Assembly: GCA_965261735.1 (NCBI GenBank) | Contig: OZ253470.1 | Location: 4,122,980-4,186,979, forward strand | Origin: Alphaproteobacteria bacterium | GTDB lineage: Bacteria > Pseudomonadota > Alphaproteobacteria > SHVV01 | Direction of reading: 5' to 3' | DNA: 64,000 nucleotides | Shown: positions 1 through 64,000 of the stretch, piece by piece | Numbering within the stretch: position 1 is the first letter of the stretch | Layout: the number at the start of each line of letters is the position of its first letter | Position numbers and translations under genes: made by a program | The notes under the pieces: model-generated | Told to the model about the DNA's origin: nothing | Seen by the model: only the letters and a program-made list of their open reading frames with translations | Database searches by the model: none

Positions 1-490
1 GCGTTCCGTTCCACGCCAGCATGACACGGCGACCAACGGCCTCGAAGGTACCGACGTAGGGGACGATCAGGATGGGCCGGCCGGACACGAGGGCGACCTC
101 CTCCGGCATGTCGATGACTTCGCGCTCGTCGCCCCCGCCGCGACCGCGCTGCCCAAGCACGACGAGGTCCGCGCAGTGAAACTGGTGCGCCGGAACGCGC
201 CAGTCGGAGCGTTCCTCGACACGCCATTCCGAGGCCAGTCCGTACTTCTGCGCTGCCTCCTCGAAGGCCGCCTTCATCTCATCCGCTTCCGCGCGCGCTT
301 GATCGATCTGCGGCTGAATGATGTCGCTACCGGCGTAGATGCCGGGATAGCTCGGGATGTAGGGTGGCGCGATGAAGTAAATGGCCGTGAGGTGCGCCTC
401 GTGGGCCTGAGCTAGGAGGCACGCGACATCCGTGCGCTCGCTCGAGCGCTCGCCGGGACCGAGATGAAGCAGGATATCCTTGATCGCCAT
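1..490 (-). CDS. Universal stress protein (UspA family), C-terminus cut by window edge
   Basis: Minus-strand translation from ATG at 490 reads MAIKDILLHLGPGERSSERTDVA...PILIVPYVG, typical UspA fold signature. It is not in the ORF track because it runs off the edge. Confidence 0.6.
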   Translation of the reverse strand, partial: MAIKDILLHLGPGERSSERTDVACLLAQAHEAHLTAIYFIAPPYIPSYPGIYAGSDIIQPQIDQARAEADEMKAAFEEAAQKYGLASEWRVEERSDWRVPAHQFHCADLVVLGQRGRGGGDEREVIDMPEEVALVSGRPILIVPYVGTFEAVGRRVMLAWNGT

Positions 491-556
491 GCGTGCTCTC
501 CTTTGACGGATTACCATCGCCGATAGCCCGTTCTAACCCGTTGAGGCGACTGCGCT

Positions 557-570
557 TTGATCTGGATCAA
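557..570. promoter_or_regulatory. FNR/FixK-type anaerobox TTGAT-N4-ATCAA (TTGATCTGGATCAA)
   Basis: Perfect match to the TTGAT-N4-ATCAA consensus in a GC-rich divergent promoter region, ~70 bp upstream of the usp start. usp genes are classical FixK/FNR targets. Confidence 0.5.
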
Positions 571-785
571 TCGCCCCGGCGGCGCCCGCGGTCGCTGGCC
601 ACTTAACGGCGAGGGTGTTATGAGTGGCTGCCCCGAGGGGCTCGCCGTCCTGTCTGCTCCCTTGCAGGCCCGGCGCGCGGTCGCGCCCCCAAGGCGATAT
701 TCATGACCGCTACGGAGGTTCGCTTCATGGCCGCCATCGGGCGACGTGCCGCTTGGTCGGTGGCGGCTTCACGCGACCCCGCGCG

Positions 786-1688
786 ATGAGCGGTACGGCG
801 CCGCACAGAGGCGCCGGCGACGCGAGCAGCTCCGCGGGCCGCGGAATCCTGCTCATGATGGCGAGCAGCTTCTTCCTGATCAGCAACGACGCCACGCTGA
901 AGTGGGTTTCCACGGACCTTCCGGTCGGCCAGATGCTCTTCATTCGGGGCTGCGTGACGCTGGCGATTGTCATTTTTTTCGTGTGGCGGGCCGGTGGGAT
1001 CATCGCGTTGCGCGTCGTCTATCCGCGCGCCCAGGCGGCGCGCGCCGGGCTCGTCGTGCTGGGTACGTTCCTGTTCATCAACGCGCTTCGCCTGATGCCC
1101 CTCGCGGATGCCGCCTCGCTCGGTTCCGTCGGCCCCATCATGATCGCGGCGCTGGCCCCGTTCATGCTTGGCGAGCAGGTCGGGTGGCGGCGATGGAGCG
1201 CCGTTGTCGTGGGGTTCCTGGGCGTCGTCATCATGCTGCGGCCGACCGGCGAGGGGTTGTATTGGGCGGCGCTGCTGCCGGTCGCCGCGGCCTCGACCGG
1301 GGCCGTGCGCGACATCATCACGCGCCGTATCATCCGGGCGGAATCGTCGATCGCGACGCTCTTCTACACCACGGTCGCCGTGACCGCCGGTGGCCTGGCC
1401 ACGGCCCCCTTTGGTTGGCAGACACCGCGTGCCGGCGATCTCGCGCTGCTGCTCATGACCGGCGTCATGCTCTCCGGCGCTCATTACCTCCAGATCGAGG
1501 CCTATCGTCACGCCGAGGCGGCGACCATCGCGCCGTTCCGCTACACCTCGCTGGTCTGGGCCACACTATTAGGCTTCCTCCTGTGGGGCGATGTGCCGGA
1601 ATCCTGGACGGTCGCGGGCGCCGCCCTCGTCGTCGGCAGCGGCCTCTACATCTTCCATCGCGAAACCGTGCGCGCACGCATGTCCTGA
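786..1688 (+). CDS. EamA/DMT family transporter (10 TM)
   Basis: Hydrophobic EamA-like repeats in ORF 624..1688. Start set at internal ATG 786 (MSGTAPHRG) ahead of the first TM; start is uncertain. Confidence 0.65.
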   Translation: MSGTAPHRGAGDASSSAGRGILLMMASSFFLISNDATLKWVSTDLPVGQMLFIRGCVTLAIVIFFVWRAGGIIALRVVYPRAQAARAGLVVLGTFLFINALRLMPLADAASLGSVGPIMIAALAPFMLGEQVGWRRWSAVVVGFLGVVIMLRPTGEGLYWAALLPVAAASTGAVRDIITRRIIRAESSIATLFYTTVAVTAGGLATAPFGWQTPRAGDLALLLMTGVMLSGAHYLQIEAYRHAEAATIAPFRYTSLVWATLLGFLLWGDVPESWTVAGAALVVGSGLYIFHRETVRARMS

Positions 1689-1698
1689 GCCGTTCGCG

Positions 1699-2637
1699 TC
1701 AGCCCGGCGCGAGGCAGCCCGCCAAGGACTCGGCAAGATTTCGCATGAGCGCGAAATAGGCGTCGGGTCCGGGCTCGAGGTTCACGCCGAGCGGGTCGAG
1801 GATGCCGGAACGGGCCGCGCTGCCGGCGACCAGCACCGGCAGCAGAGTTGGCGCGCTCGACGGTCCGCCGAAGACGCATGTGGTGCCCGATTCGAGGATA
1901 AGGCGTCGCAGGTCGCGCAGGCTTCGCGCCCCGGGTTGGGCGGCGGGATTGGCGGCGAGGGCCGCTACCGGCGCGATCGCGAAGCGCACTTCGAAATATT
2001 GATAGGCGTCGTGAAGAACCACGTAGGGGCGGCCGCGCGACGGCCCGAGCCGCGCTTGCAGTTCCGTCGTCAGGTCATCGAGTCGTCGTTCGAGCCGTTG
2101 CGCGTTGGCCTTGTACTGCTGGGCGTTCACCACATCGACTTCGCTCAGGACCTGGGAAGCGTGGCGCGCCATGTGCCGGGCGTTCTCAGGGTCGAGCCAG
2201 ACATGGGCATCGAGGCCGCGCGCGTCGGGACCGGCGGGCTCGTGTGCGACCGTGGGTCCGCGCACGAGTCCGCCGCGCCGCGCGAGCCTCCTGACGCCCG
2301 GTACAGCGGCGAGCGCGACGACGCGCGTTGCAGGGCCGAGGGCGGCGAGTGGCTTGGCGAGGAAGGTCTCGAGCTCTTCGCCGATCCAAAAGATCACATC
2401 GGCGGACTGAATGGCCTTGGCATCGGAGGGGCGGAGCGACATTTCGTGCGGTGACGCGGCGCCCCGGACGAGCAGGTGCGGCTCGCCAACCCCCTCCATG
2501 ATGGCGGCGACCAAGGCGTGCACCGGCGTGATCGTGACGACGACGCCAGGGGCTCCCGCCGCCGCCCCGAAGGGAAGGCAGAAGGCGGCGATCGCAGCCA
2601 CGATCGCCGAGGCCGGCGTATTGCTACCGTATCGCAT
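1699..2637 (-). CDS. znuA: Zinc ABC transporter substrate-binding protein ZnuA
   Basis: Internal start MRYGSNTPASAIVAAIAAF (signal peptide) in the 603-aa track ORF, His-rich loop, ZnuA/TroA family similarity. Divergent from zur-znuCB. Confidence 0.85.
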   Translation of the reverse strand: MRYGSNTPASAIVAAIAAFCLPFGAAAGAPGVVVTITPVHALVAAIMEGVGEPHLLVRGAASPHEMSLRPSDAKAIQSADVIFWIGEELETFLAKPLAALGPATRVVALAAVPGVRRLARRGGLVRGPTVAHEPAGPDARGLDAHVWLDPENARHMARHASQVLSEVDVVNAQQYKANAQRLERRLDDLTTELQARLGPSRGRPYVVLHDAYQYFEVRFAIAPVAALAANPAAQPGARSLRDLRRLILESGTTCVFGGPSSAPTLLPVLVAGSAARSGILDPLGVNLEPGPDAYFALMRNLAESLAGCLAPG

Positions 2638-2670
2638 CGCGTTGACGTTCCGCACTAGGCGAGCTGAATA

Positions 2671-2691
2671 ATATGATATAATATAACATAT
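2671..2691. promoter_or_regulatory. Zur box, AT-rich imperfect palindrome ATATGATATAATATAACATAT
   Basis: 21-nt AT-rich palindrome (18/21 symmetric) in the GC-rich znuA / zur divergent intergenic region. Confidence 0.6.
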
Positions 2692-2775
2692 CGTCGGCGA
2701 AGGATCGTGTAGTCGGACTCTTCTGTCGTTCTTCGCGACGGTGGTTGCTGGCGCACGAAGGGAAGCGCTCTGGCG

Positions 2776-3294
2776 ATGCCCACCGACACCTCGGTCCTCG
2801 TCGCGTTCAAGCCGCAGGCGCACGATCACGGCCGCTGCGTGCGCGACTCGCTGGCGGCGGCGGCGGAGGTCTGCGCCGCTCGCGGCCTCCGTTTCACGGC
2901 GTTGCGTCGGCGCGTCCTCGAGCTCGTGCTCGGCGGGCACGAGCCGGTGCGGGCGTACGATGTGCTCGACCAGCTGGGGAGCGAGCGCCGGCGCGCCGCC
3001 CCGCCCACGGTCTACCGCGCTCTCGAGTTCCTCCTCGCCAACGGATTGATTCATCGTATCGAGTCGTTGAGCGCTTATGTTGGGTGCGGCGAGCCACGGG
3101 TCCCGCACACCGGGCAATTCCTGATCTGCGGGGTCTGCGGCTCGGCGGCGGAACTCGGCGACCTCGACATCGCCGGCCTTGTCGTTAGCAAGGCGAAGCG
3201 ACTGGGCTTTCGCGTCCAGCGCCAATCCATCGAGGCCATGGGCGTTTGCCGCGCATGCGCCTCGCGTGCCCGGCGCGCGGGCCACGGAAAATAG
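2776..3294 (+). CDS. zur: Fur-family zinc uptake regulator Zur
   Basis: Fur-family fold, CxxC pairs (CGVCG, CRAC), located immediately upstream of znuC. Confidence 0.8.
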   Translation: MPTDTSVLVAFKPQAHDHGRCVRDSLAAAAEVCAARGLRFTALRRRVLELVLGGHEPVRAYDVLDQLGSERRRAAPPTVYRALEFLLANGLIHRIESLSAYVGCGEPRVPHTGQFLICGVCGSAAELGDLDIAGLVVSKAKRLGFRVQRQSIEAMGVCRACASRARRAGHGK

Positions 3295-3298
3295 GTCC

Positions 3299-4084
3299 AT
3301 GGCGGCGGACCCCCTGGTCGCGGCCACCGGCGTTTCGGTCCGCGTCGGCGGGCGGGCAGTGCTGGATCGCGTCGACCTCGACGTCTCGCGCGGTGAAATC
3401 GTCACCCTGATCGGCCCCAACGGCTCCGGCAAAACGACATTGGTCCGGGCGCTCCTCGGCCTCCTTGGGCCCGACGCCGGCACAGTCAGCCGCGCACCGC
3501 ATCTGCGCATCGGCTACGTACCGCAACACTTCAGCGTCGACAGTGCGCTACCCCTCACGGTCGGCCGTTTCCTGACGCTGTCGGCCAGGGCCAAACCTCG
3601 CCGCCTTGCCGAGGCGCTCGACGATGTCGGTGCTCCGGGCCTGTTGGAGAGTCCCGTGGACGGCATATCGGGGGGCGAGCTGCGGCGCGTGCTGCTCGCC
3701 CGCGCGCTGCTCGCCGACCCCGATCTGCTCGTCCTCGATGAGCCGAGCGCCGGGGTCGACGTCGCCGGCCAAGTGGGCCTCTACGCACTCATCCGGGAGT
3801 TGCGCGAGAGGCGCCACTGCGCCGTGCTCCTGGTTTCACACGATCTGCATCTGGTCATGGCCGCGACCGACCGGGTCTTTTGCCTCAACCGTCACGTGTG
3901 CTGCACCGGCGCGCCCGAATCGGTGCGCCGCCATCCCGAGTTCATCGCGCTGTTTGGGCCCGAATGGGGCGAGCTCATGGCGCCGTATGCCCACCGCCAC
4001 GATCATCACCACGCCCTGTCGGGCGAGCCGATACCGGAGGGCGGCGCGGGCGCCGCATCGACCGCCAACGCCGAGCCGTCGTAA
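3299..4084 (+). CDS. znuC: Zinc ABC transporter ATP-binding protein ZnuC
   Basis: Walker A GPNGSGKTT, ABC signature SGGELRR, Walker B LLVLDEP, C-terminal His-rich tail. Start ATG 3299 lies 5 nt after the zur stop. Confidence 0.85.
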   Translation: MAADPLVAATGVSVRVGGRAVLDRVDLDVSRGEIVTLIGPNGSGKTTLVRALLGLLGPDAGTVSRAPHLRIGYVPQHFSVDSALPLTVGRFLTLSARAKPRRLAEALDDVGAPGLLESPVDGISGGELRRVLLARALLADPDLLVLDEPSAGVDVAGQVGLYALIRELRERRHCAVLLVSHDLHLVMAATDRVFCLNRHVCCTGAPESVRRHPEFIALFGPEWGELMAPYAHRHDHHHALSGEPIPEGGAGAASTANAEPS

Positions 4085-4089
4085 GCGCC

Positions 4090-4893
4090 GTGCTCGACGA
4101 TTTCGTCATACGCGCGCTCGTTGCCGGCGTTGGCGTCGCCTTTGTGGCGGGGCCCATGGGCTGCTTCCTGGTCTGGCGGCGTATGACCTTTTTCGGCGCC
4201 GCGTTGGCTCACTCGGTACTGCTCGGCATCGCCCTCGGCCTGCTCATGACGATCAACGTCAACCTTGCCGTGGCCGCGGTCTGCGGCCTCGTCGCGCTGA
4301 TGCTCGTCGGGCTGGAACGCCGAGCGAGGCTGCCCACCGACACCCTTCTCGGCATCATCGCGCATTCGATGCTCGCGGTCGGCCTCGTCGCGATTTCGCT
4401 GATGGAGCCGGTACGCGTCGATCTCGTCGCGCTCCTCTTCGGCGACATTCTTGCGGTCACGGCGGGCGATCTCGCGCTCATCTACGCCGGCGGGGCGGCG
4501 GTCGTCGTCGTCCTCCTCGCCATCTGGCGGCCCCTGCTGTCACTGACCGTGCACGAGGAGCTGGCCCGCGTCGATGGCGTTGCGGTGGCGCGGACGAAGC
4601 TCCTGTTCACGCTGCTCATCGCAGTCACCATCGCGGTCGCGATGAAGCTTGTCGGCATCCTGCTCATCATCTCGATGCTGGTTGTTCCGGCGGCTGCGGC
4701 GCGGCGCGTGGCGGCCACACCGGAGGCGATGGCACTTATGGCCGCGGCCATCGGTTGCGCTGCCGTTGGTGGCGGTGTCGGCGCCTCGTTGGCCTGGGAT
4801 ACGCCCGCCGGACCCTCGATCGTCGTGGCGGCGACGGCGATGTTCGTGGCGGCGCTGATGGTACCGGCGCGGGGCGGCCCCGCTAGCCCTTGA
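4090..4893 (+). CDS. znuB: Zinc ABC transporter permease ZnuB
   Basis: Polytopic ABC-3 family permease. GTG start chosen just after the znuC stop, in frame with track ORF 3880..4893. Confidence 0.75.
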   Translation: MLDDFVIRALVAGVGVAFVAGPMGCFLVWRRMTFFGAALAHSVLLGIALGLLMTINVNLAVAAVCGLVALMLVGLERRARLPTDTLLGIIAHSMLAVGLVAISLMEPVRVDLVALLFGDILAVTAGDLALIYAGGAAVVVVLLAIWRPLLSLTVHEELARVDGVAVARTKLLFTLLIAVTIAVAMKLVGILLIISMLVVPAAAARRVAATPEAMALMAAAIGCAAVGGGVGASLAWDTPAGPSIVVAATAMFVAALMVPARGGPASP

Positions 4894-6308
4894 CGCAAAC
4901 GAGCGGCACCACCTTGGCTACCTTGCGCGCGAGCCCAGCCGCGGCGGTGACATCGACCACGGCGCTTACGTCCTTATAGGCGCCGGGAGCCTCCTCGGCG
5001 ACGCCGCGTTGGCTCGGGCTGCGAATCAGGATTCCGCGCTCGGCGAGTTCGTCGACGAGATGCCGGCCGCTCCAGGTTTTCTTGGCCTGATGGCGGCTCA
5101 TGCGCCGCCCCGCGCCGTGGCACGCGGAGCCGAACGCGGCCTCGGCCACCTCCGCGGGGCCGGCGAGGACGTAGGACGCCGTGCCTATGCTGCCGCCGAT
5201 CAGTACCGGCTGGCCCGCCCGGCGCAGGGAGTCGGGGATATCGGGGTGGCCCGGAGCGAGGGCCCGTGTCGCGCCCTTGCGGTGAACGAAGAGCTTCCTC
5301 GCGTCGCCGTCGACGACGTGTTCCTCAACCTTGCAGGTGTTGTGGGACACGTCGTAGAGCAGGCTCAGGCGCGCCTGCGGCAGCAGCCGGGCGAACACCT
5401 CGCGCATGAGATGCGTAATGATCTGGCGGTTGGCGAGGGCACAGTTGATGGCCGCGCGCATGGCGCCGAGGTAACTCTGGCCGACGTCCGAATCGATTCG
5501 GCGCGCAGGCGAGCTCCCGGTCCGGCAGGGCGATGCCGAACTGGCCGGCGCTAGCCGCCATCGAGCGCAAGTACTCGGTGCCGATCTGATGGCCGAGCCC
5601 GCGCGAGCCGCAATGGATGCTGATCACCAGGTCGCCGGCCGCGAGACCGAAGGCGCGGGCCGCTTCCGCGTCGTAGATCTCGGCGATTTCCTGAAGCTCG
5701 AGATAGTGGTTGCCCGAGCCTAGCGTTCCCATCTCCCGGCGCTGGCGCGCACGATCGGAGACGCGGTCGGACCGGGCCCCGGCGATACAACCCTGTTCCT
5801 CGATGCGCTCGAGGTCGCCGGTCTCGCCCCAGCCGCGCTCGACGGCCCAGCGCGCGCCGCCCTCGAGCATGGCGTCCATGGCGTCGTTATCGAGGGTGAT
5901 GGCGCCGGTGCTGCCCACGCCGGCTGGGATGTGCGCGAACAGGCCGTCGGCGAGAGCCACCTTGCACGACTCGATGTCGGCGGCCCTCAGACCCGTGTGC
6001 AGGGTGCGCACTCCACAGGAGATGTCGAAACCGACACCGCCAGCCGAGATCACCCCGCCTTCGGCCGGGTCGAAGGCGCCGACGCCACCGATCGGGAAGC
6101 CATAGCCCCAATGCGCGTCCGGCATGGCGTAGGCGGCCTGGACGATCCCCGGCAGGGTCGCGACATTGGTCAGTTGCTCGAATACGCGATCGTCCATGTC
6201 GCGCAGGAGCTCGGCCGAGGCGAACACCACCGCCGGCACGCGCATGTTGCCGAAGGGCTCGACCTCCCACTCGTGGGTGCTGGGCTCGTCTCCCCGCGCC
6301 ACTGGTAC
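4883..6308 (-). pseudogene. rtcB: RNA-splicing ligase RtcB, interrupted by a frameshift near 5325-5461
   Basis: ORF 5325..6434 carries the N-terminal and middle part of RtcB (MPDAHWGYGFPIGGV, GSGNHYLELQ, IHCGSRGLGHQ). ORF 4883..5461 carries the C-terminal part (SACHGAGR, NTCKVEEH) in another frame. Confidence 0.7.
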
Positions 6309-6310
6309 CG

Positions 6311-6553
6311 CTAGCGCTCTTCGTCCGAGTTTTCCTCGTCGGCCTTCAAGATCTCGTAGACCTGGACGACCGCACCCGCCAGCGGTCGCTCGAGATCGGC
6401 GCCGAGGTAGTCCTCCTCGGTCAACCACGTCCACGCCTCGACGAGCTCTGCCAGCGTGGCCCCGGTTTCGACGATGGCTGCGATGCGGCTATCCTTCAAA
6501 TCGCCCGTCACCGAGATCACCTCATCATGCGTCAGCCGCACCGCGCTATTCAT
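6311..6553 (-). CDS. Hypothetical 80-aa acidic protein between archease and rtcB
   Basis: Track ORF with ATG start and acidic C-terminal tail (KADEENSDEER), co-oriented inside an apparent archease-orf-rtcB operon. Confidence 0.4.
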   Translation of the reverse strand: MNSAVRLTHDEVISVTGDLKDSRIAAIVETGATLAELVEAWTWLTEEDYLGADLERPLAGAVVQVYEILKADEENSDEER

Positions 6554-6614
6554 GCCCTACCTCCCTGTCCCCTTGTGTCAGACGTCGACCACACATTGCG
6601 CGATCCACTGGCCC

Positions 6615-6995
6615 TCAGCCATCCCTATGGACGCTCAGCGCCGTATATGTTGCCCCCTTGGGCTCCACCGCCGGCCGGTGGCGGGCAACGTCAATCGCTT
6701 CGCCCCAGGCCGTCGCCACGAGCTCGCTGCCGTCGATGGCGACGTCGAAACGGGAGAACAGCATGTTTCGCGTGGCCATTTCGTAGATCACGGCATTCAA
6801 CCAATCCGCGAGTAGGAGCTCGGCATCGGGGTTGTCGCATGCGATCTCCACCGGAGATGACGGCGCCACCGATTCGAGCTCGGTCACCACGGCGGTGAGC
6901 GCGCGCGCGGATTCTGCGAAGGCCGACGCCTGCGAGTCACCGATGCCGCGAACGCCGATGTCGGCGCCGTGCGGAAAGTGCTCCCATCGGGCCAT
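6615..6995 (-). CDS. Archease (RtcB activator)
   Basis: N-terminal [17 protein letters not shown] matches the archease HxADxG signature, ~125 aa, upstream of rtcB. Confidence 0.75.
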
Positions 6996-7043
6996 CTCGC
7001 CTCCGCGTCACCGCACGGTAGGAGCGACGCCCTCGGCGGGTCG

Positions 7044-7057
7044 TTGATTTGGATCAA
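7044..7057. promoter_or_regulatory. FNR/FixK-type anaerobox TTGATTTGGATCAA upstream of the archease-rtcB operon
   Basis: Perfect TTGAT-N4-ATCAA, centred ~55 bp upstream of the archease start codon. Confidence 0.45.
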
Positions 7058-7067
7058 CCGGCATCGC

Positions 7068-7703
7068 CTACTCGCCCGGCACGCCAGGATGCTTGTAGTA
7101 GTGCCACAGAAAACGCGCCGCGGCGCTGCGATGCGGTCGCCAGGGCTCACCCGAAGCCCGCAGCTCTTCGCGCGTGGGCATGCTCGGAAGCCGCTTGAGC
7201 CGCTGCAGCGCCTTGCGTATCGCGAGGTCGTCCGCGGGCCAGATATCGCGCCGGCCGAGCGCGAACAAGAGATAGATCTCGGCGCTCCAGCGGCCGATCC
7301 CTTTGGCCCGCACGAGGTGGGCGATTGCCGCCTCGTCGTCCATGGTGGCAGCCGCGTCGAGGTCGAGGCGGCCCGCCACCAGGTCTTCCGCCAGCGCCAT
7401 GCCGTACGACATCTTTTGACGGCTGAGGCCAATCGCCCGCAGCGCGGCGGCGTCGAGGCCGAGGAAGGCCTCGGGCGTGAGCGGGGTTGCCGCGAGCCGC
7501 AGGCGGTCGATGATCGCGCGTGCCGAGGCGGCCGAGACCTGCTGCGCGGCGATGATCCGCATCAGGCCGGCGAAGCCGGGCTCCTGGTGCCGGACGGGTG
7601 GCACCCCGCAGGCACTGAATGCGCTCGCCAAATCGTCGTCGCGGGCCGCGAGCACCTCCAGCGCCGGTCTGAGCGCCTCGTCACATGGCGGCCGCGTGGT
7701 CAT
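7068..7703 (-). CDS. alkA: DNA-3-methyladenine glycosylase II / HhH-GPD family (AlkA-like)
   Basis: HhH-GPD region (VRAKGIGRWSAEIYLLFALGRRDIWPADDLAIRKAL). Start taken at MTTRPPC. Confidence 0.7.
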   Translation of the reverse strand: MTTRPPCDEALRPALEVLAARDDDLASAFSACGVPPVRHQEPGFAGLMRIIAAQQVSAASARAIIDRLRLAATPLTPEAFLGLDAAALRAIGLSRQKMSYGMALAEDLVAGRLDLDAAATMDDEAAIAHLVRAKGIGRWSAEIYLLFALGRRDIWPADDLAIRKALQRLKRLPSMPTREELRASGEPWRPHRSAAARFLWHYYKHPGVPGE

Positions 7704-7816
7704 CACCCTGCCACTCTCGCACACGCCGTCATCAGCCCTCCCACGCACCTTGATCAATGATGGGGAAGCGGCGATGATGCGGCAAGCCCCGCGGGGGCAG
7801 GGAAAGGGAGGAGCAG

Positions 7817-8515
7817 ATGGGCCTTACCGTCGACGAAACGCTGTCGCGGATCGACGAGATTCACGCCAAGAAGAAGTTCTGGGAGCACCCCATGTGGAAG
7901 GGGCTCCTGGACGGCTCGCACGATCTGCCCAAGGTCAGGGAGTTCGCGCGCCAGCACGGCATCATCCCGTTGCACAACCACAACTATCACGGCCGGCTCT
8001 ACGTCGTGTGCCCGGACCCCAAATGGCGCGAGATGATCGCCGAGGTGGTTTACGAGGAGGGCACCGGCGAGCTGTACGCCAGCGGCGTTCCCCACAACGA
8101 CCTCTACTACAACTTCGGCGAGGGGCTGGGCATCAGCCGCGACGAGATGTGGAACACCGACTACTGCGCGGGCGCGCTCGGTTTCAAGGCCTACTTCTCG
8201 TACATGTGTGGCAAGAACTTTCTCGAAGGCGTGGCCGCCCACATGCTGGCGGGCGAGGCGCAAGGGCCAGGCTACTTCGGCACGATCGCGGAGAACTTCA
8301 AGAGCAGCTTCGGGCTCGACGACAAGGGGGTGGCGTTCTGGACCGTCCACGACGTCGCCGACGAGGATCATTCTGGTATCGGCCGCCAGCTCCTCGACCG
8401 CTTCGCCACGACCGAGAAGGACCTGGAGACCGTGCTGCACGTCGTTCAGGAAACCGTCGACGTCATGCAGTTGATGGAGGACGACGTCTGGAGCTGCATG
8501 CGGAAAGCCAGTTAG
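7817..8515 (+). CDS. TenA/PqqC-like heme-oxygenase-fold protein (iron-containing redox enzyme family)
   Basis: 232-aa ORF with strong RBS (GGAGGAGCAG ATG). Helical TenA_C/PqqC-like sequence character. Family assignment is by pattern only. Confidence 0.5.
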   Translation: MGLTVDETLSRIDEIHAKKKFWEHPMWKGLLDGSHDLPKVREFARQHGIIPLHNHNYHGRLYVVCPDPKWREMIAEVVYEEGTGELYASGVPHNDLYYNFGEGLGISRDEMWNTDYCAGALGFKAYFSYMCGKNFLEGVAAHMLAGEAQGPGYFGTIAENFKSSFGLDDKGVAFWTVHDVADEDHSGIGRQLLDRFATTEKDLETVLHVVQETVDVMQLMEDDVWSCMRKAS

Positions 8516-8637
8516 GCGCGGCCGACGCTTTCGCGCTGGGGGCCGCTGGTGGCGGTGGGCAGGCCCGGGCACGCCCGGCCTGAGGCAACGTTCCACCGCG
8601 CAGTCGTTGCGCGCCGCCGGATGTTCGGGAGGCAGCC

Positions 8638-9912
8638 ATGAAACCGCCCAATGAGCTGAGTGCGCTCGAGGCGGCGGACGCGCTGGCGGCGGGCACCCTC
8701 ACCAGCGAGCAACTCATGGCCGCGTGCCTAGAGCGCGTGGCCGCCCGCGACGCCGAGATCGGCGCCTGGATTCACCTCGATCCCGAGCAGGCGCTGGCTG
8801 CTGCGCGTGCCCGCGACCGTGCGCCGCGGCAGGGCCCGCTGCACGGCCTTCCCGTCGGCATCAAGGACATCATCGACACGGCCGACATGCCGACCGCCTA
8901 CGGCACGCCCATCTACGAGGGCAACCGGCCGGCGTGGGATGCCGCCTGCGTGGCCCTCGTCCGCGCCGCCGGCGGCGTGGTCATGGGCAAGACCGTGACC
9001 ACCGAGTTCGCCGGGCACCATCCCGGCAAGACCGCCAATCCGCACAACACCGCCCATACGCCGGGGGGCTCATCGAGCGGCTCCGCGGCGGCGGTCGCGG
9101 ACTTCATGGTGCCGCTCGCGTTCGGCACTCAAACCGGCGGGTCGGTCATTCGACCGGCTTCATTTTCCGGGGTCGTCGGCTACAAGGCTACGCACGGCGC
9201 GCTCAGCCTCGCCGGCGTGAAGTGGTTCGCGCCCTCGCTCGACAGCCTCGGCGTGATGGCCCGCTCGGTCGCCGACGCCGCGTTGATGCGGGCGGCGCTG
9301 GCGGGCGCGCCGGCCACGCTTGCGTCACTCGAGCGGCCGCCCGCCATCGGCCTGTGCCGGACGCCGCAGTGGGAGCAGGCGGACGCAGCGACCCAGTCGG
9401 CCGTCGAGAATTCCGCGCGCAACCTCGCCCGCACCGGCGCCGAGGTGCGCGACGTCGAACTCCCGGACCTGTTCGCCGAGTTGATCGAGGTCCACGCGAG
9501 CGTGATGACTTACGAGTCGGCGCGCTCCTTCGCCCACGAGTACCGCGTCCATGGCGGCGCCCTGAGCGAGAACCTGACGCAGGTAATCGAAATGGGGCAC
9601 CGTACCTCCCTCGCCGAGTACGCCGCGGCGCTGGAGCAGGCGGAGCGCGGCCGCCGCGCGCTGGTCGACGTAATGACGGGGCTCGACGTCCTGCTCGTCC
9701 CCGCGGCGCCCGGCGAAGCGCCGCTCGGGCTCGAATTCACCGGCGATCCCCTGTTCAACCGCATCTGGACGCTGTTGCACGTGCCGGCGGTCGCTCTGCC
9801 CGGCCATACCGGCCCCAACGGCTTGCCCGTCGGCATACAGGTCGTGGGCCCGGTAGGCGGCGACGACCGGATGCTGGCCGTGGCCGCGTGGATGGAATCG
9901 CGAATACTCTGA
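8638..9912 (+). CDS. Amidase (amidase signature family)
   Basis: GGSSSGSAAAVA amidase signature motif, ~424 aa, RBS GGGAGG. Confidence 0.8.
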   Translation: MKPPNELSALEAADALAAGTLTSEQLMAACLERVAARDAEIGAWIHLDPEQALAAARARDRAPRQGPLHGLPVGIKDIIDTADMPTAYGTPIYEGNRPAWDAACVALVRAAGGVVMGKTVTTEFAGHHPGKTANPHNTAHTPGGSSSGSAAAVADFMVPLAFGTQTGGSVIRPASFSGVVGYKATHGALSLAGVKWFAPSLDSLGVMARSVADAALMRAALAGAPATLASLERPPAIGLCRTPQWEQADAATQSAVENSARNLARTGAEVRDVELPDLFAELIEVHASVMTYESARSFAHEYRVHGGALSENLTQVIEMGHRTSLAEYAAALEQAERGRRALVDVMTGLDVLLVPAAPGEAPLGLEFTGDPLFNRIWTLLHVPAVALPGHTGPNGLPVGIQVVGPVGGDDRMLAVAAWMESRIL

Positions 9913-9921
9913 CGCGTGGTC

Positions 9922-11328
9922 TCAGGCCGGCAGCGGAGGCCGGCGCTCGTACAGCGGGTTGGCCGCTTCGTACGCGCGGGCCGCCCTGAGCACCGCCGCA
10001 TCGGCGTACTTGGCGCCGACGATGTGCAACCCCACCGGCAGCCCGTCATCGGTGAAACCGCACGGCACGCTAATCGCCGGCTGGTGCGACAGGTTGAACG
10101 GGCTGCAGAACGGCGCAAAGGCACGCGGATCCTCGCCCTCGAACGCCTCGGGGTACCAACGATCGGCGGCAAAGGCGGGCACCGACACAGTCGGGGTCAG
10201 CAGCAGATCGTAGGTCTGATGGAAGCGTTGCATGTGGTGGCCGAGGGCGGCGCGGGCGTCGTCCGCGGTCAACAGGTCGGCGACGGACAGGCCCACGCCC
10301 TTTTCGGCCGCGTCGCGAACGTTGGGGCCGAGCAATTCCCTCTGTTCGGGCGTGAACTGGCGCACGCGGTATGCGCTGCGGCTGTACAGGTAGGTTTGAA
10401 GGACCCATAGCGGCGGCTCGAAACCGGGATCGGCTTCCTCCACCGTTGCGCCGAGGTCGGCAAAGACCCGCGCCGCCTTGGCGACGAGCTCGTGAACCTC
10501 CGGCTCGATGCCCTTGGCGTAGCCGAGCGCCGGGCTGTAGGCCACGCGCAGTCCGGCCACGCCGCCCTCGAGCCCGGCACTGTAGTCGACCCCGTCGCGC
10601 GGCAGCGCCAGCCAGTCGCGCCAATCCGCCTCGCACATCACCGTCATCATCAGCGCCGTATCGGCCACGGTCCTCGTCAACGCGCCGTAGCAGGCGATGG
10701 TGGCGACTCCCGCCGGCGGCCATGCGGGTACGCGCATGTTGGTGGCTTTCATGCCGACGAGGCCGGTGAAAGCGGCCGGAATGCGGATCGAGCCGCCGCC
10801 GTCGCTGCCGAGCCCCACGTGGCCCATGCCCGCGGCCACCGCCGCCGATGCGCCGCCGCTCGAGCCACCCGACGTCTTGTCGAGATTCCAGGGGTTACGT
10901 GTGATCCCGGTAAGCGGGCTATTGGTTGCCGGGCCGAGCGCGAACTCGGGCGATGTCGTCTTGCCCAGAATGACGGCTCCGTAGGCGCGCGCGCTCGCCG
11001 TCGTCGATGAGTCCTCGGCGGCCGGCGCGGGGTCCGACGTCTTCGAGCCAAAGCGGGTAGGCATGCCGGCGACGTGATGCGTGTCCTTGACCGACAGCGG
11101 GACGCCGTCGATCAGCCCTTGCGGCTCGCCCTTGGCCCAGCGCGCCTCCGACGCCCGCGCCGAGGCCATGGCGCCGTCCTCGTCGAGGTGGCAGAAAGCG
11201 TTGACGCGGCCGTCATAGGCGGCGATGCGCTCGAATGCGGCGCGCGTGGCATCGACCGGCGACAGGCTTTTGTTTCGGAAAGCCTCCACCAGCTCGGTGA
11301 GGGGCATGTAGGCGATATCGTCGGGCAT
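9922..11328 (-). CDS. Amidase (amidase signature family), paralog, convergent with the previous amidase
   Basis: GGSSGGASAAVAAG motif and conserved catalytic Ser region. Start taken at MPDDIAYMPLTEL. Confidence 0.8.
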   Translation of the reverse strand: MPDDIAYMPLTELVEAFRNKSLSPVDATRAAFERIAAYDGRVNAFCHLDEDGAMASARASEARWAKGEPQGLIDGVPLSVKDTHHVAGMPTRFGSKTSDPAPAAEDSSTTASARAYGAVILGKTTSPEFALGPATNSPLTGITRNPWNLDKTSGGSSGGASAAVAAGMGHVGLGSDGGGSIRIPAAFTGLVGMKATNMRVPAWPPAGVATIACYGALTRTVADTALMMTVMCEADWRDWLALPRDGVDYSAGLEGGVAGLRVAYSPALGYAKGIEPEVHELVAKAARVFADLGATVEEADPGFEPPLWVLQTYLYSRSAYRVRQFTPEQRELLGPNVRDAAEKGVGLSVADLLTADDARAALGHHMQRFHQTYDLLLTPTVSVPAFAADRWYPEAFEGEDPRAFAPFCSPFNLSHQPAISVPCGFTDDGLPVGLHIVGAKYADAAVLRAARAYEAANPLYERRPPLPA

Positions 11329-11438
11329 GGCGATTCCATTCGCTGGCGAGGAGCACGGGGGCCAGTATTGCGTCACCGGGTGCAGCCGATCAATGTCCTT
11401 TCGCGCCCCGACATCGCGATCCGCGGAGCGCCCGTCGG

Positions 11439-12416
11439 GTGGGCTTGCGCCGCCAGTCGGCGCGGGTTGTAATCGGGATTCACACTAGCGAAAGGAGCTC
11501 CGCCTTGCGCCGACCGGCGATCATCTCGGTGTGGCTACTCGCCTTCATGGTGCTGAGCGTCGGCGCTTGGGCCGCGGAAGAGCCCGTCGATCTCGAACTC
11601 GTTCTCGCCGTCGACGTCTCCGGCAGCATGGATTTCGAGGAGGCGAAACTGCAGCGCGAGGGCTATGTCGCCGCCCTTGCCCACCCCAAGGTCATCGACG
11701 CGATTACCCACGGCCCGCTCGGGCATATCGCGGTCATCTACGTGGAATGGGCCGGGTTTCAGCACAAGAACATCGCCGTCGATTGGACCCTGATCGGCGA
11801 CGAGACAAGCGCGCGTACGTTTTCGCAGGCACTATCAGAGGCGCCCTTGACGAGAGGGCGGCTGACCTCGATCAGCGGCGCCATCGAGTTCGCCATGCCG
11901 CTGTTCGACGACAACAGCTTCGATGGTACCCGCCGCGTGATCGACATATCGGGCGATGGTCCCAACAATAACGGGACGCTGGTGGTTCCCGCCCGTGATC
12001 GGGCGGCGGCGAGGCGCGTCACGGTCAACGGGCTGCCGATCGTCAACGGTCGGCTCGATCCGTTCGGCCGGCGCCAGCTCCCCGATCTCGACCTCTACTA
12101 CGTTCACTGCGTCATCGGCGGGCCCGGCGCCTTCGTCGTCGTCGCCGAGGACTTCACCTCGTTCGCCGCGGCCATCTTGAAAAAGCTGATCCTAGAGATC
12201 GCCGGGATGACACCGCCTCCGGCCGAGCGCCCTGCGGCAACGCCCGTTCGTCACGTATCCTGGCTACAGGGCGCCGAGAGGTCCTGGGGCGCCGCTCGCT
12301 ATTCCCCAATCGGGCCCGGCATTCACCCTGTGTCCGAGGGCTACGCGCCGGGGTGCGACGTCGGCGAGCGCCGCTTCCGCCAGTACTTCCAGAACCGGTT
12401 CGATATGCCGTTCTGA
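11439..12416 (+). CDS. DUF1194 (vWA-like) secreted protein
   Basis: Signal peptide, then LVLAVDVSGSMD (vWA MIDAS-like) and DISGDGPNNNG. True start probably downstream of 11439 (RBS AAGGAG at ~11491). Confidence 0.6.
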   Translation: MGLRRQSARVVIGIHTSERSSALRRPAIISVWLLAFMVLSVGAWAAEEPVDLELVLAVDVSGSMDFEEAKLQREGYVAALAHPKVIDAITHGPLGHIAVIYVEWAGFQHKNIAVDWTLIGDETSARTFSQALSEAPLTRGRLTSISGAIEFAMPLFDDNSFDGTRRVIDISGDGPNNNGTLVVPARDRAAARRVTVNGLPIVNGRLDPFGRRQLPDLDLYYVHCVIGGPGAFVVVAEDFTSFAAAILKKLILEIAGMTPPPAERPAATPVRHVSWLQGAERSWGAARYSPIGPGIHPVSEGYAPGCDVGERRFRQYFQNRFDMPF

Positions 12417-12452
12417 GGGCGGCTCGGCCCGGCCGGCCAAGCGAACCTCGGG

Positions 12453-13328
12453 TCAGGCGATGATCACCTCGTCGCCCTTGATTTGCGTGCGATGCATCAG
12501 GCGCCGGTCGGCGGCATCGAAGGGGTCGCGCCGGTGCATGACGGACAGGTTGTTCCAAATTAGCACGTCGCCGACGCGCCATTCGTGGCTCATGGCGAAG
12601 CGAAGGTCACCGGCGTGCGACCAGAGCTCGTCGAGGAGGGCCTCGCTCTCGCTCACTTCCATGCCAACGATGTACCCATGCGCCCGCCGGCCGAGGAAGA
12701 GCGCCCGGCGGCCGGTACGAGGGTTCGTGCGCACGAGCGGGTGACGGGCGCCCGGCGTGTCGCGGACATCGGTGATCTCGCCATAGCCCATGCGCCGCAT
12801 GCCGGCGCTGTTGTGCGCCGCATCGTGAATCGCATGGCGACCCTCGATCGCACGTTTCAGGCGCACAGGGAGCGCCTCGTAAGCCGCGTACATGTTTGCG
12901 AAGTAGGTGTTGCCGCCGGCGGCCGGTACCTGCAGGGCATAAAGGATGGCCGCCTTCGGGGGTACGTCGATGTAGGTCATGTCGGCGTGCCACACGGCTT
13001 CGCCGGCGCCGAGATTGCCCACCGGCCTGCCGCCCTCGACGACGTTGGAGATGACGTTGATCTGGAGAAAGTCGGGAAGGAATGGCTCGCCATAGGGATT
13101 GGGCCCGGGCAGGTCGAGTTCGCCGAAGTTCTCGCTGAAGGCGATAAGCTCGGGGTCGCTCAGACGCTGTTCGCGCACGACCAGGACGAGATGGTCGTGC
13201 CAGGCCTCGTGGATCACGGCCAACGCGCTCGCACCTAGCGGCTTCGACAGATCGGCGCCCTTGATTTCGGCGCCCAGAGGCCGGCCGTTCGGGATGACCG
13301 CAATGGCCTCATGGCTTGTTCGTGTCAC
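12453..13328 (-). CDS. TauD/TfdA family Fe(II)/2-oxoglutarate dioxygenase
   Basis: TauD-family motifs (WHADMTY, HxD...H facial triad context), 291 aa. Confidence 0.8.
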   Translation of the reverse strand: MTRTSHEAIAVIPNGRPLGAEIKGADLSKPLGASALAVIHEAWHDHLVLVVREQRLSDPELIAFSENFGELDLPGPNPYGEPFLPDFLQINVISNVVEGGRPVGNLGAGEAVWHADMTYIDVPPKAAILYALQVPAAGGNTYFANMYAAYEALPVRLKRAIEGRHAIHDAAHNSAGMRRMGYGEITDVRDTPGARHPLVRTNPRTGRRALFLGRRAHGYIVGMEVSESEALLDELWSHAGDLRFAMSHEWRVGDVLIWNNLSVMHRRDPFDAADRRLMHRTQIKGDEVIIA

Positions 13329-13438
13329 TGGGGCCCCTGGTGCATCGCGACGGCGCCCCGCATCCTAATCCAGATCAAGGCTAGGTGCACCGCGCCCGTC
13401 CTATTAGTGGTCAGGAGGAGATAGGAACAGGCGGTATC

Positions 13439-13576
13439 ATGAGCGAACTTCTTCCCTATTGGCGGCGGGTTAATTGGCGCGGCGCATTCGCGCTCGGCAG
13501 TCTGCTTGTCGTTGCCGTCGCCGGCTACGTCATTACGCTTATGGCGATCAACGGCGTAACTCACGGCAGCTTCTGA
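13439..13576 (+). CDS. Small single-TM hypothetical protein (45 aa)
   Basis: RBS AGGAGG 8 nt before the ATG. Hydrophobic helix LGSLLVVAVAGYVITLMAI. Short, unvalidated. Confidence 0.3.
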   Translation: MSELLPYWRRVNWRGAFALGSLLVVAVAGYVITLMAINGVTHGSF

Positions 13577-13636
13577 GCGGCGGACCCACGCTGGCAAACC
13601 GGGCTAACGGCTCGTTGCACATGCTATAGTCGACGC

Positions 13637-14500
13637 ATGAACGATGCGCCGAGTTCGACGGGCGTACACGCGCGGCTCGAAATATCGCGGCCGTGCCCGG
13701 CGCTCGGCGTCGAAGTCTCCGGCATCGACCTGTCGAAGCCGATGGATGACGGCCTGTTCGCCGAGGTGTTGCGGGCCTTCCACGACCATCTGATCCTCGT
13801 CTTTCGCGACCAGGCGCTGACGCCTGCGGCGCAAGTCGCGTTTTCGGCGCGCTTCGGGCCGGTCGAGCCCCACCCCCTGCGAGCCAGGCGCGGCATGGCC
13901 GGCCACCCTGAGGTGCTCCGCCTCGAGAATCGACCGGGCCAGCGCGGCGCGCGCAACGACTTCTGGCACTCGGATATTTCGTTCATGCCGAATCCGCCGC
14001 TCGCATCCATCCTCCATGCGCTCGAGGTGCCGGCGGGGTACGGCGATACGATGTTCTGCAACATGTACGCCGCGTATGACGCTCTGTCGCCGGGCATGCG
14101 GCAGATGCTCAATAGCTTGACGGCGCTCCACAGCGGCCAGGCGCTCGCGGCGCGCAACAACGATGGGGCGAGCGACGGGCTCCCGATCACCGACGTGCCG
14201 CCGTCGGAGGCGCATCCAGTGGTGCGCACGCATCCGGGTACGGGCCGCAAGGCGCTCTACATCAACCCCTACTTCGTCGAGCGCTTCACCGGCATGACGG
14301 TGGCCGAGAGCCAGCCGCTGATCGACTATCTGACGGCCGTTGCGACTCGGCCCGAGAACGTGTTCCGGCACCGCTGGCGCACGCAAGACCTGGTGATGTG
14401 GGACAACCGCTGCGCCATGCACTACGCCGTCCTCGATTACGGCGAGGATCACGTACGGCTCATGCAGCGCACGACCGCGGGCGGCGAGCGCCCGGCCTAG
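13637..14500 (+). CDS. TauD/TfdA family Fe(II)/2-oxoglutarate dioxygenase (paralog)
   Basis: Parallel motifs to the 12453..13328 protein (WHSDISF, ALEVPAGYGDTMFCNMYAAYDAL). Confidence 0.8.
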   Translation: MNDAPSSTGVHARLEISRPCPALGVEVSGIDLSKPMDDGLFAEVLRAFHDHLILVFRDQALTPAAQVAFSARFGPVEPHPLRARRGMAGHPEVLRLENRPGQRGARNDFWHSDISFMPNPPLASILHALEVPAGYGDTMFCNMYAAYDALSPGMRQMLNSLTALHSGQALAARNNDGASDGLPITDVPPSEAHPVVRTHPGTGRKALYINPYFVERFTGMTVAESQPLIDYLTAVATRPENVFRHRWRTQDLVMWDNRCAMHYAVLDYGEDHVRLMQRTTAGGERPA

Positions 14501-14526
14501 CCGGCCGCTCCCCGAACCCACGTCGC

Positions 14527-15681
14527 TCAGGCCGGGGCGGAGCCGCGGCCGAACCCGCGGACCTCCGTAATCAGCGCGCCGAGGCCGAACGCCAGGGCGG
14601 CGATCGTGATCAGCGTACCGAGCAGCGGAATGAACCCGATCAGGGCGAGGGCTACGAGGCCGATCACCACGAGCAGGATGCGGCCGCCCGGCGTCGCATC
14701 GCTGGTGCGCTTGAGAAGGTGCATTGCCTGCTGGCCGAGGGCCACCGCGCTGACCAGAAACCCGGTCAGGAGCGCGACGACCAGGATGGCGAGAAACACG
14801 ATCGCGAGCGGAATGCCGATAACGGTGATCATGAGAAGGACGATGGCCAGAGGCGTCGCGATCAGGAGCCCCAGGCCAAGGCCGAGCATTCCGAGCACCC
14901 GCCGCGGCTTGTCGCTCACCCGCCGCGCCGCGCCCAGGGTCACGGTCGGCAGGAGTAGGACCTGCACGGCGCCGAGCACCATCAGGCCGAGCAGGATCAC
15001 GATGCTCGAACCCCCGGTCAGGGAATGGGCGGTGCCCGTCATGCGCTCGGTCATGTCCGAGCTGATGAAGGTGACGTCGCCAAGAATCTGCGCGTCCGGG
15101 TGAATCTCGGCCTCGTTGGGGCCTCGGTACATCAGATTGCCCTTGATCACGGCCGTGGGGCCGATATCGATGTCCGAGCCATGCAGCGTGGCGTCGCCGC
15201 CGATCTCGCCGGAGATTTCGATGCGACGCCCGGCGGCATCGAGTTCCTTGGCGATGCTGCCGTCAATCTCGATGTGGGCACCTGCGAGCCAGGCTCGTCC
15301 GCCGATGCGCGAATTGGCGTTGAGTTTCACGTTCCTACCAGCTGCCATAAGGTCCCCGCCCACGCTGCCGCGCTGGTCGACATCGGCGCCGGCAACGCGC
15401 ACGTCACCATCCACGCTGGCTTCAACGATCACGTCACGACCGGCGGCCAGGACATCGCCCTTGACCGATTCGCCGACGCTCACCTCGCGACCGAAGGCGA
15501 CAACGTCGCCCGCGACCTCGGCATTGACGCTGACGTGCTCGCCGGCGGCGAACAGGTTGTCCTCCACGACTCCACGTTTGGTCACCGTGTTGCCGAACTC
15601 CTGTGCGGCGGCGTCCAAGCCGAGGCCTGGCACCAAGATGGTGACGCTGAGGACCGACCAAACAATGCCTCGTGCGACCAT
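14527..15681 (-). CDS. Secreted/membrane protein with bactofilin-like (polymer-forming) beta-helical repeats and C-terminal multi-TM domain
   Basis: Signal peptide. Repeated GDV/GD-V-x-V-x-A motifs typical of the bactofilin/DUF583 fold. C-terminal 4-5 hydrophobic helices. Confidence 0.5.
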   Translation of the reverse strand: MVARGIVWSVLSVTILVPGLGLDAAAQEFGNTVTKRGVVEDNLFAAGEHVSVNAEVAGDVVAFGREVSVGESVKGDVLAAGRDVIVEASVDGDVRVAGADVDQRGSVGGDLMAAGRNVKLNANSRIGGRAWLAGAHIEIDGSIAKELDAAGRRIEISGEIGGDATLHGSDIDIGPTAVIKGNLMYRGPNEAEIHPDAQILGDVTFISSDMTERMTGTAHSLTGGSSIVILLGLMVLGAVQVLLLPTVTLGAARRVSDKPRRVLGMLGLGLGLLIATPLAIVLLMITVIGIPLAIVFLAILVVALLTGFLVSAVALGQQAMHLLKRTSDATPGGRILLVVIGLVALALIGFIPLLGTLITIAALAFGLGALITEVRGFGRGSAPA

Positions 15682-15711
15682 TTTCGTTCCCCTTACTCCT
15701 TCGAACCGTGC

Positions 15712-16995
15712 TCAGGCGCTGTTCTGTCCACCGCCGCTGATGCGGCGGTAAATCCCCTGTGGCATCATGACGGCCTGGCTCGCCAATCTGCCGAGGTACT
15801 CGAGTCCGCGGACGAAGTAGGTGCCCGCCTGCAAACCACGCTCCTCGCGCTGAGTGGAGCGTTCGCTCTCGGCCTCCTCCAGCTTGTAGGCCAACGTGGC
15901 GACGATCCGCGCCGAGAGTTCTTCTTGGAGCGCCAAAGTGTCGGTCAGCTCGCGGTCGTAGCGCCCGCCCCATAGGTGGTAGCCGCTCGCGGTATCAACG
16001 AGTTGGGCCGTGACGCGGAGGTGATCGCCCGCGGCACGAACGCTTCCTTCGAGCCGATAGTGCGCCGGCGTTGGCTGTCGCCTGCTCGCGTCGCCCCCTG
16101 CCGGTCGCGCCGCCCGCGGCCGTAGTACGATGACCCGCATGCCCGTGTGCGCCGACAGAGCGACGATCAGGTCCTGTGTCAGTCCATCGCTGAATTCGTT
16201 CTGAGCCTCTTCATCGCCGATAGTGCGGAAAGGGAGCACGGCGATCGTGGGTTCGGCGAGCGTCGGCGGAGAAGGCGGGCTCGTGCCGATCACCCAGGCT
16301 ACGGAGAACACGACGACCAGCGCCACCCCTCGGACGATAAGCGGGCGCCAGTTGCGGCGCGGGCCCGTAGGCGCCTCGGATGCCGCATCCGACCGTTCGT
16401 CCTCGCGGCGCACCCGGTAGGTGCGCACCGGATCGGCGATGTTCTTTACGTTCCTTGCGCCGAGGTCCTCGTACGTCAGATCGAGCCTCGCCCGCACTTG
16501 GTCGAAGACCGTGCCTGAAAGACAGATGCCCCCCGGCGCGGCCAACTCCTGGAGCCGCGCGGCGACGTTGACCCCCTCGCCGAAGAGGTTGTCGCGCTCG
16601 ACCATGACGTCGCCAAGGTTGACGCCAATGCGAAACTCCATGCGCCGTTCGGGGGGCAGGGTCGCGCTCGCGTCCGCCAGACGTTGCTGGATCTCCGTGG
16701 CACACCGCACGGCCTCCACGGCGCTGTCGAACTCGGCGACCAGGCCGTCGCCGGCGGTGCTGAAGATGCGGCCGTGATGGGTGGCGATTCGTTCGTCGAT
16801 GAGGCGGCGGCTGGCGCTCAGCGCCCGAAGAGTCCCCTCCTCGTCGGCGCCCATCAGCCGACTATAGGCCGCCACATCGGCGCTTAGGATCGTCGTAAGC
16901 TTGCGTTTGACGGATTCAGTTTCGACGGCGGCCTCCACTTCGGGAGATCGACGCAGACTGGCGGCGAGAGTCCCTCGGTCCGCCGACCGGCACAA
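15712..16995 (-). CDS. Class III adenylate/guanylate cyclase (CHD domain) with TM helix and periplasmic C-terminal domain
   Basis: CHD motifs (KLTTILSADVAAYSRLMG, FRIGVNLGDVMVERDNLFGEGVNVAARLQ). TM WRPLIVRGVALVVVFSVAWVIG. IAVLPFRTIGDEEAQNEFSDGLTQDLIVALS periplasmic module common in rhizobial cyclases. Confidence 0.7.
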   Translation of the reverse strand: MCRSADRGTLAASLRRSPEVEAAVETESVKRKLTTILSADVAAYSRLMGADEEGTLRALSASRRLIDERIATHHGRIFSTAGDGLVAEFDSAVEAVRCATEIQQRLADASATLPPERRMEFRIGVNLGDVMVERDNLFGEGVNVAARLQELAAPGGICLSGTVFDQVRARLDLTYEDLGARNVKNIADPVRTYRVRREDERSDAASEAPTGPRRNWRPLIVRGVALVVVFSVAWVIGTSPPSPPTLAEPTIAVLPFRTIGDEEAQNEFSDGLTQDLIVALSAHTGMRVIVLRPRAARPAGGDASRRQPTPAHYRLEGSVRAAGDHLRVTAQLVDTASGYHLWGGRYDRELTDTLALQEELSARIVATLAYKLEEAESERSTQREERGLQAGTYFVRGLEYLGRLASQAVMMPQGIYRRISGGGQNSA

Positions 16996-17351
16996 CGGTA
17001 CCCCTCATCCGCCGACGCCGAGCATGCACTCGACGAGGGGAATCAGGTTGCTCGATACCATGTTGCAGATGAATGCGGCCTGTTCGACCGTGAGTAGCCC
17101 TTGGTCCAGCAATTCCAGTGCCCGTTGCGCGACGGGATGGATGTCCGGTGGAATTGGGCAGTTCATATCAAACCCCGCGATCTCGCGTCACGCGTGGGGT
17201 CGGCGCCACGATTGGCCGCCGACCAGCGCCGACAAACTCATGCACGCCATCCCGGAATGGCTGCCCGGCTCCATTGGATGTGGGTATTCTGGTCGCGATT
17301 CAAAAGACCCGAGCGATAATGGGCCGCCGTGCGGGATCGCCGTACCGCCTT

Positions 17352-17654
17352 TTATCCGGCCTCAGGCAATGGCGTCGTCCACACCACCCCGTTTTGCTTG
17401 TAGAAGGCGCTGGCTGCTTTTTTGAATTCCGCCATCTCCTGCTTGTCGCGGTGGAACTCGAACGCGGCCCGATCCTTGTAGCTCTCGAAGAGCATGTAGT
17501 GGTTGGGGTCGGCAACATCCTGATGCACCGCGAATCCGAGGCAGCCGGGCTCCTCGGTACGTGCGCGATAGGCATGAACGCGCATGAGCTTGTCGAATTC
17601 CTCGCGGTGCGCGGGGTCGACCTGAAGATCGACGAATACGGAAACGACGGTCAC
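17352..17654 (-). CDS. Antibiotic biosynthesis monooxygenase (ABM) domain protein
   Basis: ~100-aa ABM-like ferredoxin-fold sequence. GTG start with AGGAG RBS. The upstream part of track ORF 17352..17744 is probably non-coding. Confidence 0.55.
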   Translation of the reverse strand: MTVVSVFVDLQVDPAHREEFDKLMRVHAYRARTEEPGCLGFAVHQDVADPNHYMLFESYKDRAAFEFHRDKQEMAEFKKAASAFYKQNGVVWTTPLPEAG

Positions 17655-17777
17655 GGGCAGAGCTCCTCGATAGGCGCTAGCGAGCCGGCCGGTGGCGGCC
17701 GGCTCCCGTTTCGGCAACGCCCATGATGCACGCGCTGGCGCCAAGCTTCAACCTCGGCCCCGATCGAAGGCCGAACA

Positions 17778-18790
17778 TCACGGTGCCGGCGGCGACATGA
17801 TCACGAGACCCCAGGGCTGGCTGCCGACAGGGATTTTCTTGACGACGGTGAGGCGCCGAGTGTCGATGACCGCCACCTTGTTCTCGCCGATAATCGTGAC
17901 GTAGGCATAGCGCCCGTCGGGCCGGAACGCGACGTTGGCCAGCGACTGGCCCACCGGTATCCGCGCTACCTCACTGAACGTGGCGCCATCGACGACGGCG
18001 ACGAAGTTGTCGCCGATGTGGGTGATGTAGGCGAACCGGCCATCGGGCGTCCACGCCATCGTGACGGGCACGCCGCCGAGCTGCTGCGTGCCGCGTCGCG
18101 CCAGGGTCGCCGTCTCGAGGACGTCGTTGGTGCCCGCGCGCGCGGTCTGTACCCACACGGTGGCGCCGTCGGGTGCGACACGGAGCATGTGCGGCTTCGA
18201 GCCCGCCGGAAAGGTGGCTCGGTGCGTGATCGTGAAGCTCTGGAGGTCGAGCGCGGCCACGGTGTCCTGATCGCGCTCCGGGAAGAACGCGACCGTGCCG
18301 TCGGGCGAAAAGTCGAGGTCGCAGGGAAAGGCACCCGTCGAAATCTCGCGCACGAGGCGCAGGGTCTCGCGGTCGACGACGGCGATGATGTTCTCGCCGG
18401 CCGCGTTGACGAACACGTGGCGCCGGTCGGGGCTCAGCATGACGCTATGTGCCGGTCCCTTGCCGATCGCGAGCCGGTGCGCGATCTGCATCCGAGCGGG
18501 ATCGATGGCAATCAGCTCGACCGTGCCGGCGACCACATCGTAGGTCCAGATAAGCTTGCCGTCCCAGAACTCCTGTTCGTTCGATAGCCAGCGCACGCTC
18601 GCCCCCAGCGGCCGCGTGGCGACGACCTCGTGGGTCGCGGTATCGATAATGGTGACATCCTTGGACGCGGCGTTGAAGGCGTAAGCGTAGACCGGCGCGC
18701 AGGAGCGCTTGAGCGAGCGCGGGCGTGGCGCCCGCGAAGAGGCACGCGGCCATCAACAAGCCGAGCCAGGGGCGTATGGTTCTATTCATG
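17778..18790 (-). pseudogene. YVTN-family beta-propeller repeat protein, with a frameshift between signal peptide and mature domain
   Basis: Body ORF 17778..18596 holds the YVTN repeats. ATG at 18790 encodes signal peptide MNRTIRPWLGLLMAACLFAGATPALAQA in a different frame. The expected continuation PVYAYAFNAASKDVTIID lies in the body frame. Confidence 0.6.
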
Positions 18791-19802
18791 CTCCCTCCGT
18801 GGCTGTGGCGGCCCATAGCCTGTCCTCGTCCTCGACCAGGCGCAGCCCCTCGTCCTCGGTCAGGTAGCGGCGTACATTCTCGGCGCCGACGCGGGCGGCC
18901 TCGATCAGGCTGCCCGCGACGACCGACGAGTTGTGCGGCGAGCCGATGACATTGGCGAGCTCGAGGAAGGCGTAGTTGGTGCGAAATGCCTCGCCCGCCG
19001 CGGGCTCGGTCCACCAACAGTCGATGGCGGCCCGAAAATCCGGATGGCTCGCGAGGTGGGCGTAGAGGGCGGCCTCGTCGATGATCAGCCCGCGTGCCAC
19101 GTTGACGAGGATGGCGTGCGGCTCCATCCAGCCGAGCTCGCGCGCCCCGATCAGGCGATATGTCGTGCGGTTGAGGGCGAGAGCGATCACGACGACGTCG
19201 GCGCCGCGGACGACGACCTCGAGATCGTCGAGCGTCCCCATGAAGTCGACCGCTTCGCTTGTCGTGCCGTTGCGGTTGATCGCGCGAATCGTCATGCCCA
19301 GGCACCGCATGAGGCGAGCGACGGCCTTGCCGATGCCGCCGAACCCGAGGATCGCGCACGTGCCGCCGCGAAGCGTAGCCGTGCGTTCGTGCTGGTTGAA
19401 CGAGCGGCGCCTCAGGTTTTCGTGCTCCGGGATCAGCCTCTTGGCGGCCGCCAGCGCCATCGCGAGGGCGTGCTCGGCAACGGGCTCCGCAAACGCACCG
19501 GCGTTTCCGGCGAAGAGGATTCGGTCGGGCAACTCGGCCACGGGGAAATGGTCGATGCCGGCGGTCAACGCTTGTACGAGCTTAAGGCTCGTGAGGAGCG
19601 CGTATTCGTCGCCGCGCAGATCACTCGCGAGGTCCCATGCAATCAGCACCTCCGCCGCGGCGATAGCCGCGCCTCGCGAAGCGGGCGGAACATCGGCCAA
19701 GAAGGTGACCTGGGCTAACTCGGCCAGCAAGCCGGCGTAGACCTTGCGGGTGTCCTCTTCAGCCGCGTGCGTGACCAGGACCCGCCGTTCGCCTGCGCTC
19801 AA
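18786..19802 (-). CDS. D-isomer-specific 2-hydroxyacid dehydrogenase (NAD-binding)
   Basis: GFGGIGKAVARL Rossmann motif, catalytic R/E/H context. TTG start at 19802 (LSAGERRVLV) is uncertain. Confidence 0.7.
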   Translation of the reverse strand: MSAGERRVLVTHAAEEDTRKVYAGLLAELAQVTFLADVPPASRGAAIAAAEVLIAWDLASDLRGDEYALLTSLKLVQALTAGIDHFPVAELPDRILFAGNAGAFAEPVAEHALAMALAAAKRLIPEHENLRRRSFNQHERTATLRGGTCAILGFGGIGKAVARLMRCLGMTIRAINRNGTTSEAVDFMGTLDDLEVVVRGADVVVIALALNRTTYRLIGARELGWMEPHAILVNVARGLIIDEAALYAHLASHPDFRAAIDCWWTEPAAGEAFRTNYAFLELANVIGSPHNSSVVAGSLIEAARVGAENVRRYLTEDEGLRLVEDEDRLWAATATEGA

Positions 19803-19818
19803 TGTCCTCGGCCCCGTG

Positions 19819-19860
19819 AAAAGAAAAAAGGACCCCGCGCCAACCGTGCGGGGTCCCAGC
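19819..19860 (-). terminator. Rho-independent terminator after the binding-protein gene
   Basis: Hairpin GGACCCCGC-N-GCGGGGTCC followed on the minus strand by CCTTTTTTCTTTTC. Confidence 0.55.
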
Positions 19861-19875
19861 GTTTTCGCGCAGTAG

Positions 19876-21036
19876 TTAGCTTCCGGCTTGCCAGAAGTCC
19901 TCACGGATGTTGACGATCTCGCCGTTGAGCCAAGCGACCACGATGATGCCGCTGCGGATGGCTTCGCCTGACCCTTCCCATCCGATGTTTCCGCTCACGG
20001 TCTCGATCGACTTGGTTTTCGAGAACGCCTCGCGAATCGACTCCCGCGACAGGTCCTTGGCCGAGTTCATGATCTTCGCCATTTGCAGTGCCGCGTCGGT
20101 CGAGATGGCGGACCAGGTGCTGGGGTCCTCGTCGTACCGCTTCTTGTAGGCGGCGATGATGTTCTGCACGTAGGGTTTGGGATCGGTCGGGTCCCACATG
20201 CCGACGAAGAAGGTGTTGTTGACCGCATCACCCGCCATCTTCTTGTAGTCGGGATGGCTGGCACCGGGGCCGGCCACGATGGGCTGATTCATGCCGACAT
20301 CGCGTGCCTGGCGTACCATGATTCCCCCGTCAAAGGGCTGCTGGGCGGTGAAGATGAGGTCGACCCCAGCGGCGTTAATGCGGGTCACCTGGGCCGAGTA
20401 ATCCGTCTCCTTGCCCTTCGCCGTCACCTCCACGAGCTCGATCCCGTGCTCCTTGGCGGCATTGCGCATGGCGTTGGCGCGGGCAACCATGGCCTCGTCG
20501 TCAACCGACCATACGAGCGCCGCCTTCCGGACGTTGAATTTCTTCTTCAGGAGCGGCATCAGCACCGGCATCGTCGACCAATCCTGAGGCAGCGACCGGA
20601 AGGTCCACTTGTTGAACCCCTGCTTCCAGCGGCCACCCGAGGAAAACGCGTACATCGGGACCTCGTACTTGTCGGCCAAGTCATGAACGGCTTTGACCAC
20701 GGTGCCGGCGCCGACGTCGAGGATGATGGGCACGCCCGGGTCGCGGCCCAGCTTCTTGAACATGGTCACCGCGGTCGGCAGGTCGTCGTAAGGTGCGTCC
20801 GCCTTATAGAACTCCAAGGGGCGGCCGTGAATCCCGCCGGCGGCGTTGATCATATCCTGACCGGCGAGGGCGCCCTGAAACATGATCTTGCCCCAGTCGG
20901 CGGCGGCACCGCTGAAGCTCTCCATGAACGGAACGCGAATGGGATCGGCCGCCTGGGCCGGAGTTGCCAACGATCCGGCCGCGACAAGCCCTAAGGCTGC
21001 CAAAACCACCGATGTCGTGCGACGAATCGGGTGCAT
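19876..21036 (-). CDS. ABC transporter substrate-binding protein (Leu/Ile/Val-binding family, Peripla_BP_6)
   Basis: Signal peptide MHPIRRTTSVVLAALGLVAAGSLATPAQA and type I periplasmic binding fold. No cognate permease or ATPase in the window. Confidence 0.8.
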   Translation of the reverse strand: MHPIRRTTSVVLAALGLVAAGSLATPAQAADPIRVPFMESFSGAAADWGKIMFQGALAGQDMINAAGGIHGRPLEFYKADAPYDDLPTAVTMFKKLGRDPGVPIILDVGAGTVVKAVHDLADKYEVPMYAFSSGGRWKQGFNKWTFRSLPQDWSTMPVLMPLLKKKFNVRKAALVWSVDDEAMVARANAMRNAAKEHGIELVEVTAKGKETDYSAQVTRINAAGVDLIFTAQQPFDGGIMVRQARDVGMNQPIVAGPGASHPDYKKMAGDAVNNTFFVGMWDPTDPKPYVQNIIAAYKKRYDEDPSTWSAISTDAALQMAKIMNSAKDLSRESIREAFSKTKSIETVSGNIGWEGSGEAIRSGIIVVAWLNGEIVNIREDFWQAGS

Positions 21037-21241
21037 GTTTTTCTCCTCCTCTGCGATTCGGGGCCTGTGCGGGCCTCGCATGCCGGCGACAATGCTTCGC
21101 CGCGGCACTTAACCGTCAGTCTATAGGGGAAATGGGGGCGGGGAAAACGCGAATTCCGCGGCCTTTCCGGTCGCTCGGGCCGTTACTGGCAAGACCCCCC
21201 CCGCCCACGAGGGGACGGGGGTTTCACGACGTGTGTGTGGC

Positions 21242-22432
21242 TTAGGAGTCCCAGAACTCGGGTGGGACGACGATGACCTTGCCGTCCTTCCAGGTCAGGA
21301 TCAAGATCGACTCCCTGATCGCTTCGCCTTTGCCCTGTCCGCCGATGGCCTTGGCCCAGCCGACGTTGCCGCCCAGCGTATTGATGAACCCGGTTTTCGC
21401 GAAAGCCCGGCGAATGCCGTCGCGCGTCAGGTCCTCGGCGTTCCAGTTGATGACCCGGCCCATGGTCAGGGCGCCGTCGGTCGTGATCGCCGCCCAGGTG
21501 GTGATCTCCTCACCGTACTTTTCCTTGTAGCGGCGCTGCATTTCCTTGACCCAGGGCCTCGGGTCGAGCGGGTTGTACAGGCCGTAGAAGAAGGTGTTTT
21601 CGACCTTTCCCTGCGACATGCGCCAGTAGTCGTCGGCCGAGCCACCGGGACCGGCGAGGATCGGCTGGTTCATCCCCATCTCACGCGCCTGCTTGACCAT
21701 CAGGCCGCCGTCGAAGGCCTGCTGGGCGGTGACGATGAGCTGGACGTCGGCCGCCTTGAGCCTGGTGAGCTGGGCCGAGTAGTCGGTGTCCTTGCCCTTG
21801 GCCGCGGCCTCGATGACCTCGATCCCCTCCGCCTCGGCCGCCTTGCGCATGGCGTTGGCGCGCGCGACCATCGCCTCGTCATCGACCGACCAGATCACCC
21901 CCGCTTTCTTGATGTTGAACTTCTTCTTGAGCAACGGCACGAGAATGGGCACCGCCTCGGCCTCCTTGGGAAGCTGCCGGAAGATCCACGGGCTCCACTC
22001 GCCGGGCCAGTCGCCGCCAGAAGAAAAGGCGTAGTAGGGCACCTTGTGCTGCGTCGCCAGGTCGTGGGTGGCGAAGATGACCGTGCCCGCGCCGCCATCG
22101 AAGACGAGCGGAATGTTGGGATTGCGCGCGAGCTTCTTGAACATGGTGACGGACGCCGGCTTGTCGTCGTAGGGCGCGTCCGCGCGATAGAACTCGAGGC
22201 AACGGCCGTGCAGGCCACCGCGATCGTTGATCATCTCGGCGCCGATCACCGCCCCCTTGAACATGAGCTCGCCCCAGTCCGCGGCGGCACCGCTAAAGCT
22301 CGTCATGTGGGGGATGCGCACCGTCTTGCCGGCGTCGCACTCGGCTGCCTGCGCCGACGGCGTCGTCACTAGCGCGGCAGCCAGGGCAAACCCTGATGCC
22401 GCCAATACCGAGAATACTAGGCGTGCTCTCAT
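21242..22432 (-). CDS. ABC transporter substrate-binding protein (paralog of 19876..21036)
   Basis: ATG at 22432 with GGGAGG RBS. ~60-65% identical to its neighbour over the full length. The track ORF extends upstream as non-coding read-through. Confidence 0.8.
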   Translation of the reverse strand: MRARLVFSVLAASGFALAAALVTTPSAQAAECDAGKTVRIPHMTSFSGAAADWGELMFKGAVIGAEMINDRGGLHGRCLEFYRADAPYDDKPASVTMFKKLARNPNIPLVFDGGAGTVIFATHDLATQHKVPYYAFSSGGDWPGEWSPWIFRQLPKEAEAVPILVPLLKKKFNIKKAGVIWSVDDEAMVARANAMRKAAEAEGIEVIEAAAKGKDTDYSAQLTRLKAADVQLIVTAQQAFDGGLMVKQAREMGMNQPILAGPGGSADDYWRMSQGKVENTFFYGLYNPLDPRPWVKEMQRRYKEKYGEEITTWAAITTDGALTMGRVINWNAEDLTRDGIRRAFAKTGFINTLGGNVGWAKAIGGQGKGEAIRESILILTWKDGKVIVVPPEFWDS

Positions 22433-22587
22433 CGAAAACCTCCCTTTGATCCCGCCCGGTTGACCCCGGGAGGGCGTATTCCAAGTCCAGGAGCTGCACC
22501 TCGCAGGTCGGAAGCCAGCGAGTCTATACGCCAACTTTCGCCTAAGGAACCGGAAAAACCGCCGGCTCCGCAGGTCCGGGAACCCCG

Positions 22588-23973
22588 CTAGGAAGCGGCG
22601 CGCGCGGCTGCGACCGGCTCGTCGCTCGCGGGCAGGTCGGCCACCGCGGCAATCGATTCGATCTCGCGCAGACGGTCGAACAGCTCCTCGGCGCGCGGCT
22701 TCGCGTAAGCCGGGCCGACGCAGTCGTAAAACTTGTCCCACAGCTGATCGGCGCGGATCGGGTTGCGGGCGTGACCCAGCGCGTACTCGATCGCGCCGCT
22801 GTCGAGGACCTCGCCGGTGCCGAGGGTCATCGTGACCTGATCGTACGGCGCGAAAATCGCATCGGCCGGATGGCGCTCCTCGGTCGTGGTCATCGCGATC
22901 TTCTTCATGAACGCCTGCACGTCGCCGCGCCGAACGAAGGCATCGGTGAGCTCGGCGAGGCCGGCACGCCCAACAACGACCGGCGCGGTCATCGCGAACT
23001 CGAGGCTGAACTTGGCCTCGAGGCCGGTCTGCGGCTGATGGTTGCGTAGGACGGTGGCTTGCGTGCGCCCAATCAGGACCTCGATGCGGTCGATCTCGTC
23101 GGCGGCGAGCGGGCGCCGCGACAGCATGTCGAAGACGCCGTCGACGGCGCGATGGACGCAGTAGCACATCGGGTACTTCTTGATGTTCAGACCCTCTTCG
23201 ATGATGTGCCACTCGCGGCCCAGAGCCGGGGGCGAGTCGACGTCGACGCGACCCTGCGGCGAGAAGGCGCTGAGGAATCCGAGCGGGTGCTCGAAGGCAT
23301 CGGCCGCTGCCGTCATCCCCGCTGCCGCCAGCCGCGTCGCCACGATGCCGCCGCGCGCCGCCTGGCCGGCATGGTAGGGCTTTGTCATGGTGCCGAAATT
23401 AGCGCCGATTCCTGACGCGGCGGAGGCGGCGAGACCAAGTGCCATGGTCGCCACGCCAGAATCGAGCCGCCGAAGCACGGCGCTCGCCGCTGCGGCGGCA
23501 ATAACGCCAAAGATGGCCGTGGGATGCCAGCCCTTTTCGTGATGCTGATCGGCATCGCGGCGCGCCAGTTCGTGCCAAACCTCGTAACCGGCCACGAAAG
23601 CCGTCACCATGTCCCTACCCGTGGCGCCCGTGGCCTCGCCCTCGGCCAGGATCGCCGGCACCAGAACGGCGCTCGGGTGACCATTTAGCGCTACGTCGTC
23701 ATAGTCCAGCGCGTGCGCGGCGGTAGCGTTGATCAACGCCGCATCAGGTGCCGCAGCGCGGGCCGACGAGAAGCAGAGTCTCGCCTCGCCCGTCGCGTCC
23801 TGACGTGTCGTGCTGCGGACGATATCGGTTGCAGGCTCCCGGCTGCCGGCGATGAGCACGCCGGCGCAATCGGCGAAACCGGTGCGGACGATGTCGACCG
23901 CCGCGCCTGGCAGCTGATCGTAGCTCACGCCGGCGATGAACTCGCCCATCGCTCGTGTAAGACCTGTAGCCAT
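22588..23973 (-). CDS. MmgE/PrpD family protein (2-methylcitrate dehydratase-like)
   Basis: 461 aa, PrpD N- and C-domain character (CHELARRDADQHHEKGWHPTA). Divergent from the tcuA-like gene. Confidence 0.75.
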   Translation of the reverse strand: MATGLTRAMGEFIAGVSYDQLPGAAVDIVRTGFADCAGVLIAGSREPATDIVRSTTRQDATGEARLCFSSARAAAPDAALINATAAHALDYDDVALNGHPSAVLVPAILAEGEATGATGRDMVTAFVAGYEVWHELARRDADQHHEKGWHPTAIFGVIAAAAASAVLRRLDSGVATMALGLAASAASGIGANFGTMTKPYHAGQAARGGIVATRLAAAGMTAAADAFEHPLGFLSAFSPQGRVDVDSPPALGREWHIIEEGLNIKKYPMCYCVHRAVDGVFDMLSRRPLAADEIDRIEVLIGRTQATVLRNHQPQTGLEAKFSLEFAMTAPVVVGRAGLAELTDAFVRRGDVQAFMKKIAMTTTEERHPADAIFAPYDQVTMTLGTGEVLDSGAIEYALGHARNPIRADQLWDKFYDCVGPAYAKPRAEELFDRLREIESIAAVADLPASDEPVAAARAAS

Positions 23974-24206
23974 GCCGTACCCTCCGCGTTAGCGCGGCCG
24001 CGTCATGGCCGCGACGGGCGTCGCCGGGTCTAGTGCCCGGGCGATGATGCCCGAAATCGGCGCCGAACGCCATGCGACGCGGGTGGCTTGCGTTAGGACC
24101 GCCGCAGGCACGGGTTGACGGGGTGTGTGGCGGCTTGTATCGCTTTATCAAGGGTTCGCGCGGGCGGTCGTTGAGCCGACATGCGACAGGAGGGGAGGGT
24201 CGAAAC

Positions 24207-25676
24207 TTGGCCGACTATGACGTGATTGTGGTGGGTGCCGGAAACGCGGCGTGCGCGGCTGCCGTCTCCGCGCGCGAGCAGGGCGCGGCACGGGTCCTGT
24301 TGCTGGAGAAGGCATCGGAGGAGATGCGCGGCGGTAACACGCATTACAGCGGCGGCCTGCTGCGGATATTTTTTGACCGAACCGAGGACCTGCTGGCGGT
24401 TATTCCCGATGTCGAAAAGCAGGCGCCCGGCTTCGTCAAGGGCGTCCCGCCCTACCCGAAAGACGAGTTCTGGGCCGACCTACTGCGCGTTACCAATGGC
24501 CGAACCGACGCCGAGCTGGCGGAGATTCTCATTGGCCGTTCGCAGGACACCATCCGCTGGATGTCGGGCAAGGGCATCCGCATGGAGGCGTCCGTTTCGC
24601 TGACCGCGATCAAGATCGGCAACGAGATCAAATGGCCGACCGGCGCGGTCGTGAGGGCCATTCACGAGGGCGTCGGCCTATCGAAGATGTGGTTCGATAT
24701 TGCCGCTGAAAACGGCGTCGAGATCCTCTACGCGACGCGAGCCGGTTCGTTGTTGCAGGACAAGTCGGGCCGGGTCAGCGGGGTCGTCGCGCATGGACCC
24801 GACGGCGTGCGCGAGATCAGCGCCCGCTCGGTCGTGCTCGGCTGCGGCGGCTTCGAGTCGAACCCGGCATGGCGGGCCCGCTATCTCGGCCGACCGTGGG
24901 ATCACGCCAAGGTCCGCGGTACGCCCTTCAACACCGGTGACGGGCTGAGCATGGCGTTCGCCATGGGCGGTCAGCCCTACGGCCACTGGACCGGCTGCCA
25001 CTCGACGCCGATCAGTGCCGATGCACCGGCATACGGCGATCGCAAGCTGACCGACAAGACCAATCGCCTGTCGTATCCGTTCGGTATCCTGGTCAACAAT
25101 CTCGGCCTGCGCTTCTTCGACGAGGGCGAGGACTTCCAGTGGTACACCTACGCCAAGCTCGGCGGCATCATCCTCAACGAGCCGGGCGGGGTCGCCTACC
25201 AGATCTTCGATTCCAAGGTGACGCACCTGCTCGAAGGCCGCTACAAGACGACCGAGCCGATCGTTGCCGACACGCTCCATGAGCTGGTCGACAAACTTGC
25301 GGTCGACCACGCGCAGTGCCGCACGACGGTCGACGAATACAATGCGGCCGCCGGCAACGGCGCCTTCGACCCGACGATCAAGGACGGGCTCAGCACCAAC
25401 GGGCTCGCGCTGCCCAAGTCGAACTGGGCGCAGCGCCTCGATTCACCGCCGTTTCTTGCCTATCCGGTCACCGGCGGCGTCACCTTCACGTTCGGTGGCG
25501 TGCGCATCAACGAGCGCGCGCAGATCGTCGATGTCGGATGGCAGCCGATCCCCGGGTTGTATGCCTGCGGCGAGATGGTGGGCGGGCTATTCCACACCAA
25601 CTACCCGGGCGGCACCGGGCTCGTCTCCGGTGCCGTGTTCGGCCGCATCGCCGGGGCCGAGGCGGCCAACGCCTGA
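24207..25676 (+). CDS. tcuA: FAD-dependent tricarballylate dehydrogenase TcuA-like flavoprotein
   Basis: DYDVIVVGAGNAACAAAVSAREQGAARVLLLE FAD-binding N-terminus closely parallels Salmonella TcuA. TTG start with AGGAGGGG RBS. No tcuB nearby. Confidence 0.7.
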   Translation: MADYDVIVVGAGNAACAAAVSAREQGAARVLLLEKASEEMRGGNTHYSGGLLRIFFDRTEDLLAVIPDVEKQAPGFVKGVPPYPKDEFWADLLRVTNGRTDAELAEILIGRSQDTIRWMSGKGIRMEASVSLTAIKIGNEIKWPTGAVVRAIHEGVGLSKMWFDIAAENGVEILYATRAGSLLQDKSGRVSGVVAHGPDGVREISARSVVLGCGGFESNPAWRARYLGRPWDHAKVRGTPFNTGDGLSMAFAMGGQPYGHWTGCHSTPISADAPAYGDRKLTDKTNRLSYPFGILVNNLGLRFFDEGEDFQWYTYAKLGGIILNEPGGVAYQIFDSKVTHLLEGRYKTTEPIVADTLHELVDKLAVDHAQCRTTVDEYNAAAGNGAFDPTIKDGLSTNGLALPKSNWAQRLDSPPFLAYPVTGGVTFTFGGVRINERAQIVDVGWQPIPGLYACGEMVGGLFHTNYPGGTGLVSGAVFGRIAGAEAANA

Positions 25677-25682
25677 GGGACG

Positions 25683-26864
25683 ATGACGGTCCAGGTCCGC
25701 ATCCCCAGCGTCTTCATGCGCGGTGGCACGAGCCGCGCGTTGATGTTTCGCCGCGAGCACCTGCCGGACGACCCGGCCGACTGGGACGCCATTTTCCTTG
25801 CCGCCATCGGCAGCCCCGATCCCAATGGGCGCCAGCTCGACGGCATGGGCGGCGGCATATCGTCGCTGTCGAAGGTCGTGGTGGTTGGCCCGCCGAGTCG
25901 CGACGATGCCGACGTCGACTACACCTTCGGCCAGGTCGCGGTCGACAGGCCGATGGTCGACTACAGCGGCAATTGCGGCAACATGTCCTCGGCGGTCGGG
26001 CCCTTTGCGGTCGATGAGGGCCTCGTCACCCGCGCCGATTCCCCGGCCACGGTCCGCATCCATAACACCAACACCGGCAAGCTCATCGTCTCGCAATTCG
26101 CGCTCGAGGGGGGTGTAGCCGCGGTCGAGGGCGACTACGAGCTGCTCGGCGTGGCCGGGCACGGTGCCCGTATCCGATTGGAGTTCCTCGATCCTGGCGG
26201 TGCCGCCACGGGGCGCCTATTGCCGAGCGGACAGGTGACCGACGCGCTCGATATTCCCGGCCATCCCGCGGTGACGGTCTCGCTCGTGGATGCGACCAAC
26301 CCGTGCGTGTTCGTGGCCGCCGAGTCGCTCGGTCTCGCCGGAACCGAGCCGGCGGAGGCGCTCGAGGGGCGACCCGAGCTCCTCGAGCTGCTGGAGCACA
26401 TCCGCGCACACGCGGCCGTGCGCATGGGGCTGGCGACGAGCCCCGAGCAGGCCAGCGCGGCCTCGCCGAGCAACCCCAAGATCGGCGTGGTCGCGCCGCC
26501 GCAATCCGCGGCGACGCTATCGGGCGCGAGCCTCGATGCGGACGCCTTCGATGTCACGGCACGCATGATGTCGATGGGGCGGCCGCATCGCGCCGTGCCT
26601 CTTACCGGCGCCATGTGCCTGGCCGTGGCGGCGCGCATTCGCGGGACCGTCGTGCACCAGGTGACGCGCGCAGCGACCTCCGCCGAGGCCGACATTCGCG
26701 TCGGCCACCCCTCAGGCGTCACCGCGTTTGCGGCCGCGGTGTCGGAGGAGGGCGGCTGGCGCGCCGACAAGGTCGTCGTCTACCGTACGGCGCGGCGGTT
26801 GATGGAGGGCAGCGTGCTGGTGCCGCAGTCCAGGCTCACAGACAGCCGACGCGCGACGGCGTAA
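25683..26864 (+). CDS. PrpF/AcnD-accessory family protein (aconitate/methylaconitate or methylitaconate isomerase-like)
   Basis: 393 aa, diaminopimelate-epimerase-like fold family signature (MRGGTSRALMF, GNCGNMSSAVGPFA). Confidence 0.7.
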   Translation: MTVQVRIPSVFMRGGTSRALMFRREHLPDDPADWDAIFLAAIGSPDPNGRQLDGMGGGISSLSKVVVVGPPSRDDADVDYTFGQVAVDRPMVDYSGNCGNMSSAVGPFAVDEGLVTRADSPATVRIHNTNTGKLIVSQFALEGGVAAVEGDYELLGVAGHGARIRLEFLDPGGAATGRLLPSGQVTDALDIPGHPAVTVSLVDATNPCVFVAAESLGLAGTEPAEALEGRPELLELLEHIRAHAAVRMGLATSPEQASAASPSNPKIGVVAPPQSAATLSGASLDADAFDVTARMMSMGRPHRAVPLTGAMCLAVAARIRGTVVHQVTRAATSAEADIRVGHPSGVTAFAAAVSEEGGWRADKVVVYRTARRLMEGSVLVPQSRLTDSRRATA

Positions 26865-26890
26865 CAGGTTCGGCAAGCCCCGAGGATGCC

Positions 26891-27751
26891 ATGAAAGCAA
26901 CGACCACCCTGCGGGCCATGATCGGCCAGGATGAGACCTTCGTCGGGCCCGGCGTTTATGACGGGCTGAGCGCCCGCCTCGTCGAGCGCGCCGGTTTCGA
27001 CCTCGTCTACGCGAGCGGCGGCGCCATCGCGCGGAGCATGGGGTTTCCCGACCTCGGCCTGATCAGCATGGCCGAGGTCGCGGCGCGGCTGAACCTCATC
27101 ACGGACAGCGTTGCCCTGCCGGTGATCGCCGACGCAGACACCGGCTACGGCAACGCCCTCAACACGCGGCGCGCGATGCGCGAGTTTCAGCGCGCCGGCG
27201 TCGCCGGTCTGCACCTCGAGGACCAGACCTTCCCCAAGCGCTGCGGCCACTATGACGATAAGACGGTCGTTCCGACGGGCGAGATGGTGCAGAAGATTCG
27301 GGCCGCGCGCGACGCGCTCGCCGACGACGATCTCGTCCTCATCGCGCGCACCGACGCCCGCGCCGTCGAGGGCTTCGACCGTACGATAGAACGTGCGCAC
27401 GCCTATGCCGAAGCGGGTGCCGACGTGATTTTCTTCGAGGCCCCGCAAAGTGTCGAAGAGATCGAGCGGATCGGGCGCGAGCTGCCCTACCCCAAGCTCA
27501 TCAACATGTTCCAGGGCGGCAAAACGCCGCTCGTGCCAGTGGCGCGCTTGCGTGACTGGGGCTACCGCCTCGTCATTATCCCGTCGGACCTGCAGCGGGC
27601 CGCGCAACACGCGATGGAGGAGGCATTGGCGCTGATCAAGAGCGACGGCAACAGCGCGGCGATGAGCGACCGCCTGACCTCGTTCGAGGAGCGCGAGGCG
27701 ACCATCGGCACGCCCGAGTATCTCGAGCTCGACCGGCGCTATCGCGCCTAA
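26891..27751 (+). CDS. Isocitrate lyase/PEP mutase family lyase (methylisocitrate lyase / dimethylmalate lyase-like)
   Basis: ICL/PEPM signature region KRCGH and DADTGYG. ATG 26891 lies within track ORF 26303..27751. Confidence 0.75.
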   Translation: MKATTTLRAMIGQDETFVGPGVYDGLSARLVERAGFDLVYASGGAIARSMGFPDLGLISMAEVAARLNLITDSVALPVIADADTGYGNALNTRRAMREFQRAGVAGLHLEDQTFPKRCGHYDDKTVVPTGEMVQKIRAARDALADDDLVLIARTDARAVEGFDRTIERAHAYAEAGADVIFFEAPQSVEEIERIGRELPYPKLINMFQGGKTPLVPVARLRDWGYRLVIIPSDLQRAAQHAMEEALALIKSDGNSAAMSDRLTSFEEREATIGTPEYLELDRRYRA

Positions 27752-27769
27752 CCGCGGCGTGGTGGGCGC

Positions 27770-28357
27770 TCAGGCCGCCGCCACCTCGTCGATCGCCGGC
27801 CCGCTCGCACTGAAGGGCTCGCGCGCGAAAATACGGTGCACCATCGGCGCGAAAGCCTCCATCGGCATCGTATCGAAGGCCGGGTCGAAGGCGTTCTGAT
27901 CGTATCTGTGGCAGAAATCCACCGTGGCCTCGAAGCAGGGATGCCCGCGATACCGCTCGCGCACGTTTCGGTCTCCACCCATGTGATGGGCGAAATAGTA
28001 GCGCTGGAACAGGCCGTGTTGCTTGACCAGCCAGGTGTTGGACTCGGAGACGTACGGGCGCAGAATCGTGGCGGCAAACTCGGCGTGGTTGGCGGGCGCC
28101 AACATGTCACCGATATCGTGGAGGAGGGCGACGACGACCATCTCCTCGTCGGCGCCGTCTCGCGAGGCCAGGGTCGCGGACTGTAGGGAATGCTGGAGCC
28201 GATCGATCTTGAACCCGGAGCTCGAATGGGCGAGCGATTCGAGATGGTCGAGCACCCGTTCGGCCGTGCCCTCGATGAGCGGACTGTGCAGCCGCTCCAG
28301 CAATTCGTAGTCTTCGCGCGTGCCTTCCTCCATGCTGGTGAAGCTCACCGTCTCCAT
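27770..28357 (-). CDS. HD domain phosphohydrolase
   Basis: HD motif (LLHDIGD) with downstream His and Asp residues, 195 aa. Confidence 0.65.
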   Translation of the reverse strand: METVSFTSMEEGTREDYELLERLHSPLIEGTAERVLDHLESLAHSSSGFKIDRLQHSLQSATLASRDGADEEMVVVALLHDIGDMLAPANHAEFAATILRPYVSESNTWLVKQHGLFQRYYFAHHMGGDRNVRERYRGHPCFEATVDFCHRYDQNAFDPAFDTMPMEAFAPMVHRIFAREPFSASGPAIDEVAAA

Positions 28358-28483
28358 CTCGGTCTCCCTTGTGGGGTCGCGAACGGCCGCCTTCCGGACC
28401 GCTCGCGGCCACGATAGACTCCGCCGGGCCGACTTGTCGAGGTAGCGGCTCCGGCCCCCGTCTGCTCCTGTTGGGATGAGATC

Positions 28484-29194
28484 ATGTTCCTGCCGCTGAA
28501 GGACGACAACCCGCTCAAGATCATCCCCTACCAGTACGCCACGATCGGCATCATCGGGCTGTGCGCGCTGACGTTCCTGTGGCAGCTGTCGTTGACGTCG
28601 GCGGACGCGGAGCGCGCCATCGGCGGACTGGCCGTCGTGCCCGCCGCGCTGTTGGGGGGGCGCACCGACCTCTCGCTCGTGCCGCCAACGGCCACGCTGG
28701 TGACGTCGCTCTTCCTACACGGCGGCTGGCTCCACCTGATCAGCAACATGCTCTATCTGTGGGTGTTCGGCGACAACATCGAGGACGCGATGGGACACGG
28801 CCGCTTCGTCGCCTTCTTTCTCGTTTGCGGGGCCGTCGGCGGCCTCGCTCACGCGATCGTCAATGCGGATTCGACGATACCGACGATCGGCGCGAGCGGC
28901 GCGGTCTCCGGGGTGCTCGGCGCCTACCTCCTGCTCCACCCGCGCGTCCGCGTTCTGGTGCTGGTGTTCAAGTGGTTTCCGATACGCCTGCCGGCCTACG
29001 TCGTGCTCGGTGGCTGGATCATCTTGCAGGTTATCCCGGTGCTGCGCGGCTCAGGTGCCGGATCGGACGTCGCGTGGTGGGCCCATATCGCCGGCTTTGG
29101 CGCCGGCGTCGCCCTGATCGCGCCGATGCGGCGTAAGACGCTGCCGCTGCTCGACCGCGGCCCCGACGCGCGGCCGGGGCCCTGGGATCGCTGA
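28484..29194 (+). CDS. Rhomboid family intramembrane serine protease
   Basis: Catalytic GASGAVSGVLGAY (Ser) and AHIAGFGAG (His) motifs, 6-7 TM. Confidence 0.8.
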   Translation: MFLPLKDDNPLKIIPYQYATIGIIGLCALTFLWQLSLTSADAERAIGGLAVVPAALLGGRTDLSLVPPTATLVTSLFLHGGWLHLISNMLYLWVFGDNIEDAMGHGRFVAFFLVCGAVGGLAHAIVNADSTIPTIGASGAVSGVLGAYLLLHPRVRVLVLVFKWFPIRLPAYVVLGGWIILQVIPVLRGSGAGSDVAWWAHIAGFGAGVALIAPMRRKTLPLLDRGPDARPGPWDR

Positions 29195-29703
29195 GGAGGC
29201 TCGGGCCACGGCCCTATCCGGGGCGAAGGTCATTCTGTCGATCTATCGTCGTTTCGAAGCGCTGTACCGCTTCCACGAGGAAGGCCGGATACAGCGCGCA
29301 GGCTAGTAGCGGTCGCCATCCAGCACAGGGGAAGGCCCAACCGGCCGACCACGCAGATCTGGCGTAACATCGACCCGCGCCGCGTCCACCAGTTCCCCGA
29401 TCTCCCAAATGTGGTCAGTCACGCGCCCACCGCCATCGCTGGCGTGATCCGTAGCGCCTCGTGGACTCGGCAAAGTTGTACCATGCGGATGCAGTGTCGG
29501 CGCTTCACCCGCCTAACCAACGAGTTCAGCAAGAAGCTTTCGGAACCACAGGCGGCCATTGCCTTGTACGTCGCTTCCCGCGGCCTCATCAGGGACACGG
29601 GCTTTCCGGCGTCCACTCGCGGGCTAGGTGCTGGGCCTCGGCGATCTGAGCAGCTGCAACACTGGGGGCTTGTCGTCGGCGTATGCGAGCGCGAGCCTCA
29701 ACG

Positions 29704-30615
29704 TTAGAACCCGCAAAGTTGCCGTGTGATCGTTACAGTGCCGATCTCTGAGCCGTCGCGACGCAGATAGACATGCGCGAGCGTTGCGCCTGCCTCGATC
29801 CAGGGACGCAGGCCAGAGCAGTTGCTCTGCGTGAGGCTCGTCCGCATCGAGGTCGAGAGAGCATGCCTATCTACTGATAGCTCGTAGATGTAGCGGAACG
29901 TCGATCCCTGCCCTTCGACCTGTTGAAGAGTCGTTATCTCATCCACCTGCTGCGGCGTTGGAACCTCAGCCGCCATCTGTTGGAGTGCGGCATCAAGACC
30001 TTGGCTGCGGATCAGGGAGGCGAGAAGCACCGATTGCTGCTCAGTGCCTGCCTCGGCAACCCTCCGCTCTACCTCGACCTCGGCGTAGGCGGACAAATAG
30101 ACGCCTGCGACGATCATGACGATACCGGACACGACGCCACGGCCATCTGTTAGCAGGGGAATGGCCGGAATACGGTTCGCGGACACTTCGTTCTTGGAGC
30201 GCGTTGCCAGCAGCCAGAGGTTGCGCGACCGGGATGAACGCGAGCGCAGCCATCCGACCATGCCCATAAGCATCGCGCGACCGTTCCATGGCGATGATCC
30301 CGATGAAGTAGCCGACCAATACTAGGGTGACGAGCTGCACCGCCAATAAGACCCATAGGTACGCCCCAGCCATCGCGGGCAGTGAATTAAGCCAGATGAG
30401 TTGCGTCGCGGCAGCGAAGAGGAACAAAAGCCCGAGTATGCAAAGTATGGCGCCTGCCGCAATTCACCCTTGCCGCGCGCTACGATGCCCGCGACCACCG
30501 CGCCCAGGACAATGAGACCATAGCCAATTAATCGAAGGTCGTTTTCTGTCTGAAAGACTAGCTGGATGGCAATATCTTCAAGCATCCGCTTGCCATCTTG
30601 ATGCTGGCGAGGCAC
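29704..30615 (-). pseudogene. Degraded membrane protein gene, fragmented over three frames
   Basis: Three co-oriented overlapping ORFs (30322..30615, 30041..30427, 29704..30273) that together read as one membrane protein with TM helices. Local GC is lower than surroundings. Confidence 0.35.
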
Positions 30616-30806
30616 GGCATCGACGCCCCGCTGGAACTGCTCTAGCTAGCGACCGAACACGACGAGTCTGTAGCGAGAAATACGGCATGTCCGTTCTCGA
30701 CCGCGTTCTACGGACTACGCCAACTCATGCTTGGAGAGCGGGCGCGCTTGAGCGTCCTAGTTCGGCGCTCGGTGATCCGCCGGTTTTTCAAATCTGTCGA
30801 CGCAGC

Positions 30807-31781
30807 CTATGCCGGGCGCGCCGGGGTTACGCCAACCATGCTGTCGCGGGTGACAAGCGCCGCGAGCTGTGCCGCCGACCATCCCTCGGTGCCCGCGGGC
30901 CGCACCGGGATCACGATGTAGCGGAGGTCGGCCGTGCTGTCGACGACCCTAATCTCCGTGTGCGCCGGGAGCTCGGTGCCGAACTCCTCGAGCACGCCGC
31001 GCGGGTCGTTGACGACGCGCGAACGGTAGGCGCGGCTCTTGTACCAGGCGGGCGGTACGCCGAGCAGGGTACGCGGGTAGCACGAGCACAGCGTACAGAC
31101 GACGACGTGATGCAGGTCGGGCGTGTTCTCGAGTGCCAAGACCGGCGGCGATGCGCTCATATCGACGCCCTGGCGTGCCGCGGCGGCCTTGGCGTCGTCG
31201 AGAAACTCGGCACGGAAATCGGGCACGACCCAGGTTCGCGCCACCAGGCCGGCGCCGAGTGCAGGCGTGCGCGTTTCCATGTCGTTGATCTCGCGCTGGA
31301 CGTCCTCCGCGGTAAAGATCCTTTTGTCGATGAACAGCTCGCGAAGGGCCTCGGCGAGAATCTCATAGTCCCCCGGCGGCCGATCCGTATGTTCGATGGC
31401 CTCGTGCTCGCCCGGCGCATGAACGTGATCGCCCTGACCGATCATCGCCGCGCCGGGGGCCGTCGCCGCGTGGTCGGCCTCGAGCCGGGCCCTTACCGCC
31501 GCTACCTTCAACGCCACCTCCTCGTCGGTGATGGCCTCGCGCTCTACCATCAGGGTCTTGAGCGAGTTGACCCAGCGCTCGTAGTAGAGGAATCCCCAAT
31601 AGGTCTCGGCCGGCGTGTCCTCATTGACGCGCCGTGACTCATCGACGCGAAAGTAGGCGCGCGAGGGATGGGTGAGCAGCATCATCATCGCGTCGACCCG
31701 CCGATCGGTGATCGTGGGATCGTGCTCGGCTGTGTCGATGGGGTCGGCGTCGAGGCCGCCCACGTCATGGTGTCCGCGCAT
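30807..31781 (-). CDS. Nitrile hydratase-like protein, fused beta(N-terminal domain)-alpha architecture with CTLCSC metal-binding site
   Basis: N-terminus MRGHHDVGG resembles NHase beta. C-terminal half carries VVCTLCSCYPRTLLG, the NHase/SCNase alpha Cys-cluster. Start taken at the internal Met of ORF 30807..31829. Confidence 0.6.
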   Translation of the reverse strand: MRGHHDVGGLDADPIDTAEHDPTITDRRVDAMMMLLTHPSRAYFRVDESRRVNEDTPAETYWGFLYYERWVNSLKTLMVEREAITDEEVALKVAAVRARLEADHAATAPGAAMIGQGDHVHAPGEHEAIEHTDRPPGDYEILAEALRELFIDKRIFTAEDVQREINDMETRTPALGAGLVARTWVVPDFRAEFLDDAKAAAARQGVDMSASPPVLALENTPDLHHVVVCTLCSCYPRTLLGVPPAWYKSRAYRSRVVNDPRGVLEEFGTELPAHTEIRVVDSTADLRYIVIPVRPAGTEGWSAAQLAALVTRDSMVGVTPARPA

Positions 31782-32030
31782 GAGGAACCTCTTGGCCAAA
31801 GATGCGCCGGCGCTCGCGCTGAGCCGCAAGTATATTTTCCGCCGGCGCGGGGCTCAACGTCCTAACGACCGGCGGGGGTAGGGCCTGGGGCCGCCCCGGT
31901 TGGCGCGCGCCGGCTGCGACTCTATGATCCGGGCCGAACTGGGGGCGTCGCCGTTTCATCACAGGATACAGGACCGGGTGCCGAACCTGCCGGCGGGCGC
32001 GAACGCCCGACGCGCTGGGGCCTCGTCGCC

Positions 32031-33197
32031 GTGATCCTCTTCGCCGGCGTCGCCGCCGCGACGCAGATCGGCAAAGTGCCGCCCGCGATCCCGGACATCC
32101 GCGCCGAGCTCGCTCTCGGCATGGTCGGGGCGGGATGGGTTGCCTCGATCATCAACCTGACGAGCGCCCTGTTCGGTATCATTATCGGCGCCCTCGCCGA
32201 TGCGCTGGGTCACGCCCGCATGCTGACGACTGGGCTCGCGCTGATCGTCATAGGCTCGCTCGTGGGCGCCAGCGCCGACGCCGGCAGTCTGCTGCTTTTC
32301 ACACGCTTCCTAGAGGGTGCGGGCTATGTGAGCATTACCGTGGCGGCACCGTCGCTCCTCCTGAGCGCGACGGGCGGGCGCGGGCAGCGGCTCGTGCTCG
32401 GCATATGGAGCGGCAGGTTCCCGGCCGGCATAGGCGCCATGCTCGTGATCTCGCCACTCTTCCTGACACCTTACGGGTGGCGCGGCCTGTGGTACGCGAG
32501 CGCCGCGCTCTTGGCGGTGGCGCTTGCCCTCGTGGCTGCCGCCCAGCGCCCGCGGCGAGCGCCCGGCGCGCTTACCGCCCCGGCGCCACCACGCCGGATC
32601 GCCGAGCTCGGCAGCCCACTACGCAGCCGGGGCGCTTGGCTGTTAGCCGGTTCGCTGACGATGTGGAACCTGCAGTGGCTCGCCATCATCGCCTGGCTGC
32701 CGACTTTCCTGATCGAGAGCGAGGGCTATACGACCGCGGCCGCGGCCCTGGTGGTTGCGCTGGTCGTGATCGCCGAATTGCCGGGCAACGTGCTGGGCGG
32801 CGTATTGATGCATCGCGGCGTTCCGTGCTGGGTGCTCTTGGCCCTCGGCACGACGACGGCCGGCGCGGCGGCGATCGGGATATTTTCGGCGGCGGTTCCG
32901 GTCGGGCTCAAGCTGGTGTTGGCGCTGTGTTTCGCGTTCGTGGGCGGGCTCGTGCCGCCGGGCGTGATGGGCGCCGTGCCGACCCACGCGCCGACGCCGG
33001 GCCTCGTCGGCACGATCATCGGGGTCGTGGTTCAGGTCTCCAGCATCGGGGCCCTGACAGGGCCGCCACTGATCGCCGCCGCCGTCGTACTGCTCGGCGG
33101 CTGGCATGAGGCGAGCTGGCTCCTGCTTGGCGCCGGCGCCGTGGGTGCCGTTTTCGCGCTCTCGATCCGCTCGCTCGAGCTGCGAATGCAGACTTAA
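32031..33197 (+). CDS. MFS transporter
   Basis: 12 predicted TM, MFS motif-like loops. GTG start is homologous to the paralog start. Confidence 0.7.
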   Translation: MILFAGVAAATQIGKVPPAIPDIRAELALGMVGAGWVASIINLTSALFGIIIGALADALGHARMLTTGLALIVIGSLVGASADAGSLLLFTRFLEGAGYVSITVAAPSLLLSATGGRGQRLVLGIWSGRFPAGIGAMLVISPLFLTPYGWRGLWYASAALLAVALALVAAAQRPRRAPGALTAPAPPRRIAELGSPLRSRGAWLLAGSLTMWNLQWLAIIAWLPTFLIESEGYTTAAAALVVALVVIAELPGNVLGGVLMHRGVPCWVLLALGTTTAGAAAIGIFSAAVPVGLKLVLALCFAFVGGLVPPGVMGAVPTHAPTPGLVGTIIGVVVQVSSIGALTGPPLIAAAVVLLGGWHEASWLLLGAGAVGAVFALSIRSLELRMQT

Positions 33198-33342
33198 CCC
33201 CGGCACAAAAGGACGTTGGCCGCGAGCGGAGGCTCGCCTAACATCGCGCCGCCGGGAGGGGTATCGGGCCATTACACAGCACCCAACAGTGGCGCCGCAG
33301 GCAGCGTCCGCGGAGCCCGTCGCGCCGACGCGATGGGGCATT

Positions 33343-34515
33343 GTGGCCATCGCCGTGGCTGCCGGCGTGGTCGCCGCGACCCAAGTCGGCAAGGCGCCGC
33401 CGTCGCTCCCTGACATCCGCGCCGAACTTGCGGTCGGCATGGTCGGCGCGGGTTGGATCGTCTCGATACTGAACGCCACGACCGCCACCCTCGGTATCGC
33501 CATCGGCACCATCGCCGACCGCGTTGGCCACAACCGGGCGCTCGCCTTCGGCCTCGCCCTGCTGGCCATCGGCAGCCTGCTCGGTGGTATCGCCGGCAGC
33601 GCCGGCGCGATGCTTCTCACCCGTTTTCTCGAGGGCATCGGCTTCGTCTGCATCATCGTCGCGGCACCGTCCCTAATCGCCGAAGCCGCATCGCTCCGCC
33701 ACCAGCGTCTCGCCCTCGGCCTCTGGAGCGCCTACTTCCCGGCCGGGATGGGGGCGATGATGGTGGCCTCGCTGTTCGTCCTCGAACCCTACGGATGGCG
33801 CAGTCTGTGGTTTGCGTCCGCGGTGCTGATCCTGGTTTTCCTCATGGTTTTTCTGGTGGTGGCGGCGCGCGGGCGGCGCGGTGGGCGGTTGCCTAGCGGT
33901 GCCCGTGCCGGGCGTGGGCGCGCGCTCGCGGATGTCCGGCGGGCGCTGGCGCGGCCGGGACCTTGGCTGCTAGCGTTTACGTTCACCGCCTTTTCGTTGC
34001 AGTGGCTGGGGCTCCTCGCGTGGCTGCCCACCTTTCTCGTCGAGCAGGGCTACACCCGGGCGACGGCCGCGCTGGTGACGGCGGTGGTCGTCGTGCTCGA
34101 GGCCCCCGGCAACCTTATCGGCGGCTGGCTCCTGCATCGCGGCGCGTCGCGCTGGACCCTGATATCGGTGGCGATGCTCGCCATGGCCACAATGGGCGCG
34201 GCGATCCTCGTGCCAGCCGTACCGCCCGTCGCGAAGGTCGTCTTGGCCCTCGCCTTCACGCTGATCAGCGGTCTCGTGCCGGCGGCGGTGCTGTCGGGCG
34301 CGCCCGTTCATGCCGCTGCGCCCGGCCTGATCGGCACCGTCAACGGGGTCATCGCCCAAGGCTCGAACCTCGGCAGTCTCATGGGGCCACCAGCGTTCGC
34401 CGCCGTCGTCGTGGGGTTCGGCGGTTGGCAGCATGCGAGCTGGTTGATGCTCGGGGCCGGGCTCGTCGGCGTCCTTCTGGCCCTGGCCATCCGCCTCGTT
34501 GAAGAGCGCCTGTGA
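33343..34515 (+). CDS. MFS transporter (tandem paralog)
   Basis: Aligns along its full length with 32031..33197. GTG start at the equivalent position. Track ORF 33106..34515 begins upstream and overlaps the previous gene. Confidence 0.7.
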   Translation: MAIAVAAGVVAATQVGKAPPSLPDIRAELAVGMVGAGWIVSILNATTATLGIAIGTIADRVGHNRALAFGLALLAIGSLLGGIAGSAGAMLLTRFLEGIGFVCIIVAAPSLIAEAASLRHQRLALGLWSAYFPAGMGAMMVASLFVLEPYGWRSLWFASAVLILVFLMVFLVVAARGRRGGRLPSGARAGRGRALADVRRALARPGPWLLAFTFTAFSLQWLGLLAWLPTFLVEQGYTRATAALVTAVVVVLEAPGNLIGGWLLHRGASRWTLISVAMLAMATMGAAILVPAVPPVAKVVLALAFTLISGLVPAAVLSGAPVHAAAPGLIGTVNGVIAQGSNLGSLMGPPAFAAVVVGFGGWQHASWLMLGAGLVGVLLALAIRLVEERL

Positions 34516-34525
34516 GGAGGCGCGC

Positions 34526-35008
34526 CTACGCCCAGAGCCCGTGGCGGCGGTGCCACGCCTCCAGTGACTCGTCGGGGTAGTCGGCGAACGTCACGTCCTT
34601 TGCCCCCTCGGGGATGCGGACCCAAGGCGCCGCGGAGCCGGTCATCATGTGAACACGCTCCGGCGGCGCCAGCAGCGGCGTGTCGATGGCCGACGCGAAG
34701 GGGTAGATCCACTGCGGGTAGTGCTCGTTGGCCGCCCACAGGGCGGTGCCGCACGAGCCGCAGAAGAAGCGATGTGCGGTGCCGGTTTCGCCCGGTTTGA
34801 GGTCCGGCCGTCGCACGCGGTAGTCGACGATTCGATCGCCCCCGGTGACCGAGAGGGTTGCAGCCTCTCCCATGATGTTGATGGCGCTACCGCCGCCGCC
34901 GCCAACCTTGCGACAGATCGAGCAATAGCAGTGGAGGAACGGCTGCGGGGCGTGCGACTCGACGGTGAAGCGGACCGCGCCACAATGGCAGGAGCCTTCG
35001 AGCTGCAT
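34526..35008 (-). CDS. GFA family protein (glutathione-dependent formaldehyde-activating enzyme / CENP-V-like zinc protein)
   Basis: CHCGAV...CYCSIC...CGSCG Cys pattern of the GFA family. Confidence 0.75.
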   Translation of the reverse strand: MQLEGSCHCGAVRFTVESHAPQPFLHCYCSICRKVGGGGGSAINIMGEAATLSVTGGDRIVDYRVRRPDLKPGETGTAHRFFCGSCGTALWAANEHYPQWIYPFASAIDTPLLAPPERVHMMTGSAAPWVRIPEGAKDVTFADYPDESLEAWHRRHGLWA

Positions 35009-35142
35009 GGGCTGCCTCCGCGGATAAGCCCACGCCAGACGGGACGCGGGCCACCATTCTGCGGAGGGCGGTGGCGCGCCGCAAGGTCAAAGAAGCGTCC
35101 CGGGCGAGCTCTCCGTGGCGACGGGTCGGCGCGCCTCGCGCG

Positions 35143-35630
35143 TCAGCCGCTCTGGAAGAGCTGGAGAATTGTGCCCGGCCCGGCATTGGCGATCGACAGC
35201 GACTGCATGCCGAGCTGCTGCTTGATCTGGAACGCCTGCAGGTTGGCGCTTTCCTCGGCGAGGTCAGCGTCGACCAGGTTGCCGAGACCTTCCTTGAGAA
35301 TGTCGACGAGTTTGCCCGTGAAATCGGCCTGGATTTCGATCCGCTTCGAGGACGAGCCGAGCGCTGCCAGCCGCGTTTGATCAGGTAGCCGCTGCGTGGA
35401 AGGGCGAGCTTCCCTTGCTGCACGAGCGGCCATAGCGTTTCCGCGATCAACTCAGCGTTCCTGTCCTGCTTCTGAGCCGTCTGTGACGCAAGCCACTCTG
35501 CGAACGCACGCTCGCCGATGTCCTCGCCGACCGACTTGCGCAGCGCATTCAGCTTGCGGAGCTACCCCTTAGTCAGGGAGTTCACATCAATCACGTTGGA
35601 AGACATCTGTGTCATGAGTCTGTCTCCAGC
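35143..35630 (-). pseudogene. Flagellin gene remnant (C-terminal D0/D1 fragment, with a putative N-terminal stub in another frame)
   Basis: C-terminal NLQAFQIKQQLGMQSLSIANAGPGTILQLFQSG matches the conserved flagellin C-terminus. Upstream sequence shifts frame and lacks the central domains. Confidence 0.55.
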
Positions 35631-35725
35631 CTCAATGGTGCGGGAATTGCCGAGCCGCATATAGCAGCAAATAGTAGTGCGTGCCAGGATCATGCAGTCT
35701 TACCATGGCGACGCAGACACAACCT

Positions 35726-36070
35726 CTATTTCATGATGTAAAAAGCCAGCTTGTTTCCATCCAAGTCCCTGAAATACCCGCCGTAGAATCCGCCAGTGCC
35801 ACGCGGTCCAAGCGCCCCCTCGTCCTTCCCCCCGAGCTCAAGAGGCGTGGCATATAATGCATTAACCTGCTCTTCGCTTCCTGCTCTGAACGCAATCATC
35901 GTGCTATTGCCTACAGTAGCCGGGTTTCCATCGTAGGGCTTGATTGCGCAGAATGCCGTTTCACCCGATGGGGCCTCCCACTGGATGAAGGTTTCTGCTT
36001 CCGCCGTCCGCTTCGCGCCGATATCTCCGAGAAGCGCATCATAGAACCGACCGGCGCGTTCAATGTCGTT
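35726..36070 (-). pseudogene. VOC (glyoxalase/bleomycin-resistance) family gene, 5'-truncated by the IS1595-family insertion
   Basis: ~85% identical to the intact paralog 61333..61704 from residue NDIERAGRFYD onward. The apparent N-terminus MSRISR is encoded by the IS inverted repeat itself. Confidence 0.6.
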
Positions 36071-37099
36071 CCTGCTTATCCGTGACATTCATCCTGCGAT
36101 GAGGAGGCGGTAGGGCATCGGGTCGGTTCGGGCGGCGCTATGGACGAAGCGCGGGATCATCGTCTGGAGTTGATAACGGCGGTTGTAGCGCCAGGCGAAA
36201 CTGACGAGGTAGCGCCCGGTGTGATCGGGGCCGAGCTTGCGATAGGTCCCGGTGACCGTGCACTTGATGTTGCCGAGCGCCGTATTGACCCATTTGAATG
36301 ACGCCACGCGGGCCGCCTTGCGTCTCGAGCCGGTGCGGATTGCCCGATGGCTGCAGGTGGCCTCGTCGAGTGCGCTCCAGCAGCCCAAGCGGTCCGTCAC
36401 AACCGCCGCGCCGGGGGCCAGCCAGTGCTTGGCGCCGCGCGCGATCTCGCGCTTGCGGAAGCCCTTGACCGGCGCCAGCTTCAGCTTGCGCGGGCGCCCC
36501 TCGGGACTGGTCGAGACCGCCGCCACGAAGGGCGTTTTGCCCGCCGCGCCGCGGCCCCGCTTGCCGCCGGAGCGCACCCCGCCGAGATAGGCGTCGTCCA
36601 TCTCGACCCGCCCCGTAAGCGCCGTCTCCCCCTCGCGCCGCGCCATCACCGCCATGATCTTGTGCTTCACGGCCCAGGCCGTCGGCTGCTTGACCCCGAG
36701 ACGGCGGCCGAGTTCCACCGACGAGATGCCGTTCTTCGCCGTCACGATCAGGTGGATGGCGGCAAACCAGACTGTCAGCGGCAGCTTGGTCGCGTGGAAG
36801 ATCGTGCCCGCCGTGGGCGATGTCTGCTTCTTGCACCGGTTGCATTGATAGAGACCCCGACCCGCCAACACGCAATGCTCCCGATGGCCGCAGCAGGGGC
36901 AGACGAAGCCGCCCGGCCAGCGCAGCCGGACCAGCGCCGCGCGGCACTGCTCCTTGGTGCCGAAGGCCTCCCGAAACGCCTCGTCGTTCAGACCACGCAC
37001 GCGCGATGCAACCTTGAACCCCATAACCGTGACCCCCTCATACAGAACATATTGAGAACATACATCCCCATAGGCGGAGTGTCACGGATAAGCAGGAAA
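36070..37099 (-). mobile_element. IS1595-family insertion sequence (ISXO2-like)
   Basis: Perfect 18-19 bp terminal inverted repeats TTCCTGCTTATCCGTGACA at 36070-36089 and 37080-37099, flanking a single transposase. No clear target-site duplication. Confidence 0.8.
36089..37024 (-). CDS. IS1595-family transposase (zinc-ribbon + DDE)
   Basis: CPCCG...CNRCKKQ zinc ribbon and ISXO2-like DDE core, 311 aa. Confidence 0.85.
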   Translation of the reverse strand: MGFKVASRVRGLNDEAFREAFGTKEQCRAALVRLRWPGGFVCPCCGHREHCVLAGRGLYQCNRCKKQTSPTAGTIFHATKLPLTVWFAAIHLIVTAKNGISSVELGRRLGVKQPTAWAVKHKIMAVMARREGETALTGRVEMDDAYLGGVRSGGKRGRGAAGKTPFVAAVSTSPEGRPRKLKLAPVKGFRKREIARGAKHWLAPGAAVVTDRLGCWSALDEATCSHRAIRTGSRRKAARVASFKWVNTALGNIKCTVTGTYRKLGPDHTGRYLVSFAWRYNRRYQLQTMIPRFVHSAARTDPMPYRLLIAG

Positions 37100-37196
37100 T
37101 GTTTTGATGACGGACATGCCCATCCGCCCCTCTCGCGCGCAGATTCGCACATCTGCTTGAACCGAAGGCCATATGCTAATGGCGAGCAGTCAAACA

Positions 37197-37811
37197 CTAA
37201 GTTGCTTTTGTGTATGGCCCGAAAACCCAGTAGAAGATTGATACTTTTGTATCGAAAGCCGTTCCTCCAACAATTTCTCCTCCTTCATAGATCGATTGAT
37301 CGCCAAAATACTTTTTTACGGCATCCGTCAACGCCATTACGCTGTGCGGCATGCAGCGCTCTATTTCACGCCTGTATTTTACGATCCCTCCTAGTTCTTC
37401 TGAAGGAACCGAGTAAGGGTGTGTGGCTAATAGCAATGTCATAATTTCTGGACTCACGTGTTTACCTTCCGAATAATCTATCATTTTCTTGACATCTTTC
37501 TGCACCTTTGTTGGATATTTATTTTCCGCTTTATTCGTGAACATATCGAAGGAATACATCGCCTTGGCTTCGACGAGCATGACCGGACTTGAATCTTCAA
37601 TTATGGCTAAATCAAATCTTTTCCATTCGCGGGCTATTTGAATGTTCTCTTCATCTCTCATTAAGCTCTGCAGGCTATACGCGATACGGTCGCGGATGGT
37701 TAGCTCTATTTTACCGGTTAGTGCTAGGTAAGCCAATTCGTTGCAGTCGAAGTCTGTATGTAGGTTCTTCATGGCTGAACAGAATAGTTTCGGCCAGTTA
37801 TGACGTGTCAT
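37197..37811 (-). CDS. Hypothetical low-GC protein, candidate PD-(D/E)xK-fold nuclease
   Basis: ~40% GC gene in a ~68% GC genome. FDLAIIEDSSPVMLVEAKAM fits the hhhD...hhhExK nuclease motif. No family recognised. Confidence 0.4.
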   Translation of the reverse strand: MTRHNWPKLFCSAMKNLHTDFDCNELAYLALTGKIELTIRDRIAYSLQSLMRDEENIQIAREWKRFDLAIIEDSSPVMLVEAKAMYSFDMFTNKAENKYPTKVQKDVKKMIDYSEGKHVSPEIMTLLLATHPYSVPSEELGGIVKYRREIERCMPHSVMALTDAVKKYFGDQSIYEGGEIVGGTAFDTKVSIFYWVFGPYTKAT

Positions 37812-38041
37812 ATTTAAATTACCTTTCTGTTATGCGATCTTACTGCAGCAGTTATCTTAAACACTAAGGGTATCCGTCATCATGAGCTGCGCCTGGTTTG
37901 GCGGGGGCCATTTCGCTTGATTCATGCCGCCATGGCTGACTGCTTGAGCATGGCGTAGTGGCGAGCTATTGTCAAAAGTTGGTGACGCAGGTTTCAGGCG
38001 GCGCGTTCGGTTAGCTTTTCTCCGTCCTTGAATTTGACGCC

Positions 38042-38821
38042 TTGAATGATGTCGGCGATCTGGTGCGAGCCGTCCAGGCGACGCCACTTCTTGCTGGCCG
38101 ACTGGCACAGCGGGCCACGCAGCGCACCGAGGCGCTGGAGCGTCTCGAAGCCGATCTCGAAACACTGATGCAGGTGGAGGGCCTGGCCATGCGCCCCGGC
38201 CCTCGCCAACCAATCGACGCGGCATTGGTCTCGCTCCTGTGCGAGGCCATTCTGACCCGCTGGACGGTGGAATTCCGCTACCTCGCCCAGTCGACAAGGA
38301 GATCAAGCCGCCAGCGTGTCGAGCCATACGGTTTGCTCTACGGCACCCGCGCCTTTCTGGTCGGGCGGACCGACTGGAGCGAGGAACCGCGCCTCTGGCG
38401 CCTTGCCAACATCGGCGATGCCCGGATCACCGGCGAGCGGTTCGAGCGGGACCCGGAATTCGACCTGCAGCACTACTCCAGACGGTCGTTCGGCACGTTC
38501 CAGGAAAAACCCGTTCAGGTGACCCTGCGTTTCGATGCCAAGGCAGCGCCGGACGCCTCGGCCTTCCTCTTCCACCCGGACCAGTCCATCGAAAAGCACA
38601 GCGACGGCACGCTCACGGTGCGCTTCAAGGCCGGCGGCATCAACGAGATGTGCTGGCATCTGGTCACTTGGGGCGAGAGCGTCACCGTTGAGAAGCCCGT
38701 CCGGCTGCGCCACCGCCTGGCCAGGATGTGCGCATCGCTCGCTGCGCATCCAGGATGTGCGCATCGCTCGCTGCGCATCATGGGGAAGATGCAAGTCCTT
38801 GAATTTCTTGGGCCGATTTAA
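38042..38821 (+). CDS. WYL-domain protein (WYL + WCX-like C-terminal), apparently lacking the N-terminal HTH, with a 29-bp tandem duplication altering the 3' end
   Basis: FRYLAQ...RVEPYGLLYGTRAFLVG WYL core. No HTH upstream. 3' end contains a perfect 29-bp direct duplication. Confidence 0.55.
   Translation: MNDVGDLVRAVQATPLLAGRLAQRATQRTEALERLEADLETLMQVEGLAMRPGPRQPIDAALVSLLCEAILTRWTVEFRYLAQSTRRSSRQRVEPYGLLYGTRAFLVGRTDWSEEPRLWRLANIGDARITGERFERDPEFDLQHYSRRSFGTFQEKPVQVTLRFDAKAAPDASAFLFHPDQSIEKHSDGTLTVRFKAGGINEMCWHLVTWGESVTVEKPVRLRHRLARMCASLAAHPGCAHRSLRIMGKMQVLEFLGPI
38722..38779. repeat. Perfect 29-bp tandem duplication (CAGGATGTGCGCATCGCTCGCTGCGCATC x2)
   Basis: Directly read in sequence. Length is not a multiple of 3, so it frameshifts the WYL-protein C-terminus. 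Confidence 0.8.
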
Positions 38822-39421
38822 GGCAATGTCGCGCCGGGCGGATATTCAACATTGCGAACAGAAGAAAATTGTGGGCCCTCCGGAAACGGCGGGAATGAAT
38901 GGCTCGAACACTACGTTCACGTGTTGATCGATCCGAGGACCGGCCAGATCTTCTACATCTGCCGGGTGAAGGCGGCAGGGTCTTCGCTCACGCCGATGGC
39001 ACGGTAACGGAAGACGATAACGACGCCGGGGATGGTGACGCGTTGTCTCCCAGGCGCAAGGTCATTCGACCGATAAGAAGCAACAGCCTGGAGCCGATCT
39101 ACGTCATACACAGGCACGGTATGCCGAAGGTCCTTGTCAGCGTTGGATGGACAAGGCCCACCTTGCCCGACAGCGCATCTTGATCAACTGCAGTCCCGGA
39201 CATTCCGCTTTGTCTTGCGGACGATTTTCCGAACAACGCTTCATGTATACGACCGAATATGCCGTATCTATGTGTTAGCGTCCCTCCATTGCATCAATCT
39301 GGACTGCGCCATACTGGCCGTTTGCGAATGAAGCCTGCTCGCCGTTAATCCTGCGAATAAGGCCTCAACTCTTTACTCACAGGCGCTGACGGGAGACGAG
39401 GTTGCGACAGGGGGACATCCG

Positions 39422-39970
39422 ATGAATACCGAAGCCGGAAACCCGGACCCAGAACATCCAGGCCCGATCCATGCCGGCTGGAACACATCTGAATTCTTTG
39501 AAAATGCCACAGCAGAGGACGTGGCGCATTGCTTGGGATCCGGCGCGGATGTGCAGGCGCGTGACAAGTACGGATGCTCGCCCCTGCACTTTGCGGCTCG
39601 CCTCGGCTCTCTGGAGGTGATCGCGGCGTTGCTCGCCGCCGGCGTCGATCCAAAAGCGTCTGCCGAAGATGGACGCATCCCCCTGCATTTTGCGGCTCGC
39701 TGGGGCTCCCCGGGGGCAGTCGCGGCGCTGCTCGCCGCTGGTGCCGACCTGAAAGCATGCGACAGGCGTAGACGCACACCGTTGTTCTGGGCAGCACTTC
39801 GCGACTGCTCTTGTGCGGTTATGGCGCTGCTCGCCGCCAGCGCCGATCCGAAGGCGTGTGCCGAAGACGGATGCTCGCCCCTGCACGTCGCGGCTCGCTG
39901 GGGCTCTCCGGATGCGATCGCGGCGCTGATCGCCGCGCGTGCTCTTGGTCGTGATGAACGAGGCGTTTGA
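39422..39970 (+). CDS. Ankyrin-repeat protein (4-5 repeats)
   Basis: Repeated GCSPLHFAARLGSLEVIAALLAAGVDPKA units. Confidence 0.65.
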   Translation: MNTEAGNPDPEHPGPIHAGWNTSEFFENATAEDVAHCLGSGADVQARDKYGCSPLHFAARLGSLEVIAALLAAGVDPKASAEDGRIPLHFAARWGSPGAVAALLAAGADLKACDRRRRTPLFWAALRDCSCAVMALLAASADPKACAEDGCSPLHVAARWGSPDAIAALIAARALGRDERGV

Positions 39971-40410
39971 AACCCTGGAGATCTGGGAAGCAGAGCGTAG
40001 CGCAGTCGTGGAAGCGCTGACTGCGCCGGGAAGCAAGGCACGCAATAGACGCGGCTCCTTGGCCGTCTCTAAGTTCAAGCAAATTGGGAAACGGGTGTGG
40101 CCCAGCAATCATAGGACGGGTATGCGGCTCGACCCGGAGTTGACGGGACCGTGTGGCTATTCTGGCGGAGTCTGGCCGGTCTGTTGTCCTCTGAGCTCGA
40201 CGAGACCGATTCCCAAGCCACAAACTATCAACGGCGGCGTGATCTTCTCCCGTTGGATTGGTCGATCCTTAGGTTGTGGATTGAGGAGGGCGGGAGATGG
40301 CAAGAAACCGTCAATGCACTGACATTCAAACCGGACCACTTTTAGGGGGTCACTCCAAATTTTATCGGGATTACCAACAGTTTTTCCTTGCTTTCAGAAA
40401 GAAACAAGAG

Positions 40411-40869
40411 ATGTGTGCGTACTATTCGCCGGCTATCTATTCCCTTATTGATCACCGCGGGGACATGGCCCAATACGGAACGACCGTTGAGGCGTGCCCG
40501 GATACTATTGACGAGGTTCTCAAGGCACGAAACATGGGTGAGACAGTACATGAAGGTTGCTCTCCCTCATCACTTCCCCCGAACAGTCAATCTTTGTCTG
40601 ATATGATCGCATCGGATGACTGTACTGCCGCCGCATTACATCTGGCATGTTTTGTCGGTTTCCTTGCCCTCAAATCAGGCTCTGCCACCATTGAGGAAGT
40701 ACTGGGGGACACCGGCCTCATCCATGAGATGGTACACCGCATGTGTAGCGTAGATGAAGAGGATGATTATCCGTTCATCGAGAGCCAGGAGGAATTGGCG
40801 GATATGGCTCACCGCATAGAGCGGACAATACCTGGTTACCCATTCACACCCACTATGTATCGTCCTTGA
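40411..40869 (+). CDS. Hypothetical protein
   Basis: ORF in a lower-GC stretch (~50% GC). No recognised domain. Confidence 0.3.
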   Translation: MCAYYSPAIYSLIDHRGDMAQYGTTVEACPDTIDEVLKARNMGETVHEGCSPSSLPPNSQSLSDMIASDDCTAAALHLACFVGFLALKSGSATIEEVLGDTGLIHEMVHRMCSVDEEDDYPFIESQEELADMAHRIERTIPGYPFTPTMYRP

Positions 40870-41637
40870 CCATCGCAATAGGCGCATTCGTGGTGGTGAG
40901 CCAACCACTGGCGGGACCGTGGCGCATTCGGTGAGGACCATGCACGAGCGCGTGCGTCACCGGAGCCGACAGGCGACGGCTTGCCCGAGCACTTCAGCGT
41001 GGGGGACCGGGAGAGTCTCGCCAACCTCGACCCCGGCGCCCGTCAACGGGTACTGGACAAGCACCGGGCCATGGAGGCCGTGCAGAGCGGCGAGATCCTC
41101 GAACACCACGCGGACGCCTTTCAGCATGCAGAGCAGGGACAGATCGCGGCACAGCAGGTGCAATTCGAGCAACAGCGGATCCAGGCCGCGCTCGTCAGCG
41201 GGACACCTGCCGCGGCCGCTCCGCTCACGGGCTATCTGCTCGGCGCGCCCGAGGCCCATTGGAGCGATGCGGTCTCGTTCAGCGTCCGTTTCTTTGCATC
41301 GCTCATCCCATGTCCTCCTTTTCCGCTGTCTGATTAGCTGCCGCGCGGGCGGAAAACAGCAGCGCGCAAAGAGGTCTCGCACCTGGAGGCTCGGGTAGAC
41401 GGGTGTGCCTATTATCGGCAGGGGGCGGCCTACAAGGAGGGACGAGTGAAGAACCCAGACAAGTTTCGAGAACTCGTGTATGCCCCGCGGATATGTCCAA
41501 ATATGACGCATCCGCGTGTTAGTGTCTCTTTTCGCAAATGCCAGCCCCAGATGAATGTGCAGTTGAAGTAACGTCAGGGGTGGACATAGCAAAGTTCGCC
41601 GGGCGGCAAGAATCTAAAGCACGAAAAGAGGCATGAA

Positions 41638-41898
41638 ATGGATCTAGAAGATACGAAACCTACGCCGGTCCCAGAACCCCATCTCTTCGACAACGACAAA
41701 TTGCGGCTAGATGCTCCATATCGTCTTCTGTCAGTTTCGGGAGTGGACACTCTCCCATCGAAGCAGGCCCTGGCTGTGACTTTGGAATTTTCCGGCCCTC
41801 AGGAACCCCTGACTTTTGTCCTGTCGCTTCCTGCGGCGGCGCAAATGGTGAATCAGCTTCGAATGGCCGTTGACGAGTGTATGTATCAGATTTACTGA
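41638..41898 (+). CDS. Hypothetical small protein (86 aa)
   Basis: ATG with AAAAGAGG RBS. No recognised domain. Confidence 0.35.
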   Translation: MDLEDTKPTPVPEPHLFDNDKLRLDAPYRLLSVSGVDTLPSKQALAVTLEFSGPQEPLTFVLSLPAAAQMVNQLRMAVDECMYQIY

Positions 41899-42304
41899 AT
41901 GCAGCCCCCGCACCAGGCCCCTTAAAGCCGTAACAGGTCCTGTTGCGGATGACCCCTCTCTTGCGCAACGCCCTGCAGAACCTTTTCAGGAACAGGCCAG
42001 GTCCGGGCGCCGGGTGACTCCGATTGGCGTCTGCACTCTCGCGATCCCGCCCGCCATATCGTGGGTGATGTGGGAAGCAACACTGCCGTACGTGCTCGGC
42101 GTCGAGGCGCTGTGGGCGGGGGTATGGGCGTTCGCCGGGGCGGGCGCGGCCTGGAGAGTGTTTCAGTGGGGATTGGTTGCCGCGGTAGTGGCAGCGATCT
42201 ACTGGTTCCTGTCCAACCTCTCGTGAGGCCGCGCTCCGCCCCGGCGGGAGGTTGGGGATGCTGCGCGCCTTGGCCGACGGGACTGTTTTTGAAAGGATCA
42301 GATT

Positions 42305-42691
42305 ATGAGCGACGAGAAAATCATCATCGGGATTGAACACGCGCTTCTGACTCTCGCGCGGGCAGATCAAATTCTTGAGGACATTACCCCGTCCAGAGAG
42401 AGTGATGAGGATGATGAGGGTGATGATGTGATCCCGTGGCAGGCCGCACACGTGTGGATCTTCAGGGCGATGAGCTTGCTGATAGATTCACTGGATGGTA
42501 TCGAAACGGTGACCTTTTCGTCGGATGAAAGAATTCCCATTGCAAAAACCACCCAACCCTATGCGTACTTGCCCGCCCGGTATGCAGCGATAGCGGACAG
42601 GTACAAGGACCAAGCCCGCGAGGTTGAGGATCTTTTTGATGAGATTAAGGATGATTTGCGCGAATCTTCTTCTCTCGATGACGATGAGTAG
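42305..42691 (+). CDS. Hypothetical acidic protein (128 aa, Asp/Glu-rich tail)
   Basis: ORF with highly acidic termini (SRESDEDDEGDD ... SSLDDDE). A possible anti-restriction-like or DNA-mimic composition, which is speculative. Confidence 0.3.
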   Translation: MSDEKIIIGIEHALLTLARADQILEDITPSRESDEDDEGDDVIPWQAAHVWIFRAMSLLIDSLDGIETVTFSSDERIPIAKTTQPYAYLPARYAAIADRYKDQAREVEDLFDEIKDDLRESSSLDDDE

Positions 42692-42722
42692 CCGGCGCCG
42701 CGCTCACCAAACTGAGGCGGCA

Positions 42723-43214
42723 ATGCGGTACGAACAAAGTGGACGGCCACGATTGAAGTCTTCCGTCAGGACCGGGTGCATGTATGCGCTCGCGGCGGTC
42801 CTTGTCGCCGGCTTGGCGAGCCCGTCCTTTGCCGGCAAGCGCCATCGTCATCATCACGGCCACCACCACGGCTATGCTGCGGCAGCCATGGCCGGTTTCG
42901 GCATGTTGAGTTTGATGCTGAGCCGCCCGAGGGCGGACTATTACCGGTATGGAGGGTGGATGCCCACGAGGATCTATGGTCATCCACCAACAGTCCACGT
43001 CGTGCCGCAGGTGCGATATGTCGTTAGGCCAACACCACCATCGCGAATAGCTCCCGTCCGGCAACGCGCAACACTGCCTCCGGGCTGTCTGATGATCCGT
43101 GAATATCAGACGCGGATCATCATCGGCGGACGAGAGGTTGAGGCCTACGGCGATGCGTGTATGCAGCCCGATGGATCCTGGAGGCGCGGGCCACCCAAGC
43201 TTGTGCCTCACTGA
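42723..43214 (+). CDS. Secreted His-rich small protein
   Basis: Signal-peptide-like MYALAAVLVAGLASPSFAG followed by KRHRHHHGHHHG. Start is uncertain. Confidence 0.35.
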   Translation: MRYEQSGRPRLKSSVRTGCMYALAAVLVAGLASPSFAGKRHRHHHGHHHGYAAAAMAGFGMLSLMLSRPRADYYRYGGWMPTRIYGHPPTVHVVPQVRYVVRPTPPSRIAPVRQRATLPPGCLMIREYQTRIIIGGREVEAYGDACMQPDGSWRRGPPKLVPH

Positions 43215-43232
43215 CCTCTGGATAGTCGTGAG

Positions 43233-44038
43233 GGTGCTGTCAACTTAACGAAGGCAGGTCGCAGTTGAACGTCTGAACTGAGCGGCTCAAGCAGCAGCGG
43301 TCACGGTCCGCCACGTGTTCATCGCGTCACCGCGGAATTGGCGCATTGTCTTGCGAGTGATCAGATGACGTTGGACATTGAAGGTGTTGTAGATGGCGGC
43401 GTGGGTGGAGAGAAACCTTTGCGCCGATCCTGATGACTTGAAGCCCTGCATCCTGCGTTCTCGTTGTCGAACCGGCAGGTGCGAATTCTCCGCCCGATTA
43501 TTGCTCCGTCCGCCGGTAACGTGTTTCCCCGTCATGTTGAGATCACGCAATGCTGCCCCGTAAGATGGCAGTTTATCGGTCACCACCTTATTCGGCGCAT
43601 ACCCCTGCTTCTTGAGCAGTTTGCGCATCAGCTTGAGTGCTGCTTTCTTGTTCCTCCGGGACTGAACCGGGATATCCAGCACCTCACCCTCGCTGTCCAC
43701 CGCCCGCCATAGATACATCCGTTTTCCGTTGATGGAGGAAAACACCTCATCAAGGTGCCACCGGTCGTCTGGTCGAGGGCGTGATTGTCTCAGTTTTCGG
43801 GCATAGGCCTGCCCAAACTTTAAAGACCAGCGCCGTATCGTCTCGTAAGAAACATCGACACCACGTTCAGCGAGCAGATCCTCCACATCGCGGTAACTGA
43901 GCGGAAACCGGAAACACAGCCAGACGGCGCGCTGGATTATCTCTGCAGGAAACCGATGTCGGCGGTAGCTGATCTTGTTCATAACAGGAAGCTACTCGCC
44001 ACCCGCAGCTGACACCAGCCAGTTACCGTGACAGCACC
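43233..44038 (-). mobile_element. IS6-family insertion sequence
   Basis: ~806 bp. Terminal inverted repeats GGTGCTGTCA... at 43233 and (reverse complement) at 44038. Single IS6-type transposase. Confidence 0.7.
43287..43982 (-). CDS. IS6-family transposase
   Basis: MNKISYRRHRFP N-terminus and DDE region typical of IS6/IS26-like transposases, 231 aa. Confidence 0.85.
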   Translation of the reverse strand: MNKISYRRHRFPAEIIQRAVWLCFRFPLSYRDVEDLLAERGVDVSYETIRRWSLKFGQAYARKLRQSRPRPDDRWHLDEVFSSINGKRMYLWRAVDSEGEVLDIPVQSRRNKKAALKLMRKLLKKQGYAPNKVVTDKLPSYGAALRDLNMTGKHVTGGRSNNRAENSHLPVRQRERRMQGFKSSGSAQRFLSTHAAIYNTFNVQRHLITRKTMRQFRGDAMNTWRTVTAAA

Positions 44039-44155
44039 GATCGCCGAAGCGGTGCCCGAGGAAGATCCGGCCGAGCTCATCCGTGAAGTGCTGATTCTCG
44101 AAAGGGAAATCACAAAGGGACTCGAATTACTCTTGGCAGAGGTGGAGGGCCAGTA

Positions 44156-45976
44156 ATGGGCGAGCAATCTGCTTTCACGATCGAATCGAACGACTTGGCG
44201 ATCGCCCAGATTTTCAAGGATTTCTACGCCGTCCCCGACTTCCAGCGCGAATACGTCTGGGAGCGCGAGCACGTCGAGAAGCTCCTCGAGGACGTGCTCG
44301 ATGAGTTCTATGACGAAGATGCTCGGCTGATCGAAGGCCCAGAATACTTCCTGGGCAGCATTGTCTCCTGCCGTGACCATGAAGGGATCTTTCATCTCAT
44401 CGACGGCCAACAACGGATGACGACCATCTACCTTGTTCTGTGCGCTGCGCGTGACGCCTTGAGAGATGCCGACGATAAGCCCACGCGGGTCCTCGAGGCG
44501 CAAATTTCCTACACCTACTCCGATCCCAAAACGGGCGAAGACGTAGAGCGACATCGGCTCACCCTTCAGTACGAGGACAGCGATGGCATCTTGGAAAAAC
44601 TCGTAAAGGCTGACCAACCAGTCTCAGGCCTTCCTGAAACCACGGAGTCCGTGAGGAAGATACTCGCCGCCTATCGGACGATTCGAGAGTTTTTCTCGGT
44701 AAACCTGAGGGACGAACCAGCCGCGATCAAGAGATTCCTGGTGGCCTTCACCGGCCGCATCAAGCTGATCCGCATCCTCACACCGACGATCACCAACGCC
44801 CTGAAGGTGTTCGAGACCATTAACGATCGTGGAGTGGGCTTGAACGCCGTGGATCTCCTGAAGAACCTCCTCTTCATGAAGACGTCCACCGAGGATTATC
44901 CGAAGCTCAAGGATCGTTGGTAAATCCTGATCGACGTTCTCGATGACTGTGGCGAAAAGCCGCTGCGGTTTCTTCGTTACTACATCATGTCGCACTACGA
45001 GATCGACTATAGCCGCAGCATTCGCGAAGACGAAATCTACGACTGGTTCGTCAAGAATACGGAGGTCTGCGGCATCGACCATGATCCACTCGGTTTTGCT
45101 GAAGCGTTAACCGAGTGCGCACGGGCACACGCCAATTTCCTCTCTTCCAAGGACCGCCAGGGCAACGACAACCGATATCTTCGGAACCTCACCCTGCTCG
45201 GCGGCGCGCTTCGCCAGCAGCACATCCTCCTCCTTGCCGGTCGCCATCTCGCGCCCGATCTCTTCGACCAGCTGTGTCGCACCATCGAGAGCCTTTTCTT
45301 CTGTTACATCATCACGCGCGAACCGACCAAGACCTTCGAGCGAAATTTCGCCCGATGGTCGGGGGAGTTGCGCAGCTGCGAATACGCGGCCGCCCTTGAT
45401 GCCTTCCTGAACAAATATCTCATAGCGGACCTACGGGGGCGCACCGAACGGTTCGACTTCGCCTTCCGGGAACTCACACAATGGAACATCCAGCAGTACC
45501 GCATGCGGTACATCCTGGCGAAGCTCACCGAGTACATCGAGGAACAGGCATGGGGCAGCCCCACCTACGCCCAACTGGACCGCTACACGGACAAATCGGT
45601 CCACGTCGAGCACATACTGCCGCAGACACCCACTGCGGAGGTTCGGGAGGCATTCGACAAACCGGGCGAGTATGATGACTACCTCAGCCGGCTCGGTAAC
45701 CTTACGCTGCTGGAGAAGACCATCAACAGCTCGGTCTCCAACGGCAGCTATACCGACAAGGGGCCGGGGTATAGGCAGTCCTCTTTCCTGCTTACCAAGT
45801 CGCTAGCCGAGAAGCCGCACGTCGGGACCAACACTCAGCTGAACCGGGCGGTGGCCGATCTGATTCAGTTCGATTGCTGGAACTCGCAGACGATCGTACA
45901 GCGCCAGGAAATGCTGACCGCGCTGGCGCGAAAGGTATGGGACATGCCGTCGGGCACCAAGGAGGCAACGGGATGA
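44156..45976 (+). pseudogene. DUF262 (ParB/Srx-like, DGQQR) + DUF1524 (HNH-like) GmrSD-family type IV restriction-like gene, split by an in-frame TAA at 44921-44923
   Basis: ORF 44156..44923 has DGQQR (DUF262). ORF 44987..45976 has VEHILPQ (DUF1524). Both are in the same frame, separated by one stop codon. Confidence 0.6.
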
Positions 45977-47271
45977 TTTGGCCCCCAGTGCCCCTTGAGA
46001 AGCTCGCGCGTGCTTCTGGCGGAAGCACACCCAAGCGTAACAACGATTCCTATTGGAATGGCGATGTCCCTTGGGTGACCCCTTCAGACTTGCCAGCACC
46101 AGGAGCATCGATCGTCGATGTGGAGGACACCAAGGACCACATCACACAGGAGGGGCTCAATTCCTGTTCCGCCCTGCTCTTGCCGCCTGAAACGGTGCTC
46201 TTCTCCTCCCGCGCGACCATTGGGAAAATCGGTATTGCCAAGGTTCCTTTAGCGACCAACCAGGGCTTTGCGAATTTCACGCCCAACCTTGGTGTTGAGC
46301 CAAAGTATCTTGCATATGCGCTTCGGTATTTTACGCCACAGATCACCGCACTGGCCGGTTCTACTACCTTCAAGGAAGTGAGCCGGGGCGCGATCCGCAA
46401 ATTCCAGATCCCTCTCCCGCCCCCTTCGGAGCAGAAGCGAATCGTCGAAATTCTCGATCAGGCCGATGCGCTCCAGCGTGAATGTGCAGAGGCGGACGCA
46501 AAGAAACAGCGTATCCTACCAGCGCTATTCACGAGAATGTTCGGAGACCCGGCTACCAACCCCATGGGGTGGCCGACCGCACCGATGGGTGATGTTGTTG
46601 AGATTGGTACAAAACTTGTTGATCCAAACGGGAGTACGTATCTCGATCTGCCGCATATTGGTGGAGAAGAAATCGAAAAGAACACCGGCCGCATCCTTTC
46701 TACTAAATTAGTACGCGATAGCAAACTTCGAAGCAGCAAATTTCATTTCACGCGGGAACATATTCTTTATTCGAAGATTCGTCCTTATCTAAATAAAGTT
46801 TCCTATCCCGGTTTCGAAGGACTTTGTAGCGCGGACATTTACCCTCTACGTCCAAAAGATAACCACACCACAACATGGTATCTTGTAGCGCTTCTTCGCT
46901 CAACGTCCTTCCTCTGCTATGCAAACTTGCATTCAGAGCGGCTGCGAATGCATAAGTTGAATCGCGAGCAGTTGGGAGCGTTCAAAACACCTTTGCCCGA
47001 TCCTGAGTTACTGGAGGCTTTCGAGCAACGGGCACAGTCATTGGCCACATTTGACGTTAGTCGTTTTCACCGAGCTCGTGAAACGAAAACATTGTTCCAC
47101 GTCATCATTCATCGATCCTTCTCTGGCGAGCTCACCGCCAAATGGCGCGACAGCCACACCGATGAGCTATTGCGAGAAGCTCAGGAACAAGCGGAGGCGC
47201 TGGAGACGGTGTGTGCCGGAACCTCGACCGGCCCCCGCCGCGGACGGCCTTTGAAAGCGGTGTCATGTTGA
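45973..47271 (+). CDS. hsdS: Type I restriction-modification specificity subunit HsdS (two TRDs), orphan
   Basis: Conserved S-subunit central and C-terminal repeats (FQIPLPPPSEQKRIVEILD, TPLPDPELLEAFEQ). The second TRD is markedly AT-rich. No hsdM or hsdR in the window. Confidence 0.8.
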   Translation: MIWPPVPLEKLARASGGSTPKRNNDSYWNGDVPWVTPSDLPAPGASIVDVEDTKDHITQEGLNSCSALLLPPETVLFSSRATIGKIGIAKVPLATNQGFANFTPNLGVEPKYLAYALRYFTPQITALAGSTTFKEVSRGAIRKFQIPLPPPSEQKRIVEILDQADALQRECAEADAKKQRILPALFTRMFGDPATNPMGWPTAPMGDVVEIGTKLVDPNGSTYLDLPHIGGEEIEKNTGRILSTKLVRDSKLRSSKFHFTREHILYSKIRPYLNKVSYPGFEGLCSADIYPLRPKDNHTTTWYLVALLRSTSFLCYANLHSERLRMHKLNREQLGAFKTPLPDPELLEAFEQRAQSLATFDVSRFHRARETKTLFHVIIHRSFSGELTAKWRDSHTDELLREAQEQAEALETVCAGTSTGPRRGRPLKAVSC

Positions 47272-48944
47272 CAGCGATTCGCCTCGGCAATTTCAAGGCA
47301 TTCGGGGCGACCCAACGGGTGCCTTTGAAGCCCCTCACTCTAGTCTTTGGCCCCAATAGTGCCGGCAAATCGAGCATTATTCACAGTTTGGCGCTCGCAC
47401 ACGAGGCCCGTCGAAGCGGAAATCTCGACGCTTTCCGGACCGACGTCGGCGGCACATCGATCGATCTGGGCGGCTTTCGCCAGTATGTGTTTCGCCGCGA
47501 CCCTTCCCATCGTGTCGAGTTGGCGATGGAAATCGATGTCTCCAAGCTCTCTGGACGGTTGGCAGAAATACTGGCGCCCATACGCACCGCAGCAGTGTCG
47601 GTCAATTTCGGTTTACCTGTGGATGATCACGGTTATGCGCCAAGCGACGCATTGACTGAATTAGAGAGTTATAAGGTCGAAGGGGATGGGTCCGATCTAC
47701 TACGTATGAGCAGGCGCCCAGGCGGCAATCTCCATCTTGATCGTCTGGCGAACGAACATCCAGTGTTTCGCCAAGTCCTCAAGGCGATCGTCGAGACGGG
47801 CACTACCACTTCCGAACTCAGGAACGAAGACCAAAAGGTCCTTGATGAGACCATCGCCGACCTTATTCCGATGCTAAAGGTCAAAGCCGGGCGTTTTCTC
47901 CCAGATGGAATAGAGGGCACTTCGGAACAGGCCGAGAGTGGGGCCGCCGAAGCCATGCTCTTCCCCGTCGGTCGCGGCAGCAGATCAGAGGATCTGGCCG
48001 GTGCAGTTCGCTTCTATTTGCCGCGCATTCTGAATGAGTTGATCGGTGGGCTGGATCATGAGGTCGGTGAACAGATAGAGCGGCTTCAATATCTAGGGCC
48101 GCTTCGCTCGTACCCGCCCCGCCATCTGGCGTTTTCCGAACACGACGACGCGAACTGGCACGCCGGGGGCGGCTATGCGTGGGACGTGCTCCGGCGAGAC
48201 TGGATGGTCAGGGAGCAAGTCAACAAGTGGCTTGGGGCTAATTGGCTCAAGACCAACTACCAACTTGTGCTACGGGAATTTGTCGCGATGGATCAACTTG
48301 ACAAACCGCTTTCAACTGCATTCGAGACCTTTGAAGGCGACGACCAAGTCCTTGACCTTGAGGTAGATTACGATCATTCGAGCGGAGAACCTTCAGGTCA
48401 ATACCCGGTTATTAAAGACGCTGACGAAGCAATATCTCGCATCCGAACGTGTATCGAAATGTCCGACATCGACAAATTAGCGGAGTTAATCCTTGTCGAT
48501 CAAAGCACGGAGACCGTGGTTAGCCACCGGGACGTCGGCATCGGCATCTCGCAGGTTTTGCCGGTCCTTGTCTCGTGCTACGGCCTTCGCGACCAGATCG
48601 TCGCGATCGAGCAGCCGGAGATCCATCTGCACCCAGCGCTTCAGGCCGAGCTAGGCGATGTCTTTATTCAGTCGGCGCTCGGCGACAATAACAATGCCTT
48701 CGTTCTAGAGACCCATTCCGAACATTTGATCCTCAGGATCATGCGCCGAATTCGCGACACCGCCGATGATAGACTCCCTTCCGGTGTTCCTGCCGTCAAG
48801 CCCGACGACGTTTCGGTGATTTTTGTTGAACAAACGAAGGTGGGAGCAATCGTTCGGGTGCTCCAACTCGACACCGACGGCGAGTTTACCGATTCCTGGC
48901 CAGGCGGTTTCTTTGAAGAGGGCTTCAGAGAACGGTTCACTTAA
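47265..48944 (+). CDS. ABC-type AAA ATPase (AAA_15/21-like with DUF3696-like C-terminus), defense-associated
   Basis: N-terminal LTAIRLGNFKAF...FGPNSAGKSS Walker A. Distal Walker B/D-loop IVAIEQPEIHLHPALQ. ~560 aa, OLD/RecF-like split ATPase layout. Confidence 0.7.
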   Translation: MLTAIRLGNFKAFGATQRVPLKPLTLVFGPNSAGKSSIIHSLALAHEARRSGNLDAFRTDVGGTSIDLGGFRQYVFRRDPSHRVELAMEIDVSKLSGRLAEILAPIRTAAVSVNFGLPVDDHGYAPSDALTELESYKVEGDGSDLLRMSRRPGGNLHLDRLANEHPVFRQVLKAIVETGTTTSELRNEDQKVLDETIADLIPMLKVKAGRFLPDGIEGTSEQAESGAAEAMLFPVGRGSRSEDLAGAVRFYLPRILNELIGGLDHEVGEQIERLQYLGPLRSYPPRHLAFSEHDDANWHAGGGYAWDVLRRDWMVREQVNKWLGANWLKTNYQLVLREFVAMDQLDKPLSTAFETFEGDDQVLDLEVDYDHSSGEPSGQYPVIKDADEAISRIRTCIEMSDIDKLAELILVDQSTETVVSHRDVGIGISQVLPVLVSCYGLRDQIVAIEQPEIHLHPALQAELGDVFIQSALGDNNNAFVLETHSEHLILRIMRRIRDTADDRLPSGVPAVKPDDVSVIFVEQTKVGAIVRVLQLDTDGEFTDSWPGGFFEEGFRERFT

Positions 48945-48946
48945 AG

Positions 48947-49915
48947 GTGTTGGAATTGTTTTACGAATACGCGATCACGCCAGAAGTTTTCGACCCAGCC
49001 TTCTTAGCAGAAAACGGGGCGAACCCTGTGGTTATCACTCAGCTTCTCCGTGGAATTTGCGAAAACGAAATGATCGCCGTCCTGCATAAGAACGGATGGA
49101 GCAGAGACATTGCACAACGCATTGGTAGTGTGCCTTCACAGAAAAACAGAAACAAGCTCATGACGTTGTTGTCGGGTCTCAAGGACCGAAATCGGTTGGT
49201 ACGGCACCCAAAAGGACCGAACCATCCAAACGACAAATTGGAATGGCTGGTATTAGCTCGCGAAGCTCACAATCGTGCGCCACTTGACGCGCTCATGCTC
49301 ACCCCTGAATTGCTCAAGATTAGTGGCATGAATGATGAAATTTTGATTGAAGTTGATAGTGCGTTGGATTCGCGGGCTTGGCTTGCTCGAAAACGATCCG
49401 AGACAATCAAACAACGAGAAGAGGATTATCGAGGCTTGTTTCCGAAAATCCTGCGTCACTCAAAACGGCTTTACCTCATCGACCGCTTCTTCAGGCCCGA
49501 ACTGCGTCAATGGACTGACACGATTAAGATTTGCGACTCATTGATGGGGCAACGTGGCGGAGAACCGCTTCAGGGCATTATCGAGATACACACTGGCGAT
49601 CCTTCAAAGCGATGTTCGCCTCAACACGAAGCGGCGGCATGGGAACGTTGGAAGAGAGCGGAGTTCGTTCCAAATTTCCGCCACACGTTGTCAGTCGGGA
49701 TGTGGAAGAGATGCGACGACGGCAAACGCGTACATGACCGCTTCCTGATAACGGATCAGGTGGGGTTCTCGATTGCTGGTGGATTGGATTGCCTAAGGCC
49801 GCCATTTGGCACTCCGTCCGATACGATCTGGACACTGATGGATGAAGAGGAGCGACAGCTTTGGCTGAGCAAGTTTAGGGCGGACACAAGCCCTTACGAG
49901 AAAATTGAACCGTAG
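48947..49915 (+). CDS. Hypothetical 322-aa protein, partner of the ATPase (candidate effector)
   Basis: Starts 3 nt after the ATPase stop, co-oriented. No recognisable domain. Possible D...EVD...K nuclease-like motif. Confidence 0.5.
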   Translation: MLELFYEYAITPEVFDPAFLAENGANPVVITQLLRGICENEMIAVLHKNGWSRDIAQRIGSVPSQKNRNKLMTLLSGLKDRNRLVRHPKGPNHPNDKLEWLVLAREAHNRAPLDALMLTPELLKISGMNDEILIEVDSALDSRAWLARKRSETIKQREEDYRGLFPKILRHSKRLYLIDRFFRPELRQWTDTIKICDSLMGQRGGEPLQGIIEIHTGDPSKRCSPQHEAAAWERWKRAEFVPNFRHTLSVGMWKRCDDGKRVHDRFLITDQVGFSIAGGLDCLRPPFGTPSDTIWTLMDEEERQLWLSKFRADTSPYEKIEP

Positions 49916-50074
49916 CAGCGGTGAGCGAAATGTGAGGCGGCCTCGCCTTTTCGGACAGCTTGGCGGCTGAGTTAAGGTGTGACAACTTACAGCCCAAAAG
50001 GGCTATCTACACGAACATATACAGCGTTGCTCAATCCTCCTGATAATTACGATGTTACAATAGCTTGGCCTGTC

Positions 50075-50160
50075 CGCCATCAAAACAAATGGGACTGTTA
50101 ACCGTGTTTCATAAGGGAGGATCTGGCTCATCTTTGTTTGATGTTAAGCCGCTTGGCGTT
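50075..50160. repeat. Left ~86-bp terminal inverted repeat of nested IS21-family element (starts TGT)
   Basis: Reverse complement is ~95% identical to 54165-54250. Confidence 0.7.
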
Positions 50161-50341
50161 GATGGCCCAAGCGGTGGTTTTGGGTGGTCAGTTTTTGATC
50201 CTTTTTCCCTTTTTGTCAACGGCGGCGGGAATATGTACCGGGGCGGCGCTGCAAAAATGATGGAGTGGACGCCTCCTCCCGACGGCATCTGCATGTGCCA
50301 AGGTGGTGTTGTAGTTCGACCCCCTGAAGGAGGAGGCATCC

Positions 50342-51364
50342 GTGGAACAGGTTACCATCGTCGGGATTGATTTGGCGAAGCGCAGCTTTCAGCTTCATGG
50401 TGCTGGGGCGGACGGCTCTGTCGTGTTCCGCAGGAAGCTGAGCCGGGAGAGATTGCTGGACTTTCTCGCTTCTCAGCCGCGCTGCGTGGTCGCGATGGAG
50501 GCTTGCGCGGGCGCTCACCAATGGGGCCGCGAGATCGGAGAGCTCGGCCACGAGGTGAGGTTGCTCCCGCCGGTCTACGTCAAGCCGTTCGTGAAGCGGC
50601 ATAAGAACGACATGGCGGATGCAGAGGCGATCTGCGAGGCGGCGCAGCGCCCGACGATGCGCTTCGTGGCGGTGAAGACGAAAGAACAGCAGGCCAGGGG
50701 AATGCTGTTCCACACGCGCGACCTTCTGGTGCGCCAGCGCACGCAGACGATCAACGCGTTGCGGGGCCACCTGGCGGAGTTTGGCGTTGTCGCGCCGCAG
50801 GGACCGGCTCATGTCGATCGGCTGGCATCGGCCCTCCAGGGTCCAGGTTCAGGGCTGCCAGGATCGGTCCGTGAGCTGGGCGCCCTTCTGCTCGATCGGA
50901 TCGAGGACCTCGATGCGAAGATCGACGGATTGAGGAGGGAGCTCCGCGCCCGCGCGTGTCAGGACGAAGAGGCGGCACGGCTCATGACGATCCCCGGCAT
51001 TGGGCCGATCACCGCAATGGCAATCCAGGCCTTCGCACCGCCGATGGAGAGCTTCCGACGCGGCCGCGACTTCGCGGCCTGGCTCGGGCTCGTGCCGCGA
51101 CAGCACACGACCGGCGGCAAGCCAAGGCTTGGCAGGATATCGAAGATGGGCCAACGCGATCTGCGGCGGCTGTTGATCACGGGCGCCATGGCTGTGGTCA
51201 GCTGGGCGGCTCGGCGTGGCGCGACGAACGACCCCTGGCTGGCCAGGATGCTGGCCCGCAAGCCGAGAATGCTGGTCGCGGTGGCGCTGGCCAACCGGAT
51301 GGCACGCATCATCTGGGCGCTGACAACGAAGAAGGAGAGCTACCGGGCTCCCGCCGCCGCCTGA
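50342..51364 (+). CDS. IS110-family transposase
   Basis: N-terminal DEDD/RuvC-like (VGIDLAKRSFQL) and C-terminal conserved region (MTIPGIGPITAMAIQA). ~390 bp non-coding downstream. Confidence 0.85.
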   Translation: MEQVTIVGIDLAKRSFQLHGAGADGSVVFRRKLSRERLLDFLASQPRCVVAMEACAGAHQWGREIGELGHEVRLLPPVYVKPFVKRHKNDMADAEAICEAAQRPTMRFVAVKTKEQQARGMLFHTRDLLVRQRTQTINALRGHLAEFGVVAPQGPAHVDRLASALQGPGSGLPGSVRELGALLLDRIEDLDAKIDGLRRELRARACQDEEAARLMTIPGIGPITAMAIQAFAPPMESFRRGRDFAAWLGLVPRQHTTGGKPRLGRISKMGQRDLRRLLITGAMAVVSWAARRGATNDPWLARMLARKPRMLVAVALANRMARIIWALTTKKESYRAPAAA

Positions 51365-51771
51365 GAGGACGGCGAAAGGCGGAGAGCCGTCGGGGATGTG
51401 GGCAGGTCGGAGGACAGGTAAGGGCAAACGGTCAATCGAGACGGGATCGGGAAAACCAGTCGTGGTACACGGAGCTTTCAAGCCCGCAAAAATGATCTTG
51501 GACCCGGTCCGCGCATCTCCATACAGGCCCGCGGCGTCAAACCAGCCGCATCATGAGGCCGGACAGATGACTGCACCTGACCGCATGTGCCGAACCGTCC
51601 GAAGAAAGGCTTGCATCAACGGAGGCGTCCACAGATGTACCACGGGCTCGGTGGTAGCTTGTCCGCATAGTCCATGGGAGGGACCCGCGCGCGGGGCGAC
51701 GCGCCCTCCGCGCGGCTGGCGGCGGCCCGCGCGTGAGAGGGGCGTGTGGGCCCACGCGGGCAAGCGGGGGG

Positions 51772-52536
51772 TTATTCGGACGGTTGCCGGCGTCGTGACC
51801 GGCTCTGCTTGAGCCGGTAGCTCTCGCCGTTCATCTCCAGGATATGGACATGGTGGGTGATGCGGTCGAGCAGCGCGCCGGTGAGGCGCTCGCTGGCGAA
51901 GACCGTCGTCCATTCCTGGAAGGGCAGGTTTGAGGTCACGATGGTGGCGCCGTTCTCGTAGCGCCGGCTGAAGACGTCGAACAGCAGCTCGCTTCCGGTC
52001 TGCGACAGGGGCACGTAGCCGAGCTCGTCGACGATCAGGAGATTGACCCTGGCGAGCTGGGCCTGGAGTCGGAGCAGCCTCTTCTCGTCGCGCGCCTCGA
52101 TCAGCTCGTGGACCAGGTGGGGGGCGGTGGCGAAGCGCACGCCGAGGCCCTTCTGGCAGGCGGCGAGGCCGAGGGCGAGAGCGACATGGGTCTTTCCGAC
52201 GCCGCTCGGGCCGAGCAGGATTACGTTCTCGCGGCGCGCGATGTACTCGCCGCGGGCGAGATCCAGCACCAGCATCTTGTTGAGCGCCGGGATCGCCTTG
52301 AAGTCGAAGCTCTCGAGCTGTTTGACGACAGGGAACCCGGCCTGCTTGATACGCCGTTCGACGAGGCGGCGCTCGCGGTCGATCAGCTCCAGCTCCACCA
52401 GCCGGGCCAGGAACTGCACATGATCCAGGCCCTCGGCCGCGCACTGGCGCGCCAGTTTCTCGTATTCCCGCAGGAAGGTCGGCAGCTTCAGCCTCTTCAG
52501 GTGATGTTCGAGCAGGATGCGGGGGGCCTCAGCCAT
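51772..52536 (-). CDS. istB: IS21-family helper ATPase IstB
   Basis: Walker A GPSGVGKTH, Walker B LLIVDELGY. Start at MAEAPRILLEHHL. Confidence 0.85.
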   Translation of the reverse strand: MAEAPRILLEHHLKRLKLPTFLREYEKLARQCAAEGLDHVQFLARLVELELIDRERRLVERRIKQAGFPVVKQLESFDFKAIPALNKMLVLDLARGEYIARRENVILLGPSGVGKTHVALALGLAACQKGLGVRFATAPHLVHELIEARDEKRLLRLQAQLARVNLLIVDELGYVPLSQTGSELLFDVFSRRYENGATIVTSNLPFQEWTTVFASERLTGALLDRITHHVHILEMNGESYRLKQSRSRRRQPSE

Positions 52537-54031
52537 GGCCGGCCCCTCCGGCCAGCAGGATGGCGTAGTCGGCGCTCCGCGTGGCGGCGACGAAGGGCTG
52601 GGGCAGGTGCGGATAGCGCGACAGGTCGAGATGCACGGGCCGCCTCTCGATGCGCGCCAGCAGGAGATGCTTGACCGCATCGAAGCCGATCAGGCGCCGC
52701 TTCACCGCGTCGCGCACCGCGGCCGCCACCTGCCGTTCCGGGAAGTCTTCGTGCAGGCGCAGCACCTGGATGTATTCGCGCTTGCCGCGCGGGCCGAAGC
52801 GGGCTTCGAGGAGGCGGCGCAGCGTGTCGAAGGCGGGATCGAGCTTCCATCCCCGCAGCGGCGCCGCCTGGTCCAGGGCGCCCGGCTTCTTCTCCAGCAG
52901 CGACAGATAGTGCAGCGGGTCGTAGATGACGTCGCCGCGGACATAGGAGCGCCGATGGCGGGCGACGATCTCGGCGCCGAGCGCGATCTCGACCCGGTCG
53001 ACATAGCCCTTCACCATGACCTTCTTGTGGGCGTGCGCCGCCGGCGCCGAGTAGTCCACCAGCCGGTAGCGCACCAGGGCCGTGGACGAGATCTGGCCCG
53101 GCACATGCTCGCAAGCCTCGAAGGGAACCGCCGGCAGATCGCGCAGGGCCTCGAGATCGGCCAGCGCCGCCGCCGCCTGCCCCCCTGCCTCCAGCGCGTC
53201 GAGCCGCTCAAGGCAGCGCGCCAGCAGCCGCTCGTTCAGGACCGACAGGTCATGCACCTTCGGGATCGGCACCATGAACCGGCGCCGTGCCGTCTTCACC
53301 AGGGCCTCGACCTTGCCCTTGTCGTTGCCCTTGCCGGGCCGGCCGAAGCGGTCGCGGAACAGGTAGTGCGATTGCAGATGCGTGAACGCCTGCGTGCGCC
53401 GACGCGTGCCGTCGCCCAGGATCCTCGCCACCGCAAGCGTCGTGTTGTCATAGAGGATCGATCGCGGCACACCGCCGAGGAAGGCGAAGGCGCTGACATG
53501 GCCGTCCAGGAAGGCCTCCGTCGTCTCCCTCGGATAGGCCTTGACGAACCAGACGTTGGAATGGGGCAGGATCAGGCAGAAGAAGGCAACCTTCTCCCGC
53601 CTGCCCCCGACCTCCACCACCGCCTCGCCGAAGTCGACCTGGGCATGGCCCGGCGGGTGATGCAGCGGCACAAAAGCCTCGCGCGTCGACTGCCGCCGAG
53701 CCCGGACATAGTCCTTCACGATGGTATAGCCGCCGGTGAACCCGTGCTCGTCCCGTAGCCGCTCGAATATCCGGTGCGCCGTGTGGCGCTGCTTGCGCGG
53801 CACGTCCGGATCCGTGTCCGCCTCCAGGATCGCGTCGACGATGCCGGTGAACCCGTCCAGCTTGGGCCGCCGGACCGGCTTCGTCCGGCGGTAGCCCGGT
53901 GGCGCCGAGTAGGTCAGCATCTTCTTCACCGTGCGACGGTCGATGCCGAACCGCCGGCCCGCCTCGTGATGACTCAGACCCTCGTCGACAACCGCCAGTC
54001 GAACCGCCGCATAGAGCTCCACGCCGTACAT
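52529..54031 (-). CDS. istA: IS21-family transposase IstA
   Basis: HTH N-terminus, DDE core (HAQVDFGE ... LYDN). Overlaps istB by 8 nt. Confidence 0.85.
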   Translation of the reverse strand: MYGVELYAAVRLAVVDEGLSHHEAGRRFGIDRRTVKKMLTYSAPPGYRRTKPVRRPKLDGFTGIVDAILEADTDPDVPRKQRHTAHRIFERLRDEHGFTGGYTIVKDYVRARRQSTREAFVPLHHPPGHAQVDFGEAVVEVGGRREKVAFFCLILPHSNVWFVKAYPRETTEAFLDGHVSAFAFLGGVPRSILYDNTTLAVARILGDGTRRRTQAFTHLQSHYLFRDRFGRPGKGNDKGKVEALVKTARRRFMVPIPKVHDLSVLNERLLARCLERLDALEAGGQAAAALADLEALRDLPAVPFEACEHVPGQISSTALVRYRLVDYSAPAAHAHKKVMVKGYVDRVEIALGAEIVARHRRSYVRGDVIYDPLHYLSLLEKKPGALDQAAPLRGWKLDPAFDTLRRLLEARFGPRGKREYIQVLRLHEDFPERQVAAAVRDAVKRRLIGFDAVKHLLLARIERRPVHLDLSRYPHLPQPFVAATRSADYAILLAGGAGHG

Positions 54032-54164
54032 CTCGTGCCCCTCGTCGCAACCGACAAGGGACCATGAGTGGCACAATTTTGCGCCGCCGCGACCGGACCG
54101 CCCGGCCGCCTCGCGTGGAGCATTATTCCTCCGCCGTTAACAACCGCCGCTTGAACCATCAAAG

Positions 54165-54250
54165 CCAAGCGGCTTAACATCAAACAAAGATGAGCCAGAT
54201 CCTCCCTTATGAAACACGCTCAACAGTCCCATTTGTTTTGATGACGGACA
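54165..54250. repeat. Right ~86-bp terminal inverted repeat of nested IS21-family element (ends ACA)
   Basis: Matches the reverse complement of 50075-50160 with 3-4 mismatches. Confidence 0.7.
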
Positions 54251-54313
54251 GGCAGGCCCGCGCGGAAGCACCTTGATCGCCCAGCCGGAAGCGCCTTGTT
54301 CGAGTGCGGGGCG

Positions 54314-55558
54314 CTAGGCCGCGCGCTTATCGAAACGCCGGGTCCGCCTGCGGCGCTTGCGGGGGCTCGGTGCCGGTCGAGGCGCCGCGCCCTTGCCGTT
54401 ATTGCCCGACGCGGCCACAGTCTCGTCCGGCGCCTCGCCGACAACCCGCAATGACTCTTTGATCAACCGCTCGATCGCGCGCAGTTGCGGCCGCTCGCTG
54501 GCATCGCAGAACGAGATCGCGATGCCCGCGGCGCCCGCGCGCGCGGTGCGGCCGATCCGGTGAACGTAGCATTCGGGCTCGTTCGGCAGCTCGTAATTGA
54601 TGACGTGGGTGACGTCGTCGACGTCAAGCCCGCGCGCGGCGACATCGGTGGCCACCAGCACCCGCACTTCTCCGGTGCGGAAGTTTTCGAGCGCCCGTTG
54701 GCGCGCATTTTGGGACTTATTGCCATGCAGCGCATCGGCACTGACCCCGCCAAGGGCGAGCCGTTTGACCACCTGGTTGGCGCCGCGTTTGGTGCGCGTA
54801 AATACCAGCACCTTTTTGAGATCGGGTGCGGCAAGAAGCTTGGCCAGAAGATCGCGTTTCGAGGCCGTGGCGAGGTGATGGACGTGTTGCTCGACGCGCT
54901 CCACCGCCACCCTCTTGGCCGCGATTTCGACCCGTTCAGGCTCGAACAGGACCTCGCCGGCGAGCTTCGCAACCTCGGCCGGCATGGTCGCCGAAAAGAG
55001 CTGTGTCTGCCGCTCATCAGGCAGCATCGCCACGATCTTACGCACGTCGCGGATGAAGCCCATGTCGAACATGCGGTCGGCCTCGTCGATGATGAGGTAT
55101 TCGCACTGGCTCAAATCGGCGCGGCGCTGCTGCGCGAGATCGAGAAGCCGGCCCGGCGTGGCAACCAGAATGTCGACGCTGCGGCGCAGCGCCTCGATCT
55201 GGGGCCGCTGGGGGACGCCGCCCATGACGACCGCCTGGCGAAATTGCAGGTGCCGCCCATAGGTCTTGATGCTGCTGGAGATCTGTAGCGCGAGTTCGCG
55301 CGTGGGCGCGAGAATTAGCGCTCGCGTCGTCCACGGCGAAGCCTTGACGCCGTCTTCGACGAGGTTCTGCAGAAGCGGCAGCGTGAACGCCGCTGTCTTG
55401 CCGGTGCCCGTCTGGGCGATACCGAGCAGATCCATGCCGTCCAGCAGGTACGGAATGGCGCGACGTTGAATGGGGGTGGGGGTGTCGTACTGCGCGTCTT
55501 CAAGCGCGCGTAAAAGCCGCTCGGAGAGCCCGAGTTCGGCGAAAGCTGAAACTGTCAA
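54314..55558 (-). CDS. rhlE: DEAD-box ATP-dependent RNA helicase (RhlE-like) with basic C-terminal tail
   Basis: Q-motif, AQTGTGKTAAF, DEAD (IIDEADRM), SAT, HRIGRTARAG. TTG start with AAGGA RBS. Confidence 0.8.
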   Translation of the reverse strand: MTVSAFAELGLSERLLRALEDAQYDTPTPIQRRAIPYLLDGMDLLGIAQTGTGKTAAFTLPLLQNLVEDGVKASPWTTRALILAPTRELALQISSSIKTYGRHLQFRQAVVMGGVPQRPQIEALRRSVDILVATPGRLLDLAQQRRADLSQCEYLIIDEADRMFDMGFIRDVRKIVAMLPDERQTQLFSATMPAEVAKLAGEVLFEPERVEIAAKRVAVERVEQHVHHLATASKRDLLAKLLAAPDLKKVLVFTRTKRGANQVVKRLALGGVSADALHGNKSQNARQRALENFRTGEVRVLVATDVAARGLDVDDVTHVINYELPNEPECYVHRIGRTARAGAAGIAISFCDASERPQLRAIERLIKESLRVVGEAPDETVAASGNNGKGAAPRPAPSPRKRRRRTRRFDKRAA

Positions 55559-55863
55559 AGATACAAATTCCTTGTTACGGAGACCCGGCGCGCGCGGAGG
55601 CGAGCGATCAGGGCTAACCGTGTCCTTCTTTTCCACGCGCACTTAGATCAGACGGGGATTGGATGAAATATCCTCGCGGTAATAAGCCCGTTTCGACGGG
55701 CAGATCGCGCGACCGCGAGGAACGCTGCCTTTCAAATGAGCCCTCCCGCCTCGAAAGTCAAGGTGTGGGCCGAAAATCGGATCGTCAAACGTCGAGCACC
55801 AGGTCGGTCGTAAGGGGTGCGAGTCTCGCATGGCAGTGATGTCTGCGGCTTGGTTCGTTGAGT

Positions 55864-57130
55864 TCAGGCAGCGATTGCCATGGCTGCTGCACGTGGACTG
55901 ATGTTGTCGTTGGCCGGTGTGTCGGTTGCGCTGATCAGGGCCTTCCATGCGCGCTCGAAGCGGCCGGATTTGATCAGGGCGCGGAAGGTCAGAACAGCCT
56001 GTCCGCCGACGATCCGCCAGCGCATGCCGGAGCGCTTCATTTGCTGTGTCACCAGGGTCTTGTTGGCAGCCTCGACCACGCCTGAGCCGATGGCGATGCC
56101 CTCTTCCTTCAGGGCGTGGTAGCGCATGCGATGGCGATGCTTGCGGAAGAAGGCGAGTTCCCGCTCGGTCTCGGCCCGGTCCGGCGCAGCGGCGGCATCG
56201 CGAAGGTGGCGCAGCGCCCGGATCACCTTGGCGACGCCACGGGGATCGTGACGGAGGATCTCGCGGTACTTCTCGAACCAGCCGGGCGCCACGGCATGGT
56301 CGGACGCGGTTTGCAGATGTTCGCAAGCATGCCAGAAGTCGATCACCTCGGTTTCGGGCGACAGGGTCTCCAGGAAGGTCCAGTTGTCGGCGGCGCCATC
56401 GGCGATAGCGACGATCCCGATCTCGGGGCGTGCTCGCCTGATGTGTGCGACTTCGCTTGCAAGCTGCGCCTTCAGCGTGAGCTTGCCGCTCTCCGGCATG
56501 CGGCCGGGATAGAGGGTCTTCAGGCGCTTGCCCTCGGCGTCGTGGAAGGGAGACCGTGCCGCAGGCGGCCTCGCGCAAGGAGGCCTTGGCGCGACCGTCC
56601 TCGCCGGGTCTCAGCGGCACCATGACGCCGTCGAGGGAGACCGAGGCGGTGGTCGCGTCCTGCGGTATGCCCTCGGCCTCACGGATGCTGCCCAGCGTCT
56701 CCGGGCCGAGGCTCTCCCAGCATTCGTGCATGCTCAGGGTCAGGCGCTGCAGGGTGCTCACCGACGGCGTCATGGCGCCGGTCTTCGCAAAGAACGCCGC
56801 CGCTTCCCGGGCCGTGCAGTGACCCATCATCAGCAGACCGAGCTCGGCCGCCGGCCGCGTCAGGTAATCGTCGACGAGGCCCAGGCTCTCGTCGACCGGC
56901 ACCGGCGATGCCCCGCTCGCGCCGCTGCGGTAACGCGCTCGCCGGTAGGTCACCGGACCGAGCGAGGTCATGATCGTCTTCGGCGTCACCGCGACCCGGA
57001 ACCAGCTCTGCCCGTCCCGCTCGATCCGGGAAGCGCCATCGTCCCGGTTCTCGATGACGGCGCCCATGACATCGCGAGCGAACTCGTTCGTGGCCTCACG
57101 CACCCGCAACTCGACCTCCTCGGGCGCCTC
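55864..57130 (-). pseudogene. ISKra4-like family transposase interrupted by a frameshift near 56500
   Basis: C-terminal part in ORF 55864..56499 (WHACEHL, GSGVVEAANKTLVTQQMKRSGMRW). N-terminal part continues in another frame within track ORF 55643..57232. Confidence 0.5.
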
Positions 57131-57352
57131 GGGGCGCGGCTCGGAACAACCAGGTGGTGAAGTGCCCGCTCGAGGTTCACAAGCCTTGATGGCGAAACAT
57201 ATCTGACGCCTCCAACCGGTGCATTTGGGCAAGGCTGGACTGTTGCGATTATCTTTACGTGGGAGGCTCCGCCGTGAAGCCGCGGTATTGTCGTCCCCGT
57301 GTTGGTGTCATGGGGCAGCCTATGCCGTGAAGAAGCCCGGCAGCGGTGCCGG

Positions 57353-58717
57353 TCAATTGTCAGGGGCCGCTGCTGTTTCACATCCGGTATGGCTTCCATC
57401 GAAATGGCGAATGCCGGGATTTGGAGTTTCGCCAAGCGGTGCGGCGGGTCCGATGCGCGCCGCCGCCAAGTCCCGCCAGCGAGTGGTGTAGCGCGGGGAC
57501 AACCGTTCCTGGCGCATTCGCCACTCTGCATCCCTGGCCGTAAGCCCGAGAGCGATGGAGCCCCGCCCGAAGCGCTCGTTGATCCTGTCCATAGCCTGCA
57601 TCAACCGGCCGTTCTCCAGCGGCCCGTCCTGAAACAGCGACCCAACCGCATCGTCGGCCGGCGACAGGTCAAGCAGCATCACGCCGGCCTTGCGGTAGGC
57701 AAAGCCCTCGCGCCAGAGGCGTTCGAATATTCGCAACGCCGCCGCGACGATAACGCGGCTGTCGGCGGTTGGCGCCGGGAACGCTGCAGATGCGGCGGTC
57801 GTGTATTGCGGGGCGGCGGTATCGAACCTGTCGGTCGCGATGGATACCTGAAGATTGCCACAGACCTGATCGGACTGACGGATCTTCTCCGCCGTCCTTT
57901 CCGCGAAGGATACGATGGCGTCGCGAACCTGTCCCCGATCGGTAATCGCCCGGCTGAAGCTTCGCGAACAGCAGGTGGTCTGTTTGACGGCGGGCTGTGT
58001 CTCCAACTCATGACAGGCGATGCCGCGCAGCTCGTGCACCGTCCTGAGCCCGGTCACTCCCATGCGCTGGCGCACCCAGCCATCGGGCGCATCGCGCAGG
58101 TCCAGCGCGGTCCCGATACCGCGCCCGGCCAGCATCCTCGACCAACGGCCGCCGATGCCCCAGACATCGCCCGCGGCGGTCCTGGAGAGCGCCGGGCCGA
58201 CCCAGGCGGGGTTGCCCGACAGGTCGAGAACCCCTCCCGTCCGTGGCGCGCTTTTCGCGATCCTGTTGGCGATCTTGGCCAGGGTCTTGGTCGGGCCGAT
58301 CCCGATCGATACCGGGATGCCGGTCCAGCGGCGGACCCGGGTACGAAGATCGTGGCACCACCGGGTCAGGTCGGGCACCGCCAGGCAGTCGAGATCGAGG
58401 AAGCTCTCGTCGATACTGTAGACCTCGATGCGCGGCGCCTCGGCGGCCAGGATGCTCATCACCCGTTCCGACAGGTCGCCATAGAGCGCGTAGTTCGAGG
58501 ACAGCACGGTGACATCGTGGCGTTCGACGAGGCGCTTCGCCTGGAACAGCGGGACGCCCATGGCGATGCCGAGCGCCTTGGCCTCCTGGGAGCGGGCGAC
58601 GATGCAGCCATCGTTGTTGGACAGCACGACGATGGGGCGGCCGGAGAGCGAAGGTTGGAACACCCGCTCGCACGAGGCATAGAAGTTGTTGCAATCGACC
58701 AGGCCGACCGTGGTCAT
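57353..58717 (-). CDS. umuC: Error-prone Y-family DNA polymerase V subunit UmuC
   Basis: [20 protein letters not shown] start, palm/finger motifs (SIDESFLDL). The C-terminal tail may be affected by the adjacent IS. Confidence 0.8.
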
Positions 58718-58721
58718 GGAC

Positions 58722-59171
58722 CTAACGCGCGCAGTGCTTGCGGATGCTGTGGGTAACGACGCCCCAGGCCTCGCAACCGGCATCGTCGAGGGCGATATCG
58801 GGAAAATCCGGGTTCTCGGCGTAGAGGATCAGGGCGCCATTGCTCTTTCTCAGGCGTTTGACCGTCAGCTCGCCATGCAGGACGGCGATGACGATATCGT
58901 CGGCCTGGGGCACGATGGCGCGGTCGACAACGAGAAGGTCGCCGTCGAAAATCCCGGCGTCGCGCATGGACTCGCCCTGCGCGCGGATGAAAAAGGTGGC
59001 CGCCGGGCGGCGGATCAGATGCAGATTGAGATCAAGCTTGCCCTCGATATGGTCGTCGGCGGGGCTTGGAAAACCGGCCGGCACCCTGGAGCCGTAAAGC
59101 GGCAGGGCGAGTTCGGAGGGCTGATCGGTGAAACGATGCAAGGGGACGACCTTCAATATCAATAGGAACAT
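58722..59171 (-). CDS. umuD: UmuD (LexA-like S24 peptidase)
   Basis: S24 catalytic Ser (GESM) and Lys (KRL) context. 5 bp upstream of umuC. Confidence 0.8.
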
Positions 59172-59180
59172 AACATGAAT
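59166..59180. promoter_or_regulatory. Putative alphaproteobacterial-type SOS box GAACATAACATGAAT (GAAC-N7-GAAT)
   Basis: Direct-repeat LexA box consensus GAAC-N7-GAAC with one mismatch, overlapping the umuD start codon. Confidence 0.35.
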
Positions 59181-59465
59181 TTAGTGGCCAATTGTCAAGA
59201 TGGCGTGGCGTGTTGAGGGCTCTCGCGATCCAAACGCTCTGGCACATAGGCCATTTGCGATTCCATGAGGCCATCTGGACTTGAAATCGCCCCTAAGAGC
59301 GGCGTTTCTCGTCGTGTTCGTGGCCAGGGCAAGGCCGTGCCGTTTCTATGAGGTCGATGAGAGAGGGTGTTAGTTTTGCCGCACGCGTTGCGGCTATTCG
59401 CGGCCCATTTCGCGCACAACCGGCAACAGCCGCCATATCATGCGGGCCAGAGAGGGAAGAAGACC

Positions 59466-59894
59466 ATGAGGAAACGAATGCATGGCATCCGTGCCGGCGC
59501 CGTTCTGGCAATCCTTGTGCTCGCGATGGCTCCGGCGTCGCGGGCGGGCACGCCGTCCTGCCCGGCCGGGTTTGAAGAGTTCACCGAGTACCGGCTGTTC
59601 TTCGGGCGTAGCCGGGCAGATGTGGAAGTCGTGAGCGACAAGGCCTGGCGGGGATTTCTCGCCGCGGAGATCACGCCGCGTTTCCCCGGCGGTCTGACCG
59701 TTCTGGACGCCGCCGGGCAGTGGCGCGACGGATCAGGCGCGATCATGCGGGAGAGGACGAAGCTGGTGATTGTCCTGGCCAAGCCGGCTGCTGCGGAGGT
59801 GCGGCACACGGTGGAGATTGCGGAGGCGTACAAGCGTTCATTCGGCCAGGAGGCCGTATTGCGTACGATCACGCCGGCCTGCGTGTCGTTTTAG
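59466..59894 (+). CDS. Secreted DUF3574-like protein
   Basis: Signal peptide MRKRMHGIRAGAVLAILVLAMAPASRAG. Family call is by sequence pattern only. Confidence 0.4.
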   Translation: MRKRMHGIRAGAVLAILVLAMAPASRAGTPSCPAGFEEFTEYRLFFGRSRADVEVVSDKAWRGFLAAEITPRFPGGLTVLDAAGQWRDGSGAIMRERTKLVIVLAKPAAAEVRHTVEIAEAYKRSFGQEAVLRTITPACVSF

Positions 59895-60047
59895 GACTTT
59901 GCACCCTTCGACCCCGGACGCGCTGGTCGGCGCGGGCGAGGCTGAAACGCGAGTGGTGAGCGCTGGAGGATGCCGTGAGGCGGCGGCACGAGGCAGCCAG
60001 GTGCCTGCCGTCTCTGCGAGGCCGGAGAGGAGCTGCGCCCGGAGCCG

Positions 60048-61016
60048 CTAGTTGGCTTTGAAGGCGTCGATTATCGCGGCGCCGCCGGCGCCCGCGGCGG
60101 CAGACCATTCGGCCGACATGGTCGCGCCGATCTCCGCGAGGTCGGCGGCGAGCCGCTCACCCGGCGCCAGCACGCTCATGCCGTTGTCCCTTAGCTGTGC
60201 CATATACCAATCGGTCAACTCGCGTGCTCGCGTCGTGCCGGCCGCTTCCGCCAACAACGACGCCGAACGCAGGCAGTTCCGGGTTTGCGCGTCGAGCGCG
60301 TCGAAGGCGTCCATGTTCACGAACACATAGTTGCGCGGCAGCCAGGCCCGGACGTCGTAGAAATAGCTCATATGCTCCCAGACCTTGTGGTCGTAACCGG
60401 TCGAGCTCGACGACATGAAGGCGTCCGCCACACCGCTCGCCAGCGCCTGCCTGAGCTCTGCCGCCTCGACATGCACCGGCAGCATTTTGGCAAGCTCTGC
60501 CAGTCTCGCGGTCGCGGCGTTGTTGGTGCGGAACCTGATCCCGCCCATGTCGGCGACACCGCCGATCTCACGTTTGAAATACATCCCCTGCGGTGGCCAG
60601 GGGACGGCGTAGAGCAGTACCAGATTCTGCTCGGCGAGGATCTCGGTCAACTTGCCCCTGGCCGCCTGCCAAAGCCGATCGGATGCCTCGAAGGACGATG
60701 CCAGGAACGGCACCGAGTCGAACCCGAAGACGGCATTCTCATTCTGGTGCGCGCTCAACAACCGCTCACCGATGGGAGCCCGGCCGGTCTGTACGGCGCG
60801 TTTGATCTCACCGCCCTTGAACAGGGTGCCGCCGCCATGCACTACGATCTCAAGATCGCCCCCGGTGCACACGCCCACTGCCTCGGCAAACAGCTTGCCG
60901 TTTTGCGTGTGGTAATTGGAATCCACATACGCCGTCGGCATGTCCCATTTGTCGGCCGCGTGGACGGTGCCCGCCGAGAGGGCCAAGCCTGCAGCCAGTC
61001 CCGTCAACCATTTCAT
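60048..61016 (-). CDS. TRAP transporter substrate-binding protein (DctP family)
   Basis: Signal peptide MKWLTGLAAGLALSAGTVHA and DctP-like fold. No dctQM in the window. Confidence 0.7.
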   Translation of the reverse strand: MKWLTGLAAGLALSAGTVHAADKWDMPTAYVDSNYHTQNGKLFAEAVGVCTGGDLEIVVHGGGTLFKGGEIKRAVQTGRAPIGERLLSAHQNENAVFGFDSVPFLASSFEASDRLWQAARGKLTEILAEQNLVLLYAVPWPPQGMYFKREIGGVADMGGIRFRTNNAATARLAELAKMLPVHVEAAELRQALASGVADAFMSSSSTGYDHKVWEHMSYFYDVRAWLPRNYVFVNMDAFDALDAQTRNCLRSASLLAEAAGTTRARELTDWYMAQLRDNGMSVLAPGERLAADLAEIGATMSAEWSAAAGAGGAAIIDAFKAN

Positions 61017-61332
61017 CGTCAAGTCTCTCATTGTGTGTATGCCGTGCCCGGCGGCGATAACGGCAATCCAAAAGCACTATCGCCGCCTGTAGCGCTCATG
61101 GGAACGCCATTCTTGAGCATCCGAAAGGCCAATTGCGCCACGTTACTGGCGTAATAACCTAAACTTCAACACCTGTCGGATTTTCCGGGGCCACCCCACC
61201 ATCTGATCAGCAGGGGGGGGTGCTAGGGTGCGCCGTATTGGTAACTGATTGATATAAAGCTAATTTTTGATATACCTCTTAAAGCAGCTGGAATTCCTGG
61301 GTTGCTCCCGCATTTTGAGGAAGGATCGCGAA

Positions 61333-61704
61333 ATGATCGGAAACTTGATTCTAGGTGCAAACGATATTGAACGCGCTGGCCGGTTCTATGATTCGCTTCT
61401 CGGGGATATCGGAGCGAAGCGGACAACGGAAGCAGAAACTTTCATCCGGTGGGAGGCCCCATCGGGTGAAACGACATTCTGCGTAGCCAAGCCCTACGAT
61501 GGAGACCCGGCTACTGTAGGCAACGGCACAATGATTGCGCTCAAAGTCGAAAGCGAAGAGCAGGTGAATGCATTACATGCCAAGGCTCTTGAGCTCGGGG
61601 GGAAGGACGAGGGGGCACCCGGCCCGCGTGGCACTAGCGGATTCTACGGCGGGTATTTCAGGGACCTGGATGGAAACAAGCTGGCTTTCTACATCATGAA
61701 ATAG
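61333..61704 (+). CDS. VOC (glyoxalase/bleomycin-resistance/dioxygenase) family protein, intact paralog
   Basis: MIGNLILGANDIERAGRFYD...LAFYIMK. RBS GAAGGA. Paralog of the truncated copy at 35726. Confidence 0.7.
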   Translation: MIGNLILGANDIERAGRFYDSLLGDIGAKRTTEAETFIRWEAPSGETTFCVAKPYDGDPATVGNGTMIALKVESEEQVNALHAKALELGGKDEGAPGPRGTSGFYGGYFRDLDGNKLAFYIMK

Positions 61705-62426
61705 GAGTTGTGGGAGACCTCGCTCGGTGGCTCAAACCGTTTTCCTCTGACAACGCCGGTGCGCCGGAAGGCGTGCCGGGCCGTGGGCGGGGTATAGACC
61801 GCGCAGCCCGGCCCGACCGGCCGTCGATCTTCATCTGCCTGCGGCCGCTGAAGATGCAATAGGTCTCCTAGGGCTCGTGGTGATGAAGCAGGAGCTGTGC
61901 TTCAGGCGGGATTTCCGCGCACAAAGAACTGGGCGTCTATCATGGCGAGCTGGTTGGCAAGAGCGATGTCATGAGGGCGTTCCTGGCCCAATCCGAGGTG
62001 AGCGGTGACTATGATTTCTCGAGGATTACCGCGGTTGTGGACATGATCGTCTCGGATTGTACGGTCCTCAGGGAGTCAGTGTGGATTGCCGACCCGGAGG
62101 CGTCGTAGGCGGTGGCTGCACCTTGCAAGATCCGGGATTGTCGTGAGGTTGACGGTTCGAGACAGAAGACATCCTCCGGGCGAAGATGTCCCCGGCCTTC
62201 CGGAGTGCGCGGTCATAGGCAGCAAGAAAACCATAGACGAATGAGCCTGATCCCGCCGTCGATGCCTTCCACCCGCCCCGCGTGCGTTCACGAATCGGGG
62301 CGTGGCCTTGACGCAGCGTTGGCATTGAACCGTTCGGCGGGCTCCGGCCATGATTGCTCCATCGGTCCGATCCGGCCCGGCGCGACCCGTACCCGGCGGC
62401 TTATCAATTGCCCGGGGATATTCGCC

Positions 62427-63851
62427 ATGACCACGATCCGTTGCCTGGCCGCCGTCGCCGGTCTTCTTGTCCTCGCGTGTTGCACGCGCGTCGAGAACAC
62501 CCATCTGTCATCGCCCGTCCTGCCGATGCAGGAGCCCACCCACGCCGCGCAGGCACCGGTTCTCGACCTTGACAATATCCTGCTTGTCGGCGCGGCGGCC
62601 GCGCCCGCGGTCGATGCGCTGCCGCCGGCCGCCCGTCACGGCCGGGCTTCCGTTCACCATGGCGAGCTGCCCAACGCTGTAAGGCGGGCCGAACTGGTCG
62701 CCTATCTGCATGAGGACGCGATTTCTTACGTACCCACCGGTGCCGAGGCGGGCTTCGACGAGCAGCTGTTTCCCGACGGTCTCCTGCTGCGATTTGCGGC
62801 TGACCCGCCGATTGTCCGCGTCGCAGAAGGCACCCCGCCGGAACTCGTCGACGAGGCCGTACGCATTGTGCAGATCCTGAACATGGCCCTGCCGCGTGAC
62901 TGGCAGATCGGCTTCGGCGACGAGCCCGGACCAGCCGGGACGGCCGAGCCGGGCCCCTCGGAGGTCATTATAGCGTTCGCAGCGCAGGAGGATTGGCCGG
63001 AAGAGGTCCGGCCCCCTGAGGGCGAGGACATCGGCCTCGCCCTGCCGCGTTATGAGCTTTATGCAACCGGCGATCCGGATCGGCCCTTTAACCTCGAGAT
63101 CACGGGCGGGCGAATTTGGATCGATCCGACGCGCACCGAGGGCGACGAGCGGCTGGGCGTCATTGCCCACGAGCTCATTCATGTCCTCGGGCGCGCCCAT
63201 CCCGACCCGGCACGGTTCCCCGACAGCATCATGGTCGCAGGCGGTGGCGACGGTCCGACGGAGCACATCCTCCACCCGCTCGACCGCGCGGCGCTGCTCG
63301 CGGTCTACAGCCGTGTCGAGCCTGGCGGTACGCCGGACGCCATCGACCTCGGGCCGTGGGCCGACACCTCCACGCATATCTATGGCGTGCTCGGCCTGCC
63401 CACGGGCGAGGTCGCCTTCGGGGCGGCTTTCTCGAACGGCCTCCTACGGCCCTGGGCTTCCGGCCCAGCGCCCGACACCGCACTTGCGGAGAACCCGAGC
63501 CTTGCCGGAACCGCGCGCTGGTCTGGACGTCTACTCGGGCTTACCCCCGCGGCGGAGATTGTCGCCGGGGTCGCCGACCTCGCCGTCCACCTTGAATCCC
63601 TCGATGGCGACTTGAATTTCACCGGACTGGAATACTGGCCCGAGGGCGCCGCGCCCGGCGCCGTCGGCACGGGGTCGATGTGGCGGGACGGCGATCTCGG
63701 CTACCGCGTCGAAGTACGGGGCAACACCTTCCTCCGGGCCGGGGGAGACGCCGGAACGGTGACCGGTGCGTTCTTCGGACCGGAGCACGAGGGCATGGGC
63801 GGCGTCATCGCGCGCGAGGACCTCGCGGCCGGGTTCGGCGGTATCCGCTGA
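62427..63851 (+). CDS. Lipoprotein with metzincin-type HEXXHXXGXXH zinc-binding motif and C-terminal TbpB/fHbp-like beta-barrel domain
   Basis: Lipobox LVLACC. HELIHVLGRAH metzincin motif. C-terminal TGAFFGPEHEGMGGVI...AAGFGG resembles the surface-lipoprotein 8-strand barrel. Confidence 0.5.
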   Translation: MTTIRCLAAVAGLLVLACCTRVENTHLSSPVLPMQEPTHAAQAPVLDLDNILLVGAAAAPAVDALPPAARHGRASVHHGELPNAVRRAELVAYLHEDAISYVPTGAEAGFDEQLFPDGLLLRFAADPPIVRVAEGTPPELVDEAVRIVQILNMALPRDWQIGFGDEPGPAGTAEPGPSEVIIAFAAQEDWPEEVRPPEGEDIGLALPRYELYATGDPDRPFNLEITGGRIWIDPTRTEGDERLGVIAHELIHVLGRAHPDPARFPDSIMVAGGGDGPTEHILHPLDRAALLAVYSRVEPGGTPDAIDLGPWADTSTHIYGVLGLPTGEVAFGAAFSNGLLRPWASGPAPDTALAENPSLAGTARWSGRLLGLTPAAEIVAGVADLAVHLESLDGDLNFTGLEYWPEGAAPGAVGTGSMWRDGDLGYRVEVRGNTFLRAGGDAGTVTGAFFGPEHEGMGGVIAREDLAAGFGGIR

Positions 63852-64000
63852 TCCTTTCGGTCTCGGCGGTGCGACGCTCGCTGCTTTGTCAGGGCAGGGC
63901 CTTCGCCCCTTCTCGCACGCTATCCGCCTAAAGTCCGGCCCGGACACACGAACTGAAGTGGCTGAGACGACCGCCGAGGCAAGACGCGTAGGTCGGACGC

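Follow-up and report, generated by a model that had tools for sequence, protein, structure and literature searches.

What might a TcuA-like flavoprotein do when TcuB is missing and an isomerase and a C-C lyase are linked to it instead? This question is raised by a locus in an uncultured soil alphaproteobacterium, examined here within a window of 64,000 nucleotides (the whole stretch of DNA analyzed). The relevant features are:

18786-19904, minus strand: D-isomer-specific 2-hydroxyacid dehydrogenase (Pfam), a possible accessory enzyme
19876-21039, minus strand: Peripla_BP_6 (LivK-type) solute-binding protein, paralogue 1 (Pfam)
21242-22423, minus strand: Peripla_BP_6 (LivK-type) solute-binding protein, paralogue 2 (Pfam), possibly with a role in uptake
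22588-23973, minus strand: MmgE/PrpD-family protein, 461 aa (Pfam MmgE_PrpD_N 1.6e-50, MmgE_PrpD_C 8.4e-28)
23974-24206, no strand: divergent intergenic region of 233 bp between the MmgE/PrpD gene and the flavoprotein operon
24207-25676, plus strand: TcuA-like soluble FAD flavoprotein, 489 aa (Pfam FAD_binding_2 1.4e-42)
25683-26864, plus strand: PrpF-family isomerase of the 3-methylitaconate-isomerase type, 393 aa (Pfam PrpF 8.6e-118)
26891-27751, plus strand: ICL/PEPM-superfamily C-C lyase, 'type W', 286 aa (Pfam PEP_mutase 1.8e-51, ICL 8.4e-16)

Positions 22588-27751 extend exactly from the stop codon of the MmgE/PrpD gene to that of the lyase gene. The plus-strand genes form a tight operon, with gaps of 6 nt (flavoprotein/isomerase) and 26 nt (isomerase/lyase), divergent from the MmgE/PrpD gene as a preliminary description had proposed; its family assignments for the three plus-strand products are confirmed by Pfam. 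A consensus promoter scan of the divergent region returned nothing above chance. The reported absence of tcuB also holds: two TcuB proteins, E. coli PrpC, AcnA, LeuCD and ETF, used as tblastn queries, gave only chance fragments in the 64-kb window at E<=1 and no match at 1e-4 in 80 related loci. The 22 kb upstream of the module and the 36 kb downstream contain neither tcuB nor prpBC, and neither a hydratase nor an electron acceptor is encoded in the window. IS-insertion hot spots flank the region.

The flavoprotein starts at TTG 24207, preceded by a GGAGG ribosome-binding site 8-12 nt upstream. This start agrees with homologues and public gene calls; the longest reading frame would begin at ATG 24072. 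The protein scores 553 bits against the NCBIfam model NF006130 'TcuA' (cut-off 369) and 253 bits against TIGR02485, under the cut-off of 372.55. Its identity is 36% with the TcuB-linked TcuA of B. multivorans and 49% with a Hydrogenophaga homologue, and it carries two insertions relative to canonical TcuA. Compared with Fcc3, its active site keeps H365 and replaces R402 with Tyr, H504 with Thr and R545 with Tyr, which is the signature of the TcuA family. TcuAs of about 36% identity (B. multivorans, Shinella) have tcuB directly behind them, and no TcuB occurs across the 80 genome loci of the flavoprotein clade. By sequence comparison, the flavoprotein is assigned to a distinct, TcuB-independent clade. 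It is 62-76% conserved in metagenome-assembled genomes of Alphaproteobacteria, Methylomirabilota, Binataceae, Myxococcota and others, and metagenomes hold thousands of homologues at about 70% identity.

The two enzymes encoded downstream bear out the previously suggested likeness to methylitaconate and dimethylmalate chemistry. Among solved structures, the isomerase is closest to 3-methylitaconate isomerase (Mii; 3g7k, 7.4e-92). It retains the catalytic Lys and Cys, lacks the PrpF-specific insertions, and scores under the cut-offs of TIGR02334 and the oxalomesaconate (OMA) tautomerase model. The lyase likewise reaches 296 bits against the prpB model TIGR02317 (cut-off 354), and its closest relatives are petal death protein (1zlp, 1.2e-57, the second-best solved relative), methylisocitrate lyases and dimethylmalate lyase. 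It retains the KRCGH loop and all Mg and catalytic residues of E. coli PrpB, together with the methyl pocket F186, L234 (here Ile) and P236. N210 and R241 are also retained, and T212 and R270 are both replaced by Phe. Thr212, Arg241 and Arg270 presumably have the roles assigned to them in published PrpB structures, and petal death protein reportedly favors substrates with H or methyl at C3. The signature of the lyase speaks against a tricarboxylate and points to a substrate whose C3 substituent is small or hydrophobic, although the retained Arg241 would still allow a distal carboxylate. F212 and F270 occur together in the loci of 16 other species (17 loci overall). A second class of lyase adjoins these flavoproteins in Binataceae and 'delta' loci, and its signature matches that of E. 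coli PrpB exactly.

The MmgE/PrpD protein had been described as a prpD-like dehydratase homolog. Its family membership stands, but identity with PrpD is ruled out by a score of 27 bits against the PrpD equivalog (cut-off 950) and by the lack of any match to PrpD structures at E<=1e-5. Its best solved relatives are iminodisuccinate (IDS) epimerase (1.1e-56) and B. subtilis 'IRG1' (4e-47). Residues H85, D88, H99, H150, K198 and K266 of IDS epimerase are kept and Y145 is replaced, so that the second catalytic base is His rather than the Tyr of IDS epimerase and methylsuccinate isomerase (Msi). The latter has been biochemically proven to act on the free acid (PMC12290011). The protein thus resembles the IDS-epimerase/Msi type, and because it carries the catalytic set of these enzymes, an epimerase seems at least as likely as a dehydratase (PMC12290011). 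A Variovorax protein from an acyl-CoA dehydrogenase/CoA-transferase/lyase cluster shares 46% identity with it. In Paraburkholderia and Paracoccus pantotrophus, MmgE/PrpD proteins with the full His/Tyr set directly adjoin TcuA-like proteins of 55-57% identity.

Which of these genes belong together was assessed across 46 species-level loci that had 4 kb or more of flank on each side, counting partners within 6 kb of the flavoprotein gene. PrpF-family genes are present in 25 loci and ICL/PEPM genes in 27; 21 loci have both. The isomerase gene directly follows the TcuA-like gene in 25 of the 46, and the three plus-strand genes recur jointly in at least five phylum-level lineages. Their order is identical in Alphaproteobacteria (L006 and L014) and Lambdaproteobacteria (L034). 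An MmgE/PrpD gene lies near the core in 6 of the 46 loci, and only L014 has an orthologue of the window protein (58% identity). The two Leu/Ile/Val-type binding-protein paralogs noted upstream are indeed present (55-56% mutual identity), but such genes accompany the flavoprotein in only 2/46 loci. The conserved core is therefore flavoprotein, isomerase and lyase, and the MmgE/PrpD gene and binding proteins are peripheral; of the four-gene set put forward in the preliminary description, three genes are conserved in relatives. These families are also found clustered in Paracoccus, Paraburkholderia and Hydrogenophaga. All four are present in Paracoccus pantotrophus DSM 11072, and the homologous P. 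pantotrophus genes lie on pPAN3. The Hydrogenophaga pBPS33-1 cluster comprises TctC, TcuA-like (49%), LeuC-like, LeuD-like, TctC and PrpF (56%) genes, and its LeuCD-like pair would place a hydratase within the same pathway logic. Iso_dh-family or 2-hydroxyacid dehydrogenase genes adjoin the flavoprotein in Rokubacteria, Shinella and Paracoccus, pointing to a hydroxy-acid intermediate; dehydrogenases of the same family as that at 18786-19904 adjoin related clusters in Hydrogenophaga, Shinella and P. pantotrophus.

Homology and genomic context suggest, with a probability of roughly one half, that the module degrades a substituted succinate in the cytoplasm and independently of CoA, the likeliest substrate being an alkylsuccinate such as methyl- or 2,3-dimethylsuccinate. 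The MmgE/PrpD protein would interconvert free-acid stereoisomers, as Msi does, to supply a stereospecific dehydrogenase; alternatively, it might be the missing hydratase. Since its gene is near the core in so few loci, this step would not be a general part of the module. The flavoprotein would next remove two hydrogens adjacent to a carboxylate, yielding a mesaconate/itaconate- or methylitaconate-type ene-dioate, the reverse of itaconate reductase; the PF00890 flavoenzyme IrdA interconverts itaconate and methylsuccinate. Electrons would pass to an acceptor other than TcuB that is not encoded nearby; the analogy of a Bradyrhizobium relative makes ETF a candidate. The isomerase would then shift the double bond or render it cis, giving a citraconate- or dimethylmaleate-type product, to which a hydratase from outside the operon would add water. 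The resulting (2R)-2-methyl-3-substituted malate would be split by the lyase between C2 and C3 into pyruvate and acetate, propionate or a similar acid. The Lys/Cys pair of the isomerase and the KRCGH loop, methyl pocket and Phe 212/270 of the lyase are read from the sequence.

A tricarboxylate route is unlikely, but has several observations in its favor. The flavoprotein would be a true tricarballylate (or methyltricarballylate) dehydrogenase using another acceptor, the PrpF-like protein an aconitate or methylaconitate cis-trans isomerase, and housekeeping aconitase would deliver isocitrate or methylisocitrate for cleavage to glyoxylate or pyruvate plus succinate. This agrees with the NF006130 score, the canonical TcuA active-site signature, the retained N210 and R241 and the PrpB-type lyases of Binataceae and 'delta' loci. 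In Shinella, moreover, acnA, TauE and a PrpF-like gene with 55% identity to the window isomerase lie divergent from tcuA-tcuB, and the placement of this PrpF-like gene beside canonical tcuAB and acnA fits an aconitate isomerase. The low identity to TcuB-linked TcuA, the TIGR02485 result, the absence of TcuB and TcuC, and Phe in place of the Thr and Arg of PrpB-type lyases all argue against it. Furthermore, cis-aconitate needs no dedicated lyase to enter the TCA cycle, and tricarballylate is achiral, leaving an epimerase without a role. The three conserved genes would suffice, with no hydratase, if desaturation of a substituted malate by the flavoprotein gave an enol-oxaloacetate analogue, the PrpF-like protein acted as a keto-enol or delta-isomerase (compare oxalomesaconate tautomerase), and the third enzyme hydrolyzed or decarboxylated a 3-substituted oxaloacetate like petal death protein, oxaloacetate acetylhydrolase or PA4872. 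The 308 bits obtained with the OMA-tautomerase model, the kinship of the lyase with petal death protein, oxaloacetate hydrolase (OAH) and PA4872 decarboxylase, and the 2-hydroxy/2-oxo-acid enzymes neighboring related loci (Iso_dh, D-2-hydroxyacid dehydrogenase, Ldh_2) are compatible with such a route. It is nevertheless improbable: the PrpF-like protein falls under that model's cut-off and is nearer Mii and PrpF, methylisocitrate lyases outscore OAH or PA4872, the Hydrogenophaga cluster includes a LeuCD-type hydratase and, to our knowledge, no TcuA-family enzyme oxidizes malates.

Reductases are common among soluble PF00890 enzymes (fumarate, urocanate, itaconate/IrdA), and no dehydrogenase-type acceptor (TcuB, ETF) is encoded nearby, which would suit an enoate reductase (itaconate, mesaconate or similar) serving detoxification or as an electron sink, with the isomerase providing substrate. 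However, the flavoprotein lacks an electron-input domain (haem, FMN-binding) and a donor gene, both reductase arginines are replaced as in oxidative TcuA, the coupled C-C lyase and uptake proteins imply catabolism, and the soil lineages that serve as hosts have a gene content of aerobic type; a reductive direction is thus very unlikely. That the four genes are neighbors by accident of genome arrangement, with unrelated functions, is the most improbable reading. The four-family set is found in just 3/46 loci, 15/46 have the flavoprotein without any partner family, and insertion hot spots surround the region, but the close spacing of the plus-strand genes, their joint recurrence across phyla and the renewed clustering of the families in three other genera speak against coincidence.

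The proposed alkylsuccinate module can be set beside several known systems. The tcuRABC genes (Salmonella enterica; B. multivorans and Shinella plasmids) encode another flavoprotein of this family. It has the same unusual active-site signature and presumably the same chemistry, in which a free acid is desaturated beside a carboxylate. The module flavoprotein differs in its identity, TIGR02485 score and insertions, and is linked to an isomerase and a C-C lyase instead of TcuB, TcuC and TcuR. Another example is the lower nicotinate fermentation pathway of Eubacterium barkeri, which comprises Mii, dimethylmaleate hydratase (DmdAB) and 2,3-dimethylmalate lyase (Dml). The module isomerase is closest to Mii, the lyase shares with Dml a likeness at the level of the ICL/PEPM class, and Hydrogenophaga has a LeuCD/DmdAB-type hydratase in the equivalent cluster; taken together, the three reproduce the isomerase, hydratase and lyase series. 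However, the module has no B12 mutase or nicotinate genes and no hydratase in the window, its entry would be through an FAD dehydrogenase, and its hosts are aerobic soil lineages. The 2-methylcitrate cycle (AcnD/PrpF variant, PrpB) also combines a PrpF-family isomerase with a lyase bearing the KRCGH loop and methyl pocket, but PrpC, AcnD, PrpD and PrpE are absent here, both module proteins fall under equivalog cut-offs, and T212 and R270 are missing. Petal death protein, a broad 2-alkylmalate lyase/oxaloacetate hydrolase of carnation, has in common with the window lyase the GGKTP motif, Phe at position 270 and hydrophobicity at position 212. This plant enzyme comes without a pathway context and lacks the R241 and P236 that the window lyase keeps.

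In Pseudomonas aeruginosa and Cupriavidus necator, the itaconate/methylsuccinate cluster (Ict, Ich, Ccl, Mcd, Msi) converts branched C5 dicarboxylates to pyruvate and a C2 unit (PMC9875883, PMC12290011). It too includes an MmgE/PrpD-family enzyme with IDS-epimerase residues that acts on a free substituted succinate. That pathway is CoA-dependent, requiring a CoA transferase, acyl-CoA dehydrogenase, MaoC hydratase and citramalyl-CoA lyase, whose genes are absent from the window. Msi always adjoins a methylsuccinyl-CoA dehydrogenase gene, according to the authors (PMC9875883, PMC12290011); the window MmgE/PrpD gene has no such neighbor, and its product has His for the catalytic Tyr. The gene set described here is a previously uncharacterized one, conserved in several phyla, and may provide a CoA-independent means of using substituted succinates.

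The four genes of the module, which spans 22588-27751, are arranged as follows.

22588-23973, minus strand: MmgE/PrpD-family protein (family assignment)
24207-25676, plus strand: fumarate-reductase/TcuA-family flavoprotein, with a TTG start at 24207 behind GGAGG
25683-26864, plus strand: PrpF-family protein, the isomerase (family assignment)
26891-27751, plus strand: ICL/PEP-mutase (ICL/PEPM)-family protein, the lyase (family assignment)

The plus-strand genes are separated by gaps of 6 and 26 nt and diverge from the MmgE/PrpD gene across a spacer of 233 bp. An ATG at 24072 merely lengthens the flavoprotein ORF, and the TTG at 24207 was chosen as its start. The minus strand continues downstream of the MmgE/PrpD gene with genes for two LivK-type binding proteins (55-56% identity between the pair), a beta-propeller protein and a D-2-hydroxyacid dehydrogenase. 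No regulator or permease gene was found for the module in the 64-kb window, tblastn gave no match to TcuB, PrpC, aconitase, LeuCD or ETF in the window or any related locus, and scans for promoter and terminator consensus sequences across 17.5-29.5 kb performed no better than shuffles. The window DNA comes from an uncultured alphaproteobacterium and is GC-rich, at about 67%. Strain variants of the locus are held in four ENA assemblies. Related locus L005, taken from MAG contig CBDCMV010000002.1, is 99.5-99.6% identical to the window at the DNA level, and the contig encodes a TcuA-like protein with 100% identity to that of the window. Across the module, the variants from other assemblies (L001-L005) are 99.5-99.9% identical; they differ in IS insertions directly downstream of the rhomboid gene, in the region 29300-30540, with break points near 29307, 29683, 29738 and 30393-30401.

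Other parts of the window hold features of separate character. A low-GC island at 36000-52700 (53-62% vs about 67%) contains an IS1595 transposase, a WYL/WCX regulator, a GmrSD-type nuclease, an AAA_15/AbiEii-like ATPase, and IS110 and Mu-type transposases, and is probably a mobile defence island. At 30807-31829 (minus strand), a single 340-aa ORF with NHase_beta_N and NHase_alpha domains encodes a fused nitrile-hydratase-like protein adjoining MFS transporters. Two back-to-back amidases, at 8638-9912 (plus) and 9922-11376 (minus), are followed by a DUF1194 protein and two TauD-family dioxygenases, at 12453-13328 (minus) and 13637-14500 (plus); the region 8638-14500 may represent another small catabolic island. 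The RtcB RNA ligase at 4883-5461 (minus) comprises the C-terminal part only (profile positions 237-426 of 426) and is a truncated gene or one with a mis-set start.

TcuB is a membrane Fe-S/haem protein that reoxidises the FAD of TcuA, and in Burkholderia multivorans and Shinella its gene is found directly 3′ of tcuA. A preliminary description of the window had proposed a tcuB-less set of four genes, which is borne out: neither the 64-kb window (E<=1) nor any of 80 related loci yielded a TcuB homologue. The two TcuA models disagree on the flavoprotein, which exceeds the cut-off of NF006130 (552.7 bits vs 369) and falls below that of TIGR02485 (252.9 vs 372.55). The B. multivorans plasmid TcuA, whose gene is directly followed by tcuB and an MFS transporter gene, is 36% identical to it. 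When aligned with flavocytochrome c3 (Fcc3), the window flavoprotein retains H365 and replaces R402 with Tyr, H504 with Thr and R545 with Tyr; the same pattern is present in the paralogue clade, the Hydrogenophaga homologue and the TcuB-linked TcuA of B. multivorans. Because of the split model scores, the 36% identity, the missing TcuB and the common active-site pattern, the flavoprotein is placed, on sequence grounds, in a broadly defined TcuA family, as a separate TcuB-less clade that is not orthologous to the tricarballylate enzyme. It probably shares TcuA-family chemistry. R402 and R545 are the arginines used by fumarate and urocanate reductases for carboxylate binding and proton transfer, and their loss across the family, TcuB-linked TcuA included, implies a different catalytic arrangement. 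To our knowledge, the active-site arrangement of the TcuA family has not been described before.

Proteins of this kind are abundant in environmental sequence data. About 8000 relatives came up in a protein search; the top 120 are all 487-517 aa long with 70-76% identity and originate mostly from soil and groundwater metagenomes. The 80 loci recovered from one-genome-per-species contigs at 62-76% identity all derive from MAGs of Alphaproteobacteria, Methylomirabilota/Rokubacteria, Binataceae, 'delta' and Lambdaproteobacteria, Myxococcota and Thermodesulfobacteriota. A match in Ruegeria pomeroyi was set aside, being a split gene in an unrelated context.

Conservation was counted in 46 species-level loci flanked on each side by 4 kb or more, using a tblastn map and ORF clustering, for families within 6 kb of the flavoprotein gene. 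The PrpF family is present in 25 of the 46, usually directly downstream, the ICL/PEPM family in 27, a second TcuA paralogue (48-50% identity) in 22, and the MmgE/PrpD family in 6. Of the four-gene set, the conserved part is a three-gene core of flavoprotein, PrpF and lyase (21/46 loci); all four families occur together in only 3/46. The exact gene order of the window recurs in two Alphaproteobacteria (L006, L014) and one Lambdaproteobacterium (L034). In Myxococcota loci the order is permuted, and many Rokubacteria have only flavoprotein and lyase, or a flavoprotein adjoining an isocitrate/isopropylmalate-dehydrogenase-family gene. LIV-type binding proteins, found near the flavoprotein in 2/46 loci, were rejected as a conserved part of the module, as was the HD-domain gene at 27770-28357; these are confined to same-species strain variants or to 2/46 loci. 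A strict either/or between the second TcuA paralogue and the MmgE/PrpD epimerase was likewise rejected, as both occur in L014, L019, L020 and Paracoccus pantotrophus. The Binataceae and 'delta' MAG loci (L043-L083) carry a conserved cluster of about 12 genes that mixes CoA-dependent and CoA-free enzymes. One arm encodes a CoA transferase III, a luciferase-like protein, two enoyl-CoA hydratases, a VOC protein, an HpaB-like protein, the TcuA paralogue and a lyase of PrpB signature; the divergent arm encodes the TcuA-like flavoprotein, PrpF, TetR, MFS and MMPL.

The lyase possesses the K(K/R)CGH gating loop with catalytic Cys of the ICL/PEPM type, in the form KRCGH, and preserves the Mg-binding and catalytic residues of PrpB (Y43, S45, D58, D85, D87, E115, R158 and E188) as well as the pocket residues F186, L234 (as Ile) and P236. 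It scores below the cut-offs of TIGR02317, the PrpB model (295.9 vs 354.4 bits), and NF008455 (236 vs 353). At the positions of Escherichia coli PrpB, N210 and R241 are kept, T212 and R270 are each replaced by Phe, and positions 213-214 read xG, not EF. These two Phe replacements speak against a tricarboxylate-type lyase and for a C3 substituent that is small or hydrophobic. Lyases adjoining these flavoproteins fall into two clean classes by signature. Type W (NFxG...RF) is found at 17 loci, including the window, in Alphaproteobacteria, Lambdaproteobacteria, Myxococcota and Rokubacteria. Type M (NTEF...RR, identical to E. coli PrpB) is found at 24 loci in Binataceae and 'delta', beside the second TcuA paralogue wherever the locus reaches that far. 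The second-best solved relative of the window lyase, petal death protein, has F270, a hydrophobic residue at 212 and GGKTP in common with type W; in work by Lu et al. in 2005 it is said to prefer H or methyl over carboxymethyl at C3. In PrpB, T212, R241 and R270 presumably bind the distal carboxylate on the succinate moiety. Because of this preference and these roles, the probable substrate of type W is a 2-methyl-3-(H/alkyl)malate, split into pyruvate and a monocarboxylate, and that of type M a methylisocitrate-like acid. The two signatures would then provide a sequence marker for substrate class.

The isomerase matches PF04303 (PrpF) over all 371 profile positions (1-371; 8.6e-118) and retains the catalytic Lys (PrpF K73, Mii K62) and Cys (C107, C96). 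It falls below both NCBIfam equivalog cut-offs (345.9 vs 440.55 bits for TIGR02334), is missing the PrpF-specific insertions, and has no AcnD-type partner, as no aconitase-family gene is present in the window. Its best solved relative is the 3-methylitaconate isomerase (Mii) of Eubacterium barkeri (7.4e-92), followed by PrpF (4e-85) and oxalomesaconate isomerases (about 1e-52).

The MmgE/PrpD protein had been taken for a PrpD-like dehydratase homolog and appears epimerase-like instead. PrpD orthology was rejected: NF042438, the best PrpD model, gives 26.8 bits where its cut-off is 950, identity to E. coli PrpD is 19%, and comparison with solved structures returned no PrpD at E<=1e-5. The best solved relative is iminodisuccinate (IDS) epimerase (1.1e-56), whose residue set comprises H85, D88, H99, H150, K198 and K266 with Y145 as second base (PMC12290011). 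Six of the seven are conserved in the window protein, Y145 being replaced by His (local 'HH'); in P. pantotrophus and Paraburkholderia, the MmgE/PrpD homologues adjoining TcuA-likes carry the Tyr, and most of the set is missing from E. coli PrpD. A precedent exists in the itaconate cluster of Pseudomonas and Cupriavidus, where the MmgE/PrpD member is an (S)-(R)-methylsuccinate isomerase, Msi, that acts on the free acid using the IDS-epimerase residue set (PMC9875883, PMC12290011). According to PMC12290011, Msi genes adjoin a methylsuccinyl-CoA dehydrogenase gene; the annotated neighbourhood of the MmgE/PrpD gene contains no gene for an acyl-CoA dehydrogenase. A Variovorax homologue (46% identity) resides in an acyl-CoA dehydrogenase/CoA transferase/lyase/MaoC cluster resembling the methylsuccinate cluster. 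Given this kinship, residue set, precedent and context, an epimerase role is no less likely than that of a hydratase, whose one supporting argument is that MmgE/PrpD and LeuCD-like genes seem interchangeable next to TcuA-likes.

From the observed family memberships, catalytic residues, gene order and conservation we infer a route, including its substrate, direction, hydratase and electron acceptor. The flavoprotein would desaturate a substituted succinate, a step with precedent in the PF00890 enzyme IrdA, which interconverts itaconate and methylsuccinate, and the MmgE/PrpD enzyme would make both stereoisomers usable. The Mii-like isomerase would turn the product into a hydratable cis or endo isomer, a hydratase encoded elsewhere would yield a (2R)-hydroxy acid, and the lyase would free pyruvate and a short acid. 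Such an intermediate fits the recurring neighbours that act on (2R)-hydroxy acids, namely the lyase, Iso_dh, D-2-hydroxyacid dehydrogenase and Ldh_2. The general scheme with an alkylsuccinate-type substrate is given a probability of about 0.5. The weightiest rival, a tricarboxylate route from tricarballylate or methyltricarballylate, draws on the tcuAB-acnA-PrpF arrangement of Shinella and on the type M loci; it is considered rather unlikely. A hydratase-free route via an enol-oxaloacetate analogue is less probable again, a reductive role of the flavoprotein is improbable, and the absence of any common pathway among these genes is the most improbable of all. A wider extension of the alkylsuccinate scheme is advanced tentatively, as one that may well prove wrong. 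The TcuB-less clade would consist of soluble free-alkylsuccinate dehydrogenases. Acting with a Mii-like isomerase and with ICL/PEPM lyases of two specialised classes, they would make up a pathway, widespread and independent of CoA, for branched di- or tricarboxylic acids of C5-C7 in uncultured soil phyla (Methylomirabilota, Binatota, Myxococcota, Alphaproteobacteria), with an electron route to the respiratory chain unlike both TcuB and acyl-CoA dehydrogenase/ETF. Its substrates could include methylsuccinate from anaerobic itaconate reduction.

The module joins pieces of four known systems and belongs to none of them. Compared with tcuRABC it is missing the defining TcuB, compared with the AcnD/PrpF methylcitrate variant AcnD/PrpC, compared with the E. 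barkeri Mii-DmdAB-Dml segment the B12 mutase, and compared with the Msi-containing methylsuccinate cluster the CoA enzymes. Three of its four proteins are below the relevant equivalog cut-offs. In the literature searched, no paper mentions both TcuA and PrpF and none gives an account of the TcuB-less clade or of this gene combination, and queries on tricarballylate dehydrogenase/methylitaconate and on PrpF with MmgE surfaced only the Pseudomonas/Cupriavidus methylsuccinate work. The module is an uncharacterised combination of known enzyme kinds that is widespread in uncultured soil phyla; the earlier reading was largely right, and requires amendment to a three-gene core, an epimerase-like MmgE/PrpD protein and a non-tricarboxylate lyase.

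Related arrangements are also found in cultured bacteria. For instance, P. pantotrophus DSM 11072 encodes all four families within 16 kb on pPAN3 (about 261-277 kb), where genes for a TRAP transporter, a GntR regulator and a D-2-hydroxyacid dehydrogenase are also located. Hydrogenophaga sp. BPS33 has, on pBPS33-1 (266-273 kb), the order TctC, TcuA-like (49%), LeuC-like, LeuD-like, TctC and PrpF (56%), and Paracoccus versutus has MmgE/PrpD, PrpF, FAD oxidoreductase and TctBAC. In Paraburkholderia, an MmgE/PrpD gene is directly 3′ of the gene for a 55% identical flavoprotein, and the gene of a Bradyrhizobium relative (47%) is transcribed divergently from ETF genes. A further TcuA-like subclade (47-48% identity), represented by Bradyrhizobium guangxiense p53363 (L089) and P. 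versutus pTAV3 (L095), adjoins sulfonate-type ABC transporters (NrtA/SsuA), phosphosulfolactate synthase and a sulfate-exporter-family transporter, the Bradyrhizobium member also lying beside ETF alpha/beta genes; it may be a sulfo-carboxylic acid dehydrogenase. The carriers P. pantotrophus DSM 11072 (pPAN3) and Hydrogenophaga sp. BPS33 make the proposal testable.

Automated annotation names thousands of clade proteins 'tricarballylate dehydrogenase TcuA'. Because the clade never has TcuB and has different partners, a large share of genes in soil metagenomes is probably misnamed in this way. The environmental importance of methylsuccinate has only recently been recognised (PMC12290011). If true, the proposed route would offer a second means, free of CoA, of degrading methylsuccinate and other branched dicarboxylic acids, and would provide functions for some proteins of the MmgE/PrpD, PrpF and ICL/PEPM families, all three of which are poorly resolved.

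What the first reader, a model, noticed from the sequence alone, without database searches (positions are those of the whole stretch)
30807..31781. Single-polypeptide nitrile-hydratase-like protein (beta N-domain fused to alpha subunit with CTLCSC site)
Canonical NHases are alpha/beta heteromers with an activator. Here one 325-aa ORF carries a beta-like N-terminus (MRGHHDVGG) and the alpha-subunit metal-binding Cys cluster VVCTLCSCYPR. No second subunit or activator is adjacent. The neighbouring genes are two MFS transporters. Fused NHase-like proteins are poorly characterised, with possible nitrile, thiocyanate or unknown substrates.
Basis: partly seen in the sequence, partly recalled or inferred. 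Interest (0 to 1): 0.6.

Follow-up and report, generated by a model that had tools for sequence, protein, structure and literature searches.

The report
Nitrile hydratase with half its beta fused
This gene encodes a cobalt-type nitrile-hydratase-like enzyme in which only the front half of the usual beta subunit is fused to the alpha subunit. This layout is conserved but I found no study of it, and it shows how far this industrially used enzyme can be pared down.

Summary
Window 30807..31781 (- strand) is a 324-aa ORF with NHase_beta_N at residues 1-102 (E 9e-16) and NHase_alpha at 139-319 (E 1.6e-75). It carries the cobalt-type claw VCTLCSCY.

The C-terminal half of the beta subunit (betaC, PF02211) is missing from the protein and from all six frames of the 64-kb window. 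The closest unfused relatives are three-gene operons, betaN-betaC-alpha, like the characterised Streptomyces canus AnhD/AnhE/AnhA enzyme.

The same genome holds such an operon about 0.9 Mb away. The fusion aligns end to end with that betaN (residues 1-110) and then with that alpha from its own Met1 (residue 113). So it looks like an operon that lost exactly the middle gene.

The architecture recurs in more than 70 protein clusters, at 42-58% identity in the 65 aligned. Active-site residues are invariant (R50 = betaArg52, Y66 = betaTyr68, the Cys claw). There is no conserved neighbour and usually no betaC nearby. AlphaFold gives one compact fold (pLDDT 92.6, pTM 0.87).

Most likely it is an activator-independent cobalt hydratase. 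Whether it works alone or borrows betaC in trans is unresolved. It is a new variant of a known kind, of moderate interest.

The parts
30807..31781 (-). Complete ORF: 324-aa betaN-alpha fusion protein plus stop codon
   Evidence: The nucleotide sequence is identical on four sister contigs, and the exact protein occurs on 8 contigs.
31452..31781 (-). BetaN domain, residues 1-110. It is equivalent to a whole stand-alone betaN subunit (AnhD type). It carries R50 (= betaArg52), E54 (= betaGlu56), Y66/Y67 (= betaTyr68/69) and W70 (= betaTrp72).
   Evidence: Pfam PF21006 E 9e-16. Profile against PDB 3qxe_B E 2e-16, with residue mapping. 43% identity over all 110 residues of the paralogous betaN. Invariant columns in 66 fusions. 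Foldseek rmsd about 2 A to NHase beta and SCNase beta.
31368..31451 (-). Junction and His-containing linker, residues 111-138. M113 aligns with Met1 of the paralogous alpha. H121 is invariant, and H119 and H126 are nearly invariant.
   Evidence: AlphaFold pLDDT is about 55 here.
30810..31367 (-). Alpha domain, residues 139-324
   Evidence: Pfam PF02979 E 1.6e-75. PDB Co-type NHase alpha chains E about 1e-55. Foldseek TM 0.85-0.90, rmsd 1.3-1.9 A. 65% identity to the paralogous alpha P0044.
31080..31097 (-). Metal-binding claw C229-T-L-C232-S233-C234, followed by Y235-P236-R237
   Evidence: Read directly. C, L, C, S, C, Y and P are invariant in 66 fusions. R237 sits at the position of alphaTrp116 in PtNHase (alignment; PDB titles).
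31788..31793 (-). Shine-Dalgarno-like AAGAGG, 6 nt upstream of the ATG
   Evidence: Read.
31829..31857 (-). Sigma-70-like promoter match (TTGAGC-17-TATACT) upstream of the fusion gene
   Evidence: This is a consensus match only: 2 found against 0.2 expected.
32031..33197 (+). Divergent neighbour: MFS_1 transporter, 388 aa. The association with the fusion is uncertain.
   Evidence: Only weak similarity to aromatic-acid and CynX/NimT subfamilies, far below cut-offs.
33289..34515 (+). Second MFS_1 transporter, 408 aa. The association with the fusion is uncertain.
   Evidence: The pair is kept in the P0012 and P0017 loci and absent from the P0011 locus.

Best explanation
The gene encodes a cobalt-type hydratase of the nitrile hydratase family. 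It arose from a three-gene 'split-beta' operon (betaN-betaC-alpha, the AnhD/AnhE/AnhA or ToyJKL type) by loss of exactly the middle gene. That loss joined the last codons of betaN to the start codon of alpha.

Shown here: the alpha domain keeps the whole Cys-Thr-Leu-Cys-Ser-Cys claw. The fused betaN domain keeps the second-shell residues that line the active site in canonical enzymes (Arg50 = betaArg52, Glu54 = betaGlu56, Tyr66 = betaTyr68, Trp70 = betaTrp72). The chain is predicted to fold as one compact unit.

Inferred: the claw binds Co(III), and two cysteines are oxidised to sulfinate and sulfenate. A C-N triple bond bound to the metal is then hydrated to an amide. The covalently attached betaN also plays the metallochaperone role shown for free AnhD, so no separate activator is needed. 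The protein probably works as a homo-oligomer without betaC. That would leave a more open active site, missing one of the two usual beta arginines, and therefore a substrate range or rate unlike classical enzymes. The substrate is unknown.
For: Domain architecture and claw.

Origin by loss of betaC. The closest unfused relatives in about 60 of 80 genome loci are betaN (about 100-115 aa), betaC (about 95-110 aa) and alpha as separate ORFs. The same genome holds such an operon, with Pfam calls PF21006 / PF02211 / PF02979. Fusion residues 1-110 align with the entire 110-aa betaN (43% identity), and residues 113-322 align with alpha from its Met1 (65% identity).

Functional constraint. 66 fusions at 42-58% identity keep D6, G8, G9, R50, Y61, Y66 and the claw invariant. 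The residue mapping onto P. putida beta was verified through the PDB mutants E56Q and H71L.

Fold. pLDDT 92.6 and pTM 0.87, with only the linker uncertain. Both domains superpose on solved NHase chains.

Stand-alone gene. No betaC, activator or second alpha in the window. None within +/-7-10 kb in the loci of P0012, P0017, P0011, P0022, P0025, P0043, P0034 and P0099, nor in L006-L009, L011, L013 and L031.

Precedents. The three-subunit S. canus enzyme needs no activator, and AnhD acts as metallochaperone (PMC7329996). The ToyJ alpha subunit alone is reported sufficient for catalysis and cysteine modification (Nelp 2014, as cited in PMC7329996).

The gene is nucleotide-identical on four sister contigs of an IS-ridden genome in which its neighbours are disrupted.
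Against: In S. canus, betaN plus alpha without betaC (AnhDA) bound cobalt but had only 0.2-2% of full activity on acetamiprid, and alpha alone had none (PMC7329996 Table 2).

The arginine supplied by betaC in canonical enzymes is absent (its role is from memory).

A betaC gene exists elsewhere in this genome. One fusion clade keeps betaC immediately downstream (L032, E 3e-37). The P0003 loci have a full canonical NHase 6 kb away.

No whole genome could be scanned, so 'no betaC anywhere' was never shown for any fusion-bearing organism. No substrate clue emerged from gene context.
Confidence: 0.5

Rival explanations
1. The fusion is a two-thirds enzyme. It must recruit a free betaC subunit encoded elsewhere (here from the paralogous betaN-betaC-alpha operon) to form a (betaN-alpha)+betaC complex equivalent to AnhDEA or ToyJKL.
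For: A 94-aa betaC gene lies on the same contigs as the fusion. L032 has betaC directly downstream of its fusion. AnhDA without AnhE is nearly inactive. Stand-alone betaC genes are common, with at least 1227 hits.
Against: The paralogous betaC sits in a tight operon with its own betaN and alpha, 0.9 Mb or more away. No betaC was found within +/-7-10 kb in about 15 other fusion loci from several clades. The fusion's alpha is only 65% identical, and its betaN 43% identical, to the paralogue's, so interface compatibility is not guaranteed. Matching longest-contig lengths between betaC clusters and fusion clusters found no further co-residence, although the list is truncated.
Confidence: 0.25
2. 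The protein catalyses a reaction other than hydration of an organic nitrile. One option is thiocyanate hydrolysis (SCNase-like); another is hydration of a small or anionic C-N compound such as cyanamide. This concerns the substrate and is compatible with either subunit model.
For: R237 occupies the position of alphaTrp116 in P. thermophila NHase (alignment; PDB 3vyh 'aW116R'). By the same +3 offset from the last claw cysteine, it matches gammaArg136 of SCNase (PDB 3vyg 'R136W'; the SCNase ligand numbering is from memory). R51 adds a second arginine next to R50, as in the RRR stretch of SCNase beta. The best single-sequence PDB match of the N-domain is SCNase beta. The neighbouring MFS genes show faint CynX/NimT similarity.
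Against: The NCBIfam thiocyanate hydrolase gamma model scores 192 against a cut-off of 291, lower than the NHase alpha model at 231. The position matching SCNase betaArg90 is Ser49 and varies across the family. CSCYPR/K is the norm across the whole split-beta subfamily, 81 of 88 alpha ORFs, including a Streptomyces locus of the AnhDEA kind. That subfamily's characterised member is a genuine nitrile hydratase. The MFS similarity is generic, 43-49 bits against a cut-off of 406.
Confidence: 0.1
3. The protein is not itself a catalyst. It is a maturation factor: a cobalt-loaded alpha held by a betaN 'swapping chaperone', analogous to AnhD2A or alpha-epsilon2, that serves the paralogous NHase.
For: Holo-AnhD2A activates apo-AnhDEA by self-subunit swapping. 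This genome has a paralogous three-subunit NHase and no separate activator annotated next to it.
Against: A covalent fusion cannot hand over its alpha subunit without proteolysis. The paralogous operon already has its own betaN. The active-site second-shell residues R50, E54, Y66 and W70 are conserved as in catalytic beta subunits. The N-domain scores as beta (49 bits) rather than as accessory protein (13.7 bits).
Confidence: 0.08
4. It is a decaying pseudogene remnant, or an NHLP-type RiPP precursor that merely resembles an alpha subunit.
For: The NCBIfam NHLP leader model scores 57.5 against a cut-off of 50.9. The genome is IS-ridden with broken neighbouring genes.
Against: The alpha domain is full length with an intact claw. 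The protein is 324 aa, not a leader of about 80-100 aa plus core peptide. The architecture is conserved over more than 70 clusters in several bacterial orders, with invariant catalytic residues. The gene is intact and identical in all sister contigs.
Confidence: 0.02

Closest known systems
Three-subunit (split-beta) Co-type nitrile hydratase: Streptomyces canus AnhD/AnhE/AnhA, and toyocamycin NHase ToyJKL
   Same: The sequence subfamily is the same. The alpha is 65% identical to the alpha of such an operon in the same genome, and the N-domain equals a whole AnhD-type betaN. Both have the CTLCSCYPR claw, the cobalt-type signature and no dedicated activator gene.
   Different: Here betaN is covalently fused to alpha, and the betaC (AnhE-type) gene is deleted from the locus. 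In S. canus both beta fragments are needed for activity.
Eukaryotic beta-alpha fused nitrile hydratase (Monosiga brevicollis type)
   Same: Single polypeptide in beta-then-alpha order, with histidines in the linker and no known activator (PMC2603476; PMC3323583; PMC7193024).
   Different: The eukaryotic proteins are about 450-530 aa with both subunits reported complete. The present protein is 324 aa and lacks betaC. Long fusions appear as a separate set of 420-600-aa hits.
Canonical alpha2beta2 Co-type NHase (P. thermophila 1IRE, P. putida 3QXE)
   Same: The alpha fold matches (TM 0.85-0.90, rmsd 1.3-1.9 A). The claw is identical, and the betaN fold and key residues are shared.
   Different: The present protein has no betaC and no activator. 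It has Arg instead of Trp at alpha position 116, and Arg instead of His at beta position 71.
Thiocyanate hydrolase (SCNase) of Thiobacillus thioparus
   Same: The beta subunit is split, so a free betaN-like subunit exists. There is an Arg three residues after the claw and a run of arginines in betaN.
   Different: SCNase has three separate subunits plus an activator. The equivalog score is far below cut-off, and the betaArg90 equivalent is not conserved.

Membership tests
Nitrile hydratase alpha subunit family (Pfam PF02979) | Sequence match to the alpha-chain model above the gathering score | tested here: met
   253 bits against 27.2, covering profile positions 3-184 of 184.
Nitrile hydratase alpha subunit family (Pfam PF02979) | C-X-L-C-S-C metal-binding claw | tested here: met
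   C229 T L C232 S233 C234. C, L, C, S and C are invariant in 66 family members.
Cobalt-type NHase | V-C-T-L-C-S-C-Y signature (Thr and Tyr), as opposed to the iron-type C-S-L-C-S-C-T. The rule is established knowledge, recalled from memory. | tested here: met
   VVCTLCSCYP. The best PDB matches are all Co-type alpha chains. Metal content itself was not measured.
NCBIfam TIGR01323 nitrile hydratase subunit alpha (equivalog) | Score at or above the curated cut-off of 249.85 | tested here: not met
   231.5 bits.
Canonical heteromeric NHase | Complete beta subunit (N-terminal helical part plus C-terminal SH3-like PF02211 domain), encoded next to alpha | tested here: not met
   BetaN is present in cis. 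BetaC is absent from the protein and from all six frames of the 64-kb window, best E = 2.
Canonical heteromeric NHase | Dedicated activator or accessory gene in the cluster | tested here: not met
   There is no second betaN-like ORF in the window. TIGR03889 scores only 13.7 bits inside the N-domain. Fe-type activators (unrelated ATPases) were not specifically searched for.
Canonical heteromeric NHase | Bound Co(III), Cys-sulfinate and Cys-sulfenate, and nitrile-to-amide activity | not testable with these tools
   Needs protein expression, ICP-MS, mass spectrometry and activity assays.
Three-subunit split-beta NHase (AnhDEA / ToyJKL) | Separate betaN, betaC and alpha genes in one operon | tested here: not met
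   At this locus betaN and alpha are one ORF and betaC is missing. A true three-gene operon lies elsewhere in the same genome.
Three-subunit split-beta NHase (AnhDEA / ToyJKL) | Sequence affinity to that subfamily rather than to classical alpha/beta pairs | tested here: met
   65% and 43% identity to the paralogous alpha and betaN. The nearest unfused hits in genomes are three-gene clusters. The CSCYPR motif is shared. A quick NJ tree interleaves fusions with these alphas, but it has no support values.
Eukaryote-type full beta-alpha fusion | Both subunits complete in one chain | tested here: not met
   No PF02211 domain, and 324 aa against about 450-530 aa.
Thiocyanate hydrolase gamma (TIGR03887) | Score at or above the curated cut-off of 291.45 | tested here: not met
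   192.3 bits.
Thiocyanate hydrolase | The two substrate-pocket arginines, betaArg90 and gammaArg136. Their role is recalled from memory; the PDB titles for 3vyg and 3vyh show that the gamma136 / alpha116 position was swapped experimentally. | tested here: inconclusive
   The gammaArg136 equivalent is present (R237). The betaArg90 equivalent is Ser49 and is variable. R237 is shared with bona fide NHase relatives.
NHLP leader-peptide RiPP precursors (TIGR03793) | A short alpha-like leader without the metal claw, followed by a core peptide | tested here: not met
   The model scores 57.5 against 50.9. However, the protein has a full alpha domain with an intact claw and no core peptide.

The most novel reading that the evidence does not exclude
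The betaN-alpha fusion is a fully autonomous, activator-free, single-chain cobalt hydratase. It has dispensed with betaC, and so with one of the two 'essential' beta arginines. It uses its more exposed active site on a substrate class that classical nitrile hydratases do not take. This would define a minimal natural NHase and a new branch of the family.
Probability: 0.3. Interest if true: 0.6.

Novelty: new variant of a known kind. Interest (0 to 1): 0.45.

Why it matters
Nitrile hydratases are used at very large scale, for example to make acrylamide and nicotinamide. Their need for two subunits plus an activator complicates expression and engineering.

A natural single chain would do three things if it is active:
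- It would show which parts of beta are really needed.
- It would test the proposed dual role of betaN as active-site wall and metallochaperone.
- It would offer a compact scaffold with the cobalt claw, the key beta residues and probably a built-in chaperone.

The locus also gives a clean evolutionary snapshot: a three-gene operon collapsing into one gene by precise loss of the middle cistron, with the parental type still present in the same genome.

If the protein is inactive without betaC, the finding is a modest variation in subunit packaging.

Tried and rejected
The full-length alignment was used instead. It mostly returned unfused relatives, which turned out to be informative.

(2) The 'solo-subunit NHase' of strain THI201, mentioned in a review, was followed up. 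It is described as related to a copper thiocyanate dehydrogenase of about 489 aa, modelled on PDB 5f75, so it is not an NHase homologue. Rejected.

(3) The idea that the MFS neighbours are CynX-type cyanate transporters was rejected. They score 43-49 bits against a cut-off of 406, and aromatic-acid symporter models score equally weakly.

(4) A riboswitch or other RNA element near the gene was looked for. Rfam gave no hits at gathering threshold anywhere in the window.

(5) A search with the paralogous betaC, then matching longest-contig lengths to those of fusion clusters, found no further co-residence. The list is limited to 120 clusters, so this is inconclusive.

(6) Arg237 as a fusion-specific replacement for the lost betaC arginine was rejected. 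The same Arg or Lys is present in 81 of 88 alpha ORFs of the subfamily that still have betaC.

(7) The afdb50 fold library was unavailable. The Nelp 2014 paper is not held, so it is cited only through PMC7329996.

(8) Organism identification via a DEAD-box helicase gave only 'Rhizobiales/Hyphomicrobiales bacterium' at 73% identity.

(9) The NJ tree of alpha domains suggests fusions fall in several groups interleaved with unfused alphas. It has no support values, so single versus multiple origin is left open.

Full report
OBSERVATION

The ORF is real. On the - strand, 30807..31781 encodes 324 aa plus a stop. It starts MRGHHDVGG and contains VVCTLCSCYPR; the claw codons lie at 31080..31097.

The ATG at 31781 is the likely start. 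An AAGAGG sits 6 nt upstream (read). Homologues begin at the same MR..HD.GG. A sigma-70-like match on the - strand ends at 31829, where the alternative TTG start would lie.

Pfam finds NHase_beta_N at residues 1-102 (E 9.2e-16) and NHase_alpha at residues 139-319 (E 1.6e-75). It finds no NHase_beta_C. NCBIfam places the protein below the equivalog cut-offs of both nitrile hydratase alpha (231.5 against 249.85) and thiocyanate hydrolase gamma (192.3 against 291.45).

The best solved relatives of the C-terminal part are cobalt-type alpha chains (E about 1e-55). A profile of the N-domain aligns end to end with residues 1-92 of the P. putida Co-NHase beta chain (E 2e-16) and with SCNase beta (E 2e-15).

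WHAT IS MISSING

I built an HMM of the beta C-terminal domain from 62 ORFs found in related loci. I searched every stop-to-stop ORF of the window in six frames. Nothing matched; the best E was 2 to 35 depending on the set. With betaN and alpha profiles, only the finding's ORF matched (3e-41 and 4e-88). So the window holds no second subunit and no betaN-like accessory protein.

WHERE IT COMES FROM

A scan of one genome per species returned a few true fusions. These were L006 Stellaceae, L007, L008 Rhodospirillales, L009 Roseomonas, L011 Falsiroseomonas, L013, L031 SAR116 and L032 Rhodobiaceae.

It also returned many loci in which the match spans about 1200-1380 bp. Reading these showed three consecutive ORFs:
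- betaN of about 100-115 aa with its own stop;
- betaC of about 95-110 aa in another frame, with motifs GH.RTP.Y.RGK and IYEHWLEP;
- alpha of about 210 aa.

This is the arrangement of the characterised three-subunit cobalt enzyme of Streptomyces canus. There AnhD is betaN, AnhE is betaC and AnhA is alpha, there is no activator, and AnhD doubles as metallochaperone (PMC7329996).

The exact window protein occurs on eight long-read metagenome contigs. The same contigs also carry a three-gene operon: betaN of 110 aa, betaC of 94 aa and alpha of 215 aa (P0044). The distances are as follows:
- On ERZ28763636:contig_9 (5,000,832 bp), the operon lies at about 3.97 Mb and the fusion at about 0.08 Mb. 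That is 3.9 Mb, or 1.1 Mb if the contig is circular.
- On ERZ25073897:contig_14, the two are about 0.9 Mb apart.

Fusion residues 1-110 align with the whole paralogous betaN, including its C-terminal tail (43% identity). Residues 113-322 align with the paralogous alpha starting at its Met1 (65% identity). The fusion therefore looks like a three-gene operon from which exactly the betaC cistron was removed.

IS IT A FUNCTIONAL FAMILY?

Among the best 120 clusters (at 90% identity), more than 70 have the same two-domain architecture and a length of about 307-396 aa. At 50% clustering, about ten representative clusters of 307-339 aa cover the query end to end. A separate population of 420-600-aa proteins matches in two or three stretches; these are presumably full beta-alpha fusions of the eukaryotic kind.

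In an alignment of 66 fusions (42-58% identity to the window protein), the following are invariant: D6, G8, G9, R50, Y61, Y66, H121 and the claw C229, L231, C232, S233, C234, Y235, P236. Nearly invariant are R51, E54 and W70; Y67 was nearly invariant in the 30-sequence alignment.

Mapping onto the P. putida beta chain gives R50 = betaArg52, E54 = betaGlu56, Y66/Y67 = betaTyr68/69 and W70 = betaTrp72. The register is confirmed by the PDB mutants beta-E56Q and beta-H71L in the same alignment.

AlphaFold with this alignment gives pLDDT 92.6 and pTM 0.87; only residues about 110-130 are uncertain. Foldseek superposes the C-terminal part on Co-NHase alpha chains (TM 0.85-0.90, rmsd 1.3-1.9 A). It superposes the N-terminal part on NHase beta and SCNase beta (rmsd about 2 A over 95-102 residues). 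I had no coordinates, so the native-like docking of betaN on alpha is inferred from pTM only.

GENE CONTEXT

The two divergent MFS genes recur in the P0012 and P0017 loci (53% identity), but the whole region is syntenic there. In the syntenic P0011 locus the pair is missing. Other clades have quite different neighbours:
- a Rieske oxygenase and an Amidohydro_2 gene, with a canonical NHase 6 kb away (P0003);
- TctC and BLUF (Falsiroseomonas);
- PEP mutase (Stellaceae);
- Nramp and LigT (Chloroflexi-type);
- an IS element and short-chain dehydrogenase fragments;
- a CitMHS transporter.

Only L032 has betaC directly downstream of the fusion (E 3e-37). So there is no conserved partner. The MFS genes match CynX/NimT and aromatic-acid symporter models only at noise-like scores. 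Rfam finds nothing in the window.

MECHANISM

Shown: an intact cobalt-type claw, conserved second-shell residues supplied in cis, a confident compact fold, and purifying conservation across orders.

Inferred from the families: Co(III) binding, cysteine oxidation, and hydration of a metal-bound C-N triple bond. The betaN domain would also act as a built-in chaperone, so no activator is needed, as for AnhD.

The open question is betaC. Two points argue against autonomy. AnhDA binds cobalt but has at most 2% of full activity. A betaC is encoded elsewhere in this genome. Two points argue for autonomy. BetaC is absent around about 15 fusion loci of several clades. The ToyJ alpha subunit alone is reported sufficient for catalysis and modification (cited in PMC7329996).

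I favour an autonomous enzyme at about 0.5. I give betaC in trans about 0.25.

SUBSTRATE

The substrate is unknown. R237 occupies the position of alphaTrp116 in PtNHase, and by the same +3 offset that of gammaArg136 in SCNase (alignment; PDB titles for 3vyh and 3vyg; SCNase ligand numbering from memory). However, this Arg or Lys is the rule in the whole split-beta subfamily (81 of 88 alpha ORFs), whose studied member hydrates nitriles. The equivalent of SCNase betaArg90 is not conserved.

COMPARISON AND NOVELTY

The protein works like, and descends from, the three-subunit split-beta cobalt NHases. It is not a member by gene organisation. It is not the eukaryotic full fusion, because betaC is absent. 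It is neither an SCNase nor an NHLP precursor.

Public annotation calls such proteins 'nitrile hydratase subunit alpha', or sometimes 'beta'. In the searchable literature I found the eukaryotic fusions, engineered fusions and the three-subunit enzymes. I found no description of a natural betaN-alpha protein lacking betaC. That is absence in an open-access subset, not proof.

Verdict: a real, conserved but uncharacterised variant of a known enzyme kind, of moderate interest.

Noticed in passing
window 29704..30585 (- strand): The 293-aa membrane-protein gene just downstream of the fusion has no Pfam or NCBIfam match. In the window it is broken into three frames by two single-base indels relative to the intact copy in L001, one of them in a T run. 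In sister contigs the same gene is cut by IS elements (DDE_Tnp_1, IS21, IS1595). This could be real decay or long-read assembly error.
   Followed up: partly
window 35371 and beyond (35143..35433 flagellin remnant; 36089..37024 IS1595-type transposase): Synteny with all sister contigs ends at 35371, inside a flagellin gene. The window continues with a glyoxalase-like ORF and an IS1595-family transposase, so this strain has a rearrangement or insertion there.
   Followed up: partly
window 37197..48944: A defence-island-like stretch. It holds a low-GC3 204-aa ORF with no family match (37197..37811), a WYL/WCX regulator (38042..38821), a GmrSD restriction enzyme split into N-domain (44156..44923) and C-domain (44987..45976) ORFs, and an AAA_15/AAA_21 ATPase (47211..48944).
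   Followed up: no
window 50342..54076: IS110-family transposase (50342..51364) and an IS21 pair: istB at 51772..52680 and istA at 52529..54076. Together with the IS copies in sister contigs, this indicates a genome with active IS expansion.
   Followed up: no
window 8638..9912 (+) and 9922..11376 (-): Two convergent amidase-signature (PF01425) genes lie about 20 kb from the fusion gene. Amidases usually partner nitrile hydratases, but these are too far away and too common a family to link them.
   Followed up: no
window 5325..6434 (-): The RtcB-like ORF matches only profile positions 1-225 of 426, so it may be truncated.
   Followed up: no
L097 7374..8648 (ERZ28763636:contig_9, about 3.97 Mb); likewise L098-L102: The same organism carries a complete betaN(110)-betaC(94)-alpha(215) split-beta nitrile hydratase operon, next to isochorismatase and glyoxalase genes and upstream of unannotated ORFs and IS1595 fragments.
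   Followed up: yes
L012-L085 (most loci): Three-gene split-beta NHase operons (betaN, betaC and alpha as separate ORFs) are very common across Alpha-, Beta- and Gammaproteobacteria, Binatia, Dehalococcoidia, Actinomycetes and others, although only one or two have been studied. Stand-alone betaC proteins number at least 1227 clusters.
   Followed up: partly
L088 (P0017) and L103 (P0022), sample ERZ25072854: Two different betaN-alpha fusion proteins (53% and 54% identical to the window protein) come from the same sample. Both clusters list a 10,021,757-bp longest contig, which suggests two paralogous fusions in one large genome.
   Followed up: no
L032 10001..11246: In a Rhodobiaceae MAG the betaN-alpha fusion is followed directly by a betaC ORF, giving the gene order betaN-alpha, betaC. 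This is a different, two-gene packaging of the same three parts.
   Followed up: partly

What the first reader, a model, noticed from the sequence alone, without database searches (positions are those of the whole stretch)
37100..43232. ~6-kb low-GC foreign segment bracketed by IS1595-family and IS6-family elements
Between the two IS elements GC drops to ~40-55% in places, against ~68% elsewhere. The segment carries genes atypical for the host: a candidate PD-(D/E)xK nuclease, a truncated WYL regulator, an ankyrin-repeat protein, a very acidic protein, a His-rich secreted protein and small hypotheticals. This looks like a horizontally acquired cargo region, possibly a defense/anti-defense cluster remnant, assembled by IS activity.
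Basis: seen in the sequence. Interest (0 to 1): 0.6.

Follow-up and report, generated by a model that had tools for sequence, protein, structure and literature searches.

The report
IS-riddled patchwork island of decaying accessory genes
The flagged 6 kb is real foreign low-GC DNA. It is the left part of a larger, strain-specific patchwork of gene fragments and a few intact orphan genes, stitched together by insertion sequences. This is an ordinary kind of bacterial genomic island.

Summary
**Observation: confirmed.**
- An IS1595 element (36069-37098) and an IS6 element (43233-44038) bracket the segment.
- The segment has GC 0.574 against 0.673 for the flank. Gene GC3 is 0.46-0.78 against 0.80-0.89 for host genes.

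**The 6 kb is not a unit.**
- Low GC runs on to 50070.
- A sister strain that is 99.6% identical loses synteny at 35371, inside its flagellin gene.
- The segment contains at least four modules. Each recurs at 86-99% identity in other metagenome contigs, in different arrangements and next to different insertion sequences.

**Several genes are dead.**
- The WYL regulator lacks its first 112 codons, including the HTH, and carries a frame-breaking 29-bp duplication.
- The "94-aa ORF" is a frameshifted stump of a ~257-aa protein that I recall, untested, as GIY-YIG-like.
- Next door lie an hsdM stump and a GmrSD gene with an in-frame stop.

**Probably intact genes:**
- a 204-aa PD-(D/E)xK-like orphan with no family model;
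- an ankyrin protein;
- an acidic plus His-rich secreted gene pair.

**How it was built.**
- Neither the IS1595 nor the IS6 element has a target duplication.
- IS21 termini sit at both edges of the low-GC tract (37100-37116 and 50071). This suggests capture by IS21.

**Verdict:** a horizontally acquired accretion island reworked by insertion sequences, partly defence-related. Low novelty.

The parts
35143..35371 (-). Stump of the flagellin gene (C-terminal part). This is the left breakpoint of the strain-specific region.
   Evidence: Pfam Flagellin_C E=6e-14. The sister strain L010 has the full 282-aa flagellin. Nucleotide identity to L010 stops exactly after 35371.
35718..36068 (-). VOC/glyoxalase gene copy. 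Its 5' end is replaced by the IS1595 inverted repeat.
   Evidence: Pfam Glyoxalase. It is 89.8% identical, inverted, to 61360-61712. The first six codons lie inside the IS1595 inverted repeat.
36069..37098 (-). IS1595-family insertion sequence, 1030 bp, with no target-site duplication.
   Evidence: The flanks are caatgtcg and atgttttg.
37100..37116 (-). Solo 17-nt IS21 terminus (TGTCCGTCATCAAAACA), identical to the left-end terminus at 54234-54250.
   Evidence: three copies in the window against 0.01 expected.
37197..37811 (-). 204-aa PD-(D/E)xK-like orphan gene (GC 0.43). It forms module a (37099-37963).
   Evidence: 51 homologues, with E36, R61, E62, W63, D67, E81, D106, K145 and Y146 invariant and K83 in at least 90% of sequences. 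The AF2 model has pLDDT 94.9. Fold hits are weak and only nuclease-enriched. No Pfam, NCBIfam, PADLOC or PHROG family matches at threshold.
38042..38821 (+). WYL-WCX regulator pseudogene. It lacks the first ~112 codons (HTH) and has a 29-bp tandem duplication at 38721-38778.
   Evidence: Pfam WYL and WCX only. The L013 orthologue is 332 aa with an HTH_11 trace, and homology starts at 38110. The duplication is absent from L001 and L013.
38852..39183 (+). I recall that protein as GIY-YIG-like, but this is not tested.
   Evidence: The repaired reading aligns across the frameshift to E. coli WP_000355475.1, residues 17-83. dN/dS against L013 is 0.94. It hits phrog_5356.
39422..39970 (+). Ankyrin-repeat protein, 182 aa, built of 99-nt repeats.
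   Evidence: The L013 orthologue is 134 aa.
40297..40869 (+). 190-aa ORF. The true start is probably M39 at 40411, giving about 152 aa. Function unknown.
   Evidence: Only 3 homologues in 5.8 billion proteins. The shorter homologues align from residue 39. One sits in a Rhodospirillales defence-type island.
40981..41337 (+). 118-aa ORF. Its coding status is uncertain.
   Evidence: GC3 is 0.76. No family hit. A metagenome gene caller chose the opposite strand here.
41638..41898 (+). 86-aa acidic ORF of unknown function.
   Evidence: It is conserved in L006, and partly in L013 at another place.
41936..42226 (+). 96-aa hydrophobic ORF that looks like two transmembrane segments.
   Evidence: Gene calls in L002 and L006. 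No family hit.
42305..42691 (+). Acidic 128-aa protein (pI 4.1). It is the first gene of module d (42245-43235).
   Evidence: 9 homologues with a strongly conserved core. dN/dS is 0.15-0.62. The AF2 model is poor (pLDDT 58.5).
42723..43214 (+). His-rich protein with a signal-like N-terminus (start at M34). It is the second gene of module d.
   Evidence: 399 cluster representatives share the C-terminal region. P0065 aligns from query residue 34. dN/dS is 0.36-0.42.
43233..44038 (-). IS6-family insertion sequence, 806 bp, with no 8-bp target duplication.
   Evidence: The flanks are gtcgtgag and gatcgccg.
44039..44156 (+). 38-codon open stump that ends in a TAATG overlap with the next gene. By position it is the 3' end of hsdM; this is an inference.
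   Evidence: Translation. There is no database support.
44156..45976 (+). GmrSD-type (DUF262 + DUF1524) type IV restriction gene, split by one in-frame stop at 44921-44923.
   Evidence: Pfam GmrSD_N and GmrSD_C. The two ORFs match PADLOC Orf5 positions 3-238 and 275-553 of 554. The stop is seen and is also present in L002.
45973..47271 (+). Type I R-M specificity subunit HsdS. It looks intact but is an orphan.
   Evidence: Pfam Methylase_S; PADLOC Specificity_I E=2e-80.
47211..49915 (+). AAA_15/DUF3696 ATPase (577 aa) plus a 322-aa partner ORF of unknown function.
   Evidence: PDC-M55A, NsnB and HEC-03B models. The partner has no hits.
50071..54250 (-). IS21-family element (istA 52529-54076, istB 51772-52680) carrying a nested IS110-family element (transposase 50342-51364 on the + strand).
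   Evidence: The ends are 94% alike over 112 bp.

Best explanation
The flagged segment is the left half of a roughly 13-kb low-GC accessory tract (37117-50070). That tract sits inside a strain-specific region saturated with insertion sequences, which starts at 35372, inside a broken flagellin gene, and runs at least to 54250.

The segment is not one system. It is an accretion of modules that circulate separately among related bacteria:
- (a) a 204-aa PD-(D/E)xK-like orphan gene;
- (b) a WYL regulator, a nuclease-like stump and an ankyrin gene;
- (c) a 2.3-kb block of small unknown genes;
- (d) a pair of genes for an acidic protein and a His-rich secreted protein.

Beyond the IS6 element lies a decayed type I restriction island (hsdM stump, GmrSD with a stop codon, orphan hsdS, ATPase pair).

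The modules were joined, and in part destroyed, by insertion-sequence events, namely replicative transposition, deletion and nested insertion. This explains why the elements lack target duplications and why genes are cut at element or module edges.

Shown here:
- the foreign composition;
- absence from a sister strain at this locus;
- modularity;
- the pseudogenes;
- the missing duplications.

Inferred:
- The whole 13-kb tract entered by IS21-mediated replicon fusion or as an IS21 compound element. IS21 termini in the same orientation lie exactly at both edges of the low-GC DNA. I put this step at about 0.45.
- The surviving intact genes act singly rather than as an operon.
For: **Composition.**

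**Sister strain.** L010 is 99.6% identical up to 35371. It then carries intact flagellin, HDAC, DUF924 and other genes at GC 0.61-0.72, and none of these are in the window.

**Modularity**
- L006 carries 39342-43225 at 97-99% identity, with IS3 insertions that overlap by 5-7 nt at about 39467 and 41206.
- In L006 the 204-aa module is elsewhere and inverted.
- L013 has full-length WYL, the stump, ankyrin, and then directly the acidic and His-rich genes at ~90% identity, without block c.
- L014 and L015 have only the acidic/His-rich pair.

**Pseudogenes.**

**Missing target duplications.**. Loss of the 8-bp repeats through intramolecular replicative transposition is described for the IS6 family in PMC7986276.

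**IS21 termini at 37100-37116 and 50071-50087.**. Replicon fusion by IS21 cointegrase is cited in PMC10122671.

**Selection on surviving genes.**
Against: - The right end of the strain-specific region was not found inside the window. A large rearrangement cannot be told apart from a pure insertion.
- The left IS21 copy is only a 17-nt remnant.
- The 4-nt flanks are only 3/4 alike (TGCC at 37117, GGCC at 50067, GGCA at 54251), so they do not decide between simple insertion and fusion.
- The tract is compositionally heterogeneous (GC 0.42-0.66). It was therefore already a mosaic before any single capture event.
- A 23-nt repeat (37118-37140 and 51729-51751) is unexplained.
- All genes from 38042 to 43214 point the same way. 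This leaves room for co-transcription.
Confidence: 0.8

Rival explanations
1. The 6-kb segment is a discrete cargo unit mobilised as a compound transposon by its two bracketing insertion sequences.
For: Insertion sequences lie exactly at both edges, 37098/37100 and 43232/43233.
Against: - The two elements belong to different families, IS1595 and IS6.
- There are no target duplications.
- Low GC continues past the IS6 element.
- In L006 and L013 the same genes are bounded by other elements, IS110 and IS3, and in L006 the 204-aa module lies elsewhere and inverted.
Confidence: 0.03
2. WYL, ankyrin, the acidic protein and the His-rich protein form a functional WYL-regulated system (defence or stress). 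The window holds a damaged copy of it.
For: - In L013 a full-length WYL regulator (332 aa), the 94-aa ORF, ankyrin, the acidic protein and the His-rich protein are contiguous and co-oriented at ~90% identity. They lie downstream of AAA, PDDEXK_4 and DUF2779 genes.
- WYL dN/dS is 0.17, and the acidic/His-rich pair is under purifying selection.
Against: - The acidic/His-rich pair also occurs without WYL or ankyrin (L014, L015), and the acidic gene occurs alone in L016.
- The 94-aa ORF is a dead stump in both copies.
- The five genes match no model of a whole defence system; the only PADLOC hits are generic WYL, Cas3c and ankyrin-repeat models.
- Only one other genome shows the full arrangement.
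Confidence: 0.12
3. The region is native core DNA with unusual composition, for example highly expressed or AT-rich regulatory genes.
For: None beyond its presence in three near-identical metagenome contigs.
Against: - It is absent at this locus in a 99.6% identical strain.
- It holds five insertion sequences and several pseudogenes.
- Its modules recur in unrelated contexts, and homologues of the 204-aa gene lie on plasmids of other phyla.
Confidence: 0.02
4. The IS21 termini at both edges of the low-GC tract are two independent insertions that landed there by chance, and the tract was not acquired through IS21.
For: - The region is a hot spot with many elements, and L006 shows an IS21 end inserted into an IS1595 copy.
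- The flank comparison (GGCC vs GGCA) fits a simple insertion about as well as a fusion.
Against: - Both termini coincide with the GC steps.
- They are in direct orientation.
- The 17-mer occurs only at these three places in 64 kb.
Confidence: 0.4

Closest known systems
Genomic (defence) islands built by insertion-sequence accretion, such as variable regions around type I R-M loci
   Same: - Atypical GC and absence from a close relative.
- Many insertion sequences and truncated genes.
- Restriction, GmrSD, ATPase and WYL components.
   Different: - There is no integrase and no tRNA target.
- Half of the finding's genes have no defence annotation.
- Several defence genes are inactivated.
IS6/IS26 pseudo-compound transposons and IS26-driven deletions (PMC7986276)
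   Same: A single IS6 copy without the 8-bp repeat joins two unrelated blocks and cuts a gene, here the presumed hsdM.
   Different: Only one IS6 copy is present in the window, so no pseudo-compound structure is seen.
IS21 replicon fusion and tandem IS21 structures (PMC10122671 and references 35-37 in it)
   Same: IS21 termini in direct orientation lie at both ends of a foreign tract. The complete copy has istA, istB and long multi-repeat ends.
   Different: The left copy is reduced to 17 nt by the IS1595 junction. The outer duplication cannot be checked, and the right copy carries a nested IS110.
WYL-domain regulators (HTH + WYL + WCX), as associated with defence systems in PADLOC models
   Same: The WYL and WCX domains are recognised.
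   Different: The DNA-binding HTH is missing and the 3' end is frame-broken. It is a pseudogene here.
PD-(D/E)xK nucleases (type II restriction enzymes, HsdR N-terminal domain, NucS/Mrr-like)
   Same: - The 204-aa family conserves E...D...E-x-K on a confident alpha/beta model.
- It gives a weak HSDR_N_2 hit.
- Its best, though weak, fold hits are restriction enzymes and viral PD-(D/E)xK proteins.
   Different: - No significant sequence or fold match to any solved nuclease.
- No methyltransferase or other constant partner.

Membership tests
Compound (composite) transposon | Two copies of the same insertion sequence flank the cargo | tested here: not met
   The left element is IS1595 and the right is IS6. 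No second copy of either inverted repeat occurs in the window.
Compound (composite) transposon | Target-site duplication outside the two elements | tested here: not met
   Neither element is flanked by a direct repeat.
Genomic island | Composition differs from the host | tested here: met
   GC is 0.56-0.57 against 0.67. GC3 is 0.46-0.78 against 0.80-0.89.
Genomic island | Absent from close relatives at the same locus | tested here: met
   L010 is 99.6% identical up to 35371 and unrelated beyond it. Only the left boundary could be seen.
Genomic island | Integrase and tRNA or other att site | tested here: not met
   There is no tRNA in the 64 kb. No integrase appeared in any Pfam scan.
IS1595 family | DDE_Tnp_IS1595 transposase with zinc ribbon, terminal inverted repeats, length ~1 kb | tested here: met
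   The expected 8-bp duplication (from my own knowledge) is not present.
IS6 family | ~800 bp, short terminal inverted repeats, single DDE transposase, 8-bp duplication | tested here: met
   806 bp with an inverted repeat, and NF033587 at 227 bits. The duplication is absent, which the family review explains by intramolecular events.
IS21 family | istA + istB and multi-repeat terminal inverted repeats starting TG | tested here: met
   The element is enlarged by a nested IS110.
WYL transcription regulator | N-terminal HTH DNA-binding domain | tested here: not met
   There is no HTH hit. The PADLOC WYL profile is matched only from position 86. The L013 orthologue has 112 more N-terminal residues.
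WYL transcription regulator | WYL and WCX domains | tested here: met
   PF13280 at 39 bits and PF25583 at 53 bits, both above their cut-offs.
PD-(D/E)xK nuclease superfamily (204-aa protein) | Conserved D ... (D/E)-x-K catalytic motif on a beta-hairpin after an alpha-helix | tested here: met
   D67 and E81 are invariant, K83 is in at least 90% of 44 sequences, and E36 is invariant. Strands 57-63, 66-72 and 75-86 follow helix 35-50 in the AF2 model.
PD-(D/E)xK nuclease superfamily (204-aa protein) | Significant sequence or structure match to a known member | tested here: inconclusive
   - HSDR_N_2 E=0.002, 18.7 bits, below the cut-off of 25.
- Foldseek PDB best hit is BstEII, E=0.027, TM 0.32.
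- BFVD hits are weak but enriched for nucleases.
- The PDB profile search gave nothing.
PD-(D/E)xK nuclease superfamily (204-aa protein) | Nuclease activity | not testable with these tools
   This needs biochemistry.
Type I restriction-modification system | hsdM, hsdS and hsdR all present | tested here: not met
   Only hsdS is intact. A 38-codon stump lies where hsdM should end, and no hsdR is present before the IS21.
GmrSD type IV restriction enzyme | DUF262 and DUF1524 in one polypeptide | tested here: inconclusive
   Both domains are present in one frame but are separated by a stop codon seen in two assemblies. Separate GmrS and GmrD subunits exist in some systems (my own knowledge), so function is not excluded.
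Anti-restriction DNA mimic (acidic protein) | Match to ArdA/Ocr-type families or a confident mimic-like fold | tested here: not met
   No Pfam, NCBIfam, PADLOC or PHROG hit apart from a sub-threshold CorC hit. The AF2 model is too poor to search (pLDDT 58.5).

The most novel reading that the evidence does not exclude
The 204-aa protein may found an unclassified family of stand-alone PD-(D/E)xK nucleases that act as a single-gene defence or orphan restriction function.
- It has about 50 members in 5.8 billion proteins and no Pfam, NCBIfam or PADLOC model.
- It moves as a roughly 0.9-kb low-GC module between plasmids and islands of Proteobacteria and Actinobacteria.
- It has no constant partner and often sits beside R-M, toxin-antitoxin, SIR2 or helicase genes.

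A weaker second reading: the acidic plus His-rich pair is a self-contained mobile two-gene module with a fixed right end.
Probability: 0.25. Interest if true: 0.45.

Novelty: new member of a known kind. Interest (0 to 1): 0.22.

Why it matters
The result mainly helps annotation and shows the population dynamics of an uncultured alphaproteobacterium.
- Near-identical strains differ by many insertion-sequence-driven rearrangements in this region.
- Defence genes there are being lost as fast as they arrive.
- Several gene calls in the region are pseudogenes, so they should not be counted as "hypothetical proteins".

The only lead with wider value is the small, conserved family of 204-aa nuclease-like proteins. 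It has no family model and could be tested cheaply for anti-phage or restriction activity.

Tried and rejected
- **13-kb element with its own 21-nt terminal inverted repeats (37100-37120 / 50067-50087).** Rejected. The repeat is the IS21 terminus, which also occurs at 54234-54250.
- **IS110 circle-junction or empty-site reading of 37100-37140.** Considered because of the permuted 17-mer and 23-mer. It could not be made to fit and is left unexplained.
- **Exact IS110 ends inside the IS21.** Not obtainable. Plasmid IS21 relatives are ~70% identical and match only the coding part.
- **GIY-YIG assignment of the stump.** Only homology to a 257-aa E. coli hypothetical protein and phrog_5356 is shown. 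The GIY-YIG label rests on my recollection of the motif.
- **hsdM identity of the stump 44039-44156.** No hit in Pfam or by tblastn. It is kept as an inference from position.
- **Acidic protein as a DNA mimic.** The model is too poor to search.
- **Partner of the acidic gene.** The downstream ORFs in L014 and L016 are unrelated.
- **Other searches that found nothing.** Rfam found no RNA family. No tRNA was found. Promoter and terminator scans were uninformative. Megablast against plasmids hit only the insertion sequences.
- **Exact-protein look-ups.** The GFA and the 322-aa protein are not on record.
- **Integron cassette array.** Considered because of the co-oriented small ORFs. There is no integrase, and no attC-like sites were noticed, but this was not formally tested.

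Full report
**1.

- On the left is an IS1595-family element at 36069-37098. It has perfect 19-nt inverted repeats that occur nowhere else in the window. Its transposase clears the NCBIfam cut-off (171 against 75 bits).
- On the right is an IS6-family element at 43233-44038. It is 806 bp with inverted repeats GGTGCTGTCA..TAAC, and its transposase scores 227 against 125 bits.

The composition differs from the flanks.
- GC of 37100-43232 is 0.574, against 0.673 for the 35 kb to the left.
- Troughs of 0.42-0.46 fall over the 204-aa gene and about 0.50 over the 190-aa gene.
- GC3 of the segment's ORFs is 0.46-0.78, against 0.80-0.89 for the flanking genes.

All the listed genes are present.

**2. 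The 6 kb is not the unit**

Low GC continues past the IS6 element to about 50070.
- The tract 37117-50070 has GC 0.561.
- 86% of its 500-bp windows lie below the 5th percentile of the background.

To the right of the IS6 element the genes are as follows.
- A 38-codon stump ends in a TAATG overlap with the next gene. From its position I infer it is the end of hsdM, but no database supports this.
- A GmrSD-type gene has its DUF262 and DUF1524 halves in one frame, separated by a single stop codon. The stop is also present in an independent metagenome contig.
- An apparently intact hsdS follows.
- Next come an AAA_15/DUF3696 ATPase and a 322-aa partner of unknown function.
- There is no hsdR.
- Last is an IS21-family element at 50071-54250. 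Its ends are 94% alike over 112 bp, and it contains a nested IS110-family transposase.

**3. Comparison with a sister strain**

The only close genome in the species-representative collection is an "Alphaproteobacteria bacterium" MAG, locus L010.
- It is 99.6% identical to the window over 24271-30393 and 30537-35371, and then has no similarity at all.
- The break falls inside the flagellin gene. L010 has the full 282-aa gene followed by HDAC, DUF924 and other genes at GC 0.61-0.72. The window keeps only the C-terminal stump.
- Nothing from the 9 kb to the right in L010 occurs anywhere in the window.

So the strain-specific region starts at 35372, and its right end lies beyond what I could establish.

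**4. Modules**

Metagenome contigs from several samples carry parts of the segment. They were compared with the window by blastn and tblastn.
- L001 and L002 are near-identical (98.7-99.6%) and share the IS6 junction.
- L006 (97-99%) has 39342-43225 with IS3 elements inserted at about 39467 and 41206. The 5-7-nt overlaps there look like target duplications. Beyond 43225 it has an IS110 and a different IS1595. The 204-aa module plus the IS1595 end lie inverted further on, abutting an IS21 end.
- L013 is from a 7.4-Mb contig of another assembly. At ~90% identity it has a full-length WYL gene (332 aa), the 94-aa ORF, a shorter ankyrin gene, and then immediately the acidic and His-rich genes, followed by an IS110. 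The 2.3 kb of block c is absent there.
- L014 and L015 have only the acidic/His-rich pair (90%). L016 has only the acidic gene (80%).

In all four contexts that hold the pair, homology stops at 43225-43235, the edge of the IS6 element in the window.

From this I distinguish four modules:
- a: 37099-37963;
- b: about 38110-39970;
- c: about 39971-42290;
- d: 42245-43235.

**5. Gene states**

*WYL.* Homology to the L013 gene begins at codon 113 of that gene. The HTH is therefore gone, and an unrelated 23 codons precede the rest. A 29-bp tandem duplication at 38721-38778, absent from L001 and L013, also breaks the 3' end.

*The "94-aa ORF".* It is a stump.
- A reading repaired across one frameshift aligns in one piece to a 257-aa hypothetical protein of E. 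coli plasmids and prophages, residues 17-83. Homology then ends.
- The same frameshift is present in L013.
- dN/dS is 0.94.
- The motif YVY.LIDPR...FYVGKG.GNRVFAH looks GIY-YIG-like to me, but Pfam did not confirm it.

*Acidic and His-rich genes.* They look functional, with dN/dS 0.15-0.62 and 0.36-0.42 respectively.
- The His-rich protein starts at M34 with a signal-like segment. It shares its C-terminal region with 399 cluster representatives.
- The acidic family has nine members. Its structure model is unreliable.

*190-aa ORF.* It has three relatives and probably starts at M39.

**6. The 204-aa protein**

- It has 51 homologues of about 200 aa and no precomputed Pfam domain.
- E36, R61, E62, W63, D67, E81, D106, K145 and Y146 are invariant, and K83 is nearly so.
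- The AlphaFold model is confident (pLDDT 94.9). It places D67 and E81-x-K83 on consecutive strands after a helix that carries E36.
- Fold searches give only weak hits. BstEII is best in the PDB (E=0.027). Viral PD-(D/E)xK, Cas4-like, Mrr and Vsr proteins recur at E=0.01-0.3. A profile search of PDB sequences finds nothing.
- Neighbourhoods vary: BglII R-M with a Gp49/HTH pair; SIR2 with UvrD_C; Eco57I-type methylase with HipA; helicase with exonuclease; or insertion sequences.

I conclude that it is a solitary protein with a nuclease-like fold, typical of accessory and defence neighbourhoods. Membership of the superfamily is supported by motif and topology but not by a significant match.

**7. 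How the mosaic was made**

- Neither bracketing element has a target duplication. For the IS6 family this is the expected trace of intramolecular replicative transposition, which deletes or inverts adjacent DNA (PMC7986276). It fits the cut in the presumed hsdM.
- The IS1595 inverted repeat supplies the first six codons of a VOC gene. A fuller copy of that gene lies inverted at 61360-61712.
- One nucleotide to the right of the IS1595 end lies a 17-nt sequence identical to the left terminus of the IS21 element (54234-54250). It occurs only three times in the window, against 0.01 expected.
- The low-GC tract is therefore bounded on both sides by IS21 termini in the same orientation. One belongs to a remnant and the other to a complete copy.
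- IS21 is known to fuse replicons, leaving a copy on each side (references 35-37 cited in PMC10122671). I think IS21-mediated capture of the 13-kb tract is the most economical reading.
- The 4-nt flanks are only 3/4 alike and the left copy is nearly gone. I rate this step at about 0.45.

**8. Verdict**

This is an ordinary accessory island reworked by insertion sequences, in an uncultured alphaproteobacterium.
- It is partly defence-related and largely decayed.
- The implied 6-kb unit and the anti-defence idea are not supported.
- Novelty is low.
- The one lead worth a bench test is the 204-aa nuclease-like family.

Noticed in passing
window 35718-36070 and 61360-61712: Two inverted copies (89.8% identical) of a low-GC VOC/glyoxalase gene lie 25 kb apart. 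The left copy is cut by the IS1595 element and the right copy has the full N-terminus. They could mediate inversion of everything between them.
   Followed up: partly
window 37118-37140 and 51729-51751: A 23-nt GC-rich sequence next to the solo IS21 17-mer recurs inverted, with 3 mismatches, between the nested IS110 and the istB stop. None of 100 shuffles gave two matches. No explanation was found.
   Followed up: partly
window 50071-54250: An IS110-family element (transposase 50342-51364) is nested in the right-end region of an IS21-family element. In relatives L006 and L013, other IS110 members (51% aa identity) sit directly after the His-rich gene.
   Followed up: partly
window 47211-49915: An AAA_15/DUF3696 ATPase matches the PADLOC models PDC-M55A, NsnB and HEC-03B. 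A 322-aa partner follows it and has no hit in any library or in plasmids. The pair lies between hsdS and the place where hsdR would be.
   Followed up: partly
window 44921-44923: A single in-frame stop splits an otherwise complete GmrSD gene. The same stop is in an independent metagenome contig (L002), so it is unlikely to be a sequencing error.
   Followed up: yes
window 39526-39942: The ankyrin gene is built of 99-nt repeats (four in-register copies of a 120-nt reference, 63-82% identical). Length differs between relatives: 182 aa here and 134 aa in L013.
   Followed up: partly
window 30393-30537 vs L010 6123-7227: The sister strain has a 1.1-kb element here, with inverted repeats (GCCTTGCCTATCCGGTT...) and a distant IS1595-like transposase. 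The window has 143 bp of other sequence at this point.
   Followed up: no
window 41742-41904 and 49931-49980 vs L013 1-264: Two window sites 8 kb apart lie 40 nt apart in L013, next to an IS3. One is the 3' part of the 86-aa gene. The other is a 50-nt stretch after the 322-aa gene.
   Followed up: no
window 54314-59171: To the right of the IS21 element lie a DEAD-box helicase, a 529-aa ORF with a weak UPF0236 hit, and a umuD (Peptidase_S24) / umuC pair. GC here is near the host level. Whether they belong to the strain-specific region is unknown.
   Followed up: no
window 32007-33170 / 33325-34494 and 19977-20926 / 21355-22307: There are two tandem paralogue pairs: the MFS transporters at 65% nucleotide identity, and another pair at 70%.
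   Followed up: no
window 35372-35560 (- strand): Just inside the left breakpoint is an open fragment (...LRKLNALRKSVGEDIGERAFAEWLASQTAQKQDRNAELIAETLWPLVQQGK...). It appears to be cut off at the junction and has not been identified.
   Followed up: no
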